A stretch of DNA of 32,000 bases, from assembly GCA_001464335.1 (NCBI GenBank), contig LNEV01000006.1, positions 200,933-232,932 of the forward strand, in the 5' to 3' direction. This DNA is from Rhizobiales bacterium Ga0077545. Lineage in GTDB: Bacteria > Pseudomonadota > Alphaproteobacteria > Rhizobiales > Methylopilaceae. Position numbers and translations under genes: made by a program. Positions 1 through 32,000 of the stretch are shown piece by piece; within the stretch, counting starts at the first letter, position 1, and each line of letters begins with the position of its first letter. Under the pieces are notes generated by a model. The model had not been told where the DNA came from. It ran no database searches and saw only the letters and a list, made by a program, of their open reading frames with translations.

Positions 1-1356
1 GAACGGCGCCAGTATGGACGTGAAACCCTCGATGTAGAGCGTGACCGCCCAAGCGATCAGGGCAAATCCGGCAGCGATCCAGAGCCGCTGGGCGGCCCAG
101 AAAAGATTGCCGCGTTTCCACGACAGCAACGGGCCGAACGGCACCGCAATGAGAAGCGCCAGAGCCAGCGGCCCGAACGTCGCGTTGAAATAGGGCGCAC
201 CGACCGAGATCTTGCCGCCGGTGACGGCTTCCAGCGCCAAAGGATAGAGCGTGCCGACAAAGACCGTGGCGGTTGCCGTCGTCAGCAGGAGATTGTTGAG
301 CACGAGCGCGCCCTCGCGCGAGACGGGCGCGAACAACCCGCCCTGCCGCAGCGTCCCCGAGCGCAGGCCGAACAACGCGAGCGAACCGCCGACGAAGACC
401 GCCAGAATGATGAGAATGAACAGGCCGCGAGTCGGATCGACAGCGAAGGAATGAACCGATGTCAGCACGCCCGAGCGCACAAGGAAGGTGCCGAGCAGCG
501 ACAGCGAAAAGGCGAGGATGGCGAGCAGCACCGTCCACACTTTCAGCGCCGCGCGTTTTTCCATGACAACGGCCGAATGCAAAAGCGCGGTTCCCGCAAT
601 CCACGGCATCAGGCTCGCATTCTCGACCGGATCCCAGAACCAGAACCCGCCCCAGCCAAGCTCGTAATAGGCCCAGTAAGACCCCATCGCGATGCCGAGC
701 GTCAGGAACAGCCAGGCCGCGAGCGTCCACGGGCGCACCCAGCGCGCCCAGGCGGCGTCAATACGCCCCTCGATCAGCGCGGCGATGGCGAAGGCAAAAG
801 CGATGGAGAAGCCGACATAGCCGAGATAGAGCATCGGCGGGTGGATCGCGAGGCCGATATCCTGCAGCAGCGGATTGAGATCGCGGCCCTCGAGCGGGGC
901 CGGATCGACGCGCGTGAATGGATTTGATGCGGCGAGAAGATAAAGGAGAAAAGCCGTACTGACCCAGCCCTGCACCGCCAGCACATTGGCGCGCAGGCGC
1001 GCGGGCAGGTTCGAGCCGAACAAGGCCACCGCGCCGCCGAACAGAACGAGGATGAGAACCCAGAGGAGCATCGACCCCTCATGGTTTCCCCACACACCCG
1101 AGACTTTGTAGATCATCGGCTTTGCCGAGTGCGAATTCTCGACGACGTTCAGCAGCGAAAAATCGGATGTGACATAGGCGAAAGTCAGCGCCGCGAAGGC
1201 GAGCGCGACGAAAATGAACTGGCCGAAGGCGGTCCCGTCGGCAACGCCCATCAGAACCGCATCGCCGCGCCGCGCACCCCAGAGCGGGACCGTGCTCTGG
1301 ATGAGCGCCAGAGCCAGCGCCAGAACGAGTGCGTAATGACCGGCTTCGGCAATCAC
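1..1356 (-). CDS. ccmF: cytochrome c-type biogenesis protein CcmF (N-terminal 452 codons; 3' end lies beyond window start)
   Basis: Absent from the ORF track because it has no stop in the window. Reverse-strand reading from GTG at 1356 gives [32 protein letters not shown]. Further downstream it gives ...[23 protein letters not shown], the CcmF WGNHEGS-type motif region. The frame is open to position 1, and GTGA overlaps the ccmE stop. Confidence 0.85.
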
Positions 1357-1790
1357 TTCGTATCGCCCTTCCACGTGCCCTGCTGCTTGAGGGCATCGGC
1401 CACTTCCTTCGGCATGTAGGTTTCGTCGTGCTTGGCGAGCACGATGTCGGCTGTAAAGACGCCGTCGGCACCAAGACGGCCCTCCGCGACGACCCCCTGC
1501 CCCTCGCGGAACAGATCCGGCAGAAGGCCCGCGAACGTGACGGGGATTTTGTGTGCGCCGTCCGAGACTTCGAAGCGGACATTGGAGCCGTTTCGAGACA
1601 CGCTTCCGGTCTCGACGAGACCGCCGAGACGAAGACGCCGGTCCGGCGAGGGCGGCGTCTGGACGAGTTCGGTCGGCGCGCTGAAGAAGACGATCGTGTC
1701 GTTCAGCGCGGACAGGACAAGACCGGCCGAGGCGGCAAGCACCGTGCCGGCGACAGCGATCAGAGCAAGACGACGTCCTTTGCGGGTCAC
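1353..1790 (-). CDS. ccmE: cytochrome c maturation heme chaperone CcmE
   Basis: 145 aa starting [15 protein letters not shown], with an N-terminal membrane anchor and a C-terminal [13 protein letters not shown] heme-binding His region. GTG start overlaps the ccmI stop (GTGA). Confidence 0.9.
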
Positions 1791-2899
1791 GCCGGTTTAT
1801 CCTCCACACCGAGAGCCAGAAGAAGATCGCCAATGCGCCGCAGCGCGTCGGGATTGCCCGCAAAGGCCGTGCGCGCCTTTTCGGCCGCGGCCTTCGCTCG
1901 GTCCTCTTCGCCGAACATGCTCCACGCCCGGATGAGGCGAAGCTGCCCTCCGAGATCGCCCGGCTCGGCGTTCAACCGCGCTTCGAGGCCTTCGACCATG
2001 CCGCGGATCGTCGCGAGACGCTGATCGGGCGTCACATTTTCGAGAGCCTTGGGATCGACGGCCGGGGCCCGGCCCTCCTCGCCCAGCGACACCGCCGCCA
2101 AGGCCTCGCGCACCATGCCGAGATAGGGTGCGTCGGGCGATGCCCGCTGCAGCAGTTTGCGGTAGATCTCCGCCGCCGCCGCCGGATCGCCTTCCTGCTC
2201 GGCCGCACGCGCGAGATAGAAATGCGCCCGGGGCGCGTTCGGGTCGAGTGCCACGGACCGCTGGAACGCGGCCTGCGCCTCCGGGGACACTGTGCCCTTG
2301 GCGAAAATGGTCAGGGCTTCGCCGTGGCCGGCCTCGCGCTCGGCGGTCGAGCCGAGAAGGCGGATGGCGTTTTCATAGGCTTTCGCGGCCTTGTCCGGCT
2401 GGCCGGTCCGCAGATAGACCGGGGCGATGACCTCCCAGCCCTGCCCGTCGTCCGGCCGTCTGGCGAGTTCCGATTCGACGCGGGAGACGAGCGCGGCGAG
2501 TTCCCGGTCCTGCCGTGCCTCCTCGCGGGAGGCCAGCGGCAGATCCGGCAGGTCCGGCCGGCCCAGTCCGCTGTAAACGAGGCCTGCCGCAATCGGCAGA
2601 ACGACAAGCGCCAGAACCGCCACCGCGCGGCGGCGAGAGCCCGAATTTCCCGCGTTTGCAACACTTTCGCCGGATGCGGAAGCGGCCAGAAGGCGGCGGG
2701 CGACCTCGGTGCGCGCGGCTTCCGCCTCGGCCGAATCGATCCGACCCTCCGCGCGGTCGCGCTCAATCTCGGCCAGTTGGTCGCGATAAACGGCCTCTTC
2801 CCCGCCGTCGCGCAGATGCGGGCGGCGCGCGAGCGGCACCAGAACGGCCAGAACGGCCAGAACCGTCATGGCGAGCAGAACAAGAACGAACAACATCAT
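1787..2899 (-). CDS. ccmI: cytochrome c-type biogenesis protein CcmI/CycH (TPR-containing)
   Basis: Two N-terminal TM segments followed by a TPR-like Ala-rich periplasmic domain; sits directly upstream of ccmE-ccmF. The track ORF starts at GTG 2917; ATG-ATG at 2899/2896 (MMLFVLVLL...) is preferred as the start. Confidence 0.8.
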
Positions 2900-3040
2900 G
2901 CGCGCGTCATCTAGCACTCGTCATTGGCCGTGGCGACACTGTCTGTGGTCACGGGTGCCGGTCCTCTTTCACGCCGCGGGCGGTATCGCTAGGGTCGTTT
3001 CTCACGACTGCTGACGATTCACACCCAATCAGGCCTCCCA

Positions 3041-4309
3041 TTGCCGCCGCGACGACCGACCCGCCGCTACACCCTGACATCGCTCCTGAAAGAAGCGCGG
3101 CGGCAGCATCGCGGCTGGGAACCGGCCTGGCCGAAGGCCGAACCGAAAGCCTCCTACGAAATCGTGATCGCAGGCGGCGGCGGGCATGGACTGGCCACGG
3201 CCTACTACCTCGCGAAGCTTCACGGCATCCGCAACATAGCGGTCGTCGAGAAAGGCTGGCTCGGTGGCGGAAATGCGGCGCGCAACACCGCCATCATCCG
3301 CTCGGACTATCTCAGGCCCGAAAGCATGGCGCTTTACCGCCTCTCCCATTCCCTGTTCGAGCATCTGTCGACCGAACTCGACTTCAACGTCATGTATTCG
3401 CCGCGCGGCCTCGTGGAACTGGCCTATACGCGCCAGCACATGGAATTGCTGGCGCGCACCGCCGACGCCAACACCCATTACGGTATCAAAAGCTGGATGA
3501 TCCCGCCCGACGAGGTGAGGAAGCTGCTGCCGCTGCTCGATGACGGGCCGCACAAGCGCTATCCGCTGTTCGGGGCGCTGTGGCAGCCGCGCGGCGGCAT
3601 CGCCCGGCACGATGCCGTGATCTGGGCCTATGCGCGCATGGCCGCGCAGCTCGGCATCGACATCATCGAGAATTGCGAGATCGAGCGGATCGAGACGATC
3701 GGCGGGCGCATCTCGGGCGTGCGCACTTCGCGCGGCACGATTTCAGCGGGGACGGTGCTTGTGGCCACCGCGGCGGACACGCCGGCTTTGCTTGCGTCGC
3801 TCGGCATCAACCTGCCCATCGAGCCGGTGGCGCTGCAGGCTTTCGTGTCCGAACCGCTGAAACCGGCGCTCGATGTGGTGGCCATTGCGGGCGAGGTCGA
3901 GGGCTATATCAGCCAGTCCGACAAGGGCGAGCTTGTGATCGGCGGCGCGACGGACAAAGCGCCCGGCTACTCGCGGCGCGGCGCGTTTGCGAGCATCGAG
4001 GACACGGCCGCCAGCATGCTGGAGCTTTTCCCCTCCCTGTCGCGCGTGCGCATGATGCGGCACTGGGCGGGCACGGTGGACATCACGCCCGATCGCTCGC
4101 CCATCATCGGCGCTTTGGGCCTGCAGGGGCTTTTCGTCAATTGCGGCTGGGGCACCGGCGGCTTCAAGGCCATTCCCGGCTCGGGCTACGGCACCGCCAG
4201 CCTCATCGCGGGCGGCAAGGCGGCGCATGTGGTCGCGCCGTTCGGCCTCGACCGCTTCCGGCAGGGCCGCCTCATCGACGAAAGCGCGGCTTCGGCCGTG
4301 GCCCACTGA
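3041..4309 (+). CDS. soxB: sarcosine oxidase subunit beta
   Basis: 422 aa. Dinucleotide-binding motif YEIVIAGGGGHGLATAYYLAK. First gene of a soxB-D-A-G order. TTG start with no ATG upstream, so the start is uncertain by a few codons. Confidence 0.9.
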   Translation: MPPRRPTRRYTLTSLLKEARRQHRGWEPAWPKAEPKASYEIVIAGGGGHGLATAYYLAKLHGIRNIAVVEKGWLGGGNAARNTAIIRSDYLRPESMALYRLSHSLFEHLSTELDFNVMYSPRGLVELAYTRQHMELLARTADANTHYGIKSWMIPPDEVRKLLPLLDDGPHKRYPLFGALWQPRGGIARHDAVIWAYARMAAQLGIDIIENCEIERIETIGGRISGVRTSRGTISAGTVLVATAADTPALLASLGINLPIEPVALQAFVSEPLKPALDVVAIAGEVEGYISQSDKGELVIGGATDKAPGYSRRGAFASIEDTAASMLELFPSLSRVRMMRHWAGTVDITPDRSPIIGALGLQGLFVNCGWGTGGFKAIPGSGYGTASLIAGGKAAHVVAPFGLDRFRQGRLIDESAASAVAH

Positions 4310-4316
4310 GACCGCC

Positions 4317-4562
4317 ATGCTGCTCATCACCTGCCCCGTCTGCGCCGTCACCGCCGAGGAAACCGAATTTTCGTGCGGCGGGCTCCATGTCCAGCCGGGG
4401 GAGACACGTCGTTACGCGCGCGGCGTCGTGCGCGAATACTGGCTGTGCGCGGCCGGCTGCGGAAGCTGGTTCGGCCTTGCCCGCCACAGCGTGAACCAGC
4501 GCATTCTGGGAAGCTGGACCATGGGCAAGGAACCGCCCCTCTTTCCGGGTGAGACGGCATGA
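4317..4562 (+). CDS. soxD: sarcosine oxidase subunit delta (short, 81 aa)
   Basis: MLLITCPVCAVTAEETEFSCGG...WLCAAGCGSWF, a Cys-rich SoxD-type N-terminus. Lies between soxB and soxA, and its stop overlaps the soxA start (ATGA). Trimmed from the 111-aa track ORF. Confidence 0.8.
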   Translation: MLLITCPVCAVTAEETEFSCGGLHVQPGETRRYARGVVREYWLCAAGCGSWFGLARHSVNQRILGSWTMGKEPPLFPGETA

Positions 4563-7500
4563 CCTCGTCCCGCATTCCCAAGGACAAGGACCCGCGGTTC
4601 GGCCGCCTGATCGACCGCGACGCGCCGCTCGCCTTCACCTTCAACGGGAAGAAGCTGAAAGGCTTTGCGGGAGACACATTGGCGAGCGCGCTTCTGGCGA
4701 ACGGCGTGCGCACGCTCGCGCGCAGCGTCAAATATCACCGCCCGCGCGGCATCATGAGCGTGGGTGCGGACGATCCGAACGCCATCGTGCAGACCGGCAC
4801 GGGCGATCTGCGCACGCCAAACCAGAACGCGACGCGCATCCCGCTCGAAGCGGGGCTTGCCGTGGCGAGCCAGAACGCCTGGCCGTCCCTCGGCTTCGAC
4901 GCCGGCGCCCTGCTCGAGCGCGCCCGCCCGCTCATGCCGCCGGGCTTTCAATACAAGGCGTTCAAGCGCCCGCTGAAGGCCTGGCGCGCCTATGAGAAGG
5001 CGATCCGCAAGATCGCCGGTTATGGCACCGCGCCCGACAAACCCGACCCCGACCGCTACGAGCATGTGAACGCCCATGCCGACGTGCTGATCGTCGGCGG
5101 CGGCATTGCGGGCCTTGCAGCCGCCGAAGCTGCCGCGTCCGAGGGCCTCAAGGTTTTCCTCGCGGAGGCCGCCCCGCGGCTCGGCGGCATCGCGGACGCC
5201 TATGAAGGGCGTATTGACGGAATGCCGGTTCTCGACTGGGTCCGCCGCACGGCAGCGAAGCTGGCGGCGGCGGAGAACGTGCATCTTCTCGTCCACGCCG
5301 AAGTGTCCGGTCTTTACGATCACGGTCTTGCGGTGATCGTCGAGAACGTCACGCCGGACACGCGACCGGAAGAGGCCGGCAACATGCCGCGCCAGAGGCT
5401 CTGGAAGCTGCGCGCGAAGGCCGTGGTGCTGGCAACGGGCGCGTTCGAGAAGCCGCTGGTTTTCCCCGAGAACGACCGGCCCGGCATCATGCTCGCGACC
5501 TCGGCGCGGCTTTATCTGCGCCGATACGGCGTCGTGCCGGGGCAGAAAATCGTTATCGCGACATCGAGCGATGAAGGCTATCGCACCGCAACGGACCTCG
5601 CGGCGGCCGGTGCGGACATTTCGCGCATCGTGGATCTGCGCATTGCGCCGGACGGCGCGCTGTTTCACATGGTCAAATCCGGCGGCCAGTCGATCTCGGT
5701 GGCCTCGGCTCCCGTGTCGACACGCGGCAAGGGCACGCGCGGTATCACCGACGTCACCATCGCCAACCGCCTGACCGTGGACGGCCCGGCGCTCCGCTCC
5801 GTCATGTCCTGCGACACGCTTCTGGTGTCGGGCGGATGGGCACCGGCGCCCATGCTCGCCGGACATCTCGGCGCGCGCCTGAGTTTCGACCGCGAGCTCG
5901 GCGCCTTCCGTCCCGGCGATGTGCCGAAAGGCCTCATCGTCGCCGGAGCCGCCAACGGAAAATTCGATCTGGCGCTTGCCGTCGGGGACGGCTGGCGCGG
6001 CGGTGTCGAGGCGGCCCGGCACATCCTCGGCGCCGCCGCACGGGAGGCCGGATTTTCGGCCGCGGTCGAGGCCACGCAGGACGATCCCGCCGAAGCCATC
6101 GGCTCCCTGCCCGACATCTCCACCCCGGAGGAGCGCCTGCGCGCCTTCGTCGATGTGCAGACGGACACGACGGTCGGCGACATGGAAATCGCGGTCCGCG
6201 AAGGCTATGGCGCGCCCGAACATCTCAAACGCTACACCGGGCTCGGCCTCGGCACCGATCAGGGCAAAAGCTCGGTGGCGAATGCCGCCGCCATCCTGCC
6301 GCGACTTGGCGGCACGGCGGCCGACAGTTCCGCGCACACGACCTTCCGCCCGCCCTGGACGCCCATTGCGTTCGGCGCGATTGCGGGCGCAAGGCGCGGG
6401 CCGCTGTTTCGGCCCGTACGCACGACGCCGCTGACCCATCTTTTCGGGGATGCGATCCTCGAGCCGCTCGGTCTGTGGCGGCTTCCCGCGGCCTTCCCGC
6501 AGCCCGGCGAAACGCGCGAAAACGCCATCCGCCGCGAAGTGCGCACCGTCCGGGGCGGCATCGGCATTTTCGATGCCAGCGCGGGTGCGAAGATCCTCGT
6601 GTCCGGCACCGGCGCGGGCGAGTTTCTGGACCGGATGAGCGCGACGGATGTCGGCGACACGCCGATCGGCACGTCGCGCTATGCGCTGTTTTTGAACGAG
6701 GAAGGGTTCGTCATCGAGGACGGCATCGTCGCGCGCCTGCGCGAGGATCGCTTTCTCGTTTCGACGGGCGTCGGCCGGGCCGCCTCGCTGTCCGGATGGT
6801 TCGAGCGCTGGCACCAGACCCTGCTGCGCGATCTCGACGTCTTCATCGTGGACGAGACGGAACGTTGGGCGCAGATCCTGCTGGCCGGGCCGCAGGTGCC
6901 CGAGCTTCTCTCGCGCATTCCCGGCGACATCGACATATCGAGCTTTACGGTGGATTCGTTTGCGGAAGGCGATGTGAACGGCGCTCCGGCGCGCGCGCTC
7001 GCGAGCCGCTACACGGCCGGGGCGGAAGTCGAGCTGTCCATACCGGCGGGCAATGCTCCCGCCTTCTGGAACTTCCTCCTCGAGGCCGGGCGCGACATCG
7101 GCGTCGCGCGCTTCGGCATGGACGCCATGCAGCGGCTGCGTCTCGAAGCCGGAGCGTTCGATCTCGACCGCGAGACCGATGGCACCGTGACGCCTTACGA
7201 TCTCGGCCTTGGCGATCTCGTCTCGTCCGAGAGCGATTTCATCGGGCGTTCCGGGCTTGAACGACCCGCGCTGACGCGTCCCAACCGCCGTCATCTCGTC
7301 GGCGTCCTGCTCGATGACAAGATGCTGACCCCACCTCCGGGCAGCCATCTCATCCTTGATCCGGAGGAGCCGACGCCGCGCCGCGTCGTCGGTCACATCA
7401 CGACGTCGGGCTATTCACCGACCTTGCGACGCTCGCTCGCGCTGGCGCTTGTTTCGGCGGGCGAGAAGCATCTCGGCGACCGCGTGTTCGTCATGATGAC

Positions 7501-7567
7501 GGGCGACGCGCACGGCGCCGAGATCACGGTGACCGACTTTCTGGGAACTGTGGGAGACGATGCATGA
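4559..7567 (+). CDS. soxA: sarcosine oxidase subunit alpha
   Basis: 1002 aa. N-terminus FTFNGKKLKGFAGDTLASALLANGV...KYHRPRGI, Rossmann motif DVLIVGGGIAGLAAAEAAA, and a C-terminal aminomethyltransferase (GcvT)-like region. Confidence 0.92.
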   Translation: MTSSRIPKDKDPRFGRLIDRDAPLAFTFNGKKLKGFAGDTLASALLANGVRTLARSVKYHRPRGIMSVGADDPNAIVQTGTGDLRTPNQNATRIPLEAGLAVASQNAWPSLGFDAGALLERARPLMPPGFQYKAFKRPLKAWRAYEKAIRKIAGYGTAPDKPDPDRYEHVNAHADVLIVGGGIAGLAAAEAAASEGLKVFLAEAAPRLGGIADAYEGRIDGMPVLDWVRRTAAKLAAAENVHLLVHAEVSGLYDHGLAVIVENVTPDTRPEEAGNMPRQRLWKLRAKAVVLATGAFEKPLVFPENDRPGIMLATSARLYLRRYGVVPGQKIVIATSSDEGYRTATDLAAAGADISRIVDLRIAPDGALFHMVKSGGQSISVASAPVSTRGKGTRGITDVTIANRLTVDGPALRSVMSCDTLLVSGGWAPAPMLAGHLGARLSFDRELGAFRPGDVPKGLIVAGAANGKFDLALAVGDGWRGGVEAARHILGAAAREAGFSAAVEATQDDPAEAIGSLPDISTPEERLRAFVDVQTDTTVGDMEIAVREGYGAPEHLKRYTGLGLGTDQGKSSVANAAAILPRLGGTAADSSAHTTFRPPWTPIAFGAIAGARRGPLFRPVRTTPLTHLFGDAILEPLGLWRLPAAFPQPGETRENAIRREVRTVRGGIGIFDASAGAKILVSGTGAGEFLDRMSATDVGDTPIGTSRYALFLNEEGFVIEDGIVARLREDRFLVSTGVGRAASLSGWFERWHQTLLRDLDVFIVDETERWAQILLAGPQVPELLSRIPGDIDISSFTVDSFAEGDVNGAPARALASRYTAGAEVELSIPAGNAPAFWNFLLEAGRDIGVARFGMDAMQRLRLEAGAFDLDRETDGTVTPYDLGLGDLVSSESDFIGRSGLERPALTRPNRRHLVGVLLDDKMLTPPPGSHLILDPEEPTPRRVVGHITTSGYSPTLRRSLALALVSAGEKHLGDRVFVMMTGDAHGAEITVTDFLGTVGDDA

Positions 7568-8166
7568 GCACGTCCGTCTGGACGGAGAGCCTTCTGGCGC
7601 CACGCTCGCTTGCAACGCGCGAGACGACCGCCGTCGCCGCCATCGAAGATCCGGGCGTGATCGATCTGCATCTGGCGGTCAACGATCTCTACGTGCAGCG
7701 GCGCTGCGAAAAGATCCTCGGCGGCAAGCTGCCGATGAAGCCCTGGGCCAGCCTTGTCGCCGAGGACCGCCGAATTGTCTGGACGCGCCCGTGGCGCTGG
7801 CAGGTCATCGCACCGCGCGAGGGCGTGGACGCACTCCTGGAAGAGCTGCGGCAGTCCATTGCCGCCTCGATCGCGGCGGACCTGACGGGCGCGTTCGCGG
7901 CCCTGCGGGTTGCGGGGGCGAACTCAAACGAGGTGCTGGCGCGGGTGTGCGCGCTCGATCTTGCGCCAGTGGAGCCTGGCTTTGCACGCGGCACCTCGAT
8001 CGCCGGCGTGCGCTGCCTGCTGATCCGTGAGGAAAGCTCGGTGCCGTCCTGGCAGGTGCTCGCGCCGCGCTCCTACGGCGTGCATGTCTCGGCATCTTTG
8101 GTCGAGGCGATACGCACGCCCGGGCGCCTTGCTTTGTTCGGAACGGCGTCCCCGCCGCCCGTCTGA
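7564..8166 (+). CDS. soxG: sarcosine oxidase subunit gamma
   Basis: 200 aa. ATGA overlap with the soxA stop. Size and position match the gamma subunit of heterotetrameric sarcosine oxidase. Confidence 0.75.
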   Translation: MSTSVWTESLLAPRSLATRETTAVAAIEDPGVIDLHLAVNDLYVQRRCEKILGGKLPMKPWASLVAEDRRIVWTRPWRWQVIAPREGVDALLEELRQSIAASIAADLTGAFAALRVAGANSNEVLARVCALDLAPVEPGFARGTSIAGVRCLLIREESSVPSWQVLAPRSYGVHVSASLVEAIRTPGRLALFGTASPPPV

Positions 8167-8183
8167 CGATCGGGCTTTGAAGA

Positions 8184-9563
8184 TCAGGCCGAACGCTGCT
8201 GTGCCGGCTGGCTCGCCACCTCGACCGCCTTCGACATCAGCGACGCATATTCGGACCCGAAGATCTTCGCCGACACGGTGACGATGCTCGAAAGGCGGCT
8301 TTTCAAAGCGGGTTTTGCGCTTTCATCGGCGGCGCGCAGACGTTCGATAAGCGGCGGCGTTCCGGTGTCGAGCAGTTCGCGCACCTCGCTGAAAATGCGG
8401 CTGCTGAGGGCGTTCATCGCGATTTCCTCGGCGTAGGAACGCGCGATCAGCAGAAGATCGAGATCGGCGACGAGGCGGTCGATCTCGTGCTGCTCGAAAT
8501 TGCGTTCCTGCGCGCGCGGGCGCACCAGACGCCGGACTCGGGGCGACAGATCCTGAAGATCGGCGCGCACACTGTCCGCGATCTCGCGCTTCAGCCCGGC
8601 AAGCCTCTTGGCATGGTGCCCATCCGACAGGAGATCGACTTCCGTGCCGAGCGCGCGGGTCGCCGCGCCGAACCCCCGCACCGCCTGCAGGATCTGGCCG
8701 CGGTCCGCGCTCGAGGAAACGGCTTTCGCCCGGATCTGCTCGCGCTCGGCCTCGGCCAGCGCCAGATCGAGAATGCAGACAAAGGGAGTTTCGAGGATGC
8801 GCGCGGCATCGGTCGTCTCGCAGGCGACGGCGGCAAGGCGTGCGAAGGTCTGGGGGGTGGGGAGCTTCTTGCGCACCAGAACGAGCGCGAACGGAAGAAG
8901 CTCCGGATGCTTGGCGGCGATGGGATCGAGACGCGTTTTCAGCGTCTTCAGCGTCTCGTCCATGTTCGGGCCGGTCGCGCCCGAAATGGGTCCGCTCGTC
9001 TCGGCGGCGAACTTGGCGAGCACGAAACGCCGCTTGAGGATGACGGCGGTGTCTTCGAGATCGGCGCCGGCATTGTTGCCGCCGATCCTCCCCACCAGCC
9101 GATTGCGCGCCTTGTCGCCGTTCGCGGCGGCAAGCGCCTCTTCGAGGTGGCGGGAGAGCTTGTCCTGCGCCTGATCGATTGCGGTGTCCTGAGCCGCCTT
9201 GTCCGCCGTTCGTGCAAGCTGTTCGTCCAGCTCACGCACGATGTCGGGCGCGCCATCCGTCGCCAGCCATTTCGGCAGACGCTCGCGGAAGGTGTGACCG
9301 ATCAGACCCGTCGTCTTTGTCTTGACGTCGATGGGCAGCACGAACGGATCGAGCGGCGCCAGCAGCAGCTCCTCCGCCCGCAAGGTCTGCGGAAGTTCGC
9401 CCAGCGCGCGCTGCGCGGCCATCAAAGGTTCGAGAATGATCGTGCGGTAGGGAATTTCGGCGCCGGATTCGCTGTGCAGGGCCGCGCTCAGCCGTGTCCT
9501 CGCCCCGGCCGGAAGATCGAGGAAGAAGGCCGTCAGTTTCTCATATTCAAGGCTGCCCGCCAT
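8184..9563 (-). CDS. hypothetical protein, 459 aa, predicted all-helical, no recognisable motif
   Basis: Long ATG-initiated ORF with high third-position GC. Convergent with soxG (17-bp gap). No signal peptide, TM segment or catalytic motif recognised by eye. Confidence 0.6.
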   Translation of the reverse strand: MAGSLEYEKLTAFFLDLPAGARTRLSAALHSESGAEIPYRTIILEPLMAAQRALGELPQTLRAEELLLAPLDPFVLPIDVKTKTTGLIGHTFRERLPKWLATDGAPDIVRELDEQLARTADKAAQDTAIDQAQDKLSRHLEEALAAANGDKARNRLVGRIGGNNAGADLEDTAVILKRRFVLAKFAAETSGPISGATGPNMDETLKTLKTRLDPIAAKHPELLPFALVLVRKKLPTPQTFARLAAVACETTDAARILETPFVCILDLALAEAEREQIRAKAVSSSADRGQILQAVRGFGAATRALGTEVDLLSDGHHAKRLAGLKREIADSVRADLQDLSPRVRRLVRPRAQERNFEQHEIDRLVADLDLLLIARSYAEEIAMNALSSRIFSEVRELLDTGTPPLIERLRAADESAKPALKSRLSSIVTVSAKIFGSEYASLMSKAVEVASQPAQQRSA

Positions 9564-9632
9564 GGCGTCGCCGATTGCACCCGCGAATGTCCAGCTTCGG
9601 TCTTAACAGGCACGTGCTTAACGGCAGGTTGC

Positions 9633-9657
9633 AAAAAGGGGGCTCGCGGCCCCCTTT
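9633..9657 (-). terminator. rho-independent terminator downstream of the lipoprotein gene
   Basis: Minus-strand GGGGGCCGCGAGCCCCC stem (6 GC pairs plus G.U, 3-nt loop) followed by TTTTT. It lies 7 nt after the stop at 9664. Confidence 0.55.
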
Positions 9658-9663
9658 CACGCA

Positions 9664-10140
9664 TCAGACGGGAATCCAGCGCCCGTCGGACTGGCGGCAC
9701 GCGACGCTGCGTGCGGTTTCCGGACGGCCGTCGATATAGACCGTATGGGCAAATTCGCGGCAGCGCGCATAACCCGGCCGCTCATAGTCCGGCCCCGGAG
9801 TGACGGTGCCGTAATATTCGCGCGAACGCCACGCAACCGGAGCGCCGGGCGCCCCGCTCTCAAGCGCGCGATATTCCGCCGCGATGGCTTCGCGGCGCGC
9901 CTGCTCGTCCAGGCTGCGGCCGACCGCATTGCCGAGCATGCCGCCCGCCACCGCGCCGACGAGACCGCCCGCAAGACGGCTTCCGCTGCTGTTGCCGATG
10001 CTGGAGCCGATCAGGCCACCCGCCACCGCGCCCGCAACCGTGCCGACGCCCTCGCGCGGCCCTGTCTCGCCTGTCGTCTGCGTACACGCCGCGGCAACGC
10101 CCGCGACCAAGGCCACCGCAATCACTTTCTTGAAGATCAT
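9664..10140 (-). CDS. glycine-zipper surface lipoprotein (17 kDa surface antigen-like)
   Basis: 158 aa. Lipobox VAGVAAAC, glycine-zipper GAVAGGLIGSSIG...GGLVGAVAGGMLGNAVG, and a Cys-containing C-terminal domain. RBS GAGGGG lies 5 nt upstream of the ATG. Confidence 0.8.
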   Translation of the reverse strand: MIFKKVIAVALVAGVAAACTQTTGETGPREGVGTVAGAVAGGLIGSSIGNSSGSRLAGGLVGAVAGGMLGNAVGRSLDEQARREAIAAEYRALESGAPGAPVAWRSREYYGTVTPGPDYERPGYARCREFAHTVYIDGRPETARSVACRQSDGRWIPV

Positions 10141-10230
10141 CGAAACCCCTCAGGCCGGACCGTGCAAAGCCCCAAACATCGTCCGTTTCCCCGTTCACCG
10201 GCGATAGTTTCCGATTTGGGCGAAACTCTG

Positions 10231-11601
10231 TCAGAGCGCGGCGGGAAGATGCAGTTCGGCCCGCAAACCGCCCGATGGCGACGCCCCGAGCACAAAGCTT
10301 CCCCCGTAGAGAGCCGACAGGTCCGCCACAATCGCGAGGCCGAGGCCGGAGCCTGGTTTGCTCTCATCGAGACGGCGCCCGCGCCGCACCGCAGCTTCGC
10401 GCTGCTGCACGGTCAGACCCGGCCCGTCATCATCGACAACGACGCGCATCCGCGCCGCACCGCCACCGCCCGGGTCCGGCACCTTCGACGCGGCAACAGA
10501 CACCCGGCCTTCCGCCCATTTGCAGGCATTGTCGAGAAGATTGCCGACCATCTCCTCGAAATCCTGCTTTTCGCCGCGAAAAGAGACGCTCTCGCACGAC
10601 AGATCGATCACGAGATCGCGGTCCTGATGGACCTTGTTCATCGCCCGCACCAGGGCTTCGAGCGCCGGGCGCACCTCCGTCACCGCGCCGACCAGCGCAA
10701 TTCCGGCGCTGACGCGCGCGCGGTCCAGATGATGGTCGATCTGATGGCGCATGATCGCGGCCTGCTCGGCGACTTTCGCGCCCATCGGGTCCGCCGTGGC
10801 ATTGGCTTCGTTGACGATGACCGAAAGCGGCGTTTTCAGCGCATGCGCCAGATTGCCCGCCTGGGTGCGCGCGCGGGCGACCATTTCGCGGTTGGAATCC
10901 ATCAGATCGTTCAGCTCGCGCCCAAGCGAGGCGATCTCGGTCGGCACGCGGCCTTCGATCTTTTCGCGCCGCCCCGCGCGGATGTCGGCAATCTGCTGCG
11001 AGATCGTCTTCAGCGGTCGGAGGCCGAATGCGACCTGCAATCCGGCCGTCGCGACAAGGCCAAGGCCAAGCAGGAAGAAGGTGATGGCGAGATCGGAATT
11101 GAAGGCGCTCGTTTCGGCGGTGATCTCGCCCGATTCGGCCGCAACGGCCACGATGTAGCGCGCGTCTCCGATCTGGATGACGCGCTCGACCTGCCGCAAT
11201 TGCTCATTGTCCGGCCCCGTCACATAGGCATCGCGGGTGGCGGCCTCGTCCTTGTCGGGATCTGAATCGATGAGGAAAGGCAGATTGCGATCGAACAGCG
11301 AAGGCGATGAGCGTGACACATTCTCGTTGCCGCCGTCGCGGCGGCCGATCTGCCAGTACCACCCGGACAGAGGCAGCTCGAAGCGCGGCTCGCCGACCTT
11401 GAAATCCACCTGGTCGATGTCGGCGGTGTTGGCGAGATCGCCCACCAGCGCCTTCAGATAGACATGGAGTCGCTGGTCGAAGCCGCGTTCGACGAGCGAC
11501 TGGTAATAGGACGACAGCGCAAAGCCCGCGATCGTCAGCACGATGGCGCTCCACAGAGCCGCCGAAAAAAGCAGGCGCGAGGCGAGCGAAGTTGCCGCCA
11601 A
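10231..11601 (-). CDS. two-component sensor histidine kinase (periplasmic sensor, HAMP, HisKA, HATPase_c)
   Basis: 456 aa with two TM segments. H-box NLAHALKTPLSVI, N-box LLDNACKWA, G-boxes DDDGPGL and GSGLGLAIV. TTG start 1 nt after the response regulator stop. Confidence 0.85.
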   Translation of the reverse strand: MAATSLASRLLFSAALWSAIVLTIAGFALSSYYQSLVERGFDQRLHVYLKALVGDLANTADIDQVDFKVGEPRFELPLSGWYWQIGRRDGGNENVSRSSPSLFDRNLPFLIDSDPDKDEAATRDAYVTGPDNEQLRQVERVIQIGDARYIVAVAAESGEITAETSAFNSDLAITFFLLGLGLVATAGLQVAFGLRPLKTISQQIADIRAGRREKIEGRVPTEIASLGRELNDLMDSNREMVARARTQAGNLAHALKTPLSVIVNEANATADPMGAKVAEQAAIMRHQIDHHLDRARVSAGIALVGAVTEVRPALEALVRAMNKVHQDRDLVIDLSCESVSFRGEKQDFEEMVGNLLDNACKWAEGRVSVAASKVPDPGGGGAARMRVVVDDDGPGLTVQQREAAVRRGRRLDESKPGSGLGLAIVADLSALYGGSFVLGASPSGGLRAELHLPAAL

Positions 11602-11602
11602 G

Positions 11603-12274
11603 TCAGGCCTCCTGGCCGGGCGGCATCACCACATAGCCGAGACCGCGCACGGTCTGGATGAGATCGACGCCGAGCTTTCGGCGGATGCGCCCGACAAACA
11701 CTTCGACGGTGTTGGAATCGCGGTCGAAGTCCTGGTCGTACAGATGCTCGACAAGTTCGGTGCGCGACACGACGCGCCCCTGATGGTGCATCAGATACGA
11801 GAGAAGCCGGTATTCGTGCGACGTCATCTTGATCGGATTGCCGTCGACCGAGACGCGCCCGTTGCGGGTGTCGAGCCGCACGAGGCCGCAGGCAAGTTCG
11901 CTCGTCGCATGACCCGCCGCGCGGCGCACGAGCGCCCGCAGACGCGCCAGCACTTCCTCGACATGAAAGGGCTTGGGCACATAATCGTCCGCACCGGCGT
12001 CGAAGCCCTGCACCTTGTCCGACCAGCGGTCGCGCGCCGTCAGCAGCAGAACCGGGAAGGTGCGCCCGTTCTTGCGCCAGTCTTCGAGCACGCGAAGCCC
12101 GTCCATCTTCGGCAGGCCGATGTCGAGAACCACCACGTCATAGGGTTCGGAACTGCCGAGAAAATGCCCCTCCTCCCCGTCGAGAGCGGTGTCGACCGCA
12201 TAGCCGGCATCGGTCAGCGCCGTGCGGAGCTGACGGTTCAGATCGGGATCGTCTTCAACGACAAGGGCTCGCAT
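11603..12274 (-). CDS. OmpR/PhoB-family DNA-binding response regulator
   Basis: 223 aa, MRALVVEDDPDL...VVLDIGLPKMDG...LLLTARD...KPF receiver domain plus a winged-helix C-terminus (TVEVFVGRIRRKL). Trimmed from the 377-aa track ORF. TAATG overlap with the PepSY gene stop. Confidence 0.9.
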   Translation of the reverse strand: MRALVVEDDPDLNRQLRTALTDAGYAVDTALDGEEGHFLGSSEPYDVVVLDIGLPKMDGLRVLEDWRKNGRTFPVLLLTARDRWSDKVQGFDAGADDYVPKPFHVEEVLARLRALVRRAAGHATSELACGLVRLDTRNGRVSVDGNPIKMTSHEYRLLSYLMHHQGRVVSRTELVEHLYDQDFDRDSNTVEVFVGRIRRKLGVDLIQTVRGLGYVVMPPGQEA

Positions 12275-12651
12275 TACCGCACACTGAGAAGCTGGCCATT
12301 TCTGGCGTCGAGGGTGACATTCGCAACTTTGCCCGACGTGCCGAGCACGGTGACGACATACACGGTCCGGCCATCCCGTGCACACAGTGCGGCGTTGATC
12401 ATTTCGCCCTTGGCCGCCTCCTCGGCGGTGCGGCGAAGTTCGCGCAGCGGCATGACGAGCCCCGCGCGCACCTGCGAAATGGCATCGCGGCGGCTGACAC
12501 AGCCCTCGAGAGAGGTGGACGAGGCGGGACCGCCCGACCGGGCAGCGGCGGGGGGAGCCGCGACCGGCGCCTGCGCGGCGACCGGCACGGCAGAAAAGGC
12601 CGCGAAGGCGGCGAACGCCAATCCGGCGATCCTGACAACTGATCCTGACAT
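12274..12651 (-). CDS. secreted PepSY domain protein (first gene of the two-component operon)
   Basis: 125 aa. Signal peptide ending AVPVAAQA. C-terminal PepSY-like GRTVYVVTVLGTSGKVANVTLDARNGQLLSV. Confidence 0.75.
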   Translation of the reverse strand: MSGSVVRIAGLAFAAFAAFSAVPVAAQAPVAAPPAAARSGGPASSTSLEGCVSRRDAISQVRAGLVMPLRELRRTAEEAAKGEMINAALCARDGRTVYVVTVLGTSGKVANVTLDARNGQLLSVR

Positions 12652-12657
12652 GAAGGG

Positions 12658-12691
12658 AGCATAACCCGAATTGGCTGAACTCTATCTGAAC
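12658..12691 (-). promoter_or_regulatory. candidate auto-regulated promoter: GTTCAG-N5-GTTCAG direct repeat plus TATGCT -10 abutting the PepSY ATG
   Basis: Minus strand reads GTTCAGatagaGTTCAGccaattcgggtTATGCTcccttcATG. The repeats have 11-bp phasing, typical of OmpR/PhoB-family sites. No Shine-Dalgarno is present, so the -10 spacing would give a near-leaderless mRNA. Confidence 0.25.
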
Positions 12692-12711
12692 AAGTTCCCG
12701 CCGTGGATTTA

Positions 12712-12933
12712 TCAATTCCTGCAGAGGCTTGCCCACGCGGCATTGTGTTCGCGGTTCTGCCGCTGGCTGTCCGGCGTGTCCTGCCGCGAATAGGCGATGG
12801 GGCGAAAGGCGCGGCAGGCAACACCCGCATCAGTCCCGCCGGAAACCGTCATCCGCGCGCAGCCCGTCAGCAGAATCATCGCGGATGCGAGCGCGCAGGC
12901 GCGCCTCATCCGCCGTGCGGATCGCATGTTCAT
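12712..12933 (-). CDS. putative o-spanin lipoprotein (overlapped architecture)
   Basis: 73 aa starting MNMRSARRMRRACALASAMILLTGC, with lipobox LLTGC and a small Cys-containing mature part. It starts inside the preceding gene in another frame (about 100-nt overlap). The non-overlapped part has high GC3. Confidence 0.45.
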   Translation of the reverse strand: MNMRSARRMRRACALASAMILLTGCARMTVSGGTDAGVACRAFRPIAYSRQDTPDSQRQNREHNAAWASLCRN

Positions 12934-13057
12934 TGTCCGATTTCTGGTCGAGAACGGCCTCGAGGCGTCCCGCTTCCCTCTCGCGCCGGGATCGGAAAAA
13001 CGCGATGAGGGAAGCAAGCAGCCTCAGAAGCTCAAGAAAGATCGCGGCCCACGTCAT
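12830..13057 (-). CDS. putative i-spanin / lysis accessory membrane protein
   Basis: 75 aa with an N-terminal TM (AAIFLELLRLLASLIAFF) and a charged helical tail. Lies immediately after the holin and contains the embedded lipoprotein ORF. Confidence 0.4.
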   Translation of the reverse strand: MTWAAIFLELLRLLASLIAFFRSRREREAGRLEAVLDQKSDNEHAIRTADEARLRARIRDDSADGLRADDGFRRD

Positions 13058-13066
13058 ATGGCCGCG

Positions 13067-13243
13067 TCACAGAATTGTTTTGCGATTCTCGACGGCGATC
13101 CACCAGACGAAGGCCGCGATCGAGACGAGCCCGGACAGAGCTGCCTGGAAGAGCTCGCCGTCGGCAACGCCCTGTCCGAGGAAAAATCCCCCCAGCGCGT
13201 AGGCGACGATGCGGACAAGCTGGGAAATGGTTTCGAAAGACAT
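13067..13243 (-). CDS. putative holin (58 aa, two TM segments)
   Basis: Below the track size cut-off. Hand translation: MSFETISQLVRIVAYALGGFFLGQGVADGELFQAALSGLVSIAAFVWWIAVENRKTIL. ATG lies 3 nt after the endolysin TAG. The pattern resembles small Pam3-gp28-like phage holins. Confidence 0.6.
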   Translation of the reverse strand: MSFETISQLVRIVAYALGGFFLGQGVADGELFQAALSGLVSIAAFVWWIAVENRKTIL

Positions 13244-13246
13244 GTT

Positions 13247-13795
13247 CTAGTTCTCCAGTGTGAAAGGGGATGCGGCGGATGCCGCGGCCATTGCGCGGGC
13301 CGTGCGCTCGGTCTCGCGGACGCGGCGCGTCCAGCCACGGCCGAACACGGCGAACGTCCGGAGGCGTTCGAGGAAGGAAAGCCGTGCGCGGCAACAGGCA
13401 TGGATCAGCGCCAGCGGATCGTGCCGTGCGGCACACCCGAGCGTGCGCGGTCCCATCTGCCCGTCGGCCGTCACGCCGAGGATCTTCTGAAGCGTACGCA
13501 CAGCGCGGGACGGCCCGGAATTCACCGCATGATCGAAGATGCAAAGATCGACACCCGCCGCCAGTGCATCGCCGCAGACCGCATTCCAGTAGAGCGCGCG
13601 GTAGATCGCCGAAGCCTCCGTACGGCTCAGCGCCCTCACCTCGGCCCGGCTCACCGCCCGTCTGCGCCAGCGCGCGAGTGTTGCGCGCGTGACGCCGAGA
13701 TTGGTCGCTCCTCCGGGATCGGCCGGATGGTCGGCATAGCCGCCCTCATGGCGCAGGACAGCATCCAGCGCCGCCGCGAAATTCGCAGCCGCCAT
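13247..13795 (-). CDS. endolysin, glycoside hydrolase family 108 with C-terminal peptidoglycan-binding domain
   Basis: 182 aa. N-terminal LRHEGGYADHPADPGGATNLGVT motif (GH108 catalytic Glu region). C-terminal GVTADGQMGPRTL-type PG-binding repeat. Confidence 0.85.
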   Translation of the reverse strand: MAAANFAAALDAVLRHEGGYADHPADPGGATNLGVTRATLARWRRRAVSRAEVRALSRTEASAIYRALYWNAVCGDALAAGVDLCIFDHAVNSGPSRAVRTLQKILGVTADGQMGPRTLGCAARHDPLALIHACCRARLSFLERLRTFAVFGRGWTRRVRETERTARAMAAASAASPFTLEN

Positions 13796-13847
13796 CGTCA
13801 GACATCCTTTTTTTGAAGTTGGTCGTCAGGCCGCAGAGGCGCGGCGT

Positions 13848-15308
13848 TCAGGAATATCCGCCGGGGGAGGTCGCAATCCCGTCGGCGTTTCCGGGGAGGT
13901 AGGTCGCGCTCGCCCCGAGAGTCTCGATCCATCCGCCCTTTTCCGCGATGTAGCGGACGCCTGTCGCGGCACCGGAATAGCTGTTGCTGTTGAGGCGCGC
14001 CGTCGCGTTCGTGCTGACATTGCAGAACGCCGTCGAAAAGGACGGCTCACCCGCCAGAGTGACCGAGTTCGACCGGGTCTCGACATACGCGCCCGTGTCC
14101 GAGCACAGGATGTGCTGCTGTGCGCCGCCGACGATCGAATAAGCGCCGTTCGCGCATTCGATCAGACCCCCGCGTGCGGACAGATGCGCGCGGGCGCAGG
14201 TGCCGAAGCGGATGTTGTCGAAAGCGATGACACTCCCGGCCACCGCCTGCAGGCAATGCCCAAGCGTCGTGGTCCGAAGCTCCATGTCCAGCACGCGCAC
14301 GCGCGCTCCGGCGGCCGTCACGAAACAGGACGCCGATGTCGTCGAAACGATCACATTGCCCGGCGCGGCGGCATTTCCCTTGATGACGAAATCGGGAATA
14401 TTGGCCTGGCCGACCGTCACGGGAACGACACCGCCGGCCGTGTAGGTTCCGTCGCCAAGCTGGACGGTGACAGCGTGCCCATTGAAATCGATCGTCGCGG
14501 CGGCGTTCAGCGCCTTCTGGATCGTCTGAAAGGCACGCCCCGCGGAATTCTCACGCCCGTCGTTCAGGTCGCTGCCGTCCGTGCGCACATAATAAATGCG
14601 GTTCTCCGTCAGCGCTTCGCGCACGCCGCCCTGCGGAAAGAGCGCGCGTCCCGTCGTGCGGTCGATGCGCAGCGCCTCGTGCCAGAGCGTCCCGTCGGCC
14701 GACACCTTGAACAGAAAATCCTCGTCCCCGATCAGCCCCATCTCGGCGCGGCCGCCGAATGCGGATTGGAACAGCAGCGACAGCACATTGGCGCTGGCCT
14801 GCTTGTTCATCACATAGCGCAGATCGCCAGTGCCCTCGTCATCGGTCTCGCGCGCGGTCCAGAGCGCCGCGTTCAGCTTGGCCGTGAAGGGGTTGGTCTC
14901 GTCGGCTTCCGCACCGATTCCGAGCAGAGGAATGTTCTGGAAGTCGCCGCCACCGCCACCGCCGCCTTCTCCGGACGAGAAGACCACCCAGTTTCCGTCC
15001 GTAAAGACGACCAGCTCATTCGCCGCCGCATCCCAGCAGAGCCAGCCTTCGCGCGGCATCAGAAACTGCCAGCCGCCGTCGAAGCTCGCGATCTTTCGCG
15101 CCTGTCCCGCCCACATTCCGGTGGCGGCGGTGCCCACGATGTAGCGGTCGCCCTCTTCCGGCCCCTCCGGTGGTGTGGAAAGCCGTCCCAGCACGGACAG
15201 ATGGATCAGCGCGTCGAGCTGCGCGAGCGCTTCGTTCACCGGCACATGTTTTTGCGCCTGCCCGGCCGCGATCAGCGGGAGGCCGAAGCGTGGTGTCGTT
15301 TCAGACAT
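13848..15308 (-). CDS. DUF2793-type tail fibre protein
   Basis: 486 aa. N-terminus RFGLPLIAAGQAQKHVPVNEALAQLDALI is the DUF2793 signature. A Gly7 linker is followed by a Gly/Thr/Ala/Asn-rich C-terminal half. ATGTCTGA overlap with the g15 stop. Confidence 0.8.
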   Translation of the reverse strand: MSETTPRFGLPLIAAGQAQKHVPVNEALAQLDALIHLSVLGRLSTPPEGPEEGDRYIVGTAATGMWAGQARKIASFDGGWQFLMPREGWLCWDAAANELVVFTDGNWVVFSSGEGGGGGGGDFQNIPLLGIGAEADETNPFTAKLNAALWTARETDDEGTGDLRYVMNKQASANVLSLLFQSAFGGRAEMGLIGDEDFLFKVSADGTLWHEALRIDRTTGRALFPQGGVREALTENRIYYVRTDGSDLNDGRENSAGRAFQTIQKALNAAATIDFNGHAVTVQLGDGTYTAGGVVPVTVGQANIPDFVIKGNAAAPGNVIVSTTSASCFVTAAGARVRVLDMELRTTTLGHCLQAVAGSVIAFDNIRFGTCARAHLSARGGLIECANGAYSIVGGAQQHILCSDTGAYVETRSNSVTLAGEPSFSTAFCNVSTNATARLNSNSYSGAATGVRYIAEKGGWIETLGASATYLPGNADGIATSPGGYS

Positions 15309-18300
15309 TCAGATTGATCTCCGTGAAGCGGCCCGGCCCGACGCTTGCCGAAACCTGCGCGACGCGCAGGGAAAGGCTCGTCTGCGCCGTGCCGAAATCC
15401 GCGATTTCGTCATCGCTCGCGTAGAGGAAAGACGGCGCATTCGTCTGCACGCTGCGGACAATTTCCGCGCCCGCCAGAATGTCGAGCCGATAAAGTTCGG
15501 CGGTTTCGGACATCGGTATCTCGACGACGTCCCAGGCATCCGCATTGATGCGGTCCCGGCGGATCCAGCCAATGGCAATGCCAGCATCGGTTCTGGCGGC
15601 GTGCACATGAACGGGCGCCAGTGGACGCAGCGCCGTGTCGCCGGGCTGCGCGGTGAAGGAGACCGCCAAGGCATCGGCGTGGTCGCGGTTTGCGGCCGAG
15701 ACACGCCAATCCACTGGGCGGGACAGAGCGTCGAGCCCGCGCACCAGCTGCATGAGCGCGCTGTCGAGCAGAACGAACGCACTGCCCGCGGGTTTGGTCA
15801 TCCGTGCATGCGCCTCGGTGCCGTATTGACCGCGCAGGAAATGCGACAGGCGATAGATCGACGGCGCGACAAGATCGGCCCGGCCGAACTGAAGGACTTC
15901 CCAGCCCTGCTCCGCGCTGCCGATCGCGCAGGCATTCGCCCCGGCGAAAAGGCGCTCATTGCTGGCACCGCTGAGCTCGCCGCGCGCGATGCGGACATCG
16001 ACCGTCGAACCGCGATCGAAACGCCAGGACAGGCCGGGAGCAAGCACGTCCAGCGTTTCACCCATCAAGGCCGGCCGATCGATCCGCACGGCAGGCTCAA
16101 AGGAGCCGCCCGCGCCCCGCCACGCCACATAGCCGCCAACCCACGGTTTCGCGGACACCGCAAGGCGCGACAAAACGACGGGATCGCCATCGGGCACCGG
16201 AAGATCGAGAACGACGACATCGGGCGTTCCGGCAATGTCCGGGAGCGCCACGGGAGGCCGCGAGGACACAGGTTTGGGCGCGTCCAGCACAGCGGGCGCG
16301 ATCGCCCGTGCCGAAACGCGCCGAACCGCCCCGTCCTCGATTTCCGTGATCTCGAACAGTCTGGACATTCCGCGAATGTCGAGCGCAACGACATCGGCTG
16401 CCTCAAGCGCGATCCTGTCCGGCGGCAGGCAGAAGCGCACCGTGTCGCGCCCGACCCTGATGTCCTGAAGCGTGATTTCCGCGCGCCTTTGCATGTCCGC
16501 GAAGGCCGCTGTGATGGCGGTGTCCATAGTCGCAATGCCGCGCATCCCCTCCGCGGGAAGGCGTGCGGCCGCGATCTTCGGTTGAAAGTCCGCCTGAACA
16601 TCGCTGAAGGAAATCGCGACTTCGCCCGGGCTCTCGCTGTCCTGCCCGCGAATATAGGTCGGCTCGGCGGCGCCGTTCTCTTCCGCCAGGTCTGCGATCG
16701 TCAGCACGGCCGGATCGCCTTGCCCGCGCATCGACAGAACGATCCTCCCGTCGCTCTCGCAGGCCGAGAACCCGTATAGATCGGCCAATGGCTCGATCGC
16801 ATCGCGCACGGAGCACGGGCGATCCACCGCATAGCCGTCGAGACTTCCGGTCAGGCCCTGCGTGCCGGTGTCAGCCAGCCCGGCCTCGTCGAAAATGCGG
16901 GCCGTCAGTTCCGGCAAAGGCATCTGGCCCAGCCGGCCGTTCAGCCAATGCCCGGTCTCGTGTGCCGCGCCATCGGACCAGACATCGAGCGCCGCCGGAA
17001 AGGCGGGATAGGGCCGCGCATCCCATGTCCAGACAGCGGAGCGGTCGGGATCGACCATCGGCCCGTCATAGATGGGCGAGGACGGGTTCGCGGCACTTTC
17101 CGCGCCATACACGTCGAGCAGGGTTTCGAGAACCCGCCGCTGGATGAGATCGTCCCGCGCGCCGGAGGAAAACGGCGGCAAAGACGCCGCCGAGGATTTC
17201 GGATCGGGAAACATGTTCGGCGCATTCGCGCCCTTGTCGACCGCCGGGCAGCCGATCTCCGTCAGCCAGATCGGCTTGGAGCGCGGCTGCCAAAGCGTCG
17301 GCTCCGGCAGTTCGACGCCGCCGACGCGCTCATGATGGGCGTTCTCCCACCACGAGCGCAGATCCTTGGAGCGATAGACCCACGGTTTCCCGAGACCATC
17401 GGTGATCGGCACCCGCTCCTGCGCGCGGCGTGCCTCGTCATCGAGATAATACCAGTCCCAAGCCTCCCCGCCCGTGACATTTCCGCCGAGATAACCGGCA
17501 TCGTAAATACTGTCCGCGACGCTGCGGTCGAGATGCTGCGCTCCGTCGCGCCAGTCGGCGAACGGCGGATAGAAATCGACACCGATCGCGTCCAGATCAT
17601 CGCTTGCCCACAGCGGATCGAGCGGAAAGCGCACCTCGTTGCCGCCGTCGCGCACATGCGCGCCGCGCTCCGTCCAGTCCGCTGCATAGGTGATCTTCGT
17701 CCCCGGCCCCGCAAGCGCGCGCACCTCGGACGCCAGGTGCACGAGTTCCGCCACAGCCGGATAGGCCGCGCCGTCATCGCGCGATTGCGTCAGGTCGCGG
17801 AACTCAGATCCGATCACCAGCGCATCGACCCCGCCCCCCGCCTGGCCGAGCGCTGCCATATGCAGCACGAAGCGCCGCCAGCCCCATTCGCTCGGTCCGG
17901 AGTAAGACACCGCCTCGCCCGCGACCGCGAAATCCGATGCGGACGCCGTGCCGAAAAACCGCGCGATCTCTTCGCCTGCCGCGGACGTGCCGTCCCCCGC
18001 CGCGCGGATCGTTCCGCGCCAGGGATAAGGAGGCTGTGGCGCAAGCCCCGACACCGGGTCAGGCAGGTCGTTGCCCGCCGGAATGTCCATCATCAGGAAC
18101 GGATAGAGCGTGACGCCGATCCCGCGCTCCTTGATGGCGCGGATGGCACGGATCACACTGCCGTCGGAAGGCGATCCGCCATAGGCCGGGCGTCCCTCAT
18201 GCAGCGACACGACGCGGGCCGAGGCACGCGACAGCCCCGCGACCGACCATTCCGCCCCGCGCGTCTTCTTGGCCGCGCTGTCCACACGCGGCGCGATTGT

Positions 18301-19143
18301 ACATGCACCCGCGCGCAGATCGTCGCCGAACCAGGCGACGACGAGCGAAATGTGCTTCAGGTTCGGGCACAGCGCGACAAGCTCGTCGAGGCTCGCGATG
18401 AAATCGCTCTCGCCTGCATGTGTGTGCCGGTTTTCCGGCACGCTCTCGCCGATGCCGAGCACGCGCTCGACGATCCGCGTGTCATAGGCGAATTCGGACG
18501 AGCCGGGGATCATGGTCATCGCGCGGATCTGGCGCTCGAGCTTCCCCACCGGGCGCATCACCTCGACATGAAGCTGCGGCACGCGGTTGCCGAACGCGGC
18601 AAGCGGCATGCGCTCGAACACGAGATAGGACAGCCCACGATAGGCCGGTGCATTTTCCGCGCCTTCCTTGGCGACGATCAGCGGATCGGGCTCCTGATCC
18701 TCGGCGCCATTGTGCAGACGCAACGTGAAAGCGCCCGCATCCAGTTCCTGCCCGTCGGCCCAGATGCGCCCGATGCGCGCCACGGGGCCTTCGCAAAGGC
18801 CGAGCGCCAGATTGGCGAAATAGCTCACATTCTCGGTTGCCGGCCCGCCGCCCCCGCCTTTGCCGCCGCTGCGCGTTGCGCTGCGCACGGCCTCGACGCG
18901 CGACGCCCAGATGATCTGGCCGGGAAGCCGCACCCGGCCCCAGGCCCGCGCCACCGGCGTGCCTTCGGTCGAGGCGGTGACGTCCACCGTCCGCAGCGGC
19001 GCCGACGCACGGCCGCCGTTGAGGAAGGTCCGGTCGATGGCCGCCCCAGCAAGCCCGCCCAGCGCACGTCCCGCCATGGAGCCGAGCGGGCCGAACACGC
19101 TTCCGGCCGCCGCCCCCGCCACCTGAAGTACGAGCGTTGCCAT
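15301..19143 (-). CDS. GTA g15-like host-specificity / baseplate multidomain protein
   Basis: 1280 aa. Gly-rich N-terminus MATLVLQVAGAAAGSVFGPLG. Size and position after the NlpC/P60 gene match RcGTA g15. TAATG overlap with g14. Confidence 0.9.
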   Translation of the reverse strand: MATLVLQVAGAAAGSVFGPLGSMAGRALGGLAGAAIDRTFLNGGRASAPLRTVDVTASTEGTPVARAWGRVRLPGQIIWASRVEAVRSATRSGGKGGGGGPATENVSYFANLALGLCEGPVARIGRIWADGQELDAGAFTLRLHNGAEDQEPDPLIVAKEGAENAPAYRGLSYLVFERMPLAAFGNRVPQLHVEVMRPVGKLERQIRAMTMIPGSSEFAYDTRIVERVLGIGESVPENRHTHAGESDFIASLDELVALCPNLKHISLVVAWFGDDLRAGACTIAPRVDSAAKKTRGAEWSVAGLSRASARVVSLHEGRPAYGGSPSDGSVIRAIRAIKERGIGVTLYPFLMMDIPAGNDLPDPVSGLAPQPPYPWRGTIRAAGDGTSAAGEEIARFFGTASASDFAVAGEAVSYSGPSEWGWRRFVLHMAALGQAGGGVDALVIGSEFRDLTQSRDDGAAYPAVAELVHLASEVRALAGPGTKITYAADWTERGAHVRDGGNEVRFPLDPLWASDDLDAIGVDFYPPFADWRDGAQHLDRSVADSIYDAGYLGGNVTGGEAWDWYYLDDEARRAQERVPITDGLGKPWVYRSKDLRSWWENAHHERVGGVELPEPTLWQPRSKPIWLTEIGCPAVDKGANAPNMFPDPKSSAASLPPFSSGARDDLIQRRVLETLLDVYGAESAANPSSPIYDGPMVDPDRSAVWTWDARPYPAFPAALDVWSDGAAHETGHWLNGRLGQMPLPELTARIFDEAGLADTGTQGLTGSLDGYAVDRPCSVRDAIEPLADLYGFSACESDGRIVLSMRGQGDPAVLTIADLAEENGAAEPTYIRGQDSESPGEVAISFSDVQADFQPKIAAARLPAEGMRGIATMDTAITAAFADMQRRAEITLQDIRVGRDTVRFCLPPDRIALEAADVVALDIRGMSRLFEITEIEDGAVRRVSARAIAPAVLDAPKPVSSRPPVALPDIAGTPDVVVLDLPVPDGDPVVLSRLAVSAKPWVGGYVAWRGAGGSFEPAVRIDRPALMGETLDVLAPGLSWRFDRGSTVDVRIARGELSGASNERLFAGANACAIGSAEQGWEVLQFGRADLVAPSIYRLSHFLRGQYGTEAHARMTKPAGSAFVLLDSALMQLVRGLDALSRPVDWRVSAANRDHADALAVSFTAQPGDTALRPLAPVHVHAARTDAGIAIGWIRRDRINADAWDVVEIPMSETAELYRLDILAGAEIVRSVQTNAPSFLYASDDEIADFGTAQTSLSLRVAQVSASVGPGRFTEINLNV

Positions 19144-19568
19144 TACGGGGCTCCCGGAAAGCTGAAGCGATAGGCGATCTTACGGCGCCAGAACGGGGTG
19201 ATCGCGACTTCCGCGACTTCCGCGCCGTCATGGGCGTGGATCATGCGGCCCGGCGCCGTCGCGATGGCCAGATGCTTTGCGGGCACGTGCGGACGCCAGC
19301 GGAAGATCAGAAGATCGCCCGCCGCGATCTCCGCGCCGTCGCACGGGCGAAGGTGCCGCCCCGCCGCATCGGCCAAAGTCTCGCGCCCGCCCGCCTCCGC
19401 CCAGTCCGGCGCGTAAGGCGGCACCTCCTCCGGAAGTTCGCCATACAGCGCCCGCCACACGCCGAGCACGAGCCCCAGGCAGTCGCAGCCGATGCCCCGT
19501 GCGCTTGCCTGATGCCGGTAGGGCGTGCCGATCCAGGCGCGCGCCTCCGCAACGATCTTCTGTCTCAT
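19143..19568 (-). CDS. GTA g14-like NlpC/P60 cell-wall peptidase
   Basis: 141 aa: MRQKIVAEARAWIGTPYRHQASARGIGCDCLGLV (catalytic Cys context) ...HLAIA...IHA. Trimmed from the 418-aa track ORF. ATGA overlap with g13. Confidence 0.85.
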   Translation of the reverse strand: MRQKIVAEARAWIGTPYRHQASARGIGCDCLGLVLGVWRALYGELPEEVPPYAPDWAEAGGRETLADAAGRHLRPCDGAEIAAGDLLIFRWRPHVPAKHLAIATAPGRMIHAHDGAEVAEVAITPFWRRKIAYRFSFPGAP

Positions 19569-20455
19569 CGGAACAGGCTCCCGCCGTCCATCTCCCCCCC
19601 ATTGCCAGCATAGGCGAGCGCGCGGTCGGTGCCGGGCATGTGCGGAAAGCCGCGGAAGTTCACCGCATTGGAAAAGCGGTTGCGGCACGCGTCGAAACTC
19701 TTGTCGCATCCCGCCGTCACGGTGAAGGCATCGCCCGGTCCCGCCGGTGCGGCCAGTTCCTGCCAGAAGGCAAGCCGCACATACGCACCATCGAGACGGT
19801 GATCGCGGATCTGCGACACGCGCCCGGCATTCGGCCCGGACAGCCAGGTCATGGTCCCGCTGCGGAACCAGCCGGCGGAATAATCGCCGATCCCCTCCGC
19901 CACGATCTCGAACCGGCTCGCCGCATCGAGCACCGCCCCGTTGCCGCGAAAGGCAGGTCCGCTGACATCGCGCCCGCAGCGGGCATCGCCGAGCTGCGCG
20001 TCGCAGAGCGCGGCGTACAGACGGCCCTGCGGCACATCGAGCCGGTGCATCATCGCGCGCAGTTCCGCGACGAAGGCCCCGCCGGTCCGCCGCACCTCGC
20101 CGATCTCGCCGACCCGCAGACGCACGCGCTGCTCCGGCTCTCGCCAGTTCAGAAGAAAGGTCTCGACACGCGCGCCGTCCCAGAGGCCGGAGGCAAGATC
20201 GGCCTCGTCGAGCCCATCCGAATCGAGCGCGCCCGCGACCTCGCCGCCACCCGTGGCAAAGCTCGCATGGCTCACGGCCTCCGCCGCATCGAGCCCGCTC
20301 GCCGCACGGAACACCGTGTCTTCGAATGTGAGATCGCTGTCGTGATCGGTGAACCCCAGCACAATTCCGTCGCGCCGTGTCAGCCGCCAGCAATGGCACA
20401 GGGTCGTCGTCTCGCCGGCAAGATGCGCGGCAAGTTCAGGAGACAATGTCCGCAT
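19565..20455 (-). CDS. GTA g13-like protein (DUF2163 plus BR0599-type C-terminus)
   Basis: 296 aa. TTLCHCWRLTRRDGIVLGFTDHD N-terminus and the C-terminal GCDKSFDACRNRFSNAVNFRGFPHMPG hallmark. Confidence 0.85.
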   Translation of the reverse strand: MRTLSPELAAHLAGETTTLCHCWRLTRRDGIVLGFTDHDSDLTFEDTVFRAASGLDAAEAVSHASFATGGGEVAGALDSDGLDEADLASGLWDGARVETFLLNWREPEQRVRLRVGEIGEVRRTGGAFVAELRAMMHRLDVPQGRLYAALCDAQLGDARCGRDVSGPAFRGNGAVLDAASRFEIVAEGIGDYSAGWFRSGTMTWLSGPNAGRVSQIRDHRLDGAYVRLAFWQELAAPAGPGDAFTVTAGCDKSFDACRNRFSNAVNFRGFPHMPGTDRALAYAGNGGEMDGGSLFR

Positions 20456-20467
20456 GAGAATCTCCGG

Positions 20468-21094
20468 CTAGAGCCGCACCTCGATCACCGGCACGCTCGG
20501 GATCGCCCCGGCCTCGAAAGCCGCAAGATCGACTTCGAGGTAATCGGTGTCGAAGCGCACCGGCACATCGAATTGAAAGCCCGCCGTAACCTGTGCGCCC
20601 TCCTCCGGCGGCGCGGCGAAGGTCACGGCACCCGTCGCGGTGTCGACCGCATAGCCGTCCGCAATCTCGGCCCCGTCCACCGCAATGCGGATCGTCCCGG
20701 CAACGGGTTTCACGATGGGCCTCAGATAGGGATCGTCTCCCGTTCCATAGGCCTTGATGAGCTGGAATTGTGTACGTGCACCATCCCCGGTCCCGAGCGT
20801 CTGGTCGAACGGTGTCACGACCGCACCCGGCAAAGCCGAAGAATGATCGAGCCGGTCGCGCCAGCGAAAGCCGTTGAGGCGCCCGCGCCGCTCCTCGAAA
20901 AAGGTCACGACCTCGGAAAGCGCGCCAACCGTCTTGATGCCCCAGCCCGCATCCCATTTGCGGCGGGCATGGGCCCAGCGCGCATTTCGCTTTTCGCGAC
21001 CGGAGCCGAGCGTCACGATCTCCGTCCGCCGTTCCGGTCCGCCGCGCGCGCCGAGCGCGATCCCGGTCGGAAAACGCACCTCCTCGAAGCTCAT
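20468..21094 (-). CDS. GTA g12-like distal tail protein (DUF2460)
   Basis: 208 aa: MSFEEVRFPTGIALGARGGPERRTEIVTLGSGREKRNARW. Trimmed from the 399-aa track ORF. TAATG overlap with the tape measure stop. Confidence 0.85.
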   Translation of the reverse strand: MSFEEVRFPTGIALGARGGPERRTEIVTLGSGREKRNARWAHARRKWDAGWGIKTVGALSEVVTFFEERRGRLNGFRWRDRLDHSSALPGAVVTPFDQTLGTGDGARTQFQLIKAYGTGDDPYLRPIVKPVAGTIRIAVDGAEIADGYAVDTATGAVTFAAPPEEGAQVTAGFQFDVPVRFDTDYLEVDLAAFEAGAIPSVPVIEVRL

Positions 21095-21660
21095 TACATT
21101 CCCCTTCGTCCACGCGCCACCGCGCGCGCCAGAGCGGCCGATACCTGCGCCTCGGATTTGCGGAAACTGTCCGCATCCGGCGTCGAAATGTTCACGGTCA
21201 CATGCGTCGAAGCTCCGCCTTCCGTGCGGACACCGAGGCGTCCGTCCCGGCCGCGCGCCAGCGGCATGATGGCTTCCGCGCCCGCCTCTCCCATCAGGCC
21301 GAGCTTGCCCTGCCCCATCGGAAAATAGGTCGGCGCGGAAACGATCCCGCCCGATGCGAACGGCCGCACCACGCCACCTTTGGCGAAGGGAAGCGCCCCG
21401 CGCGTCACCGAGCCCAGCGCGCCCGAAATCAGGCTCTCCAGCGGCTGCATGGCGCTGCGCAGCGACAGATCGACCAGACGGTTGCCGAGCCCGTTCAGCA
21501 CCTCCGACAGCGAGCGCCCGCGGATCGCCGCGCCTTCCAGCGCGCCTGTCAACGAGCGGCCGAAGCCGCGCGACAGGCGGTCGAGATTGCCGAGCGAGCG
21601 CTCCAGGTCCTGTGTATTGGCGGTGAGAGGCGCGCCGCGCCCCTCGTCGAGAAACGACAT
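21094..21660 (-). CDS. GTA g11-like short tail tape measure protein
   Basis: 188 aa, helical and Gly/Leu/Ser-rich. Lies between the chaperone pair and g12. Confidence 0.75.
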   Translation of the reverse strand: MSFLDEGRGAPLTANTQDLERSLGNLDRLSRGFGRSLTGALEGAAIRGRSLSEVLNGLGNRLVDLSLRSAMQPLESLISGALGSVTRGALPFAKGGVVRPFASGGIVSAPTYFPMGQGKLGLMGEAGAEAIMPLARGRDGRLGVRTEGGASTHVTVNISTPDADSFRKSEAQVSAALARAVARGRRGM

Positions 21661-21663
21661 TGG

Positions 21664-21840
21664 TCACTCCGTTTTTACCGGGCCGTCCGGAAACTGGGCC
21701 ATCAGGTCCGCAAGTTCCGCGCGCCCGAGCGGCCCGACATGGCCGCCGGAAAGTCCCTCAAGTGCGGACGCGAGTTCGCGCGGCGTCATCGTCCAGAAAT
21801 CGTGTGGCGACAGCCGCAGCACGCCAAGCCCGGCCGCCAT
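21664..21840 (-). CDS. GTA g10.1-like tail assembly chaperone segment (ATG-initiated minimum; probably also made as a -1 frameshift extension of g10)
   Basis: Hand translation: MAAGLGVLRLSPHDFWTMTPRELASALEGLSGGHVGPLGRAELADLMAQFPDGPVKTE. The same frame stays open upstream (QGRSTIRTRQAFPWRDV) back to 21897, with no ATG/GTG/TTG in that stretch. Confidence 0.7.
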   Translation of the reverse strand: MAAGLGVLRLSPHDFWTMTPRELASALEGLSGGHVGPLGRAELADLMAQFPDGPVKTE

Positions 21841-21872
21841 GACATCGCGCCACGGAAAAGCCTGCCTGGTCC

Positions 21873-22235
21873 TTATCGTGCTGCGGCCTTGAAAGGGTCC
21901 GCCCCGGTCTCCTCATATGCGCCGCCCTCGCTTGCGCCAAAGGTCGCGGCAAGCAGCCGCGCCACGGCATCGAGATGCGCGGGAAGGCTGTCCGGCAGTG
22001 CCGCGATCTCCTCGTCGCGCATCGCGGTGCCGCCACCGCGAATCCCCGCGCCGAGAATGCGGATCGCGTCCCCGGCCGACAGCCTTCCGGTTTCGAAGCG
22101 CGCCGCGAGTGCGTTGAGATCGTCCGCGCCGAAGGCGGATTCGAGTTCGGCCAGCGCCCCGAGCGTCAGGCAGAGCGTAAAGCTGCGCCCGCCAAGCTCG
22201 GCGGAAATCTCGCCGCGATATCGGTTTGGCATCAT
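21873..22235 (-). CDS. GTA g10-like tail assembly chaperone
   Basis: 120 aa: MMPNRYRGEISAELGGRSFTLCLTLGALAELESAFG. Trimmed from the 165-aa track ORF. AGGA lies 4 nt upstream of the ATG. Confidence 0.75.
   Translation of the reverse strand: MMPNRYRGEISAELGGRSFTLCLTLGALAELESAFGADDLNALAARFETGRLSAGDAIRILGAGIRGGGTAMRDEEIAALPDSLPAHLDAVARLLAATFGASEGGAYEETGADPFKAAAR
21891..21897 (-). promoter_or_regulatory. candidate -1 programmed ribosomal frameshift slippery heptamer C CCT TTC
   Basis: In the g10 zero frame the codons are GAC CCT TTC, fitting X XXY YYZ. The site is 5 codons (KAAAR) before the g10 TAA. The -1 frame continues into g10.1. An 11-bp perfect long-range complement (21877-21887 with 21813-21823) starts 3 nt downstream. 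Confidence 0.45.
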
Positions 22236-22314
22236 GTGTTCCTGATTTTGTCGAGACAGAATCCGCTGCCGCCTGCTAGAGCTGCGCTGGAATGTGCGAG
22301 CACGGATACACAGC

Positions 22315-23094
22315 ATGACAACGAACCGCCCCGGCGCCTTGCACACCGCGCTTGCGGCCGTCAGCGACACCGTCCAGGGCTTCCGCGACGTGCCGCGTCC
22401 CTATGTGATCGTGCTTGTCGTGATGGCGCTCACCGAATTCATCGTCCTGCCCTACAGCCTCGATCCGCAGGCCGATGTCAGCCCCCTCGCCTCGTTCCTC
22501 GTGCTCGGCTTCATGCTGATTTCGACGTTCCTGCTGATCTCGCCCTATATCGGGCTCGTTCGTTATTTCCTGTACGGCGACATATCGGCGGGGTTCGAGC
22601 CGCGCGGTCCGATCCTGCGCGTCTTCGGCTGGATGCTGGCGCTCGGGTTCGCCAGCATGTTCATCTTCAGCCTTGCCGCGGTGATCGCCTTTCTCGTCGG
22701 AGGCGCTTCGCACGCCATCATCGGCACCCTGACCGCGCTGACATTCATCGCCATGTTCTGGGCCTATCTGCGCCTCAGCACCGTGCTCGTCGGGCTCGCG
22801 CTCGACGGGCCTGTGAGCATCAGCGCGCGCTTTGCCGAGACGAAGGGACATGTCTGGTTCATCCTGCGCACCTTTCTGGCCTCGCTGGTCGTGCTTGTCC
22901 CTTACATGCTGATCATGGTCGCCATTCAATTCGGCGTGTTCGGTGCGGAGAGTTTCGAGGCCGATATCGTTCCGACTCCGACCCTTGGCCAGCGTCTTCT
23001 CGATGCGCTGCTGACCGGAATTCTCGGCGCGGCCTATTTCGCCTATCTGTCCGCGCTGTATGTGCGGATATTCCGCGCCATCCCCGGGCGCTGA
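22315..23094 (+). CDS. multi-pass integral membrane protein of unknown function, opposite strand inside the GTA tail module
   Basis: 259 aa from ATG 22315 (the track ORF starts at GTG 22294). About 6 hydrophobic segments, high GC3. Convergent with g9 and divergent from g10. Confidence 0.7.
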   Translation: MTTNRPGALHTALAAVSDTVQGFRDVPRPYVIVLVVMALTEFIVLPYSLDPQADVSPLASFLVLGFMLISTFLLISPYIGLVRYFLYGDISAGFEPRGPILRVFGWMLALGFASMFIFSLAAVIAFLVGGASHAIIGTLTALTFIAMFWAYLRLSTVLVGLALDGPVSISARFAETKGHVWFILRTFLASLVVLVPYMLIMVAIQFGVFGAESFEADIVPTPTLGQRLLDALLTGILGAAYFAYLSALYVRIFRAIPGR

Positions 23095-23103
23095 CGCCGC
23101 GCG

Positions 23104-23514
23104 TCAGGCGGCCGCGAACACGACCTCTCCGGCGCTCTCCAGCGCCAGATCGAACGTCACCTCTCCCAGATGATCGCCGCGATATTCAAGCGCCGTGATC
23201 TGGAAGGGCGCTTCGATCACACCGAAATCGGGAACCACGATTTGCCAGGGGCGGATCGCACCCTCGAAGAAGAGTTCGCGCGCCATCGCATCGGAGGAGC
23301 TGTCGCGAAACACGCCCGCGCCCGAAAGGCTCGCGCGTTTCACGCCGGCGCCTTCCAGCAGTTCGCGCCAGCGGCCCGCGCTTTCGGAATGCGTCACATC
23401 CACCGCCTCGGCGTTGAGCACGACAGCGCGGGCGCGCAGGCCCGCAACACTGGTAAAGCCGCCCTCCCCGTCGCTGATCTTCAGCAGCAGGTCCTTGCCC
23501 TTCTGAGCACCCAT
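23104..23514 (-). CDS. GTA g9-like major tail protein (TP901-1 family)
   Basis: 136 aa: MGAQKGKDLLLKISDGEGGFTSVAGLRA...FQITALEYRGDHLGEVTFDLALESAG. RBS GAAGG upstream. Confidence 0.85.
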   Translation of the reverse strand: MGAQKGKDLLLKISDGEGGFTSVAGLRARAVVLNAEAVDVTHSESAGRWRELLEGAGVKRASLSGAGVFRDSSSDAMARELFFEGAIRPWQIVVPDFGVIEAPFQITALEYRGDHLGEVTFDLALESAGEVVFAAA

Positions 23515-23530
23515 CTGTCTGTACCTTCAA

Positions 23531-23560
23531 ATAGAAAAAGGGCCCCCATTCGCGGAGGCC
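23531..23560 (-). terminator. intrinsic terminator-like hairpin between g8 and g9
   Basis: Minus strand GGCCUCC-gcgaau-GGGGGCC (7 bp including one G.U) followed by CUUUUUCUAUUU. Confidence 0.5.
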
Positions 23561-23577
23561 CAGGATTTCAGGAGAAA

Positions 23578-23598
23578 CGTCTGCGTGCATCGCAGACG
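23578..23598 (-). terminator. second hairpin between g8 and g9 (perfect 8-bp stem)
   Basis: Minus strand CGTCTGCG-atgca-CGCAGACG followed by TTTCTCC. It starts 12 nt after the g8 stop. Confidence 0.4.
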
Positions 23599-23609
23599 GA
23601 CGCTCGCGT

Positions 23610-24017
23610 CTAAGAAGCAGGCTCCGTCAACGCGCGAAAGCGGAGCGAGGCAAAGCGATGGCGGCCGTCGCCCATGCGTCGGGCATCGGTCGCCATCCAG
23701 CGCAGATTGGCCAGCCTGTGGCCGGCAAGCGAAAGATCGGCTCCATCGAGAACGGAGGCGACGCGCGCCGCCGCGCTCAGCGAATCGGCCATGCCGCCCT
23801 CGCGCGACCACAGATTGAGGGTGAGGCGGTGTTCCTCTCCCTCGTCCACGGAAGCGCCCGCCTCGCGGCTCTCGATCTCGCCGAGAACGAGGTACGGCGC
23901 GCTTGTCTGCGCGGGCACCTCGTCGAATATCTTGATGCCTCCGAGAAGCGATGTCAGCGCAGCGTCGCTGGACAGGCGTGCGCGCACCGCAGCCCTCAAT
24001 GCCAAGGCTGCGCTCAA
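23610..24017 (-). CDS. GTA g8-like protein (DUF3168, tail completion/terminator)
   Basis: 135 aa: LLGGIKIFDEVPAQTSAPYLVLGEIESRE...LTLNLWSREGG. TTG start overlapping the upstream small ORF stop (TTGA). Confidence 0.8.
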   Translation of the reverse strand: MSAALALRAAVRARLSSDAALTSLLGGIKIFDEVPAQTSAPYLVLGEIESREAGASVDEGEEHRLTLNLWSREGGMADSLSAAARVASVLDGADLSLAGHRLANLRWMATDARRMGDGRHRFASLRFRALTEPAS

Positions 24018-24190
24018 CGGCGGCGGCCCGCATGCACCGGCGCGGGAATGGCTTCGGCGCCAAGCACGAAATTCGATTTCTCGATATGGATCCGGCGCGG
24101 CGAGAACCAGACATCCATCTGGGCGCCGGTGCGCTCCGCCAGCTTCTGTGTGAAGCCCTGACAGTTCTTCAAAACCTGGTCGAAGCTCAT
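24014..24190 (-). CDS. small hypothetical protein (58 aa) coupled between g7 and g8
   Basis: MSFDQVLKNCQGFTQKLAERTGAQMDVWFSPRRIHIEKSNFVLGAEAIPAPVHAGRRR. ATGA overlap with the g7 stop and TTGA overlap with the g8 start. Mostly GC3-rich codons. It fills an otherwise 170-bp gap. Confidence 0.4.
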   Translation of the reverse strand: MSFDQVLKNCQGFTQKLAERTGAQMDVWFSPRRIHIEKSNFVLGAEAIPAPVHAGRRR

Positions 24191-24516
24191 GCCGAAATCT
24201 CCTCGGTCAGGACGACCAGGAAACCTTCTCCCCGGTCGGCCGTGTGAACAGAACGTATGTGGTGAAGCGCGGTTCCATGGCGTAGGCGGGTCTGCGACGT
24301 AAGTCGAACGCCCTCCCGCACGATCACCCGGTGCGTGATGGTCTGCCCCGCATAGTCGCCGGTCAGCCGGAAGACGCCCTGCATCGGCTCGACGCACGCC
24401 CACACGGTTTGCGCGTCGCGGTAGGTGCGCCGCACACCGCCCGCGCCGTCCTCCTCTTCCTCGGGCTCGATCACGGTGATGCGCTGCCGGAGCCGCCCGA
24501 TCGGATCGCGCGCCAT
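24187..24516 (-). CDS. GTA g7-like head-tail adaptor (SPP1 gp16-type head closure)
   Basis: 109 aa: GRLRQRITVIEPEEEEDGAGGVRRTYRDAQTVWACVEPMQG...THRVIVR pattern. Confidence 0.8.
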   Translation of the reverse strand: MARDPIGRLRQRITVIEPEEEEDGAGGVRRTYRDAQTVWACVEPMQGVFRLTGDYAGQTITHRVIVREGVRLTSQTRLRHGTALHHIRSVHTADRGEGFLVVLTEEISA

Positions 24517-24517
24517 G

Positions 24518-25069
24518 TCAGATCCTCAACGCGCGTTCGGGCGCCATCAGGGCCGCCGCCGCAAGCGGCATGGAGGCCCGCGTCACGGCCTCCGCGCGGT
24601 GTTCGTACCAATGGCCGACCAGAAGCCGGATCGCCTGTACGAATACAGGCGGCACATCCTCCGCCCCGCCATATCCGGCCGTCACATCCACCTCGATCCC
24701 GGCGAACGCCCGCAGCAGCCGCGGCCGGTGCGCCACATGAACGCGTGCGGACGCCGCATCGAACGTCCAGCCCGAAAGATCGAGCTCGCTCGCACTGCCG
24801 TCCACCGCGCGCAGACGCGCGCCTTCCAGCACAGCAACCGGCGCGATGGGCAAAGCGATCACGCCATCCAGCGGCCAGGCATCGAGCACCAGCCGCCAGA
24901 TCTGCGTCACGAGCCGTCGCCCGGTCTGCGTCTCGACATGGCGCCGCGCCGCGCGGATGAGGTTTGTGATGAGCGCGTCTTCCGCGTCGTGTTCGACCCG
25001 CAGAAAGAGCTTCGCATCGACGAGCGACAGCGGCTCCTCCTCGGGCTCCGAGATGAGGATCACAGGCAT
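24518..25069 (-). CDS. GTA g6-like head-tail connector (gp6-like)
   Basis: 183 aa: MPVILISEPEEEPLSLVDAKLFLRVEHDAEDALITNLIRAARRHVETQTGRRL. Trimmed from the 399-aa track ORF. Confidence 0.8.
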   Translation of the reverse strand: MPVILISEPEEEPLSLVDAKLFLRVEHDAEDALITNLIRAARRHVETQTGRRLVTQIWRLVLDAWPLDGVIALPIAPVAVLEGARLRAVDGSASELDLSGWTFDAASARVHVAHRPRLLRAFAGIEVDVTAGYGGAEDVPPVFVQAIRLLVGHWYEHRAEAVTRASMPLAAAALMAPERALRI

Positions 25070-25097
25070 AAAAATATCCGGATGAAAGGAAGGTGCG

Positions 25098-25119
25098 TCC
25101 CCCGGCCGAAGCCGGAGGA
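25098..25119 (-). other. stable stem-loop with UUCG tetraloop 13 nt downstream of the capsid stop
   Basis: Minus-strand RNA UCCUCCGGC-UUCG-GCCGGGGGA: 9 bp (one U.G) closing a C(UUCG)G tetraloop. No immediate U-tract. Confidence 0.5.
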
Positions 25120-25131
25120 CGATGGGAAATC

Positions 25132-26403
25132 TCAGCTCACGCCGAACTTCAGCAGCTTGATCGCATCGAAATCCTGCACGCCGCCGCCGACGCGCTTGGT
25201 CGTGTAGAACAGCACATAGGGCTTTGCGGAGTACGGGTCGCGCAGCACGCGCACGCCCAGACGATCTACGACGAGATAGCCGCGCCGGAAATCGCCGAAC
25301 GCCAGCGCGAAACTGTTCGCGCCGATGTCGGGCATGTCCTCGGCTTCGGTCACCGGGAAGCCGAGCAGCGTGGCATCGCCTCCCGCCTCCGTCGGCGGCA
25401 TCCAGATGTAGCGGCCGTCGACATCCTTCAGCTTGCGCAGCGTTGCCTGCGTGCGGCGGTTCAGCACGAAGCGCGCGTTCTGGCGATAGCCCGCCTTCAG
25501 CGCGTAGACGAGTTCGATCAGCTCGTCGGCCGGCGCCTCTTCCGCGAAATCGCCGGACACGCCGGTCGCGATGTAGCCGAGGCTGCCCCAGGCCCAGTCC
25601 GCTTCGGCCACTTTCGTGCCGTGCAGAAAGCCGGTCGGCTTCTTGTTGCCGTCGCCGCTCACGAAGGCCGCGCTTTCCTGCGCGGCAAACGCGCTTTCCA
25701 CCTCCTGCGCGATCCACTGGTCGAGATCGACCGCGCTGTCGTCGAGCAGGGTCTGCGTCGCCGCCGGCATGGCATAGAGTTCCATGGCCGGGAATTCGAG
25801 TTCGGCAAGCGTCGGCGTGGTCGTCTGTGTACGTGCGTCGGTCTCGCCCGCCCAGCCGGAGGCAAAGCCCGTCGTCGCGAACGGTTTCTTGTAGGTCGCC
25901 GCCGAAATGGTGCGAAGGCCCGAAATGGCACGGATCGGCGATGCCGCGATCAGCCTCTTGCCAATCTCGCGCTCGGTCTCGTCCGGCACCGTGCAGCCGC
26001 CGTCGGCGCCGGTTCCCGCCGAAAGCGCCTTCGCATCGAGCCTGACGAGCGCGGACGCATCGCCACGGCGAATGTAAGTCTCGAACGCGGCCTTGCGTTC
26101 GCGCGTGCCGAGCGTCAGGCGCTCATGCTCCCCGCCGAGCGCCGGCCGCCGCGCCTTCAGCACGATCTCGTCGAGCGTCGCCTTCTGGCGGTCAAGCACC
26201 GCATCGATGCGCGCCAGTTTTTCCTCGGTCAGCGGATCGCCGGAAATCCGGTTCTCGATCTCGGCCAGGCGCTCGTCATTGGTTTCGCGATAGGTCTCGA
26301 ACGAGCGCAGGAAGGCGTCATACGCCTCCACCACATCGCCGCTTGTCGGCACATAATCCGCGGCCTTGTTTTCGGGCGCGCGGGGCGTTGCAAATCCGGT
26401 CAT
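25132..26403 (-). CDS. HK97-family major capsid protein (GTA g5)
   Basis: 423 aa from ATG 26403 (MTGFATPRAPENK...). N-terminal coiled delta-like region followed by an HK97-fold body. RBS GAGG lies 5 nt upstream. Trimmed from the 455-aa track ORF. Confidence 0.92.
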   Translation of the reverse strand: MTGFATPRAPENKAADYVPTSGDVVEAYDAFLRSFETYRETNDERLAEIENRISGDPLTEEKLARIDAVLDRQKATLDEIVLKARRPALGGEHERLTLGTRERKAAFETYIRRGDASALVRLDAKALSAGTGADGGCTVPDETEREIGKRLIAASPIRAISGLRTISAATYKKPFATTGFASGWAGETDARTQTTTPTLAELEFPAMELYAMPAATQTLLDDSAVDLDQWIAQEVESAFAAQESAAFVSGDGNKKPTGFLHGTKVAEADWAWGSLGYIATGVSGDFAEEAPADELIELVYALKAGYRQNARFVLNRRTQATLRKLKDVDGRYIWMPPTEAGGDATLLGFPVTEAEDMPDIGANSFALAFGDFRRGYLVVDRLGVRVLRDPYSAKPYVLFYTTKRVGGGVQDFDAIKLLKFGVS

Positions 26404-26420
26404 CGTCACCTCGTGGACAT

Positions 26421-26443
26421 AAAAAAAGCCGCTCGCGGCGGCT
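26421..26443 (-). terminator. terminator-like hairpin plus U7 tract between the protease and capsid genes
   Basis: Minus strand AGCCGC-cgcga-GCGGCT followed by TTTTTTT, then the capsid RBS. Confidence 0.45.
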
Positions 26444-26461
26444 CGGGATGGAAAGAAGAGG

Positions 26462-27043
26462 TCAGCGCCGGAACAGCGCCTCGGCCTCGGCGCGTGCACC
26501 GCGCGGAGAAGCCCGGCCGAACGGCATCCGCTCGCTGCGGAAGAAAACCGGCGTCTCCTTCACCGCCGCGATGCGGGCTTCGGGCAGCATCGGGAACGTC
26601 ACGATGGAAATCTCCCACAAATCGATCCGCTCGATGCGGCGCACGCCCGTGCGCGCATCGCGCCGCGCGCTGACGGCTTTGAAGCCGATGGAGAGCCCGT
26701 CGATGCCGCCCTCGCGGATCAGGGTCCAGACATCGCGCGCCTGGGCGACCTTGAGGCAGAGCCGCCCGCGCACACGCAGCCCCATCGCATCCTCGCGGAT
26801 CTCCTCCCACACGCCGATCGGCTGCGCCGGATCGTGCTGCCAGAGCATCCGCACGCGCCCTGCGCCCGTTTTCGTGAGGCTGTCGGAAAACGCGCCCTTG
26901 ACGATGAGATCGCCGCCGAGATCGGTCTCGCCGAACAGACTGGCATACCCCGTAATGACGCCGCTGAAGCCGTTTCCGGAAATGATGTTGGGTGCCCGCG
27001 CGAGCTTTTTGGTCTCGGACACGGGCGTAAAGAGTTTGGACAT
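26462..27043 (-). CDS. HK97-family prohead protease (GTA g4)
   Basis: 193 aa from ATG 27043: MSKLFTPVSE...FSGVITGYASLFGETDLGGDLIVKGAF...MLWQHD...GLSIGF. The 5' extension of the track ORF is translated repeat sequence. Confidence 0.88.
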   Translation of the reverse strand: MSKLFTPVSETKKLARAPNIISGNGFSGVITGYASLFGETDLGGDLIVKGAFSDSLTKTGAGRVRMLWQHDPAQPIGVWEEIREDAMGLRVRGRLCLKVAQARDVWTLIREGGIDGLSIGFKAVSARRDARTGVRRIERIDLWEISIVTFPMLPEARIAAVKETPVFFRSERMPFGRASPRGARAEAEALFRR

Positions 27044-27064
27044 GAAGGATCGCTCCCAGACAAA

Positions 27065-27180
27065 CCTCATCCTGAGCCGGACTCGCGGCAAAGCCGCGAG
27101 CCGCGTCGAAGGATGGCGGCGCATTCAGAATGTGTGGCTATCCTTCGACACGAGCCCTGCGGGCTCGGCTCAGGATGAGG
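27065..27180. repeat. composite structured inverted repeat, copy A (two units, tail-to-tail)
   Basis: Forward unit 27065-27114 is CCTCATCCTGAGCC-hairpin-GCGTCGAAGGAT. Reverse unit is 27140-27180, with a 21-25 bp spacer. Same family as copies B and C. Confidence 0.8.
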
Positions 27181-27286
27181 CCGATAAAAATTCAGCGGCC
27201 CGCCATCCGGCGGCGGCTCACGGACAAGGCAGCCAGCACCTGAAGAAAGGCGCGGATGATCGTCTCCGCTTCGCTCTGCGGCATGG

Positions 27287-27472
27287 TCAGTCTCCCTCGA
27301 AACGGCTGTTGAAGCGCGCCAGTTCGCGCACGAATGTGTCGAAGCGCCGGTTGGCGCAGGCGAGTTCGCGAAACGTCATGACGAACGCACCCCACCCCGC
27401 CGCCGCCAGCGCAAACAGCGCCAGATGCGCAAGATCGCCGCGCGCGGCGATGTGCGAAAGAATGTCGGGCAT
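27287..27472 (-). CDS. small hypothetical membrane protein in the g3.5 position
   Basis: 61 aa from ATG 27472: MPDILSHIAARGDLAHLALFALAAAGWGAFVMTFRELACANRRFDTFVRELARFNSRFEGD. One TM plus an amphipathic helix, high GC3, GGAG 10 nt upstream. Similarity to RcGTA g3.5 was not verified. Confidence 0.35.
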   Translation of the reverse strand: MPDILSHIAARGDLAHLALFALAAAGWGAFVMTFRELACANRRFDTFVRELARFNSRFEGD

Positions 27473-27489
27473 GGGATGCACACTCCGTC

Positions 27490-27569
27490 ATCCCGGAAAT
27501 CGCGCAGCGATTGTCCGGGATCGTCCACCACTCACGAAACGATCCCGGATCGGCTGCGCCGTCCGGGAT
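27490..27569. repeat. two tandem REP-like palindromic hairpins with ATCCCGGA...TCCGGGAT arms
   Basis: Hairpin 1 is 27490-27521 (14-bp arms, one bulge). Hairpin 2 is 27542-27569 (12-13-bp arms, one bulge). Hairpin 2 ends 5 nt from the portal stop. Confidence 0.6.
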
Positions 27570-27573
27570 GGCG

Positions 27574-28731
27574 TCAACCGCCATACCCCACGGCCGCGCG
27601 CTTCTCCGCATCGCTGAGAAAATCCGCAGCCGCGATCCGCCGCCACAGAGCCTCGCGCTCGGACGACAACGCCTCGATCCTGTCGAGATCGGGCTCCAGC
27701 CGGAGCGCGCTCTCGCCGAAGCCGGGCGCGAGCCAGTGCGCGATGTCGGCCAGCACGCGGTTCAGCAGCGGCAGAACGCTCTGGCGCCACAGCGCGCGGT
27801 TGGCTTCCTGATAATTCGCATATGTATTGTCGCCCGGAATGCCGAGCAGCATCGGCGGCACGCCGAAGGCGAGCGCGATCTCGCGCGCCGCGCCGTTCTT
27901 GGCCTCCATGAAATCCATATCCTTCGGGCTGAGCGCCATGTTCTTCCAGTCGAGCCCGCCATCGAGCAGAAGCGGCCGCCCGGCATTGCGCGGCCCGGAA
28001 AACTGGTTTTCCAGTTCCTCCTTCAGCCGCGAGAACTGCTCTTCCGAAAGGTTTGCGCCCTCCGGTCCTGAATAGACCAGCGCACCGGAAGGCCGCGCCG
28101 CATTGTCGAGCAGCGCCTTGTTCCAGGCCGAAGCCGCGTTGTGCACGTCGAGCGCCTGCGCGGCGGCTTCGAGCGGCGACAGCCCGTAATGATCGTCGAG
28201 CGGATGAAAGAAGGTGAGATGCAGAATGGGCCGCACCTCGCCGCTCTGGCGAAAACGCACGCTGTCGGCTCCCACCGTGTAATCATAGGCCTCCGGCCAC
28301 CCGTCCACGCCGGGCACGACCTTCATCCGGTCCGGGCGCAGCACATGAAGCTCGCGCGGCACGCCATCGAGCGCCGCCGCTTCGCAATAGCCGTTGCCGG
28401 CCACGAGCAGATGCCCGATCAGCGTTTCGAGAAAAGCCGAACCGCTCTGGCGCGCGTTCGGGCGCATGAGAAGTGAAAGCAGCGGATGCGTGTCGAGCTC
28501 GCGTGCCTCATTATAGATGAGCAGCGGCACGGACCCCGCCGCCTCGGCAATCATCCGCACGCAACGAAACACCACCGCGTTCTTCGTAAAGCCTTCGCGC
28601 GCCAGAGCCGCATAATCACGCGGCGTCCAGACCGGTCGCCCCGCCTGATGCAGCGCAACCACGGCCCCCGCGCGCGACGCCTTCTCCTCCGGCGCCACGC
28701 GGCGCAGGATGTTCTGCAGTCCTTGGAACAA
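27574..28731 (-). CDS. HK97-family portal protein (GTA g3)
   Basis: 385 aa. TTG start preceded by AAGGAG at 6-nt spacing. Sequence includes ...RDYAALAREGFTKNAVVFRCVRMIAEAAGSVPL... Confidence 0.9.
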   Translation of the reverse strand: MFQGLQNILRRVAPEEKASRAGAVVALHQAGRPVWTPRDYAALAREGFTKNAVVFRCVRMIAEAAGSVPLLIYNEARELDTHPLLSLLMRPNARQSGSAFLETLIGHLLVAGNGYCEAAALDGVPRELHVLRPDRMKVVPGVDGWPEAYDYTVGADSVRFRQSGEVRPILHLTFFHPLDDHYGLSPLEAAAQALDVHNAASAWNKALLDNAARPSGALVYSGPEGANLSEEQFSRLKEELENQFSGPRNAGRPLLLDGGLDWKNMALSPKDMDFMEAKNGAAREIALAFGVPPMLLGIPGDNTYANYQEANRALWRQSVLPLLNRVLADIAHWLAPGFGESALRLEPDLDRIEALSSEREALWRRIAAADFLSDAEKRAAVGYGG

Positions 28732-28764
28732 TTCGATCTCCTTCGGCCCTTGAACGATTCAAAA

Positions 28765-28923
28765 CCTCACCCTGAGCCAGACTCGCTGAAAGCGAGCCGT
28801 GTCGAAGCCTCATCCTGAGCCGGACTCGCAACGCAGTTGCGAGCCGTGTCGAAGGATAGCGACACGCTCAACATTCCGGGCCATCCTTCGACACGAGCCT
28901 GTCAGGCTCGGCTCAGGATGAGG
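28765..28923. repeat. composite structured inverted repeat, copy B (two forward units, spacer, one reverse unit)
   Basis: Units at 28765-28807, 28808-28857 and 28883-28923 (reverse). The copy ends 5 nt before the GIY-YIG ATG. Confidence 0.8.
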
Positions 28924-28928
28924 TTTGA

Positions 28929-29240
28929 ATGAACGCGTGGCTCTACATCGTCCGGTGCGCCGACAATTCCTTCTATGTCGGCACAACGCGCGACAGCCTC
29001 GAAACACGGATCGCCCAGCACAATGCCGGCTCGTTTCGCGGATACACCTTTACCCGCCGTCCGGTCGCACTCGTCTATTCGCAGGACTTCGACCGCATCA
29101 CCGATGCCATCGCCGCCGAACGCCAGGTCAAAGGCTGGAGCCGCGCCAAGAAACAGGCGCTGATCGACGGAAATTTTGGGATGCTGCAAGATCTCGCGAA
29201 GTGCCGCGCAACTCTCGCGCGCCAATCTCAATCATCCTGA
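28929..29240 (+). CDS. GIY-YIG nuclease family protein (small, stand-alone URI domain)
   Basis: 103 aa: WLYIVRCADNSFYVGTTRDSLETRIAQHN...AIAAERQVKGWSRAKK, showing the GIY / YIG / Arg / Glu motifs. The stop codon lies inside repeat copy C. Strand is opposite to the GTA genes. Confidence 0.85.
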   Translation: MNAWLYIVRCADNSFYVGTTRDSLETRIAQHNAGSFRGYTFTRRPVALVYSQDFDRITDAIAAERQVKGWSRAKKQALIDGNFGMLQDLAKCRATLARQSQSS

Positions 29241-29373
29241 GCCGGACTCGCGTCGAAGCCTCATCCTCAGCCGGACTCGCAACACAGTTGCGAGCCGTGT
29301 CGGGGATGGCCACGGGCTCCGAATGTGCCGCCATCCTTCGACACAGATGCTACGCATCTGGCTCAGGATGAGG
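29232..29373. repeat. composite structured inverted repeat, copy C (truncated forward unit, forward unit, spacer, reverse unit)
   Basis: Units at 29232-29258 (truncated), 29259-29309 and 29331-29373 (reverse). Confidence 0.8.
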
Positions 29374-29386
29374 TCGGGCCAGATAC

Positions 29387-29414
29387 CATCCCCTCACATC
29401 CCCTCACATCCCCC
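29387..29414. repeat. 10-bp tandem direct repeat CATCCCCTCA x2.7 spanning the terL stop codon
   Basis: Seen directly: catcccctca catcccctca catccccc. On the minus strand this reads GGGGATGTGA GGGGATGTGA GGGGATGG. Confidence 0.7.
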
Positions 29415-30762
29415 GCAGCCTCGGCACACCGCGCCCGGCTCCGCGCATCAGTTCGCTCACCGCCCACACCAGCGCATCGAGCCGGTCGGGCGAGCGTCCG
29501 GACGTGAGGCCGTTCAGGCCGAAGTCACACATCTCGTCTTCGAGCTCCTTCATCGGAACCGCGTGCCGCACCCGCCCTTGCGCATAAAGATTGGAGACCG
29601 GCTCGGCCCGCAGCCATTTCCCGCGCGTCGCATGAACGAGCGTCACCGGGATCGACGGATCGGCCTGGCCGATCACGGCCCGCACCATCTCACCGCCCTG
29701 ATTGGCCTCGGCCACCAGCGCATCGGCCTCGAAGGCGTGAAACGCGGCGGCCGCGGCGGCCGCCCACAGATCGGGCCGCGCCGCCGCGATCGTGCGGTCG
29801 CCCAATACATACGTCACGCCGTCCGGCGCGAGGCCCGCCGCAACAATGCCGCAGGCATCCGAATGCGCGTGGCCCGTTGCCGCCGGATCGACCGCAACGA
29901 CGATCCGCAGCAGCGCCGGCACCTCGCTCGCCCGCGCCTCCTCGATCATCGCGCGCGTCCACAGCGCATCGGCACGGTCTTCGATCACTTCGCCTTCAAG
30001 TTCCTGCCGCCCCAATCGGGTCCCCACATAGCGATTGACGATCCCGTCCAGAAAACGCGGCGAGAGATTGCGCGCATTGGCGAGCGTCGCGGCATGCGTC
30101 ATCACGGTGCCGGGATCGCGCATCAGGCGCTTCAGAAGCTGCGTCGGGCGCGGCGTCGTCGTCACCATCTGGCGCGGGCGTGTGCCGAGCCGAAGCCCGA
30201 ACTGCAACATGTCCCACACCGCATCGGCCTTCTTCCATTTGGCCAGTTCATCGCACCAGGCGGCGCCGAATTGAGGGCCGCGCAGGCTTTCGGGATCTTC
30301 CGCCGAAAAACATTGCGCCACCGCGCCGTTGGGCCAGGTCAGTTTTTTCAGGGTCGGCGTCCAGTCAGGACGCGCGCCCGGCAGCGAGAGAATGCCGGAG
30401 ACGCCCTCCACCATCACATCGCGCACATCCGCAGCCGTCTCGCCGATCAGGGCAATGCGCTCGACGGGCTCTGAGGTGAAACCCGGAAGGCCCAGCGCAA
30501 GCCCCCTCACCCATTCGGCGCCCGCGCGCGTTTTGCCCGCGCCGCGTCCGCCCAGAAAAAGCCATACGCTCCACGCGCCCTCCGGTGGCCGCTGTTCGGC
30601 ACGTCCGAACAGCATCCAGTCGTCCAGAATGCGCGCCACATCCTGCTGCGGCAGCGCTTCAAGCTTCTCCTGCAGAATCCGAAAGGCGTCCTGCCTCGTC
30701 TGCTGCACTGTCGAGCAATGCCTCAAGACGGCGCGCAAGATCGCGGCGGAACTCATCGACAT
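29404..30762 (-). CDS. terminase large subunit (GTA g2)
   Basis: LEALPQQDVARILDDWMLFGRAEQRPPEGAWSVWLFLGGRGAGKTRAGAEW (Walker A GRGAGKT). The track ORF begins at GTG 30804. In-frame ATGs are at 30762/30756 and a GTG at 30708. The true start is uncertain, and every option overlaps the g1-like gene. Confidence 0.9.
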   Translation of the reverse strand: MSMSSAAILRAVLRHCSTVQQTRQDAFRILQEKLEALPQQDVARILDDWMLFGRAEQRPPEGAWSVWLFLGGRGAGKTRAGAEWVRGLALGLPGFTSEPVERIALIGETAADVRDVMVEGVSGILSLPGARPDWTPTLKKLTWPNGAVAQCFSAEDPESLRGPQFGAAWCDELAKWKKADAVWDMLQFGLRLGTRPRQMVTTTPRPTQLLKRLMRDPGTVMTHAATLANARNLSPRFLDGIVNRYVGTRLGRQELEGEVIEDRADALWTRAMIEEARASEVPALLRIVVAVDPAATGHAHSDACGIVAAGLAPDGVTYVLGDRTIAAARPDLWAAAAAAAFHAFEADALVAEANQGGEMVRAVIGQADPSIPVTLVHATRGKWLRAEPVSNLYAQGRVRHAVPMKELEDEMCDFGLNGLTSGRSPDRLDALVWAVSELMRGAGRGVPRLRGM

Positions 30763-31210
30763 CGATTTCGTCTCTCTCTGCCACCGGCTCGTGCGGAGTT
30801 TCACCCTCGATCCGCTTCAGTTCCGCCATTGTCTTGACCAGGCTCGCGAGCGTGCGCGCAGCGCGTTCGCTGTCGTTGGCCCGCGCCGTGCGCGGGCCGG
30901 GTTTCGAGAGATCGAATTCGGCCAGCAGGATTTGCCGTTCGATGTGCGCGCGCACCCGCCTGGAAAGGCCTTTCATCGTGGCGCCTTCCGGCTCCTTGCG
31001 TTTGCCGAGACGGCTCGGCAGGCGCAAATTCCAGCCCATGCGGACAACGCGCCGGGACAATGTGCTCTGCCCGATCCCCATCAGCTTTGCGATCCTCGCC
31101 ATCGGCACATCGGTCTGCTCGTAAAGCGCCCGCGCACAGATCAGCACATGATCCTCGCTCCCGTTGTCGTCGATGTTCTTGTCTTCCGAAACGATCTCCC
31201 CTTCGGACAT
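30659..31210 (-). CDS. GTA g1-like protein, putative HTH small-terminase-like DNA-binding protein
   Basis: 183 aa from ATG 31210 (MSEGEIVSEDKN...), with GGAG 7 nt upstream. HTH-like VPMARIAKLMGIGQSTLSRRV. First gene of the cluster. Trimmed from the 214-aa track ORF, whose extension covers the leader hairpin. Confidence 0.55.
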   Translation of the reverse strand: MSEGEIVSEDKNIDDNGSEDHVLICARALYEQTDVPMARIAKLMGIGQSTLSRRVVRMGWNLRLPSRLGKRKEPEGATMKGLSRRVRAHIERQILLAEFDLSKPGPRTARANDSERAARTLASLVKTMAELKRIEGETPHEPVAERDEIDVDEFRRDLARRLEALLDSAADEAGRLSDSAGEA

Positions 31211-31221
31211 GTCAGCACTCC

Positions 31222-31260
31222 AAAAACAAAACGGCGGCCCCGTGGTGCGGGTCCGCCGTT
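31222..31260 (-). terminator. intrinsic terminator in the g1 leader
   Basis: Minus strand AACGGCGG-A-CCCG-cacca-CGGG-G-CCGCCGTT (12 bp with one internal mismatch) followed by TTGTTTTT. The GGAG RBS and ATG follow directly. Confidence 0.6.
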
Positions 31261-31282
31261 CGCAATTCTTCATCGTGCATAT

Positions 31283-31311
31283 CTTGTAGCAAACCAGCGT
31301 CACGCTGTCAA
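31283..31311 (-). promoter_or_regulatory. sigma70-like promoter for the GTA cluster
   Basis: Minus strand TTGACA - 17 nt - TACAAG. The predicted start site is about 65 nt upstream of the g1 ATG, so the leader consists almost entirely of the terminator hairpin. Confidence 0.4.
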
Positions 31312-31825
31312 GAACTTTTTCCTATATTCGTTTTGTGCGGGCATTCGCGAAACGCATCGCGAGCGCCGTTGCCGTGCCGCGCGACTCGTTCCGCGAACGC
31401 CGGGGAGGTTCGCGCGCACCCAAATTTCTGTGTCCTTTTTGCCGCGCTCCGAAGTATTCGAATTTTGGATTTTGGCACGCCAGCCGTCGCGGCACGCCCG
31501 CTGGACGCCTTCCGACGGTCTCGGGGCACAATTTTTTTGAGCGGGAAGCCGGCGCGTGCGGCAGCGCCTGCGGTTTCGTGCCTGTATGCACTTCGACAAT
31601 ATCGGGAAGATGAGGGCACGCGAAAACAGCGCGCGCGCATTTAACATCCAAGTGCCGATTTTGCCTTGTATTTCCTGAAGGCGCGACTGGCGCGGCCCTG
31701 TCTGCCGCGTCCATCCGAAAGGTGTCTTGCCAAGCAAAGAGCGTGTGCGAATCTTTCCGCGCGGCATGTGTTCGGCGGGTTTGATTCAGCGCCCGCGCGT
31801 TCGTCGCGCAGCTCATCCTCCTTGC

Positions 31826-31840
31826 TTAACTTAAAATTAC
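31826..31840. promoter_or_regulatory. near-consensus CtrA-type box TTAA-N7-TTAC
   Basis: TTAACTTAAAATTAC, one mismatch to TTAA-N7-TTAA. It is about 120 bp upstream of the plus-strand ATG at 31962 and about 615 bp upstream of g1. Confidence 0.2.
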
Positions 31841-31961
31841 CAATCAACATGCCAATTGCTGTTGGTACATGTCGATTACGCTTGCCGAGTTCGAAAAAGC
31901 AAGGTCAAGGTTTTCGTGTGTGCGTGTATTGAGTCGCGAATAACCCGCGGAGAAAAAAATT

Positions 31962-32000
31962 ATGGCTACGACACCCAAGGCTAAGAAGCCTGCTGCAAAG
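31962..32000 (+). CDS. 5' end of a Lys/Ala-rich protein (13 codons, truncated by window end)
   Basis: ATG preceded by GGAG at 9-nt spacing. Reads MATTPKAKKPAAK. Too short for a functional call. Confidence 0.35.
   Translation, partial: MATTPKAKKPAAK

What the first reader, a model, noticed from the sequence alone, without database searches (positions are those of the whole stretch)
21813..21897. Candidate G/GT-type -1 programmed frameshift joining g10 to g10.1
In the g10 frame the codons GAC CCT TTC form a perfect X XXY YYZ heptamer (C CCT TTC, 21897-21891 on the minus strand). It lies 5 codons (KAAAR) before the TAA. The -1 frame is open from here and reads PF-QGRSTIRTRQAFPWRDVMAAGLGVLRLSPHDFWTMTPRELA... 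The FPW segment normally forms the N-terminus of g10.1-family proteins. Here it has no ATG/GTG/TTG upstream after the previous in-frame TGA, so only a frameshift (or a truncating start at ATG 21840) can express it. Three nt after the heptamer, an 11-nt segment (GCCGCAGCACG) is perfectly complementary to CGTGCTGCGGC 53 nt further on (plus coordinates 21877-21887 and 21813-21823), giving a possible stimulatory stem. Frameshifted tail chaperone pairs between the major tail and tape measure genes are established for tailed phages. I cannot verify from here whether this has been shown for GTA g10/g10.1. The predicted products are 120 aa (g10) and about 190 aa (fusion).
Basis: partly seen in the sequence, partly recalled or inferred. 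Interest (0 to 1): 0.7.

Follow-up and report, generated by a model that had tools for sequence, protein, structure and literature searches.

The report
Frameshifted tail chaperone in a GTA
Two small genes of a gene transfer agent (a domesticated phage-like particle) are very probably joined into one 190-residue tail-assembly chaperone when a fraction of ribosomes slip back one base, as in phage lambda G/GT; this corrects how these genes are annotated but is a familiar mechanism in a new place.

Summary
The -1 frame is open and has no ATG/GTG/TTG before the conserved FPW. An 11-nt arm (12 bp with a G·U) pairs with a segment 53 nt downstream.

Where g10.1 has no ATG upstream of FPW, a canonical in-frame heptamer is nearly always present (90 loci against 19). 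Where it has its own ATG, there is almost never one (4 against 46; p = 6e-20).

The stem is conserved with compensatory changes. In 33 of 35 stem-bearing loci it starts 5-6 nt after an in-frame C CCY. A Shine-Dalgarno-like element sits 11 nt upstream, as in dnaX and IS911.

Both give the same 190-aa product. The two nearest relatives lack a canonical heptamer.

Independent initiation at ATG 21840 (58 aa, as gene callers annotate it) cannot be excluded without experiment. I found no paper describing this frameshift in GTAs. Verdict: a real, new member of a known kind.

The parts
21873..22235 (-). g10, the G-like tail assembly chaperone: 120 aa, stop TAA 21875-21873
   Evidence: PF11836 Phage_TAC_11, E = 3e-24. 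The AF2 model (pLDDT 79.7) is a beta-hairpin plus five helices with a disordered tail at residues 101-120. BFVD matches include proteins named tail assembly chaperone, TM 0.5-0.64.
21909..21914 (-). Shine-Dalgarno-like GAGGAG, 11 nt upstream of the heptamer; a candidate upstream stimulator
   Evidence: Sequence. An SD-like 4-mer starts at -21 to -12 from the heptamer in 57 of 90 heptamer loci. The rate is 12% in control windows and 3 of 46 in own-ATG loci.
21894..21900 (-). G GAC CCU: the family-conserved slip position, with a C_CC.U tetramer in the A-site codon, 6 nt before the stem
   Evidence: 33 of 35 stem-bearing loci have an in-frame NNNC CCY ending 5-6 nt before the stem. 23 are canonical (mostly A AAC CCU) and 10 are tetramer-only, including WIN, L081, L082, L062 and L153.
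21891..21897 (-). Canonical slippery heptamer C CCU UUC, 3 nt before the stem
   Evidence: CCCTTTC is the commonest heptamer in the family, in 45 of 159 loci. C_CC.U_UU.C gives high-level frameshifting in E. coli (PMC4066793).
21812..21888 (-). Long-range stem-loop. 5' arm 21888-21877, 3' arm 21823-21812 (codons of G-V-L-R-L of g10.1), structured 53-nt loop that sequesters ATG 21840
   Evidence: RNAfold. The stem is found in 35 loci. Covariation: 5 pairs with changes on both sides, score 0.255 against 0.128 ± 0.015 in shuffles (0 of 500), and 0.03-0.12 in slid controls.
21664..21891 (-). -1 frame segment read after the slip: QGRSTIRTRQA-FPW...KTE, 75 aa plus TGA. It contains the g10.1 / rcc01693-family (T-like) domain
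   Evidence: PF09550, E = 9e-22, profile positions 1-58. TIGR02216, 76.9 bits against a cutoff of 56.1.
21850..21858 (-). FPW codons: the conserved N-terminal motif of the g10.1 domain, downstream of the g10 stop and with no start codon before it
   Evidence: FPW occurs in 139 of 159 loci. Codon use in 60 loci without an upstream ATG: TTT 41 / TTC 19; CCC 44 / CCG 12 / CCT 2 / CCA 2; TGG 60.
21838..21840 (-). Internal ATG used by gene callers as the g10.1 start (58 aa): the rival start site
   Evidence: Called this way on all 5 contigs carrying it. No GGAG, GAGG or AGGA in the 20 nt upstream. Base-paired with the FPW codons in the predicted apical hairpin.
21094..21660 (-). g11, short tape measure protein (188 aa), immediately downstream
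   Evidence: NF058675 RcGTA_tape, E = 3e-51 but below its cutoff (174 against 220 bits). PHROG tape measure families.
23104..23514 (-). g9, major tail protein, upstream. It is separated from g10 by an inserted opposite-strand ORF
   Evidence: PF06199, E = 7e-42.

Best explanation
The minus strand carries an RcGTA-type head-tail cluster. g10 and g10.1 lie between the major tail gene and the tape measure gene and form a G/GT-like tail assembly chaperone pair.

Most ribosomes translate g10 to TAA and make the 120-aa chaperone. A minority shift -1 within 21900-21891 and continue to TGA 21666-21664. They make a 190-aa fusion: g10 residues 1-115 ...GADPF, then QGRSTIRTRQAFPWRDVMAAGLGVL...KTE.

The signal has three parts:
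- an upstream SD-like GAGGAG (21914-21909) that can pair with 16S rRNA;
- the slip site, which offers two adjacent chances: CCU in the A site (G GAC CCU, 6 nt from the stem), then CCU in the P site with UUC in the A site (C CCU UUC, 3 nt from the stem). Both give the same protein;
- a 12-bp long-range stem whose 3' arm is the coding sequence for the conserved VLRL of g10.1.

By analogy with lambda G/GT, the g10 part would bind the tape measure protein. The g10.1 part would recruit the major tail protein. Neither would remain in the particle.

Shown here: the sequence elements, their conservation, their covariation, and their mutual exclusivity with an own start codon.

Inferred: that slippage occurs, its efficiency, and the roles of the two products.
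For: - All sequence elements are present.
- Across 159 non-duplicate loci the counts are: ATG upstream of FPW with heptamer 4, ATG without heptamer 46, no ATG with heptamer 90, neither 19. Fisher p = 5.7e-20. The genome set alone gives 3.9e-10 and the IMG/VR set alone 5.5e-11.
- After collapsing to 77 clusters at 80% identity, p = 2e-8.
- The background rate of in-frame heptamers is 0.0015 per codon.
- L011, L033, L066, L075 and L100 have no ATG, GTG or TTG from 25 codons upstream of FPW to the GLG motif. All five carry canonical heptamers.
- The family profiles begin at FPW.
- FPW is invariant with synonymous third-position variation where it lies after the g10 stop.
- The stem shows covariation and a fixed 5-6 nt spacing from an in-frame C CCY in 33 of 35 loci.
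- The 5' arm GCCGCAGC is conserved although it is read in different frames in different loci.
- The SD-like element is enriched upstream of the heptamers.
- C_CC.U_UU.C and the C_CC.U tetramer are frameshift-prone in E. coli (PMC4066793).
- rcc01692 and rcc01693 are not among the proteins found in RcGTA particles (PMC5026251).
Against: - There is no experimental evidence.
- The two nearest relatives, L081 and L082 (87% and 84% g10 identity), have GAC CCT CAC: only the C_CC.U tetramer, no canonical heptamer.
- The window keeps ATG 21840, which all gene callers use, so free g10.1 could be made as well or instead.
- About 30% of related clusters express g10.1 from its own ATG overlapping the g10 stop. 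Covalent fusion is therefore not obligatory in the family.
- The g10.1 structure model has low confidence (pLDDT 59.8).
- g10 has no match among solved structures.
- The loci are phylogenetically related, so the p-values overstate independence.
Confidence: 0.72

Rival explanations
1. There is no programmed frameshift in this window. g10.1 is made only as a free 58-aa protein from ATG 21840, possibly by re-initiation of ribosomes that terminated at TAA 33 nt upstream. The heptamer is fortuitous, and the FPWRDV stretch is conserved for RNA-level reasons.
For: - The ATG is present and is used by gene callers on every contig.
- The nearest relative L082 also has it. L081 has TTG at that position.
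- Many database proteins of 52-59 aa start there.
- 50 of 159 relatives make a free-standing g10.1 from an own start.
- FPW codons pair with the ATG region in the predicted hairpin, so some RNA-level constraint exists.
Against: - There is no SD-like sequence upstream of the ATG, and the ATG is base-paired.
- A protein started there lacks positions 1-6 of PF09550.
- FPW is invariant at the protein level with synonymous codon variation in 60 loci lacking an upstream ATG.
- The residue at this position is I, L, V or Q in 35 of 159 loci, 19 of them with no upstream ATG either.
- This reading does not explain the heptamer, spacer, stem and SD-like arrangement or its covariation.
Confidence: 0.17
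2. The FPW-containing g10.1 is made from a non-canonical start codon upstream of FPW, for example ATA 21876-21874 or ACG, rather than by frameshifting.
For: AAGGA (21874-21870) is an SD-like sequence near the g10 stop. Some relatives have TTG or GTG overlapping the g10 stop (TTGA, GTGA).
Against: - No ATG, GTG or TTG exists in the window between TGA 21915-21913 and FPW.
- AAGGA lies at or after the candidate ATA rather than 5-10 nt before it.
- The region is inside the 12-bp stem.
- This reading does not explain why heptamers replace start codons across the family.
Confidence: 0.04
3. The cluster is decaying. g10.1 lost its start codon and is a pseudogene remnant, and the apparent signal is a relic.
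For: One relative, L001 (Flaviflagellibacter deserti), has lost g10.1 and g11 altogether. An opposite-strand ORF interrupts g9-g10 in this clade.
Against: - g10.1 is intact and scores above the curated cutoffs.
- All flanking GTA genes are intact with strong family matches.
- The same start-less arrangement is kept in 90 loci with conserved protein sequence.
Confidence: 0.04

Closest known systems
Phage lambda G/GT and the conserved tail assembly chaperone frameshift of long-tailed phages (Levin, Hendrix & Casjens 1993; Xu, Hendrix & Duda 2004; from my own knowledge, summarised in PMC5009743)
   Same: Two overlapping ORFs lie between the major tail gene and the tape measure gene. A -1 slip near the end of the first ORF yields a short abundant product and a C-terminally extended fusion. 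Neither product is expected in the particle.
   Different: - The slip site is C CCU UUC / C_CC.U rather than G GGA AAG, although 8 relatives do use G GGA AAG.
- The window has a clear 12-bp long-range downstream stem and an upstream SD-like element.
- The T-like part is tiny (75 aa).
- The element is a host-maintained gene transfer agent, not a phage.
- In about 30% of relatives the T-like gene has its own start.
E. coli dnaX and IS911/IS3 -1 frameshift signals (PMC4066793)
   Same: The architecture has the same three parts: an SD-like sequence about 10-11 nt upstream, a slippery motif, and a stem-loop 5-6 nt downstream.
   Different: - dnaX shifts into a stop and makes a shorter protein. Here the shift extends the protein.
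- The 3' arm lies more than 50 nt downstream, inside the coding sequence of a conserved peptide motif (VLRL).
RcGTA g10 (rcc01692) and g10.1 (rcc01693) of Rhodobacter capsulatus
   Same: The families are homologous (PF11836; TIGR02216 'rcc01693 family protein') and occupy the same position in the same cluster. A 2024 paper calls them tail chaperone 1 and 2 (PMC11409702).
   Different: In the papers I could search they are treated as two separate genes and no frameshift is mentioned. I could not retrieve the R. capsulatus junction itself.

Membership tests
G/GT-type frameshifted tail assembly chaperone pair | Two ORFs located between the major tail protein gene and the tape measure gene | tested here: met
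   The order is g9 (PF06199), g10, g10.1, g11 (tape measure). Caveat: an opposite-strand ORF is inserted between g9 and g10 in this clade.
G/GT-type frameshifted tail assembly chaperone pair | The second ORF overlaps the end of the first in another frame and lacks its own initiation signals | tested here: met
   The -1 frame is open from 21912. There is no ATG, GTG or TTG before FPW. The internal ATG has no SD and is base-paired.
G/GT-type frameshifted tail assembly chaperone pair | A slippery sequence in the overlap, conserved among relatives | tested here: met
   C CCU UUC is present. Heptamers occur in 94 of 159 loci and are mutually exclusive with an own ATG. However, the heptamer type and position vary, and the nearest relatives keep only the C_CC.U tetramer.
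G/GT-type frameshifted tail assembly chaperone pair | Homology or fold of tail assembly chaperones | tested here: inconclusive
G/GT-type frameshifted tail assembly chaperone pair | Two products made at a fixed low ratio (a few per cent fusion), both needed for tail assembly and absent from particles | not testable with these tools
   This needs proteomics and genetics. The only indirect support is that rcc01692 and rcc01693 are not among the particle-associated RcGTA proteins (PMC5026251).
RcGTA-type (alphaproteobacterial) gene transfer agent head-tail cluster | The characteristic gene set and order g5...g15, including GTA-specific domains | tested here: met
   Matches: capsid PF05065, PF05521, PF11367, DUF2460 (g12), Gp84_N plus BR0599 (g13), NlpC/P60 (g14), and GTA_TIM plus Phage-tail_3 plus Rcc01698_C (g15). 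Also g9, g10 and g10.1. RcGTA_tape is below its cutoff.
RcGTA-type (alphaproteobacterial) gene transfer agent head-tail cluster | Produces particles that package host DNA, rather than being a prophage | not testable with these tools
   I did not examine the whole window for replication, lysogeny or terminase genes.

The most novel reading that the evidence does not exclude
In alphaproteobacterial GTA clusters the T-like module (g10.1) has switched repeatedly between two modes of expression. In one it is made only as a -1 frameshift fusion to g10. In the other it is a free-standing protein with its own ATG overlapping the g10 stop. If so, covalent G-T linkage is dispensable for this chaperone system, contrary to the lambda paradigm.

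Slip sites also 'hop' along the tail of g10: A AAC CCU, G GAC CCU plus C CCU UUC, G GGA AAG, and CCC UUU CCC, where the conserved PFPW codons themselves are the slippery site. The window would be a snapshot of such a hop. The ancestral A AAC CCU is degraded to G GAC CCU, and a new canonical heptamer has been created one codon downstream.
Probability: 0.45. Interest if true: 0.55.

Novelty: new member of a known kind. Interest (0 to 1): 0.4.

Why it matters
- **Annotation.** In public data g10.1 of these clusters is called as a truncated 58-aa protein from an internal ATG, or is not called at all. The 190-aa fusion is absent. GTA surveys that count g10.1 as a short separate gene therefore miss or mis-define it.
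- **Biology.** A host-maintained, non-replicating element has kept a complete recoding cassette (SD-like element, slip site, covarying stem) under purifying selection. That is evidence that the chaperone stoichiometry set by frameshifting still matters for GTA tail assembly.
- **Evolution.** Frameshifted and separately initiated versions coexist within one family. This is a natural experiment on whether G and T must be covalently linked.

A specialist would not be surprised, because tail chaperone frameshifts are textbook for phages.

Tried and rejected
- **Transcriptional slippage:** rejected. There is no homopolymer run longer than 3 at the site.
- **+1 or -2 shift:** the +1 frame is open but does not encode g10.1.
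- **Known RNA family:** no Rfam match at E ≤ 1 in 21600-22000.
- **Structure of g10.1 including FPW:** pLDDT 59.8, not informative.
- **R. capsulatus junction:** not retrievable. The single genome-contig scan returned only Hyphomicrobiales-like loci, and the phage collection held only two metagenomic records, neither with a frameshift annotated.
- **Literature:** nine full-text searches and twelve papers gave no statement of a g10/g10.1 frameshift in GTAs. The Lang et al. Nat Rev Microbiol review was not held under the PMC id I recalled for it. I did not try to retrieve the Annu Rev Virol review or Xu et al. 2004.
- **A conserved downstream structure for the commonest class** (CCC TTT CCC TGG, stop overlapping ATG): folds were heterogeneous and I did not resolve one.
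- **L001:** uninformative, because g10.1 and g11 are deleted.
- **Clustering:** single-linkage at 70% identity merged almost all loci into one cluster, so only the 80% collapse is usable as a non-independence control.

Full report
**Observation.** On the minus strand g10 runs from ATG 22235 to TAA 21875-21873 (120 aa). It ends GAC CCT TTC AAG GCC GCA GCA CGA TAA. The heptamer C CCT TTC (21897-21891) fits X XXY YYZ in the g10 frame.

The -1 frame has a TGA at 21915-21913 and is then open to TGA 21666-21664. It reads GDRGGPFQGRSTIRTRQAFPWRDVMAAGLGVLRLSPHDFWTMTPRELA... with no ATG, GTG or TTG before FPW.

GCCGCAGCACG (21887-21877) is the exact complement of CGTGCTGCGGC (21823-21813), with 53 nt between the arms. 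RNAfold forms this stem, extended by a G·U pair to 12 bp. The loop is structured, and its apical hairpin pairs the FPW codons with ATG 21840. MFE is -49.5 kcal/mol and z = -2.64. The predicted products are 120 aa and 115 + 75 = 190 aa.

**Identity of the genes.**
- g10 matches PF11836 Phage_TAC_11 (E = 3e-24).
- The -1 frame peptide matches PF09550 Phage_TAC_6 over profile positions 1-58, starting at the F of FPW. The ATG-21840 version covers only positions 7-58.
- NCBIfam names the second family 'rcc01693 family protein' (TIGR02216).
- Upstream lies the major tail protein gene (PF06199). Downstream lies a 188-aa tape measure protein.
- The rest of the strand carries the RcGTA-type set: capsid, head completion, tail completion, DUF2460, Gp84_N/BR0599, NlpC/P60, and GTA_TIM plus Rcc01698_C.
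- The g10 model is a beta-hairpin plus five helices with a disordered C-terminal tail, which is where the slip site lies. It resembles predicted viral proteins named tail assembly chaperone but no solved structure.

**Comparative test of the frameshift.** I collected 80 loci from reference genomes, 80 from IMG/VR, and the closest relatives through their proteins. 159 non-duplicate loci could be analysed.

g10.1 lies in the -1 frame of g10 in 145 of them. That alone is weak evidence, because an ATGA start/stop overlap also gives the -1 frame. The decisive pattern is the association between heptamers and start codons:

| | canonical in-frame heptamer in the last 15 codons of g10 | no heptamer |
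|---|---|---|
| ATG upstream of FPW | 4 | 46 |
| no ATG upstream of FPW | 90 | 19 |

- Fisher p = 5.7e-20. The two collections separately give 3.9e-10 and 5.5e-11.
- After collapsing to 77 clusters at 80% identity, p = 2e-8.
- Elsewhere in g10 such heptamers occur at 16 per 10,458 codons.
- The heptamers are of several kinds: CCCTTTC 45, TTTCCCT 31, AAACCCT 22, GGGAAAG 8, and others. They sit at different distances from the stop, so this is not one inherited accident.
- In 35 loci the 'internal M' is I, L, V or Q. Five loci (L011, L033, L066, L075, L100) have no ATG, GTG or TTG anywhere from 25 codons upstream of FPW to the GLG motif, and all five have canonical heptamers.
- Where FPW lies downstream of the g10 stop and no ATG precedes it (60 loci), the amino acids are invariant while third positions vary: TTT 41 / TTC 19; CCC 44 / CCG 12 / CCT 2 / CCA 2. 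This is the signature of translated sequence.

**The stimulatory elements.** The stem is conserved in 35 loci.
- Its 3' arm is the coding sequence of (V/L/A/R/I)-L-R-L in g10.1, and its 5' arm begins GCCGCAG.
- When the codon for the variable residue changes, the 5' arm changes in step: GTG with CAC, CTG with CAG, GTC with GAC, GCG with CGC, CGC with GCG, ATT with AA.
- On an anchored alignment of 22 loci, 88.8% of cells pair and 5 of 13 pairs show changes on both sides (18 cells). The covariation score is 0.255, against 0.128 ± 0.015 in shuffles (0 of 500) and 0.03-0.12 when the partner is slid. These loci were selected for having at least 7 bp of the core helix, but the covarying positions 8-10 lie outside that core.
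- The 5' arm is read as AAA in some loci and as (G/S)RS in others, so it is conserved as RNA rather than as protein.
- In 33 of 35 loci an in-frame NNNC CCY ends exactly 5 nt (28 loci) or 6 nt (5 loci) before the stem. 23 of these are canonical heptamers and 10 have only the C_CC.Y tetramer.
- An SD-like 4-mer starts 21-12 nt upstream of the heptamer in 57 of 90 heptamer loci. The rate is 12% in control windows and 3 of 46 in own-ATG loci. In the window it is GAGGAG, 11 nt upstream.
- This three-part layout is that of dnaX and IS911 (PMC4066793). No Rfam family matches.

**The window in this frame of reference.** The window belongs to the stem-bearing group. At the family's slip position it has G GAC CCU (21900-21894, 6-nt spacer). 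This matches its nearest relatives L081 and L082, and also L062 and L153. L083-L086 have the canonical A AAC CCU there.

The relatives have CAC or CGC in place of UUC.

In E. coli, C_CC.U_UU.C is a high-level motif and C_CC.U is one of the six frameshift-prone tetramers (PMC4066793). Spacer length is known to matter (PMC3458567). A slip at either position gives the same protein, because UUC and UUU both encode Phe. I therefore place the shift within 21900-21891 and do not choose between the two positions.

**What remains open.**
- There is no experiment. The window keeps ATG 21840, which every gene caller uses, so a free 58-aa g10.1 may be made in addition or, less likely, instead. Against that start: no SD, sequestration in the hairpin, and loss of the six conserved N-terminal positions.
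- About 30% of relatives have a g10.1 with its own ATG (M-x-P-FPW...), usually in an ATGA overlap and without heptamers. The family evidently tolerates unlinked expression.
- I could not examine R. capsulatus itself.
- In the papers available to me these genes are 'conserved hypothetical proteins' or 'tail chaperone 1 and 2' (PMC5026251; PMC11409702), and no frameshift is mentioned. Reviews that are not held might mention one.

**Verdict.** It is a new member of a well-known kind, the G/GT-type chaperone frameshift, in gene transfer agents where it is not annotated. Its main values are corrected annotation and a family in which frameshifted and unlinked versions can be compared.

Noticed in passing
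window 22294-23094 (+): A 266-aa ORF on the opposite strand is inserted between g9 and g10. It has several hydrophobic stretches typical of a multi-pass membrane protein and no Pfam, NCBIfam or PHROG match. Homologues occur at the same place only in the window's clade (L081-L086, L169-L172) and in L001. In 125 of 155 related loci g9 and g10 are less than 150 nt apart. It looks like a moron-like insertion that splits the tail operon.
   Followed up: partly
L005, L024, L025, L028, L030, L031 and about 35 other loci, at the g10 stop: In the commonest class the conserved PFPW motif is itself the slippery site. CCC TTT CCC TGG reads P-F-P in both frames and gives two overlapping heptamers (C CCT TTC and T TTC CCT). 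The g10 stop overlaps the conserved ATG (TGATG). I found no common downstream structure for this class.
   Followed up: partly
L008, L012, L013, L029, L039-L041, L043, L074 and others, about 50 of 159 loci: g10.1 has its own ATG (M-x-P-FPW...) in an ATGA overlap with the g10 stop and no slippery heptamer. The same chaperone family therefore alternates between frameshift fusion and separate expression.
   Followed up: partly
L001 (Flaviflagellibacter deserti NZ_JBHSJF010000006.1), 1830-2070: g10 is followed after about 230 nt directly by g12 (DUF2460). g10.1 and the tape measure gene are missing, so this cluster is probably defective.
   Followed up: no
L032 and L042 (Kaistia), 1818-2090: The g10.1 domain lies 233-257 nt downstream of the g10 stop, and the -1 frame is open all the way from inside g10. 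This is either an unusually long linker or an insertion. There is no canonical heptamer.
   Followed up: no
window 21094-21660 (-): The tape measure protein is only 188 aa. It scores 174 bits against the 220-bit cutoff of NF058675 (RcGTA_tape) and matches only profile positions 41-218.
   Followed up: no
window 23540-23561 and 23578-23598 (-): Two terminator-like hairpins with T runs lie just upstream of the g9 (major tail) start, between g8 and g9. The scan found 3 such sites in the region against 1.4 expected.
   Followed up: no
L081 1418-1633 and L086 1839-2057: Gene callers left a gap of about 215 nt with no g10.1 called in these relatives. In L081 the internal ATG is replaced by TTG. This shows how the gene is lost from annotations.
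   Followed up: partly

Follow-up and report, generated by a model that had tools for sequence, protein, structure and literature searches.

The window (the whole 32,000-nt stretch of contig LNEV01000006.1 from Rhizobiales bacterium Ga0077545 that was analysed) carries a minus-strand head-tail gene cluster of the RcGTA type, which includes the genes for the large terminase (terL) and the portal protein. The gap between these two genes measures 672 bp and holds the ORF of a small GIY-YIG nuclease, antisense to both and flanked by two copies, B and C, of a repeat whose third copy, A, lies elsewhere in the cluster. The protease and capsid ORFs listed below were named from their position and from the Pfam-annotated genes of relatives, not from a Pfam scan of the window.

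25132-26499, minus-strand cluster, capsid ORF.
26462-27124, minus-strand cluster, prohead-protease ORF.
27065-27180, plus, solo full element A in the spacer upstream of the prohead protease gene; no nuclease gene.
27574-28731, minus, portal gene with TTG start, downstream neighbour of the cassette in the GTA sense (Phage_portal E=2e-91).
Between copy B and the portal TTG start, the portal RBS GAAGGAGA.
28765-28807, plus, outer forward unit of copy B, variant CCTCACCCTGAGCC...GTGTCGAAG, with 2 mismatches to the 22-mer named below; left cassette end.
28808-28923, plus, full element B: forward unit (28808-28860), spacer of about 20 nt, reverse unit (28880-28923); 3' end GGATGAGG.
28929-29240, plus, GIY-YIG nuclease ORF, 103 aa, intact, single domain (PF01541 E=4e-17).
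29230-29258, plus, truncated forward unit of copy C, AATCATCCTGAGCCGGACTCGC-GTCGAAG; supplies the nuclease stop.
29259-29373, plus, full element C: forward unit, spacer and reverse unit, the last being the right cassette end.
29404-30804, minus, terL, upstream neighbour of the cassette in the GTA sense (Terminase_6N E=7e-31, Terminase_6C E=1e-23).

A sequence-only reading had described positions 28765-29373 as an antisense GIY-YIG gene placed between terL and portal and bracketed by the repeat copies B and C, and all of its statements on the sequence itself hold. The outer ends of the cassette (28764-28781 and 29357-29374) are 94% complementary over 18 nt and form the terminal inverted repeats that it had proposed. 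The nuclease ATG starts 5 nt past copy B, the intervening positions 28924-28928 reading TTTGA, and the stop codon TGA (29238-29240) falls within TCATCCTGAG of the truncated unit of copy C. The run of four U that it had noted directly after copy B on the GTA-sense strand is likewise present (GAGGTTTTGA).

The head-tail order (terL, portal, S78 protease, HK97 capsid, connector, tail) is conserved across genera, as in clusters of the RcGTA type. Of the five relatives checked, four, Terrihabitans sp. B22-R8 among them, have the cluster next to the same PBP and CxxCxxCC genes; in the fifth, Flaviflagellibacter, the gene order is kept and the left-hand neighbours differ. This arrangement fits a GTA rather than a prophage.

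The 22-mer CCTCATCCTGAGCCGGACTCGC has six matches with at most 3 mismatches in the window against 0 expected, at 27065 and, on the minus strand, 27159 in copy A, at 28765 and 28808 in copy B, and at 29230 and 29259 in copy C; the viral contigs scanned with the same 22-mer gave no match. The full elements are predicted to fold far more stably than shuffled sequences on both strands, with z between -6.3 and -11.1. Element B folds as a four-way junction (DNA -47.4 kcal/mol, z = -10.5), element A reaches -52.6 kcal/mol as DNA (z = -11.1), and element C has z = -6.3 on the plus and -8.5 on the minus strand. No Rfam family reached its gathering score anywhere in the window. A RAGATH-10 hit on the repeat, obtained at permissive Rfam thresholds over positions 26950-29450, was treated as chance (E=0.87, 20.8 bits against a cut-off of 41.2).

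The basic unit of the repeat is a hairpin of about 45 nt, C(C/G)TCAYNN-TGAG-[variable hairpin]-TCGAA-N'N'RTGAGG. Its conserved arms are common to 60 full elements, which come from 40 of the 82 sources searched (81 fetched clade loci and the window), and the small internal hairpins differ wholly in sequence and always pair. Where CC becomes GG or GC in TCAYNNTGAG, it is the TCGAANNRTG of that half, and not the one in the partner half, that carries the complementary change. The NN dinucleotides are complementary in 214 of 238 units drawn from 73 sources (72 loci and the window), against a mean of 149 and a maximum of 162 in shuffles. The covariation score, computed on 122 distinct arm pairs, is 0.297 versus 0.137, a value reached in none of 500 shuffles; controls with slid partners gave at most 0.092.

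Since the NN changes are compensated within the half-unit, the evolving piece is the half-element, a hairpin unit of about 45 nt. A four-way junction (cloverleaf) with outer and central stems was dropped as the model of the element, and the unit-doublet model was adopted, because covariation better fits pairing within each half. A full element then consists of two units, one forward and one reverse, with a short spacer between them, and is laid out like a REPIN, in which two REP hairpins form a doublet. In a DNA palindrome, templated copying, instead of selection on the fold, could also be the source of such covariation.

The nuclease is a single-domain protein in which PF01541 spans residues 3-75 of 103 (Pfam), and its N-terminus MNAWLYI lines up with those of its homologues in the alignment. 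The catalytic-type residues Y6, Y16, R27, H31 and E64 are invariant in an alignment of 30 sequences (A1). Neither Pfam nor the alignment revealed a DNA-binding extension in the 103-aa protein, and NCBIfam holds no model that matches it. The closest solved structures are the UPF0213 proteins BH0048 (PDB 1zg2, E=6e-11) and EF2693 (PDB 1ywl, E=3e-9), at 36% identity over the full length. The clade of the window nuclease carries a KGWSRAKK motif, the W of which is common to Ssn-type proteins. Relatives of the protein number 2865 at E<=1e-3; close relatives lie in unrelated housekeeping neighbourhoods, for example beside ffh, fliP or folC.

The association of the repeat with GIY-YIG genes was checked in 80 relatives' loci, fetched from named genomes out of at least 576 confirmed matches. 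Four exact 9-mers of the unit occur at 4.3 per kb within 350 bp of the gene and at 0.096 per kb elsewhere in these loci, a 45-fold enrichment. Unit motifs stand on at least one side of the gene in 64 of the 80 loci and on both sides in 51; the stop codon of the nuclease is part of a unit arm in 19. In two cases, each at 66% identity, one from a Terrihabitans genome and one from a MAG, related elements likewise bracket the gene, and its stop is once more the TGA of TCATCCTGAG.

In the commonest layout among 81 clade loci, the ORF has a forward unit about 18 nt upstream and a reverse unit about 16 nt downstream; the upstream forward unit was found in 43 loci, the downstream reverse unit in 33 and both in 22. 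In this layout the gene occupies the place of the spacer of the doublet, and the gene-bearing form thus appears to relate to the doublet as an autonomous element does to its miniature derivative.

Copy A had been taken for a non-autonomous relative of the cassette, and its standing as a gene-less relative is supported. Solo copies outnumber the gene-linked ones. A metagenome scan with a 20-mer of the window subfamily gave 20 loci, 18 of which are true solo units or doublets; these typically follow stop codons directly, and none of the 18 adjoins a GIY-YIG gene on its metagenome contig. With copy A they show inverted doublets dispersed in intergenic DNA, the repeats far outnumbering the enzyme genes. 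Other nucleases are flanked by other repeats, of the Sphingomonas type, the NTS type and a GTCCCGG type.

Identical homologues that occur on many contigs always have the same neighbours, and one homologue found on 44 contig blocks always lies between the same two, so there is no sign of frequent hopping of the gene; the same cassette in two contexts was not seen among the homologues examined. Inspection of copies by eye showed neither a target-site duplication nor a conserved target.

Empty and occupied states of the terL-portal junction were compared among close relatives, with 82-87% portal identity to the window:

L300, 0 bp (TGAATG), empty.
L093 (Terrihabitans sp. B22-R8), 18 bp.
L089, 152 bp, with the repeat remnant TTCGACACGGCTCAGGATGAGG at its end, some 20 nt short of the portal ATG.
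L092, 194 bp, made up of another repeat class.
L090, 514 bp, with an antisense DUF559 ORF between copies of the repeat class found in L092.
L297, a GIY-YIG cassette orthologous to that of the window (86% aa identity), which has a single upstream element.

The portal N-termini of L297, L090 and L300 are mutually 91-93% identical, at 84-86% identity to the window, so that this tight group contains three junction states side by side. In the comparison of the window with L297, dS is 0.85 and dN/dS 0.10 for the nuclease gene, and dS is 0.70 and dN/dS 0.15 for the adjoining portal gene. These values indicate purifying selection on both the cassette and the portal since the split from the L297 lineage, and the resemblance of the two dS values points to vertical descent. 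The data fit a cassette that was inherited together with its flank, with its nuclease under selection, and was later lost or replaced in L300 and L090.

The 610-bp unit is best explained as a nuclease-repeat cassette, Ssn-like and RAYT/REPIN-like, that resides in a GTA spacer, a reading to which we assign a probability of about 0.65. A small single-domain GIY-YIG gene is embedded between inverted copies of its cognate unit of about 45 nt, and the units also occur without the gene as inverted doublets, as in copy A and in the numerous solo copies from related DNA. If it acts like SsnA, the nuclease would bind the folded unit in ssDNA and nick beside it, and this activity may create, spread or maintain the repeat population. 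The nuclease gene itself appears to be a stable, vertically inherited resident. The cassette would have entered the terL-portal spacer in an ancestor common to the window lineage and one sampled relative, the remaining close relatives having probably lost or replaced it.

The model for such a function is SsnA of Neisseria meningitidis, a single-domain GIY-YIG protein of 94 aa that binds the NTS hairpin repeat flanking its gene, cuts only ssDNA, next to the NTS hairpin, and lowers the integration of NTS-flanked transforming DNA (Chenal et al. 2025, PMC11893778). Homologues of SsnA across phyla are flanked by related hairpins, termed SRM, and cleave their own repeat in the ssDNA form only; the same authors noted the IS-like layout NTS-ssnA-NTS and the parallel to REP-associated transposases (PMC11893778). 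In view of these results the earlier statement that no function or mobility mechanism is defined for an association of GIY-YIG genes with repeats is out of date.

The window locus resembles the Ssn systems in its single-domain GIY-YIG protein of about 100 aa, in a gene set between multi-copy hairpin repeats, of which solo copies exist as well, and in the possession of its own repeat by each nuclease lineage. Ssn proteins are defined by a length of at most 150 aa, a BLASTP match to SsnA at E<1e-10 with 75% cover and cd10448 as the top CDD match (PMC11893778); with 103 aa the window protein lies within the length limit. SRM are simple hairpins of 20-50 nt (PMC11893778), whereas the unit of the window is a compound hairpin of about 45 nt and is usually doubled to 74-160 nt. 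The published SRM pattern, HGTCWYN(0-2)YYVSBRHN(0-5)WNVSBRGN(0-2)RNCYNB (PMC11893778), has no match in the whole window and was found near the gene in one of 72 homologue loci, with no enrichment, and the repeat is for this reason not filed as an SRM.

As a proxy for the Ssn clade, GIY-YIG proteins flanked by exact NTS repeats were taken from an NTS scan of viral contigs. The window protein shares 31-39% identity with these proxies (49.3 bits), against 59.7 bits with the UPF0213 protein BH0048, and unlike them it has no C-terminal NPxWxDL motif. In a rough NJ tree and by mean scores the window clade lies nearer to UPF0213 and the NTS-type proteins form a separate clade; a Sphingomonas protein with yet another flanking hairpin groups with the window clade in the rough NJ tree. 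The nuclease lineage is thus likely to be distinct from the NTS-flanked Ssn proxies.

The organisation of the locus is that of the REPIN-RAYT systems, in which a hairpin unit is scattered over intergenic DNA as inverted doublets and a low-copy nuclease gene, apparently vertically inherited, is flanked by the same units. It differs from them in its enzyme, which is a GIY-YIG protein and not an HUH/Y1 transposase, no RAYT homologue being involved, and in units that are longer and branched. By these analogies the cassette would work like Ssn/SRM and be organised like RAYT/REPIN, and it is claimed as a proven member of neither.

UPF0213 (YhbQ-YazA) proteins are the best sequence matches among solved structures, and we know of no reported repeat association for them. 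As with a MITE and its autonomous element, and with IS200/IS605, the gene-bearing and gene-less forms have common ends, these ends are hairpins, a relative (L300) has a clean empty site, and no target-site duplication was visible by eye. The cassette differs in having no transposase of a known class, and its gene-bearing form was not seen in two places. We know of no transposition mechanism for bacterial GIY-YIG proteins.

A tentative extension of the cassette reading, which we consider possible though on balance doubtful, is a replicator of the REPIN-RAYT type based on a GIY-YIG enzyme. A UPF0213-like lineage outside the Ssn proxies would recognise the compound unit in ssDNA and copy or move the gene-less doublets, and the form with forward unit, gene and reverse unit would be the ancestral autonomous element. 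If this were true, GIY-YIG nucleases would be a further class of enzymes that mobilise bacterial DNA repeats.

The terL-portal junction, which had been described as normally tight, was surveyed in a sample chosen by portal similarity alone (80 loci with 67 terL-portal junctions). The description is roughly right for the typical cluster, with a median gap of 118 bp in 67 GTA-like clusters, and fails as a rule, the gaps ranging from 12 to 2322 bp. In three of the 67 junctions (L233, L248 and L265) lies an antisense GIY-YIG gene of the Ssn type, with a repeat class of its own in every case, and these are the only GIY-YIG genes anywhere in the 80 portal-chosen loci. The remaining long gaps contain a GGDEF-like gene, other ORFs or plain repeats. 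Among 120 NTS-bearing viral contigs 15 have a terL match, 13 of these with a portal match as well. An NTS-flanked GIY-YIG gene lies directly after terL in L151 and L098 (both antisense) and in L176 and L209 (both sense), and in L151, L098 and L176 it stands between terL and portal. Small nuclease-repeat cassettes of at least five kinds have thus settled repeatedly at this junction. The site may simply be permissive, or it may be targeted or have a functional link with gene transfer; the literature search returned no paper that ties GIY-YIG genes to the GTA terL-portal junction.

GTA DNA reaches recipients via competence-type machinery. The nuclease might serve gene transfer itself, restricting or shaping incoming unit-bearing ssDNA as SsnA does in Neisseria, with its location in the GTA reflecting this link. 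We regard this as unlikely, even with the reduced integration of NTS-flanked transforming DNA by SsnA (PMC11893778), the Ssn-type genes in 3 of the 67 unbiased GTA junctions, and the four NTS-selected GTA loci in which the gene directly follows terL, three of them before portal, in its favour. Against it, the junction also holds the DUF559 gene, the GGDEF-like gene, other ORFs and plain repeats, so that it may simply be permissive, and the nuclease genes there are mostly antisense to the GTA operon. A general link of the window nuclease clade to GTAs was rejected because terL or portal was found near the homologue in 0 of the 80 fetched loci.

It is improbable that the repeats act at the RNA level in the GTA operon, as terminators, attenuators or REP-like stabilisers of mRNA, with the nuclease gene as a passenger. 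Their very stable folds, the U4 run after copy B on the GTA-sense strand and the solo copies placed directly after stop codons, like REP/BIME elements, would suit such a role. It was the U4 run that had led the sequence-only reading to consider termination between the packaging and portal genes, a suggestion that found no support. A consensus scan called no terminator at copy B, where only 4 U follow a branched fold, and the same scan called no promoter-like site; moreover, where the cassette is shared, the portal downstream of it has stayed under purifying selection. The folds of the two strands are equally good, no Rfam family matches, and an RNA-level role would leave the 45-fold enrichment beside GIY-YIG genes unexplained.

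Of the earlier proposal of a nuclease-carrying cassette with inverted ends or else a homing-type gene, the first part stands, and the second, a free-standing homing endonuclease of the T4 Seg type that spreads by cutting GTA or phage genomes lacking the cassette, is very improbable: the GIY-YIG catalytic domain between conserved virus-type genes, as in Seg and I-TevI, the antisense site between terL and portal, the empty sites in relatives and the recurrence of small GIY-YIG genes at the same junction in other GTA clusters speak for it, but the protein is a single domain of 103 aa of a different subfamily, with UPF0213 proteins as its nearest solved relatives and neither the C-terminal DNA-binding region nor the phage or intron relatives of homing enzymes, its homologues are chromosomal, repeat-linked and in housekeeping contexts (terL or portal in 0 of 80 loci), the repeats also occur alone in ordinary intergenic regions, and the cassette and the flanking portal have similar dS values, a sign of vertical descent.

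Few bacterial proteins that lack a known role are as common as the small GIY-YIG proteins of the UPF0213 type. The locus ties one nuclease lineage of this kind to a defined, covarying unit in both gene-bearing and gene-less forms, and lets one orthologous site be compared across close relatives in which it is empty, occupied or replaced. Hairpin repeats of the kind found here are scattered through the intergenic DNA of many Alphaproteobacteria, where they interrupt assemblies and give rise to spurious ORFs and odd protein C-termini.

The principle of a repeat paired with its own nuclease was already published in 2025 (PMC11893778), and the present locus extends the Ssn discovery past the published motif and possibly past its clade. 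The literature searched describes neither the unit nor its forms as a doublet and with the gene, and the same holds for the polymorphic GTA site and for the nuclease lineage, which is likely to be a different one; the unit sequences appear in no paper of relevant context. The locus offers concrete substrates for biochemistry and possible new specificities of ssDNA cutting, and it opens a possible link of the nuclease to GTA-mediated gene transfer to experiment. A minor observation on the unit itself is that some of its variants begin with CGTCAT, like NTS.

Small GIY-YIG nuclease genes flanked by hairpin repeats (Ssn-type) also occupy the gap between terL and portal in further GTA-like clusters (L233, L248 and L265, sampled by portal similarity, and the viral contigs L151, L098, L176 and L209). 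Their orientation is mostly antisense, and each has its own repeat class in its flanks. In the sample picked by portal similarity only, such a gene occurs in 3 of 67 terL-portal junctions, and the sampled loci contain no other GIY-YIG gene.

The same junction can hold other cargo. The equivalent site of a close relative (L090; portal identity 86%) is occupied by the following ORF:

L090, 4490-5000, antisense: DUF559/Vsr-like ORF (PF04480 at E=6e-27, truncated at position 79 of the profile's 109)

Copies of a second repeat class (CTCTCCCGTTTACGGGAGAGG... / ...CCTCTCCCGCAAGCGGGAGAGG) lie on either side of this ORF. The class consists of CCCCTCTCCC...GGGAGAGGG plus GGGGTGAGGGG, stands alone in the Flaviflagellibacter junction (L092, 4807-5000) and at other sites often adjoins CCTCATCCTGAG units, forming BIME-like mosaics of differing repeat families (L317, L319, L320). 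Unrelated cargo was found in some GTA terL-portal gaps of more than 1 kb (L220, L274, L217/L218): one contains an antisense ORF that, judged by eye, resembles a GGDEF diguanylate cyclase, another a 217-aa ORF for which the Pfam search gave no match, and a pair of them a conserved ORF of about 210 aa with a sub-threshold Pfam match only.

Two loci outside this set show GIY-YIG genes with repeats of other classes:

L316, 3893-4325: Ssn-type GIY-YIG gene with a third repeat class in its flanks (GGATTCCGGATC...GCATGCGTCCGGAA)
L094, 1370-1460 and 1790-1815: different long hairpin repeat (GGGCTTCGACTTCGCTCAGCCTGAACGG...) flanking the GIY-YIG gene of Sphingomonas parapaucimobilis

The metagenome contig L316 additionally carries, 4 kb from its nuclease gene, a solo unit belonging to the window subfamily; a single genome can thus carry at least two nuclease-repeat pairs. 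The Sphingomonas gene is located on a plasmid, and its product shares 50% identity with the window protein.

Among the 80 loci of window-clade homologues (L009-L088) the nuclease stop codon lies within a unit arm (TCATCCTGAG or CTCAGGATGA) in 19, and many C-terminal tails in the 30-sequence protein alignment (...SS, ...SSG, ...HPSRRPPAAGSSG) derive from translation of the repeat. At one of these loci, L060, five full elements are arranged in tandem directly 5' of the GIY-YIG gene (4056-4962, spacing about 200 nt), all with a compensated GG/CC variant confined to the forward unit.

In the window, the 10-mer CATCCCCTCA occurs at 29387-29406 as two direct repeats and a third, partial copy, located between element C, the full element on the terL side of the nuclease ORF, and the stop codon of terL (29404-29406 on the minus strand); the second copy shares 3 nt with this codon. 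The longest form of the protease ORF (26462-27124) starts within the solo element A (27065-27180); the true start is likely the downstream ATG (MSKLFTPV), which would place element A directly 5' of the protease RBS. Just ahead of element A in the GTA sense lies a hairpin that resembles a terminator and has a T run (27205-27193, minus strand).

Follow-up and report, generated by a model that had tools for sequence, protein, structure and literature searches.

A promoter-leader resembling lambdoid late promoters probably places an RcGTA-type gene cluster under anti-termination control

The production of gene transfer agents (GTAs) is lethal to the producing cell, and the way in which a GTA cluster is kept off and is then transcribed over its full length is therefore a central question. 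The mechanism has so far been dissected only in Caulobacter and, in part, in Rhodobacter. We consider it here for a cluster found in a 32,000-nt stretch of DNA from the Rhizobiales bacterium Ga0077545 (hereafter referred to as the window). The RcGTA-type structural cluster spans about 17 kb and encodes a terminase, a portal protein, an S78 protease, a capsid protein, a head completion protein, a gp17-like protein, a tail tube protein, GTA-gp10, a tape measure protein, and DUF2460, Gp84/BR0599, GTA_TIM and DUF2793 proteins. Its first gene would, by position, correspond to RcGTA g1 (TerS); the encoded protein has no match in Pfam, NCBIfam or PHROG. Directly upstream of this gene lies a compact promoter-leader module (Table 1). 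With a probability of roughly 0.6, we read it as a dedicated regulatory unit of the cluster that is built like a lambdoid late promoter and is switched on by anti-termination.

The original prediction had described, on the minus strand, a TTGACA hexamer separated by 17 nt from TACAAG, followed by a hairpin, a T tract, a GGAG ribosome-binding site and the ATG of g1, and each of these elements is present where it had been placed. Transcription is predicted to start at A31276. The same g1 start codon was chosen when genes were called independently on a public contig of identical sequence (L081). The distance between the T tract and this ATG is only about 10 nt, and the tract ends within the ribosome-binding site; since this leaves no room for a second promoter, g1 can be reached only by transcription through the terminator.

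Table 1. Features of the GTA cluster and its promoter-leader module in the window
Feature	Coordinates	Strand	Remarks
Upstream element ATAGGAAAAAGTTC, imperfect dyad AGGAA-N4-TTC(T/C)	31312..31325	-	adjoins the -35 hexamer
-35 hexamer TTGACA (consensus)	31306..31311	-	invariant in alignment A1; near-maximal information across 58 loci
Perfect palindrome CAGCGT-G-ACGCTG (6-1-6)	31295..31307	-	overlaps the -35 hexamer and fills the spacer
-10 hexamer TACAAG	31283..31288	-	17-nt spacer from the -35 hexamer
-10-like hexamer CACGAT	31272..31277	-	predicted -1..+5; candidate sigma-dependent pause element
TGCG	31261..31264	-	predicted +13..+16; fits the T-N-Y-G consensus of the scrunched sigma-dependent pause
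Terminator hairpin AACGGCGGACCCG / cacca / CGGGGCCGCCGTT	31260-31248 / 31247-31243 / 31242-31230	-	GC-rich 13-bp stem with one A/G mismatch, 5-nt loop
T tract TTGTTTTTGG	31220..31229	-	9 U in 10; RNA with two stem Ts, UUUUGUUUUU
Ribosome-binding site GGAG (31221-31218) and g1 start codon ATG (31210-31208)	31208..31221	-
g1-like gene, 183 aa	30659..31210	-	first gene of the RcGTA-type cluster; helix-turn-helix-like stretch; overlaps the terminase gene
Hairpin and T7 tract at the protease-capsid junction	26418..26444 (hairpin 26444-26427)	-	weak, -10.8 kcal/mol
Hairpin and T tract between g8 and g9 (tail tube)	23530..23561 (hairpin 23561-23540)	-	-17.5 kcal/mol; GGGCCTCCGCGAATGGGGGCCC then TTTTTCTATT

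A consensus scan of positions 14000-32000 called no sigma-70 promoter at all, the GTA promoter included. Without the final T, the -10 hexamer of the window is a weak one, and the scan is too strict for it. In a similar manner, the scan for terminators missed the leader hairpin because of the single A/G mismatch within its stem. Both misses are resolved by the fact that the -35 hexamer, the spacing and the -10 position are kept in 58 of the 80 GTA loci that were found independently. At the -10 position of these 58 loci, the first T is present in 52, the A at the second position in 55 and the T at the sixth position in 35, with TAGGGT, TAGCTT and TAGTGT as frequent forms. The weakness of TACAAG and the failure of the consensus scan to call the promoter nevertheless count against our reading. 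Other assignments for this segment were considered and set aside: CACGAT cannot be the true -10 hexamer, as the nearest -35-like sequence, GTGACG, would require a 20-nt spacer, and readings of GGAA...CGT as a site for an EcfG-type or another alternative sigma factor, as well as CtrA, FixK and LexA boxes, were rejected by eye on spacing and sequence.

Near-identical copies of the module are positioned upstream of 58 of the 80 GTA clusters, all of which had been ascertained by terminase homology only (53-64% identity), and upstream of many metagenomic GTA loci. They combine an AGGAA-N4-TTCC dyad, a TTGACA hexamer overlapping CAGCGT-N-ACGCTG, a -10-like hexamer and a T-N-Y-G match. Conservation peaks in the DNA upstream of the start site, in the dyad and the -35 hexamer. 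The consensus of the upstream element in the 58 loci is tagGaAaata.TcC; two loci (L017 and L018) carry perfect AGGAA-N4-TTCCT dyads, and this element could be an activator site or an UP-like element. Split or interrupted clusters possess a second module in front of the portal gene, and one locus (L227) carries two copies. A sensitive blastn search with the module against 50,697 phage genomes gave no match, and on this result a phage origin of the module was discarded.

The palindrome, the -10-like hexamer and the T-N-Y-G match, none of which had been part of the original prediction, are features of a candidate loading site for an anti-termination factor. At five of the six positions of the palindrome, the symmetric pairs are kept in 45-55 of the 58 loci, and three loci show compensatory G-C to C-G changes, while the centre base is free (G in 33, A in 13, T and C in 6 each). 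By analogy with the ZBE, QBE and ABE elements, it is a candidate anti-terminator loading site; a literature search with the palindrome string returned a single, unrelated paper. The pattern nAnnnT occurs at the -1..+5 offset in 55 of the 58 loci, as compared to 35 at the real -10 position and 0-18 at other offsets. TGCG lies 13 nt after the first base of CACGAT, and T-N-Y-G is found at the offset seen in the window or 1 nt later in 43 of the 58 loci (29 and 14, respectively) and in at most 7 at any other position. Dyad, -10-like hexamer, T-N-Y-G spacing and terminator thus all conform, at the level of sequence, to what is expected of a promoter of the Q/AlpA loading type.

The three-part cis-arrangement of the window corresponds to that of the lambda promoter pR' (QBE, pause element, tR') and of the Pseudomonas aeruginosa promoter alpB (ABE, CACGAT, tB), in each of which a factor site between the -35 and -10 hexamers is followed by a -10-like hexamer at the very start of the transcribed region and by an intrinsic terminator ahead of the late or lysis genes. 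The CACGAT of alpB, which is required for AlpA-mediated anti-termination, is identical to that of the window in both sequence and position, and the position of the dyad matches that of the ABE. Lambda pR' carries AACGAT at +1..+6, as compared to CACGAT at the predicted -1..+5 of the window, and its T+14 N Y+16 G+17 follows the first base of the -10-like element by 13 nt, just as in the window. The candidate binding element of the window differs from those of the lambda and alpB systems in being a symmetric dyad, and its terminator follows the promoter much sooner than in either of them; the lambda tR' terminator is located at about +194. To our knowledge, the system of the window has no Q or AlpA homologue, and we saw none.

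The hairpin and the T tract together form the strongest compact terminator-like element on either strand of the 32 kb. The hairpin alone has a folding energy of -20.7 to -22.7 kcal/mol, the T tract is among the few conserved blocks 3' of the hairpin in alignment A1, and transcript release is predicted near 31221-31225, giving an RNA of approximately 52-56 nt. The same layout recurs in distant relatives despite unrelated hairpin sequences: hairpins of unrelated sequence occupy the same position in L085, L116, L194, L203, L206, L215, L235, L028, L060, L041 and L043, with identical spacing in L085, L116, L194, L203, L215 and L235. Since the stems vary in length and sequence, and any alignment of them would have been fitted to the structure, the hairpin was assessed by this recurrence and by enrichment statistics. 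Across all sets, 43 of 106 modules (about 40%) were followed by a strict terminator within 420 nt, in comparison with 10/106 for the reverse complement, 4.7/106 for shuffled sequences and 3/92 for upstream segments of the same strand (Fisher p = 2e-7 and 6e-11); in the unbiased set, 24 of 58 modules possessed one, and the controls gave 10/58, 3.3/58 and 6/57. Relative to controls, canonical terminators are enriched about 4-10-fold downstream of the module. That only about 40% of the related modules carry a canonical terminator under strict criteria speaks against our reading. The conserved 5' end and the terminator are set apart in several lineages, either by a small ORF or by 100-400 nt.

The best studied system with which the module can be compared is the PgtaT promoter of Caulobacter crescentus, at which GafY, GafZ, IHF, the ZBE element and the terGTA terminator have been described (Tran & Le 2024, PMC11150451). 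In that study, mutation of the ZBE abolishes both GafZ loading and GTA production, and GafZ also bypasses the unrelated rrnB T1 intrinsic terminator. Its authors liken the ZBE to the lambda QBE and the AlpA ABE, and they state that GafZ resembles neither Q nor AlpA in sequence or structure (PMC11150451). PgtaT and the module of the window are both promoters of RcGTA-type clusters with an inverted repeat between the -35 and -10 hexamers and with a terminator early in the operon that has to be bypassed, processive read-through being the proposed logic in both. The repeats occupy the same position but differ in sequence (CAGCGT-N-ACGCTG in the window, GCGCCCG-CTGGCGC in the Caulobacter ZBE). The -35 hexamer of Caulobacter is a degenerate, GafY-dependent AATCAT, whereas the window and nearly all of its relatives carry TTGACA and thus lack the degenerate -35 of GafY/IHF-dependent promoters. 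Both differences count against our reading. Upstream of it, the window has a dyad abutting the -35 hexamer, whereas Caulobacter has a YBE near -120 and an IHF site; no YBE or IHF motif was recognised in the module itself. The predicted terminator of the window is compact and intrinsic and precedes the first gene (+17..+55), whereas that of Caulobacter lies after the first gene, behind a 5' UTR with a start codon at +251, and is made up of three GC-rich direct repeats of 150 bp. A -10-like pause element or a T-N-Y-G match, for both of which the window has candidates, is not described in the available part of the Caulobacter report (PMC11150451), and the single GafZ target reported there stands against two modules per cluster in some of the lineages considered here.

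In Rhodobacter capsulatus, the C-terminal domain of GafA binds an RcGTA fragment that holds the -35 and -10 hexamers and the start site (Fogg 2019, PMC6363796; Sherlock & Fogg 2022, PMC9638019). As in the window, the promoter lies in front of g1 (TerS) of the same type of cluster, and the region bound by GafA is the dyad region of our module. Neither of the two studies (PMC6363796, PMC9638019) describes a binding motif, a terminator or anti-termination for RcGTA, and an anti-termination activity of GafA is only suggested by Tran & Le (PMC11150451).

In Brucella, the same genomic element is already on record as the small RNA BSR1350 (Rfam RF02612), and a further family, BASRCI408 (RF02599), overlaps this locus. 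The consensus of the RF02612 model contains the AGGAA element, TTGAC, the dyad, TAGATA, TACGGTCGAGAAATTGCG and the terminator; it spans untranscribed promoter DNA because its boundaries came from the prediction of a promoter and a terminator. In Brucella sp. 10RB9214, in which we inspected the GTA neighbourhood and whose locus is homologous to that of B. melitensis 16M, the model scores 213.5 bits directly upstream of the genes for g1, terminase, portal, protease and capsid. The score drops to 41.9 bits in L061 and to 19.3 bits (E = 0.92), in an end-to-end match, for the element of the window, which therefore stands outside RF02612 by Rfam's own rule (gathering score 216 bits) and is homologous to it by position and motif. 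A search of the window and 20 related loci at gathering thresholds found nothing, so that the link to BSR1350 comes from a permissive search only. The Brucella leader is about 100 nt in length, as compared to about 55 nt in the window. In B. melitensis, BSR1350 was detected by northern blotting in the exponential and the stationary phase, was not co-transcribed with the flanking genes and was less abundant in an hfq mutant (Wang et al. 2015, PMC4365724). It has been treated as a candidate trans-acting sRNA both in this study (PMC4365724) and in a 2022 review, in which the term 'gene transfer agent' does not occur.

How well do these data separate anti-termination from other explanations? That a hairpin of a GC-rich genome happens to lie downstream of a fortuitous TTGACA might be thought compatible with the empty promoter scan and with the only modest excess of terminator-like sites in the scanned region (18 against 12.3 expected from shuffles). 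This idea has next to no probability. The segment 31285-31195 folds with -35.8 kcal/mol (z = -4.0; none of 200 shuffles was as stable), and the idea is refuted by the comparative data, the 17-mer with its flanks being kept in 58 of the 80 loci. A switch acting in cis at the RNA level, be it a riboswitch, a T-box-like element or a leader-peptide attenuator, would account for a terminator in a 5' leader, which is the usual output of riboswitches, and a short reading frame running across the hairpin could begin at an in-frame ATG at 31273. Such a switch is nonetheless very improbable. Only 16 nt precede the hairpin, and the leader folds with -25.2 kcal/mol when the terminator is formed and with at best -7.5 kcal/mol when it is not, a difference of 17.7 kcal/mol, which bears out the original prediction that the leader holds no anti-terminator pairing. 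No Rfam riboswitch or aptamer matches the leader, the weak BSR1350 match being the only Rfam hit. By eye, the reading frame starting at 31273 is not conserved: it meets a stop in L215, and L194 and L203 have it in another frame or lack a start codon. Neither mutually exclusive folds nor a known aptamer were thus found, and the preference for a protein-mediated, processive mechanism over a riboswitch, as originally proposed, is supported by all sequence-level tests that were run.

Two further explanations, both of which we consider unlikely and to a similar degree, take up particular parts of the module. In one of them, control is exerted at initiation: the dyad is an operator at which a repressor blocks a strong promoter with a consensus -35 hexamer, the terminator is a passive filter for leaky transcription or a partial attenuator, and no dedicated anti-terminator exists. 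A dyad covering the -35 hexamer and the spacer indeed occupies a classical operator position, and we acknowledge, as a point against our own reading, that this arrangement suits a repressor equally well; a double lock would also be plausible given the lethality of GTA production. The Caulobacter GTA promoter became constitutive once its -35 hexamer had been changed to the consensus (PMC11150451). Repression, however, leaves the near-invariant -10-like hexamer and the T-N-Y-G match at fixed spacing, both of them hallmarks of Q/AlpA loading sites, without explanation, and a hairpin of -22 kcal/mol followed by 9 U in 10 is no mild attenuator. Furthermore, the Brucella promoter is active in both growth phases while its transcript is not joined to the downstream gene, which places the block at termination and not at initiation. 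In the other explanation, the unit is a stand-alone sRNA gene of the BSR1350 family that produces an Hfq-dependent, trans-acting RNA of about 55 nt with its 16 conserved 5' nucleotides as the seed; that it stands before the GTA cluster would then be a matter of history, with the cluster itself silent or expressed in another way. The northern detection of BSR1350 independently of its neighbours and its decrease in the hfq mutant agree with this, as does the layout of a single-stranded conserved 5' end, a terminator hairpin and a U tail, which is typical of Hfq-binding sRNAs; the dependence on Hfq in particular, a usual trait of trans-acting sRNAs, weighs against our reading. Against a stand-alone sRNA gene, the unit is always co-oriented with and abuts the GTA head genes, the window offers no space for another promoter, and duplicates are found exactly where clusters are split (L227). 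Moreover, neither the length nor the body of the RNA is conserved, the strongest conservation lies in DNA upstream of the start site, and the conserved transcribed bases fit DNA-level pause signals at fixed spacing. The two readings are compatible, as the terminated RNA, a by-product comparable to the 6S RNA of lambda, could have acquired its own function.

The anti-termination reading can be phrased as a sequence of steps. RNA polymerase with the housekeeping sigma factor would initiate at about A31276 and would be held in a sigma-dependent pause by CACGAT and TGCG. During this pause, a dimeric DNA-binding protein occupying the CAGCGT-N-ACGCTG dyad would pass to the polymerase. If the protein were absent, transcription would stop at the intrinsic terminator, only the RNA of about 55 nt would be formed, and g1 and the remainder of the cluster of about 17 kb would stay silent. 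In its presence, a terminator-resistant polymerase would traverse the leader terminator as well as later obstacles, namely the hairpin between g8 and g9 and the insertion, flanked by repeats, that separates the terminase gene from the portal gene. The factor is probably a split GafA homologue of the Hyphomicrobiales, that is, a GafZ-like DUF6456 protein, possibly with a DnaA-like partner, which would be encoded elsewhere in the genome. GafA homologues are reported throughout the Hyphomicrobiales, mostly split into a DnaA-like gene and a DUF6456 gene, and beside sufE and mucR. Among the plausible ORFs of the window, searches against Pfam, NCBIfam and PHROG detected no DUF6456 or GafA-like protein, and the ORFs 11543-12664(+), 8184-9563(-) and 2222-2914(+) matched no family; that the window offers no candidate factor is a further point against our reading.

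The original prediction had also pictured the cluster as being punctuated by terminators, and this is only weakly borne out. The hairpin between g8 and g9 is strong and possibly represents an internal terminator that an anti-termination complex must pass; only three related loci extend as far as this junction. The hairpin between the protease and capsid genes, in turn, is weak, and a strict terminator is present at this junction in just 2 of 37 related loci, so that a conserved terminator at this site is unsupported.

More tentatively, and at somewhat less than even odds, the Hyphomicrobiales and neighbouring alphaproteobacteria may share one portable GTA late promoter, functionally analogous to lambda pR' and alpB and made up of a dyad for loading, a sigma-dependent pause element, a T-N-Y-G pause site and a terminator. 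Initiation at this promoter would be essentially constitutive, anti-termination by a protein of the GafZ type, unrelated to Q and AlpA, would be the only step at which GTA production is decided, and BSR1350 would be the by-product of the locked state, maybe endowed with a function in trans. The data suggest that factors of the GafZ type take the pause-and-load route known from lambda Q and AlpA despite their reportedly unrelated folds; if this is true, the route would have been invented independently a third time. The dyad, CACGAT, TGCG and the terminator provide a precise map for mutational studies, and this map applies to a large and unstudied group of carriers that includes Brucella/Ochrobactrum, Methylocystis, Methylobacterium, Roseibium and Pseudolabrys. 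Under this reading, a Brucella sRNA from the literature is the terminated leader of a GTA-like cluster, which makes the model testable with existing strains and probes.

The module also furnishes a practical marker. Its 17-bp signature TTGACAGCGTGACGCTG finds the starts of GTA operons, including those of the second operons of split clusters: a scan for exact copies retrieved at least 120 metagenome stretches and 34 stretches from viral collections, and the copies with conserved flanks are located in front of g1/terminase or portal genes.

A complete gene transfer agent (GTA) cluster of the RcGTA type lies on the minus strand of the window (GC content 66%), as found through Pfam, NCBIfam and PHROG scans of the window's open reading frames (ORFs). 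Besides a g1-like gene, it comprises genes for the large terminase, portal, S78 protease, major capsid and head completion protein, for a gp17-like tail completion protein, the tail tube, GTA-gp10, tape measure, DUF2460 and the Gp84/BR0599 hub, and for a 1280-aa GTA_TIM protein, a DUF2793 protein and a GH108 lysozyme. The nearest terminases in a search of 185,579 species genomes are 53–64% identical, and their owners are Hyphomicrobiales, e.g., Xanthobacter, Methylocystis, Pseudolabrys, Roseibium, Methylobacterium and Brucella/Ochrobactrum.

Promoter, hairpin, T tract, ribosome-binding site and g1 start codon were all found on the minus strand where the original prediction had placed them. The leader region folds at −35.8 kcal/mol (z = −4.0; equally good shuffles, 0/200), and its hairpin with T tract is the strongest compact one on either strand of the 32 kb according to our own strict terminator finder. 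The g1 start is identical in an independent gene call on a sequence-identical public contig. A consensus promoter scan missed the promoter because TACAAG lacks the last T, and a simple terminator scan missed the leader hairpin because of one internal mismatch; therefore, it is the comparative evidence that carries the weight.

Features of the g1 leader and of further hairpins in the window
Feature	Sequence, length or energy	Position	Strand
Upstream element	ATAGGAAAAAGTTC	31325-31312	-
-35	TTGACA	31311-31306	-
Spacer	17 nt	31305-31289	-
-10	TACAAG	31288-31283	-
Gap	5 nt	31282-31278	-
Initially transcribed region	CACGATGAAGAATTGCG	31277-31261	-
Hairpin	AACGGCGGACCCG-cacca-CGGGGCCGCCGTT	31260-31230	-
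T tract	TTGTTTTTGG	31229-31220	-
Ribosome-binding site	GGAG	31221-31218	-
g1 start	ATG	31210	-
g1-like gene		30659-31210	-
g8/g9 hairpin + T tract, canonical	-17.5 kcal/mol	23561-23530	-
Protease/capsid hairpin + T tract, weak	-10.8 kcal/mol	26444-26418	-

Only 16 nt precede the hairpin in the leader. Up to the T tract, the leader folds at −25.2 kcal/mol with the terminator, compared with −7.5 kcal/mol for the best fold in which the 5′ arm is kept from pairing with its downstream partners, which bears out the claim that no anti-terminator pairing is available. A riboswitch, of which an Rfam search of the window found none, and a chance resemblance are both excluded as far as sequence analysis goes. 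Translation from an in-frame ATG at 31273 could run on through the hairpin; this frame is not conserved among relatives.

The promoter unit ahead of the cluster, here called the module, consists of an upstream dyad, TTGACA, a palindrome, a -10-like hexamer and a match to T-N-Y-G. Among 80 loci fetched by terminase homology alone (the unbiased genome set), 58 carry a sequence with at most three mismatches to TTGACAGCGTGACGCTG upstream of the terminase gene and on the same strand; aligned without gaps over −25 to +55, counted from the first T, they give the consensus tagGaAaata.TcC TTGACAgCGTgACGcTG.tc.G. TAg..t ..g. cAtGcTC.a.aa.tg.g. The predicted promoter element is conserved across many alphaproteobacterial GTA clusters. 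An exact scan for its 17-mer gave matches in at least 120 stretches of metagenome DNA and in 34 stretches from the viral collection; copies that have kept the flanking motifs stand ahead of g1/terminase or immediately ahead of the portal gene. The remaining copies lack the flanks, fall mostly within coding-like sequence and appear to be chance matches. No match to the module was found among 50,697 phage genome records. L227 (L-numbers denote related loci fetched for comparison) has two copies, one lying 874 nt ahead of the terminase gene, the other 250 nt ahead of portal. Since flanked copies precede head genes and L227 has two of them, the module would be a portable, GTA-specific promoter that is reused at split clusters.

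In one lineage, a second copy is located 180–280 nt before the portal gene (oriented coordinates: L204 1538+, L217 1139+, L222 1434+, L227 6888+; also L231 and L235). Well-flanked copies without head genes downstream are present in L103 (8807+), where the downstream ORF has a stretch resembling, by eye, a peptidoglycan-binding lysozyme and precedes a response-regulator-like ORF, and in L167 (3406+), ahead of two small ORFs resembling, again by eye, a toxin–antitoxin pair; these may be decayed or re-used promoter copies.

The spacer is filled by a perfect palindrome, CAGCGT-G-ACGCTG, which overlaps the -35 hexamer. Five of its six symmetric pairs are complementary in 45–55 of the 58 loci, the base at the centre varies freely (G33 A13 T6 C6), and a compensatory G-C to C-G change is seen in three loci; such a pattern is the signature expected of a putative dimeric DNA-binding protein. 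The GafZ-binding element (ZBE) of Caulobacter, a near-perfect palindrome required for GafZ recruitment and GTA production, occupies the same promoter position (PMC11150451), and the AlpA-binding element of the Pseudomonas alpB promoter is likewise placed between the -35 and -10 hexamers. A gap of five bases separates the -10 from CAyGnT, the -10-like hexamer, at which nAnnnT occurs in 55/58 loci, compared with 35/58 at the -10 itself and 0–18 loci at other offsets. The 17-nt spacer and the usual 7-nt distance place the predicted start at the A of CA and the hexamer at −1 to +5; at the alpB promoter, anti-termination by AlpA suffers when A(+1) or T(+5) is altered, and lambda pR′, where the anti-terminator Q acts, has AACGAT at +1 to +6. 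TGCG at 31264-31261, within the conserved TTGCG, matches T-N-Y-G 13 nt after the first hexamer base, and T-N-Y-G is found at this offset or 1 nt later in 43/58 loci (any other offset, at most 7). Judged by its motifs, the module is built like a loading site for Q or AlpA.

Distant relatives, with terminases 44–50% identical, have the window's exact layout with different stems, e.g., AGTCGGGCGGCGCTCCAGCGGAGCGGCCGCC-TTTTGTTTTGGG in L085 and AGTCGGGCCGGCCCCCTTGGGGGCGCGGCCCGA-TTTCTTTTGGGGAGGGGATG in L116; L194, L203, L215 and L235 share this layout with unrelated stems, and it recurs in closer relatives (L028, L060, L041, L043, L206, L016, L029, L050). Strict terminators (−15 kcal/mol or better, a compact stem, at least six T in nine) were counted up to 420 nt downstream of the module. 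They follow 43/106 modules in all sets, compared with 10/106 in the reverse complement (Fisher p = 2e-7), 4.7/106 in shuffles and 3/92 upstream on the same strand (p = 6e-11); the unbiased genome set gave 24/58 versus 10/58, 3.3/58 and 6/57, respectively. Terminators are thus common at this place without being universal; what stays constant is the promoter, the dyad and the predicted pause elements. Variant layouts have a 49-aa hydrophobic ORF between module and terminator (L091, L107, L119, L140, L151, L180, L201, L047, L062), a terminator within the first ~20 portal codons (L204, L217, L222, L227, L231, L235), or, in L227 (oriented 2872+50 to +215), three tandem GC-rich direct repeats of ~47 nt each before the terminator. 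The last recall the three 150-bp GC-rich repeats of Caulobacter terGTA (PMC11150451).

Each L227 repeat can form a hairpin, and a T tract follows the last. In the Bradyrhizobiaceae-like loci with the 49-aa ORF (those listed above plus L077 and L033), the order is module, ~100-nt leader, conserved 49-aa ORF, terminator, GTA genes; the encoded protein has one hydrophobic helix (MPRVEDNRIVESATEARAGVTGHNVRYVLVISTLAAIVLVAVAYLVMRA) and no match in Pfam or PHROG. The portal-embedded terminator, a canonical one (e.g., AAGGCCGGGCGGGTCTCCGTCCGGCC-TTTTTTGTTG), encodes ...GRPFLLRGW, and the hairpin is retained even where extra codons are inserted.

The Brucella version of the element is already catalogued as an sRNA. 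All Rfam matches to the window element are weak, the one of interest being an end-to-end match to RF02612 BSR1350 (19.3 bits, E = 0.92); with this model, the Brucella (Ochrobactrum) haematophila module (L061) reaches 41.9 bits, and positions 3308-3483 of the Brucella sp. 10RB9214 locus L236 reach 213.5 bits. There, AATAGGAAAATAGTCC-TTGACAGCGTTACGGTG-ctttgg-TAGATA-ttggc-TACGGTCGAGAAATTGCG ... AGCCCCGGAAAGCCATCGGTTTTTCGGGGTTTCTTTT ends 67 nt before a g1-like gene for a 170-aa product, and the genes for terminase, portal, DUF6107, protease and capsid come next in that order. In B. melitensis 16M, an intergenic promoter and terminator had led to the prediction of BSR1350, which was then present on northern blots in exponential and stationary phase, was not co-transcribed with either flanking gene in RT-PCR, and was lower in an hfq mutant (PMC4365724). 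This is the pattern predicted for a GTA-off culture if the promoter fires and the transcript stops at the terminator unless an anti-termination protein permits read-through. The term "gene transfer agent" has zero occurrences in a 2022 review that covers BSR1350. L061 2329-2502 also matches RF02599 BASRCI408 (39.6 bits, E = 1.7e-8), overlapping the BSR1350 match, so that two Rfam Brucella sRNA families fall on one GTA leader.

That the element is a stand-alone gene for an Hfq-dependent sRNA would fit these Brucella data and the conserved 5′ end, but we consider it unlikely, as it leaves unexplained the strict cis association, the module duplication at split clusters, the variable RNA body and the fact that untranscribed DNA is the better conserved part. 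A repressor operator combined with a passive terminator would account for where the dyad lies and for a -35 hexamer that matches the consensus; it is improbable in our view, given that neither the pause elements nor the Brucella transcript pattern would follow from it. Sequence and comparative evidence support the protein-mediated anti-termination originally proposed by analogy with Caulobacter GafYZ. They also support reading the element as a GTA promoter of the GafZ/anti-termination type, in which pause-and-load features like those of lambda and AlpA are combined with an intrinsic terminator that follows at once.

Family scans found no DUF6456/GafA-like gene within the 32-kb window. In published searches, GafA homologues turned up all across Hyphomicrobiales, Brucellaceae among them; they are usually divided between a small DnaA-like gene and one for a 22–32 kDa DUF6456 protein, next to sufE and mucR, and the C-terminal domain of Rhodobacter GafA binds a fragment with -35, -10 and start site (PMC6363796; PMC9638019); a GafZ-type protein would hence be the most economical candidate for the factor. 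The element differs from its Caulobacter counterpart (PMC11150451) in its consensus -35 hexamer (degenerate in Caulobacter, where swapping in a consensus made the promoter constitutive), in its compact intrinsic terminator before the first gene, and in an AGGAA-N4-TTCC dyad abutting the -35, where Caulobacter instead has distant GafY and IHF sites. Taken with the Brucella results, these differences suggest a promoter at which initiation may go largely unregulated and anti-termination would be the point of control, much as at lambda pR′. The AGGAA-N4-TTCC(T) dyad (31312-31325) has the same position in the 58 loci; centred near −42, it would sit at a classical class II activator position, and one guess for its binder is a DnaA-like GafY-type partner.

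The suggestion that the whole cluster is punctuated by terminators is weakly supported: the g8/g9 junction has one further canonical hairpin with T tract; the protease/capsid hairpin is weak, with a strict terminator there in only 2/37 relatives. The repeat hairpins belong to a repeat family flanking a GIY-YIG endonuclease gene (28929-29240, plus strand, opposite to the cluster) inserted between terminase and portal. The repeat core TCATCCTGAGCC has 8 copies in the window versus 0.12 expected; copies form long inverted repeats (28760-29400), with one more pair at the portal/protease junction (27067-27178), and the unit looks like a mobile element with MITE-like repeats inside the GTA operon. 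No second module follows the insertion in the window, and a transcript from the predicted start at 31276 must therefore cross it, which is consistent with, but no proof of, a processive mechanism.

Between the tail tube gene g9 and the GTA-gp10 gene g10 lies a gap of ~730 nt (22370-23104), whose best-looking ORF, on the opposite strand (22294-23094, plus; 266 aa; GC3 0.82), has no match in Pfam, NCBIfam or PHROG. A 164-aa ORF at 31322-31816 (minus) in a public gene call is probably spurious; it translates into an arginine-rich nonsense sequence and terminates on the TAG within the conserved TAGGAA. From the module to a divergent, lysine/alanine-rich gene beginning at ~31953 (plus; N-terminus MATTPKAKKPAAKK...), ~630 bp (31326-31952) are apparently non-coding and contain a hairpin of −14.8 kcal/mol at 31881-31839.
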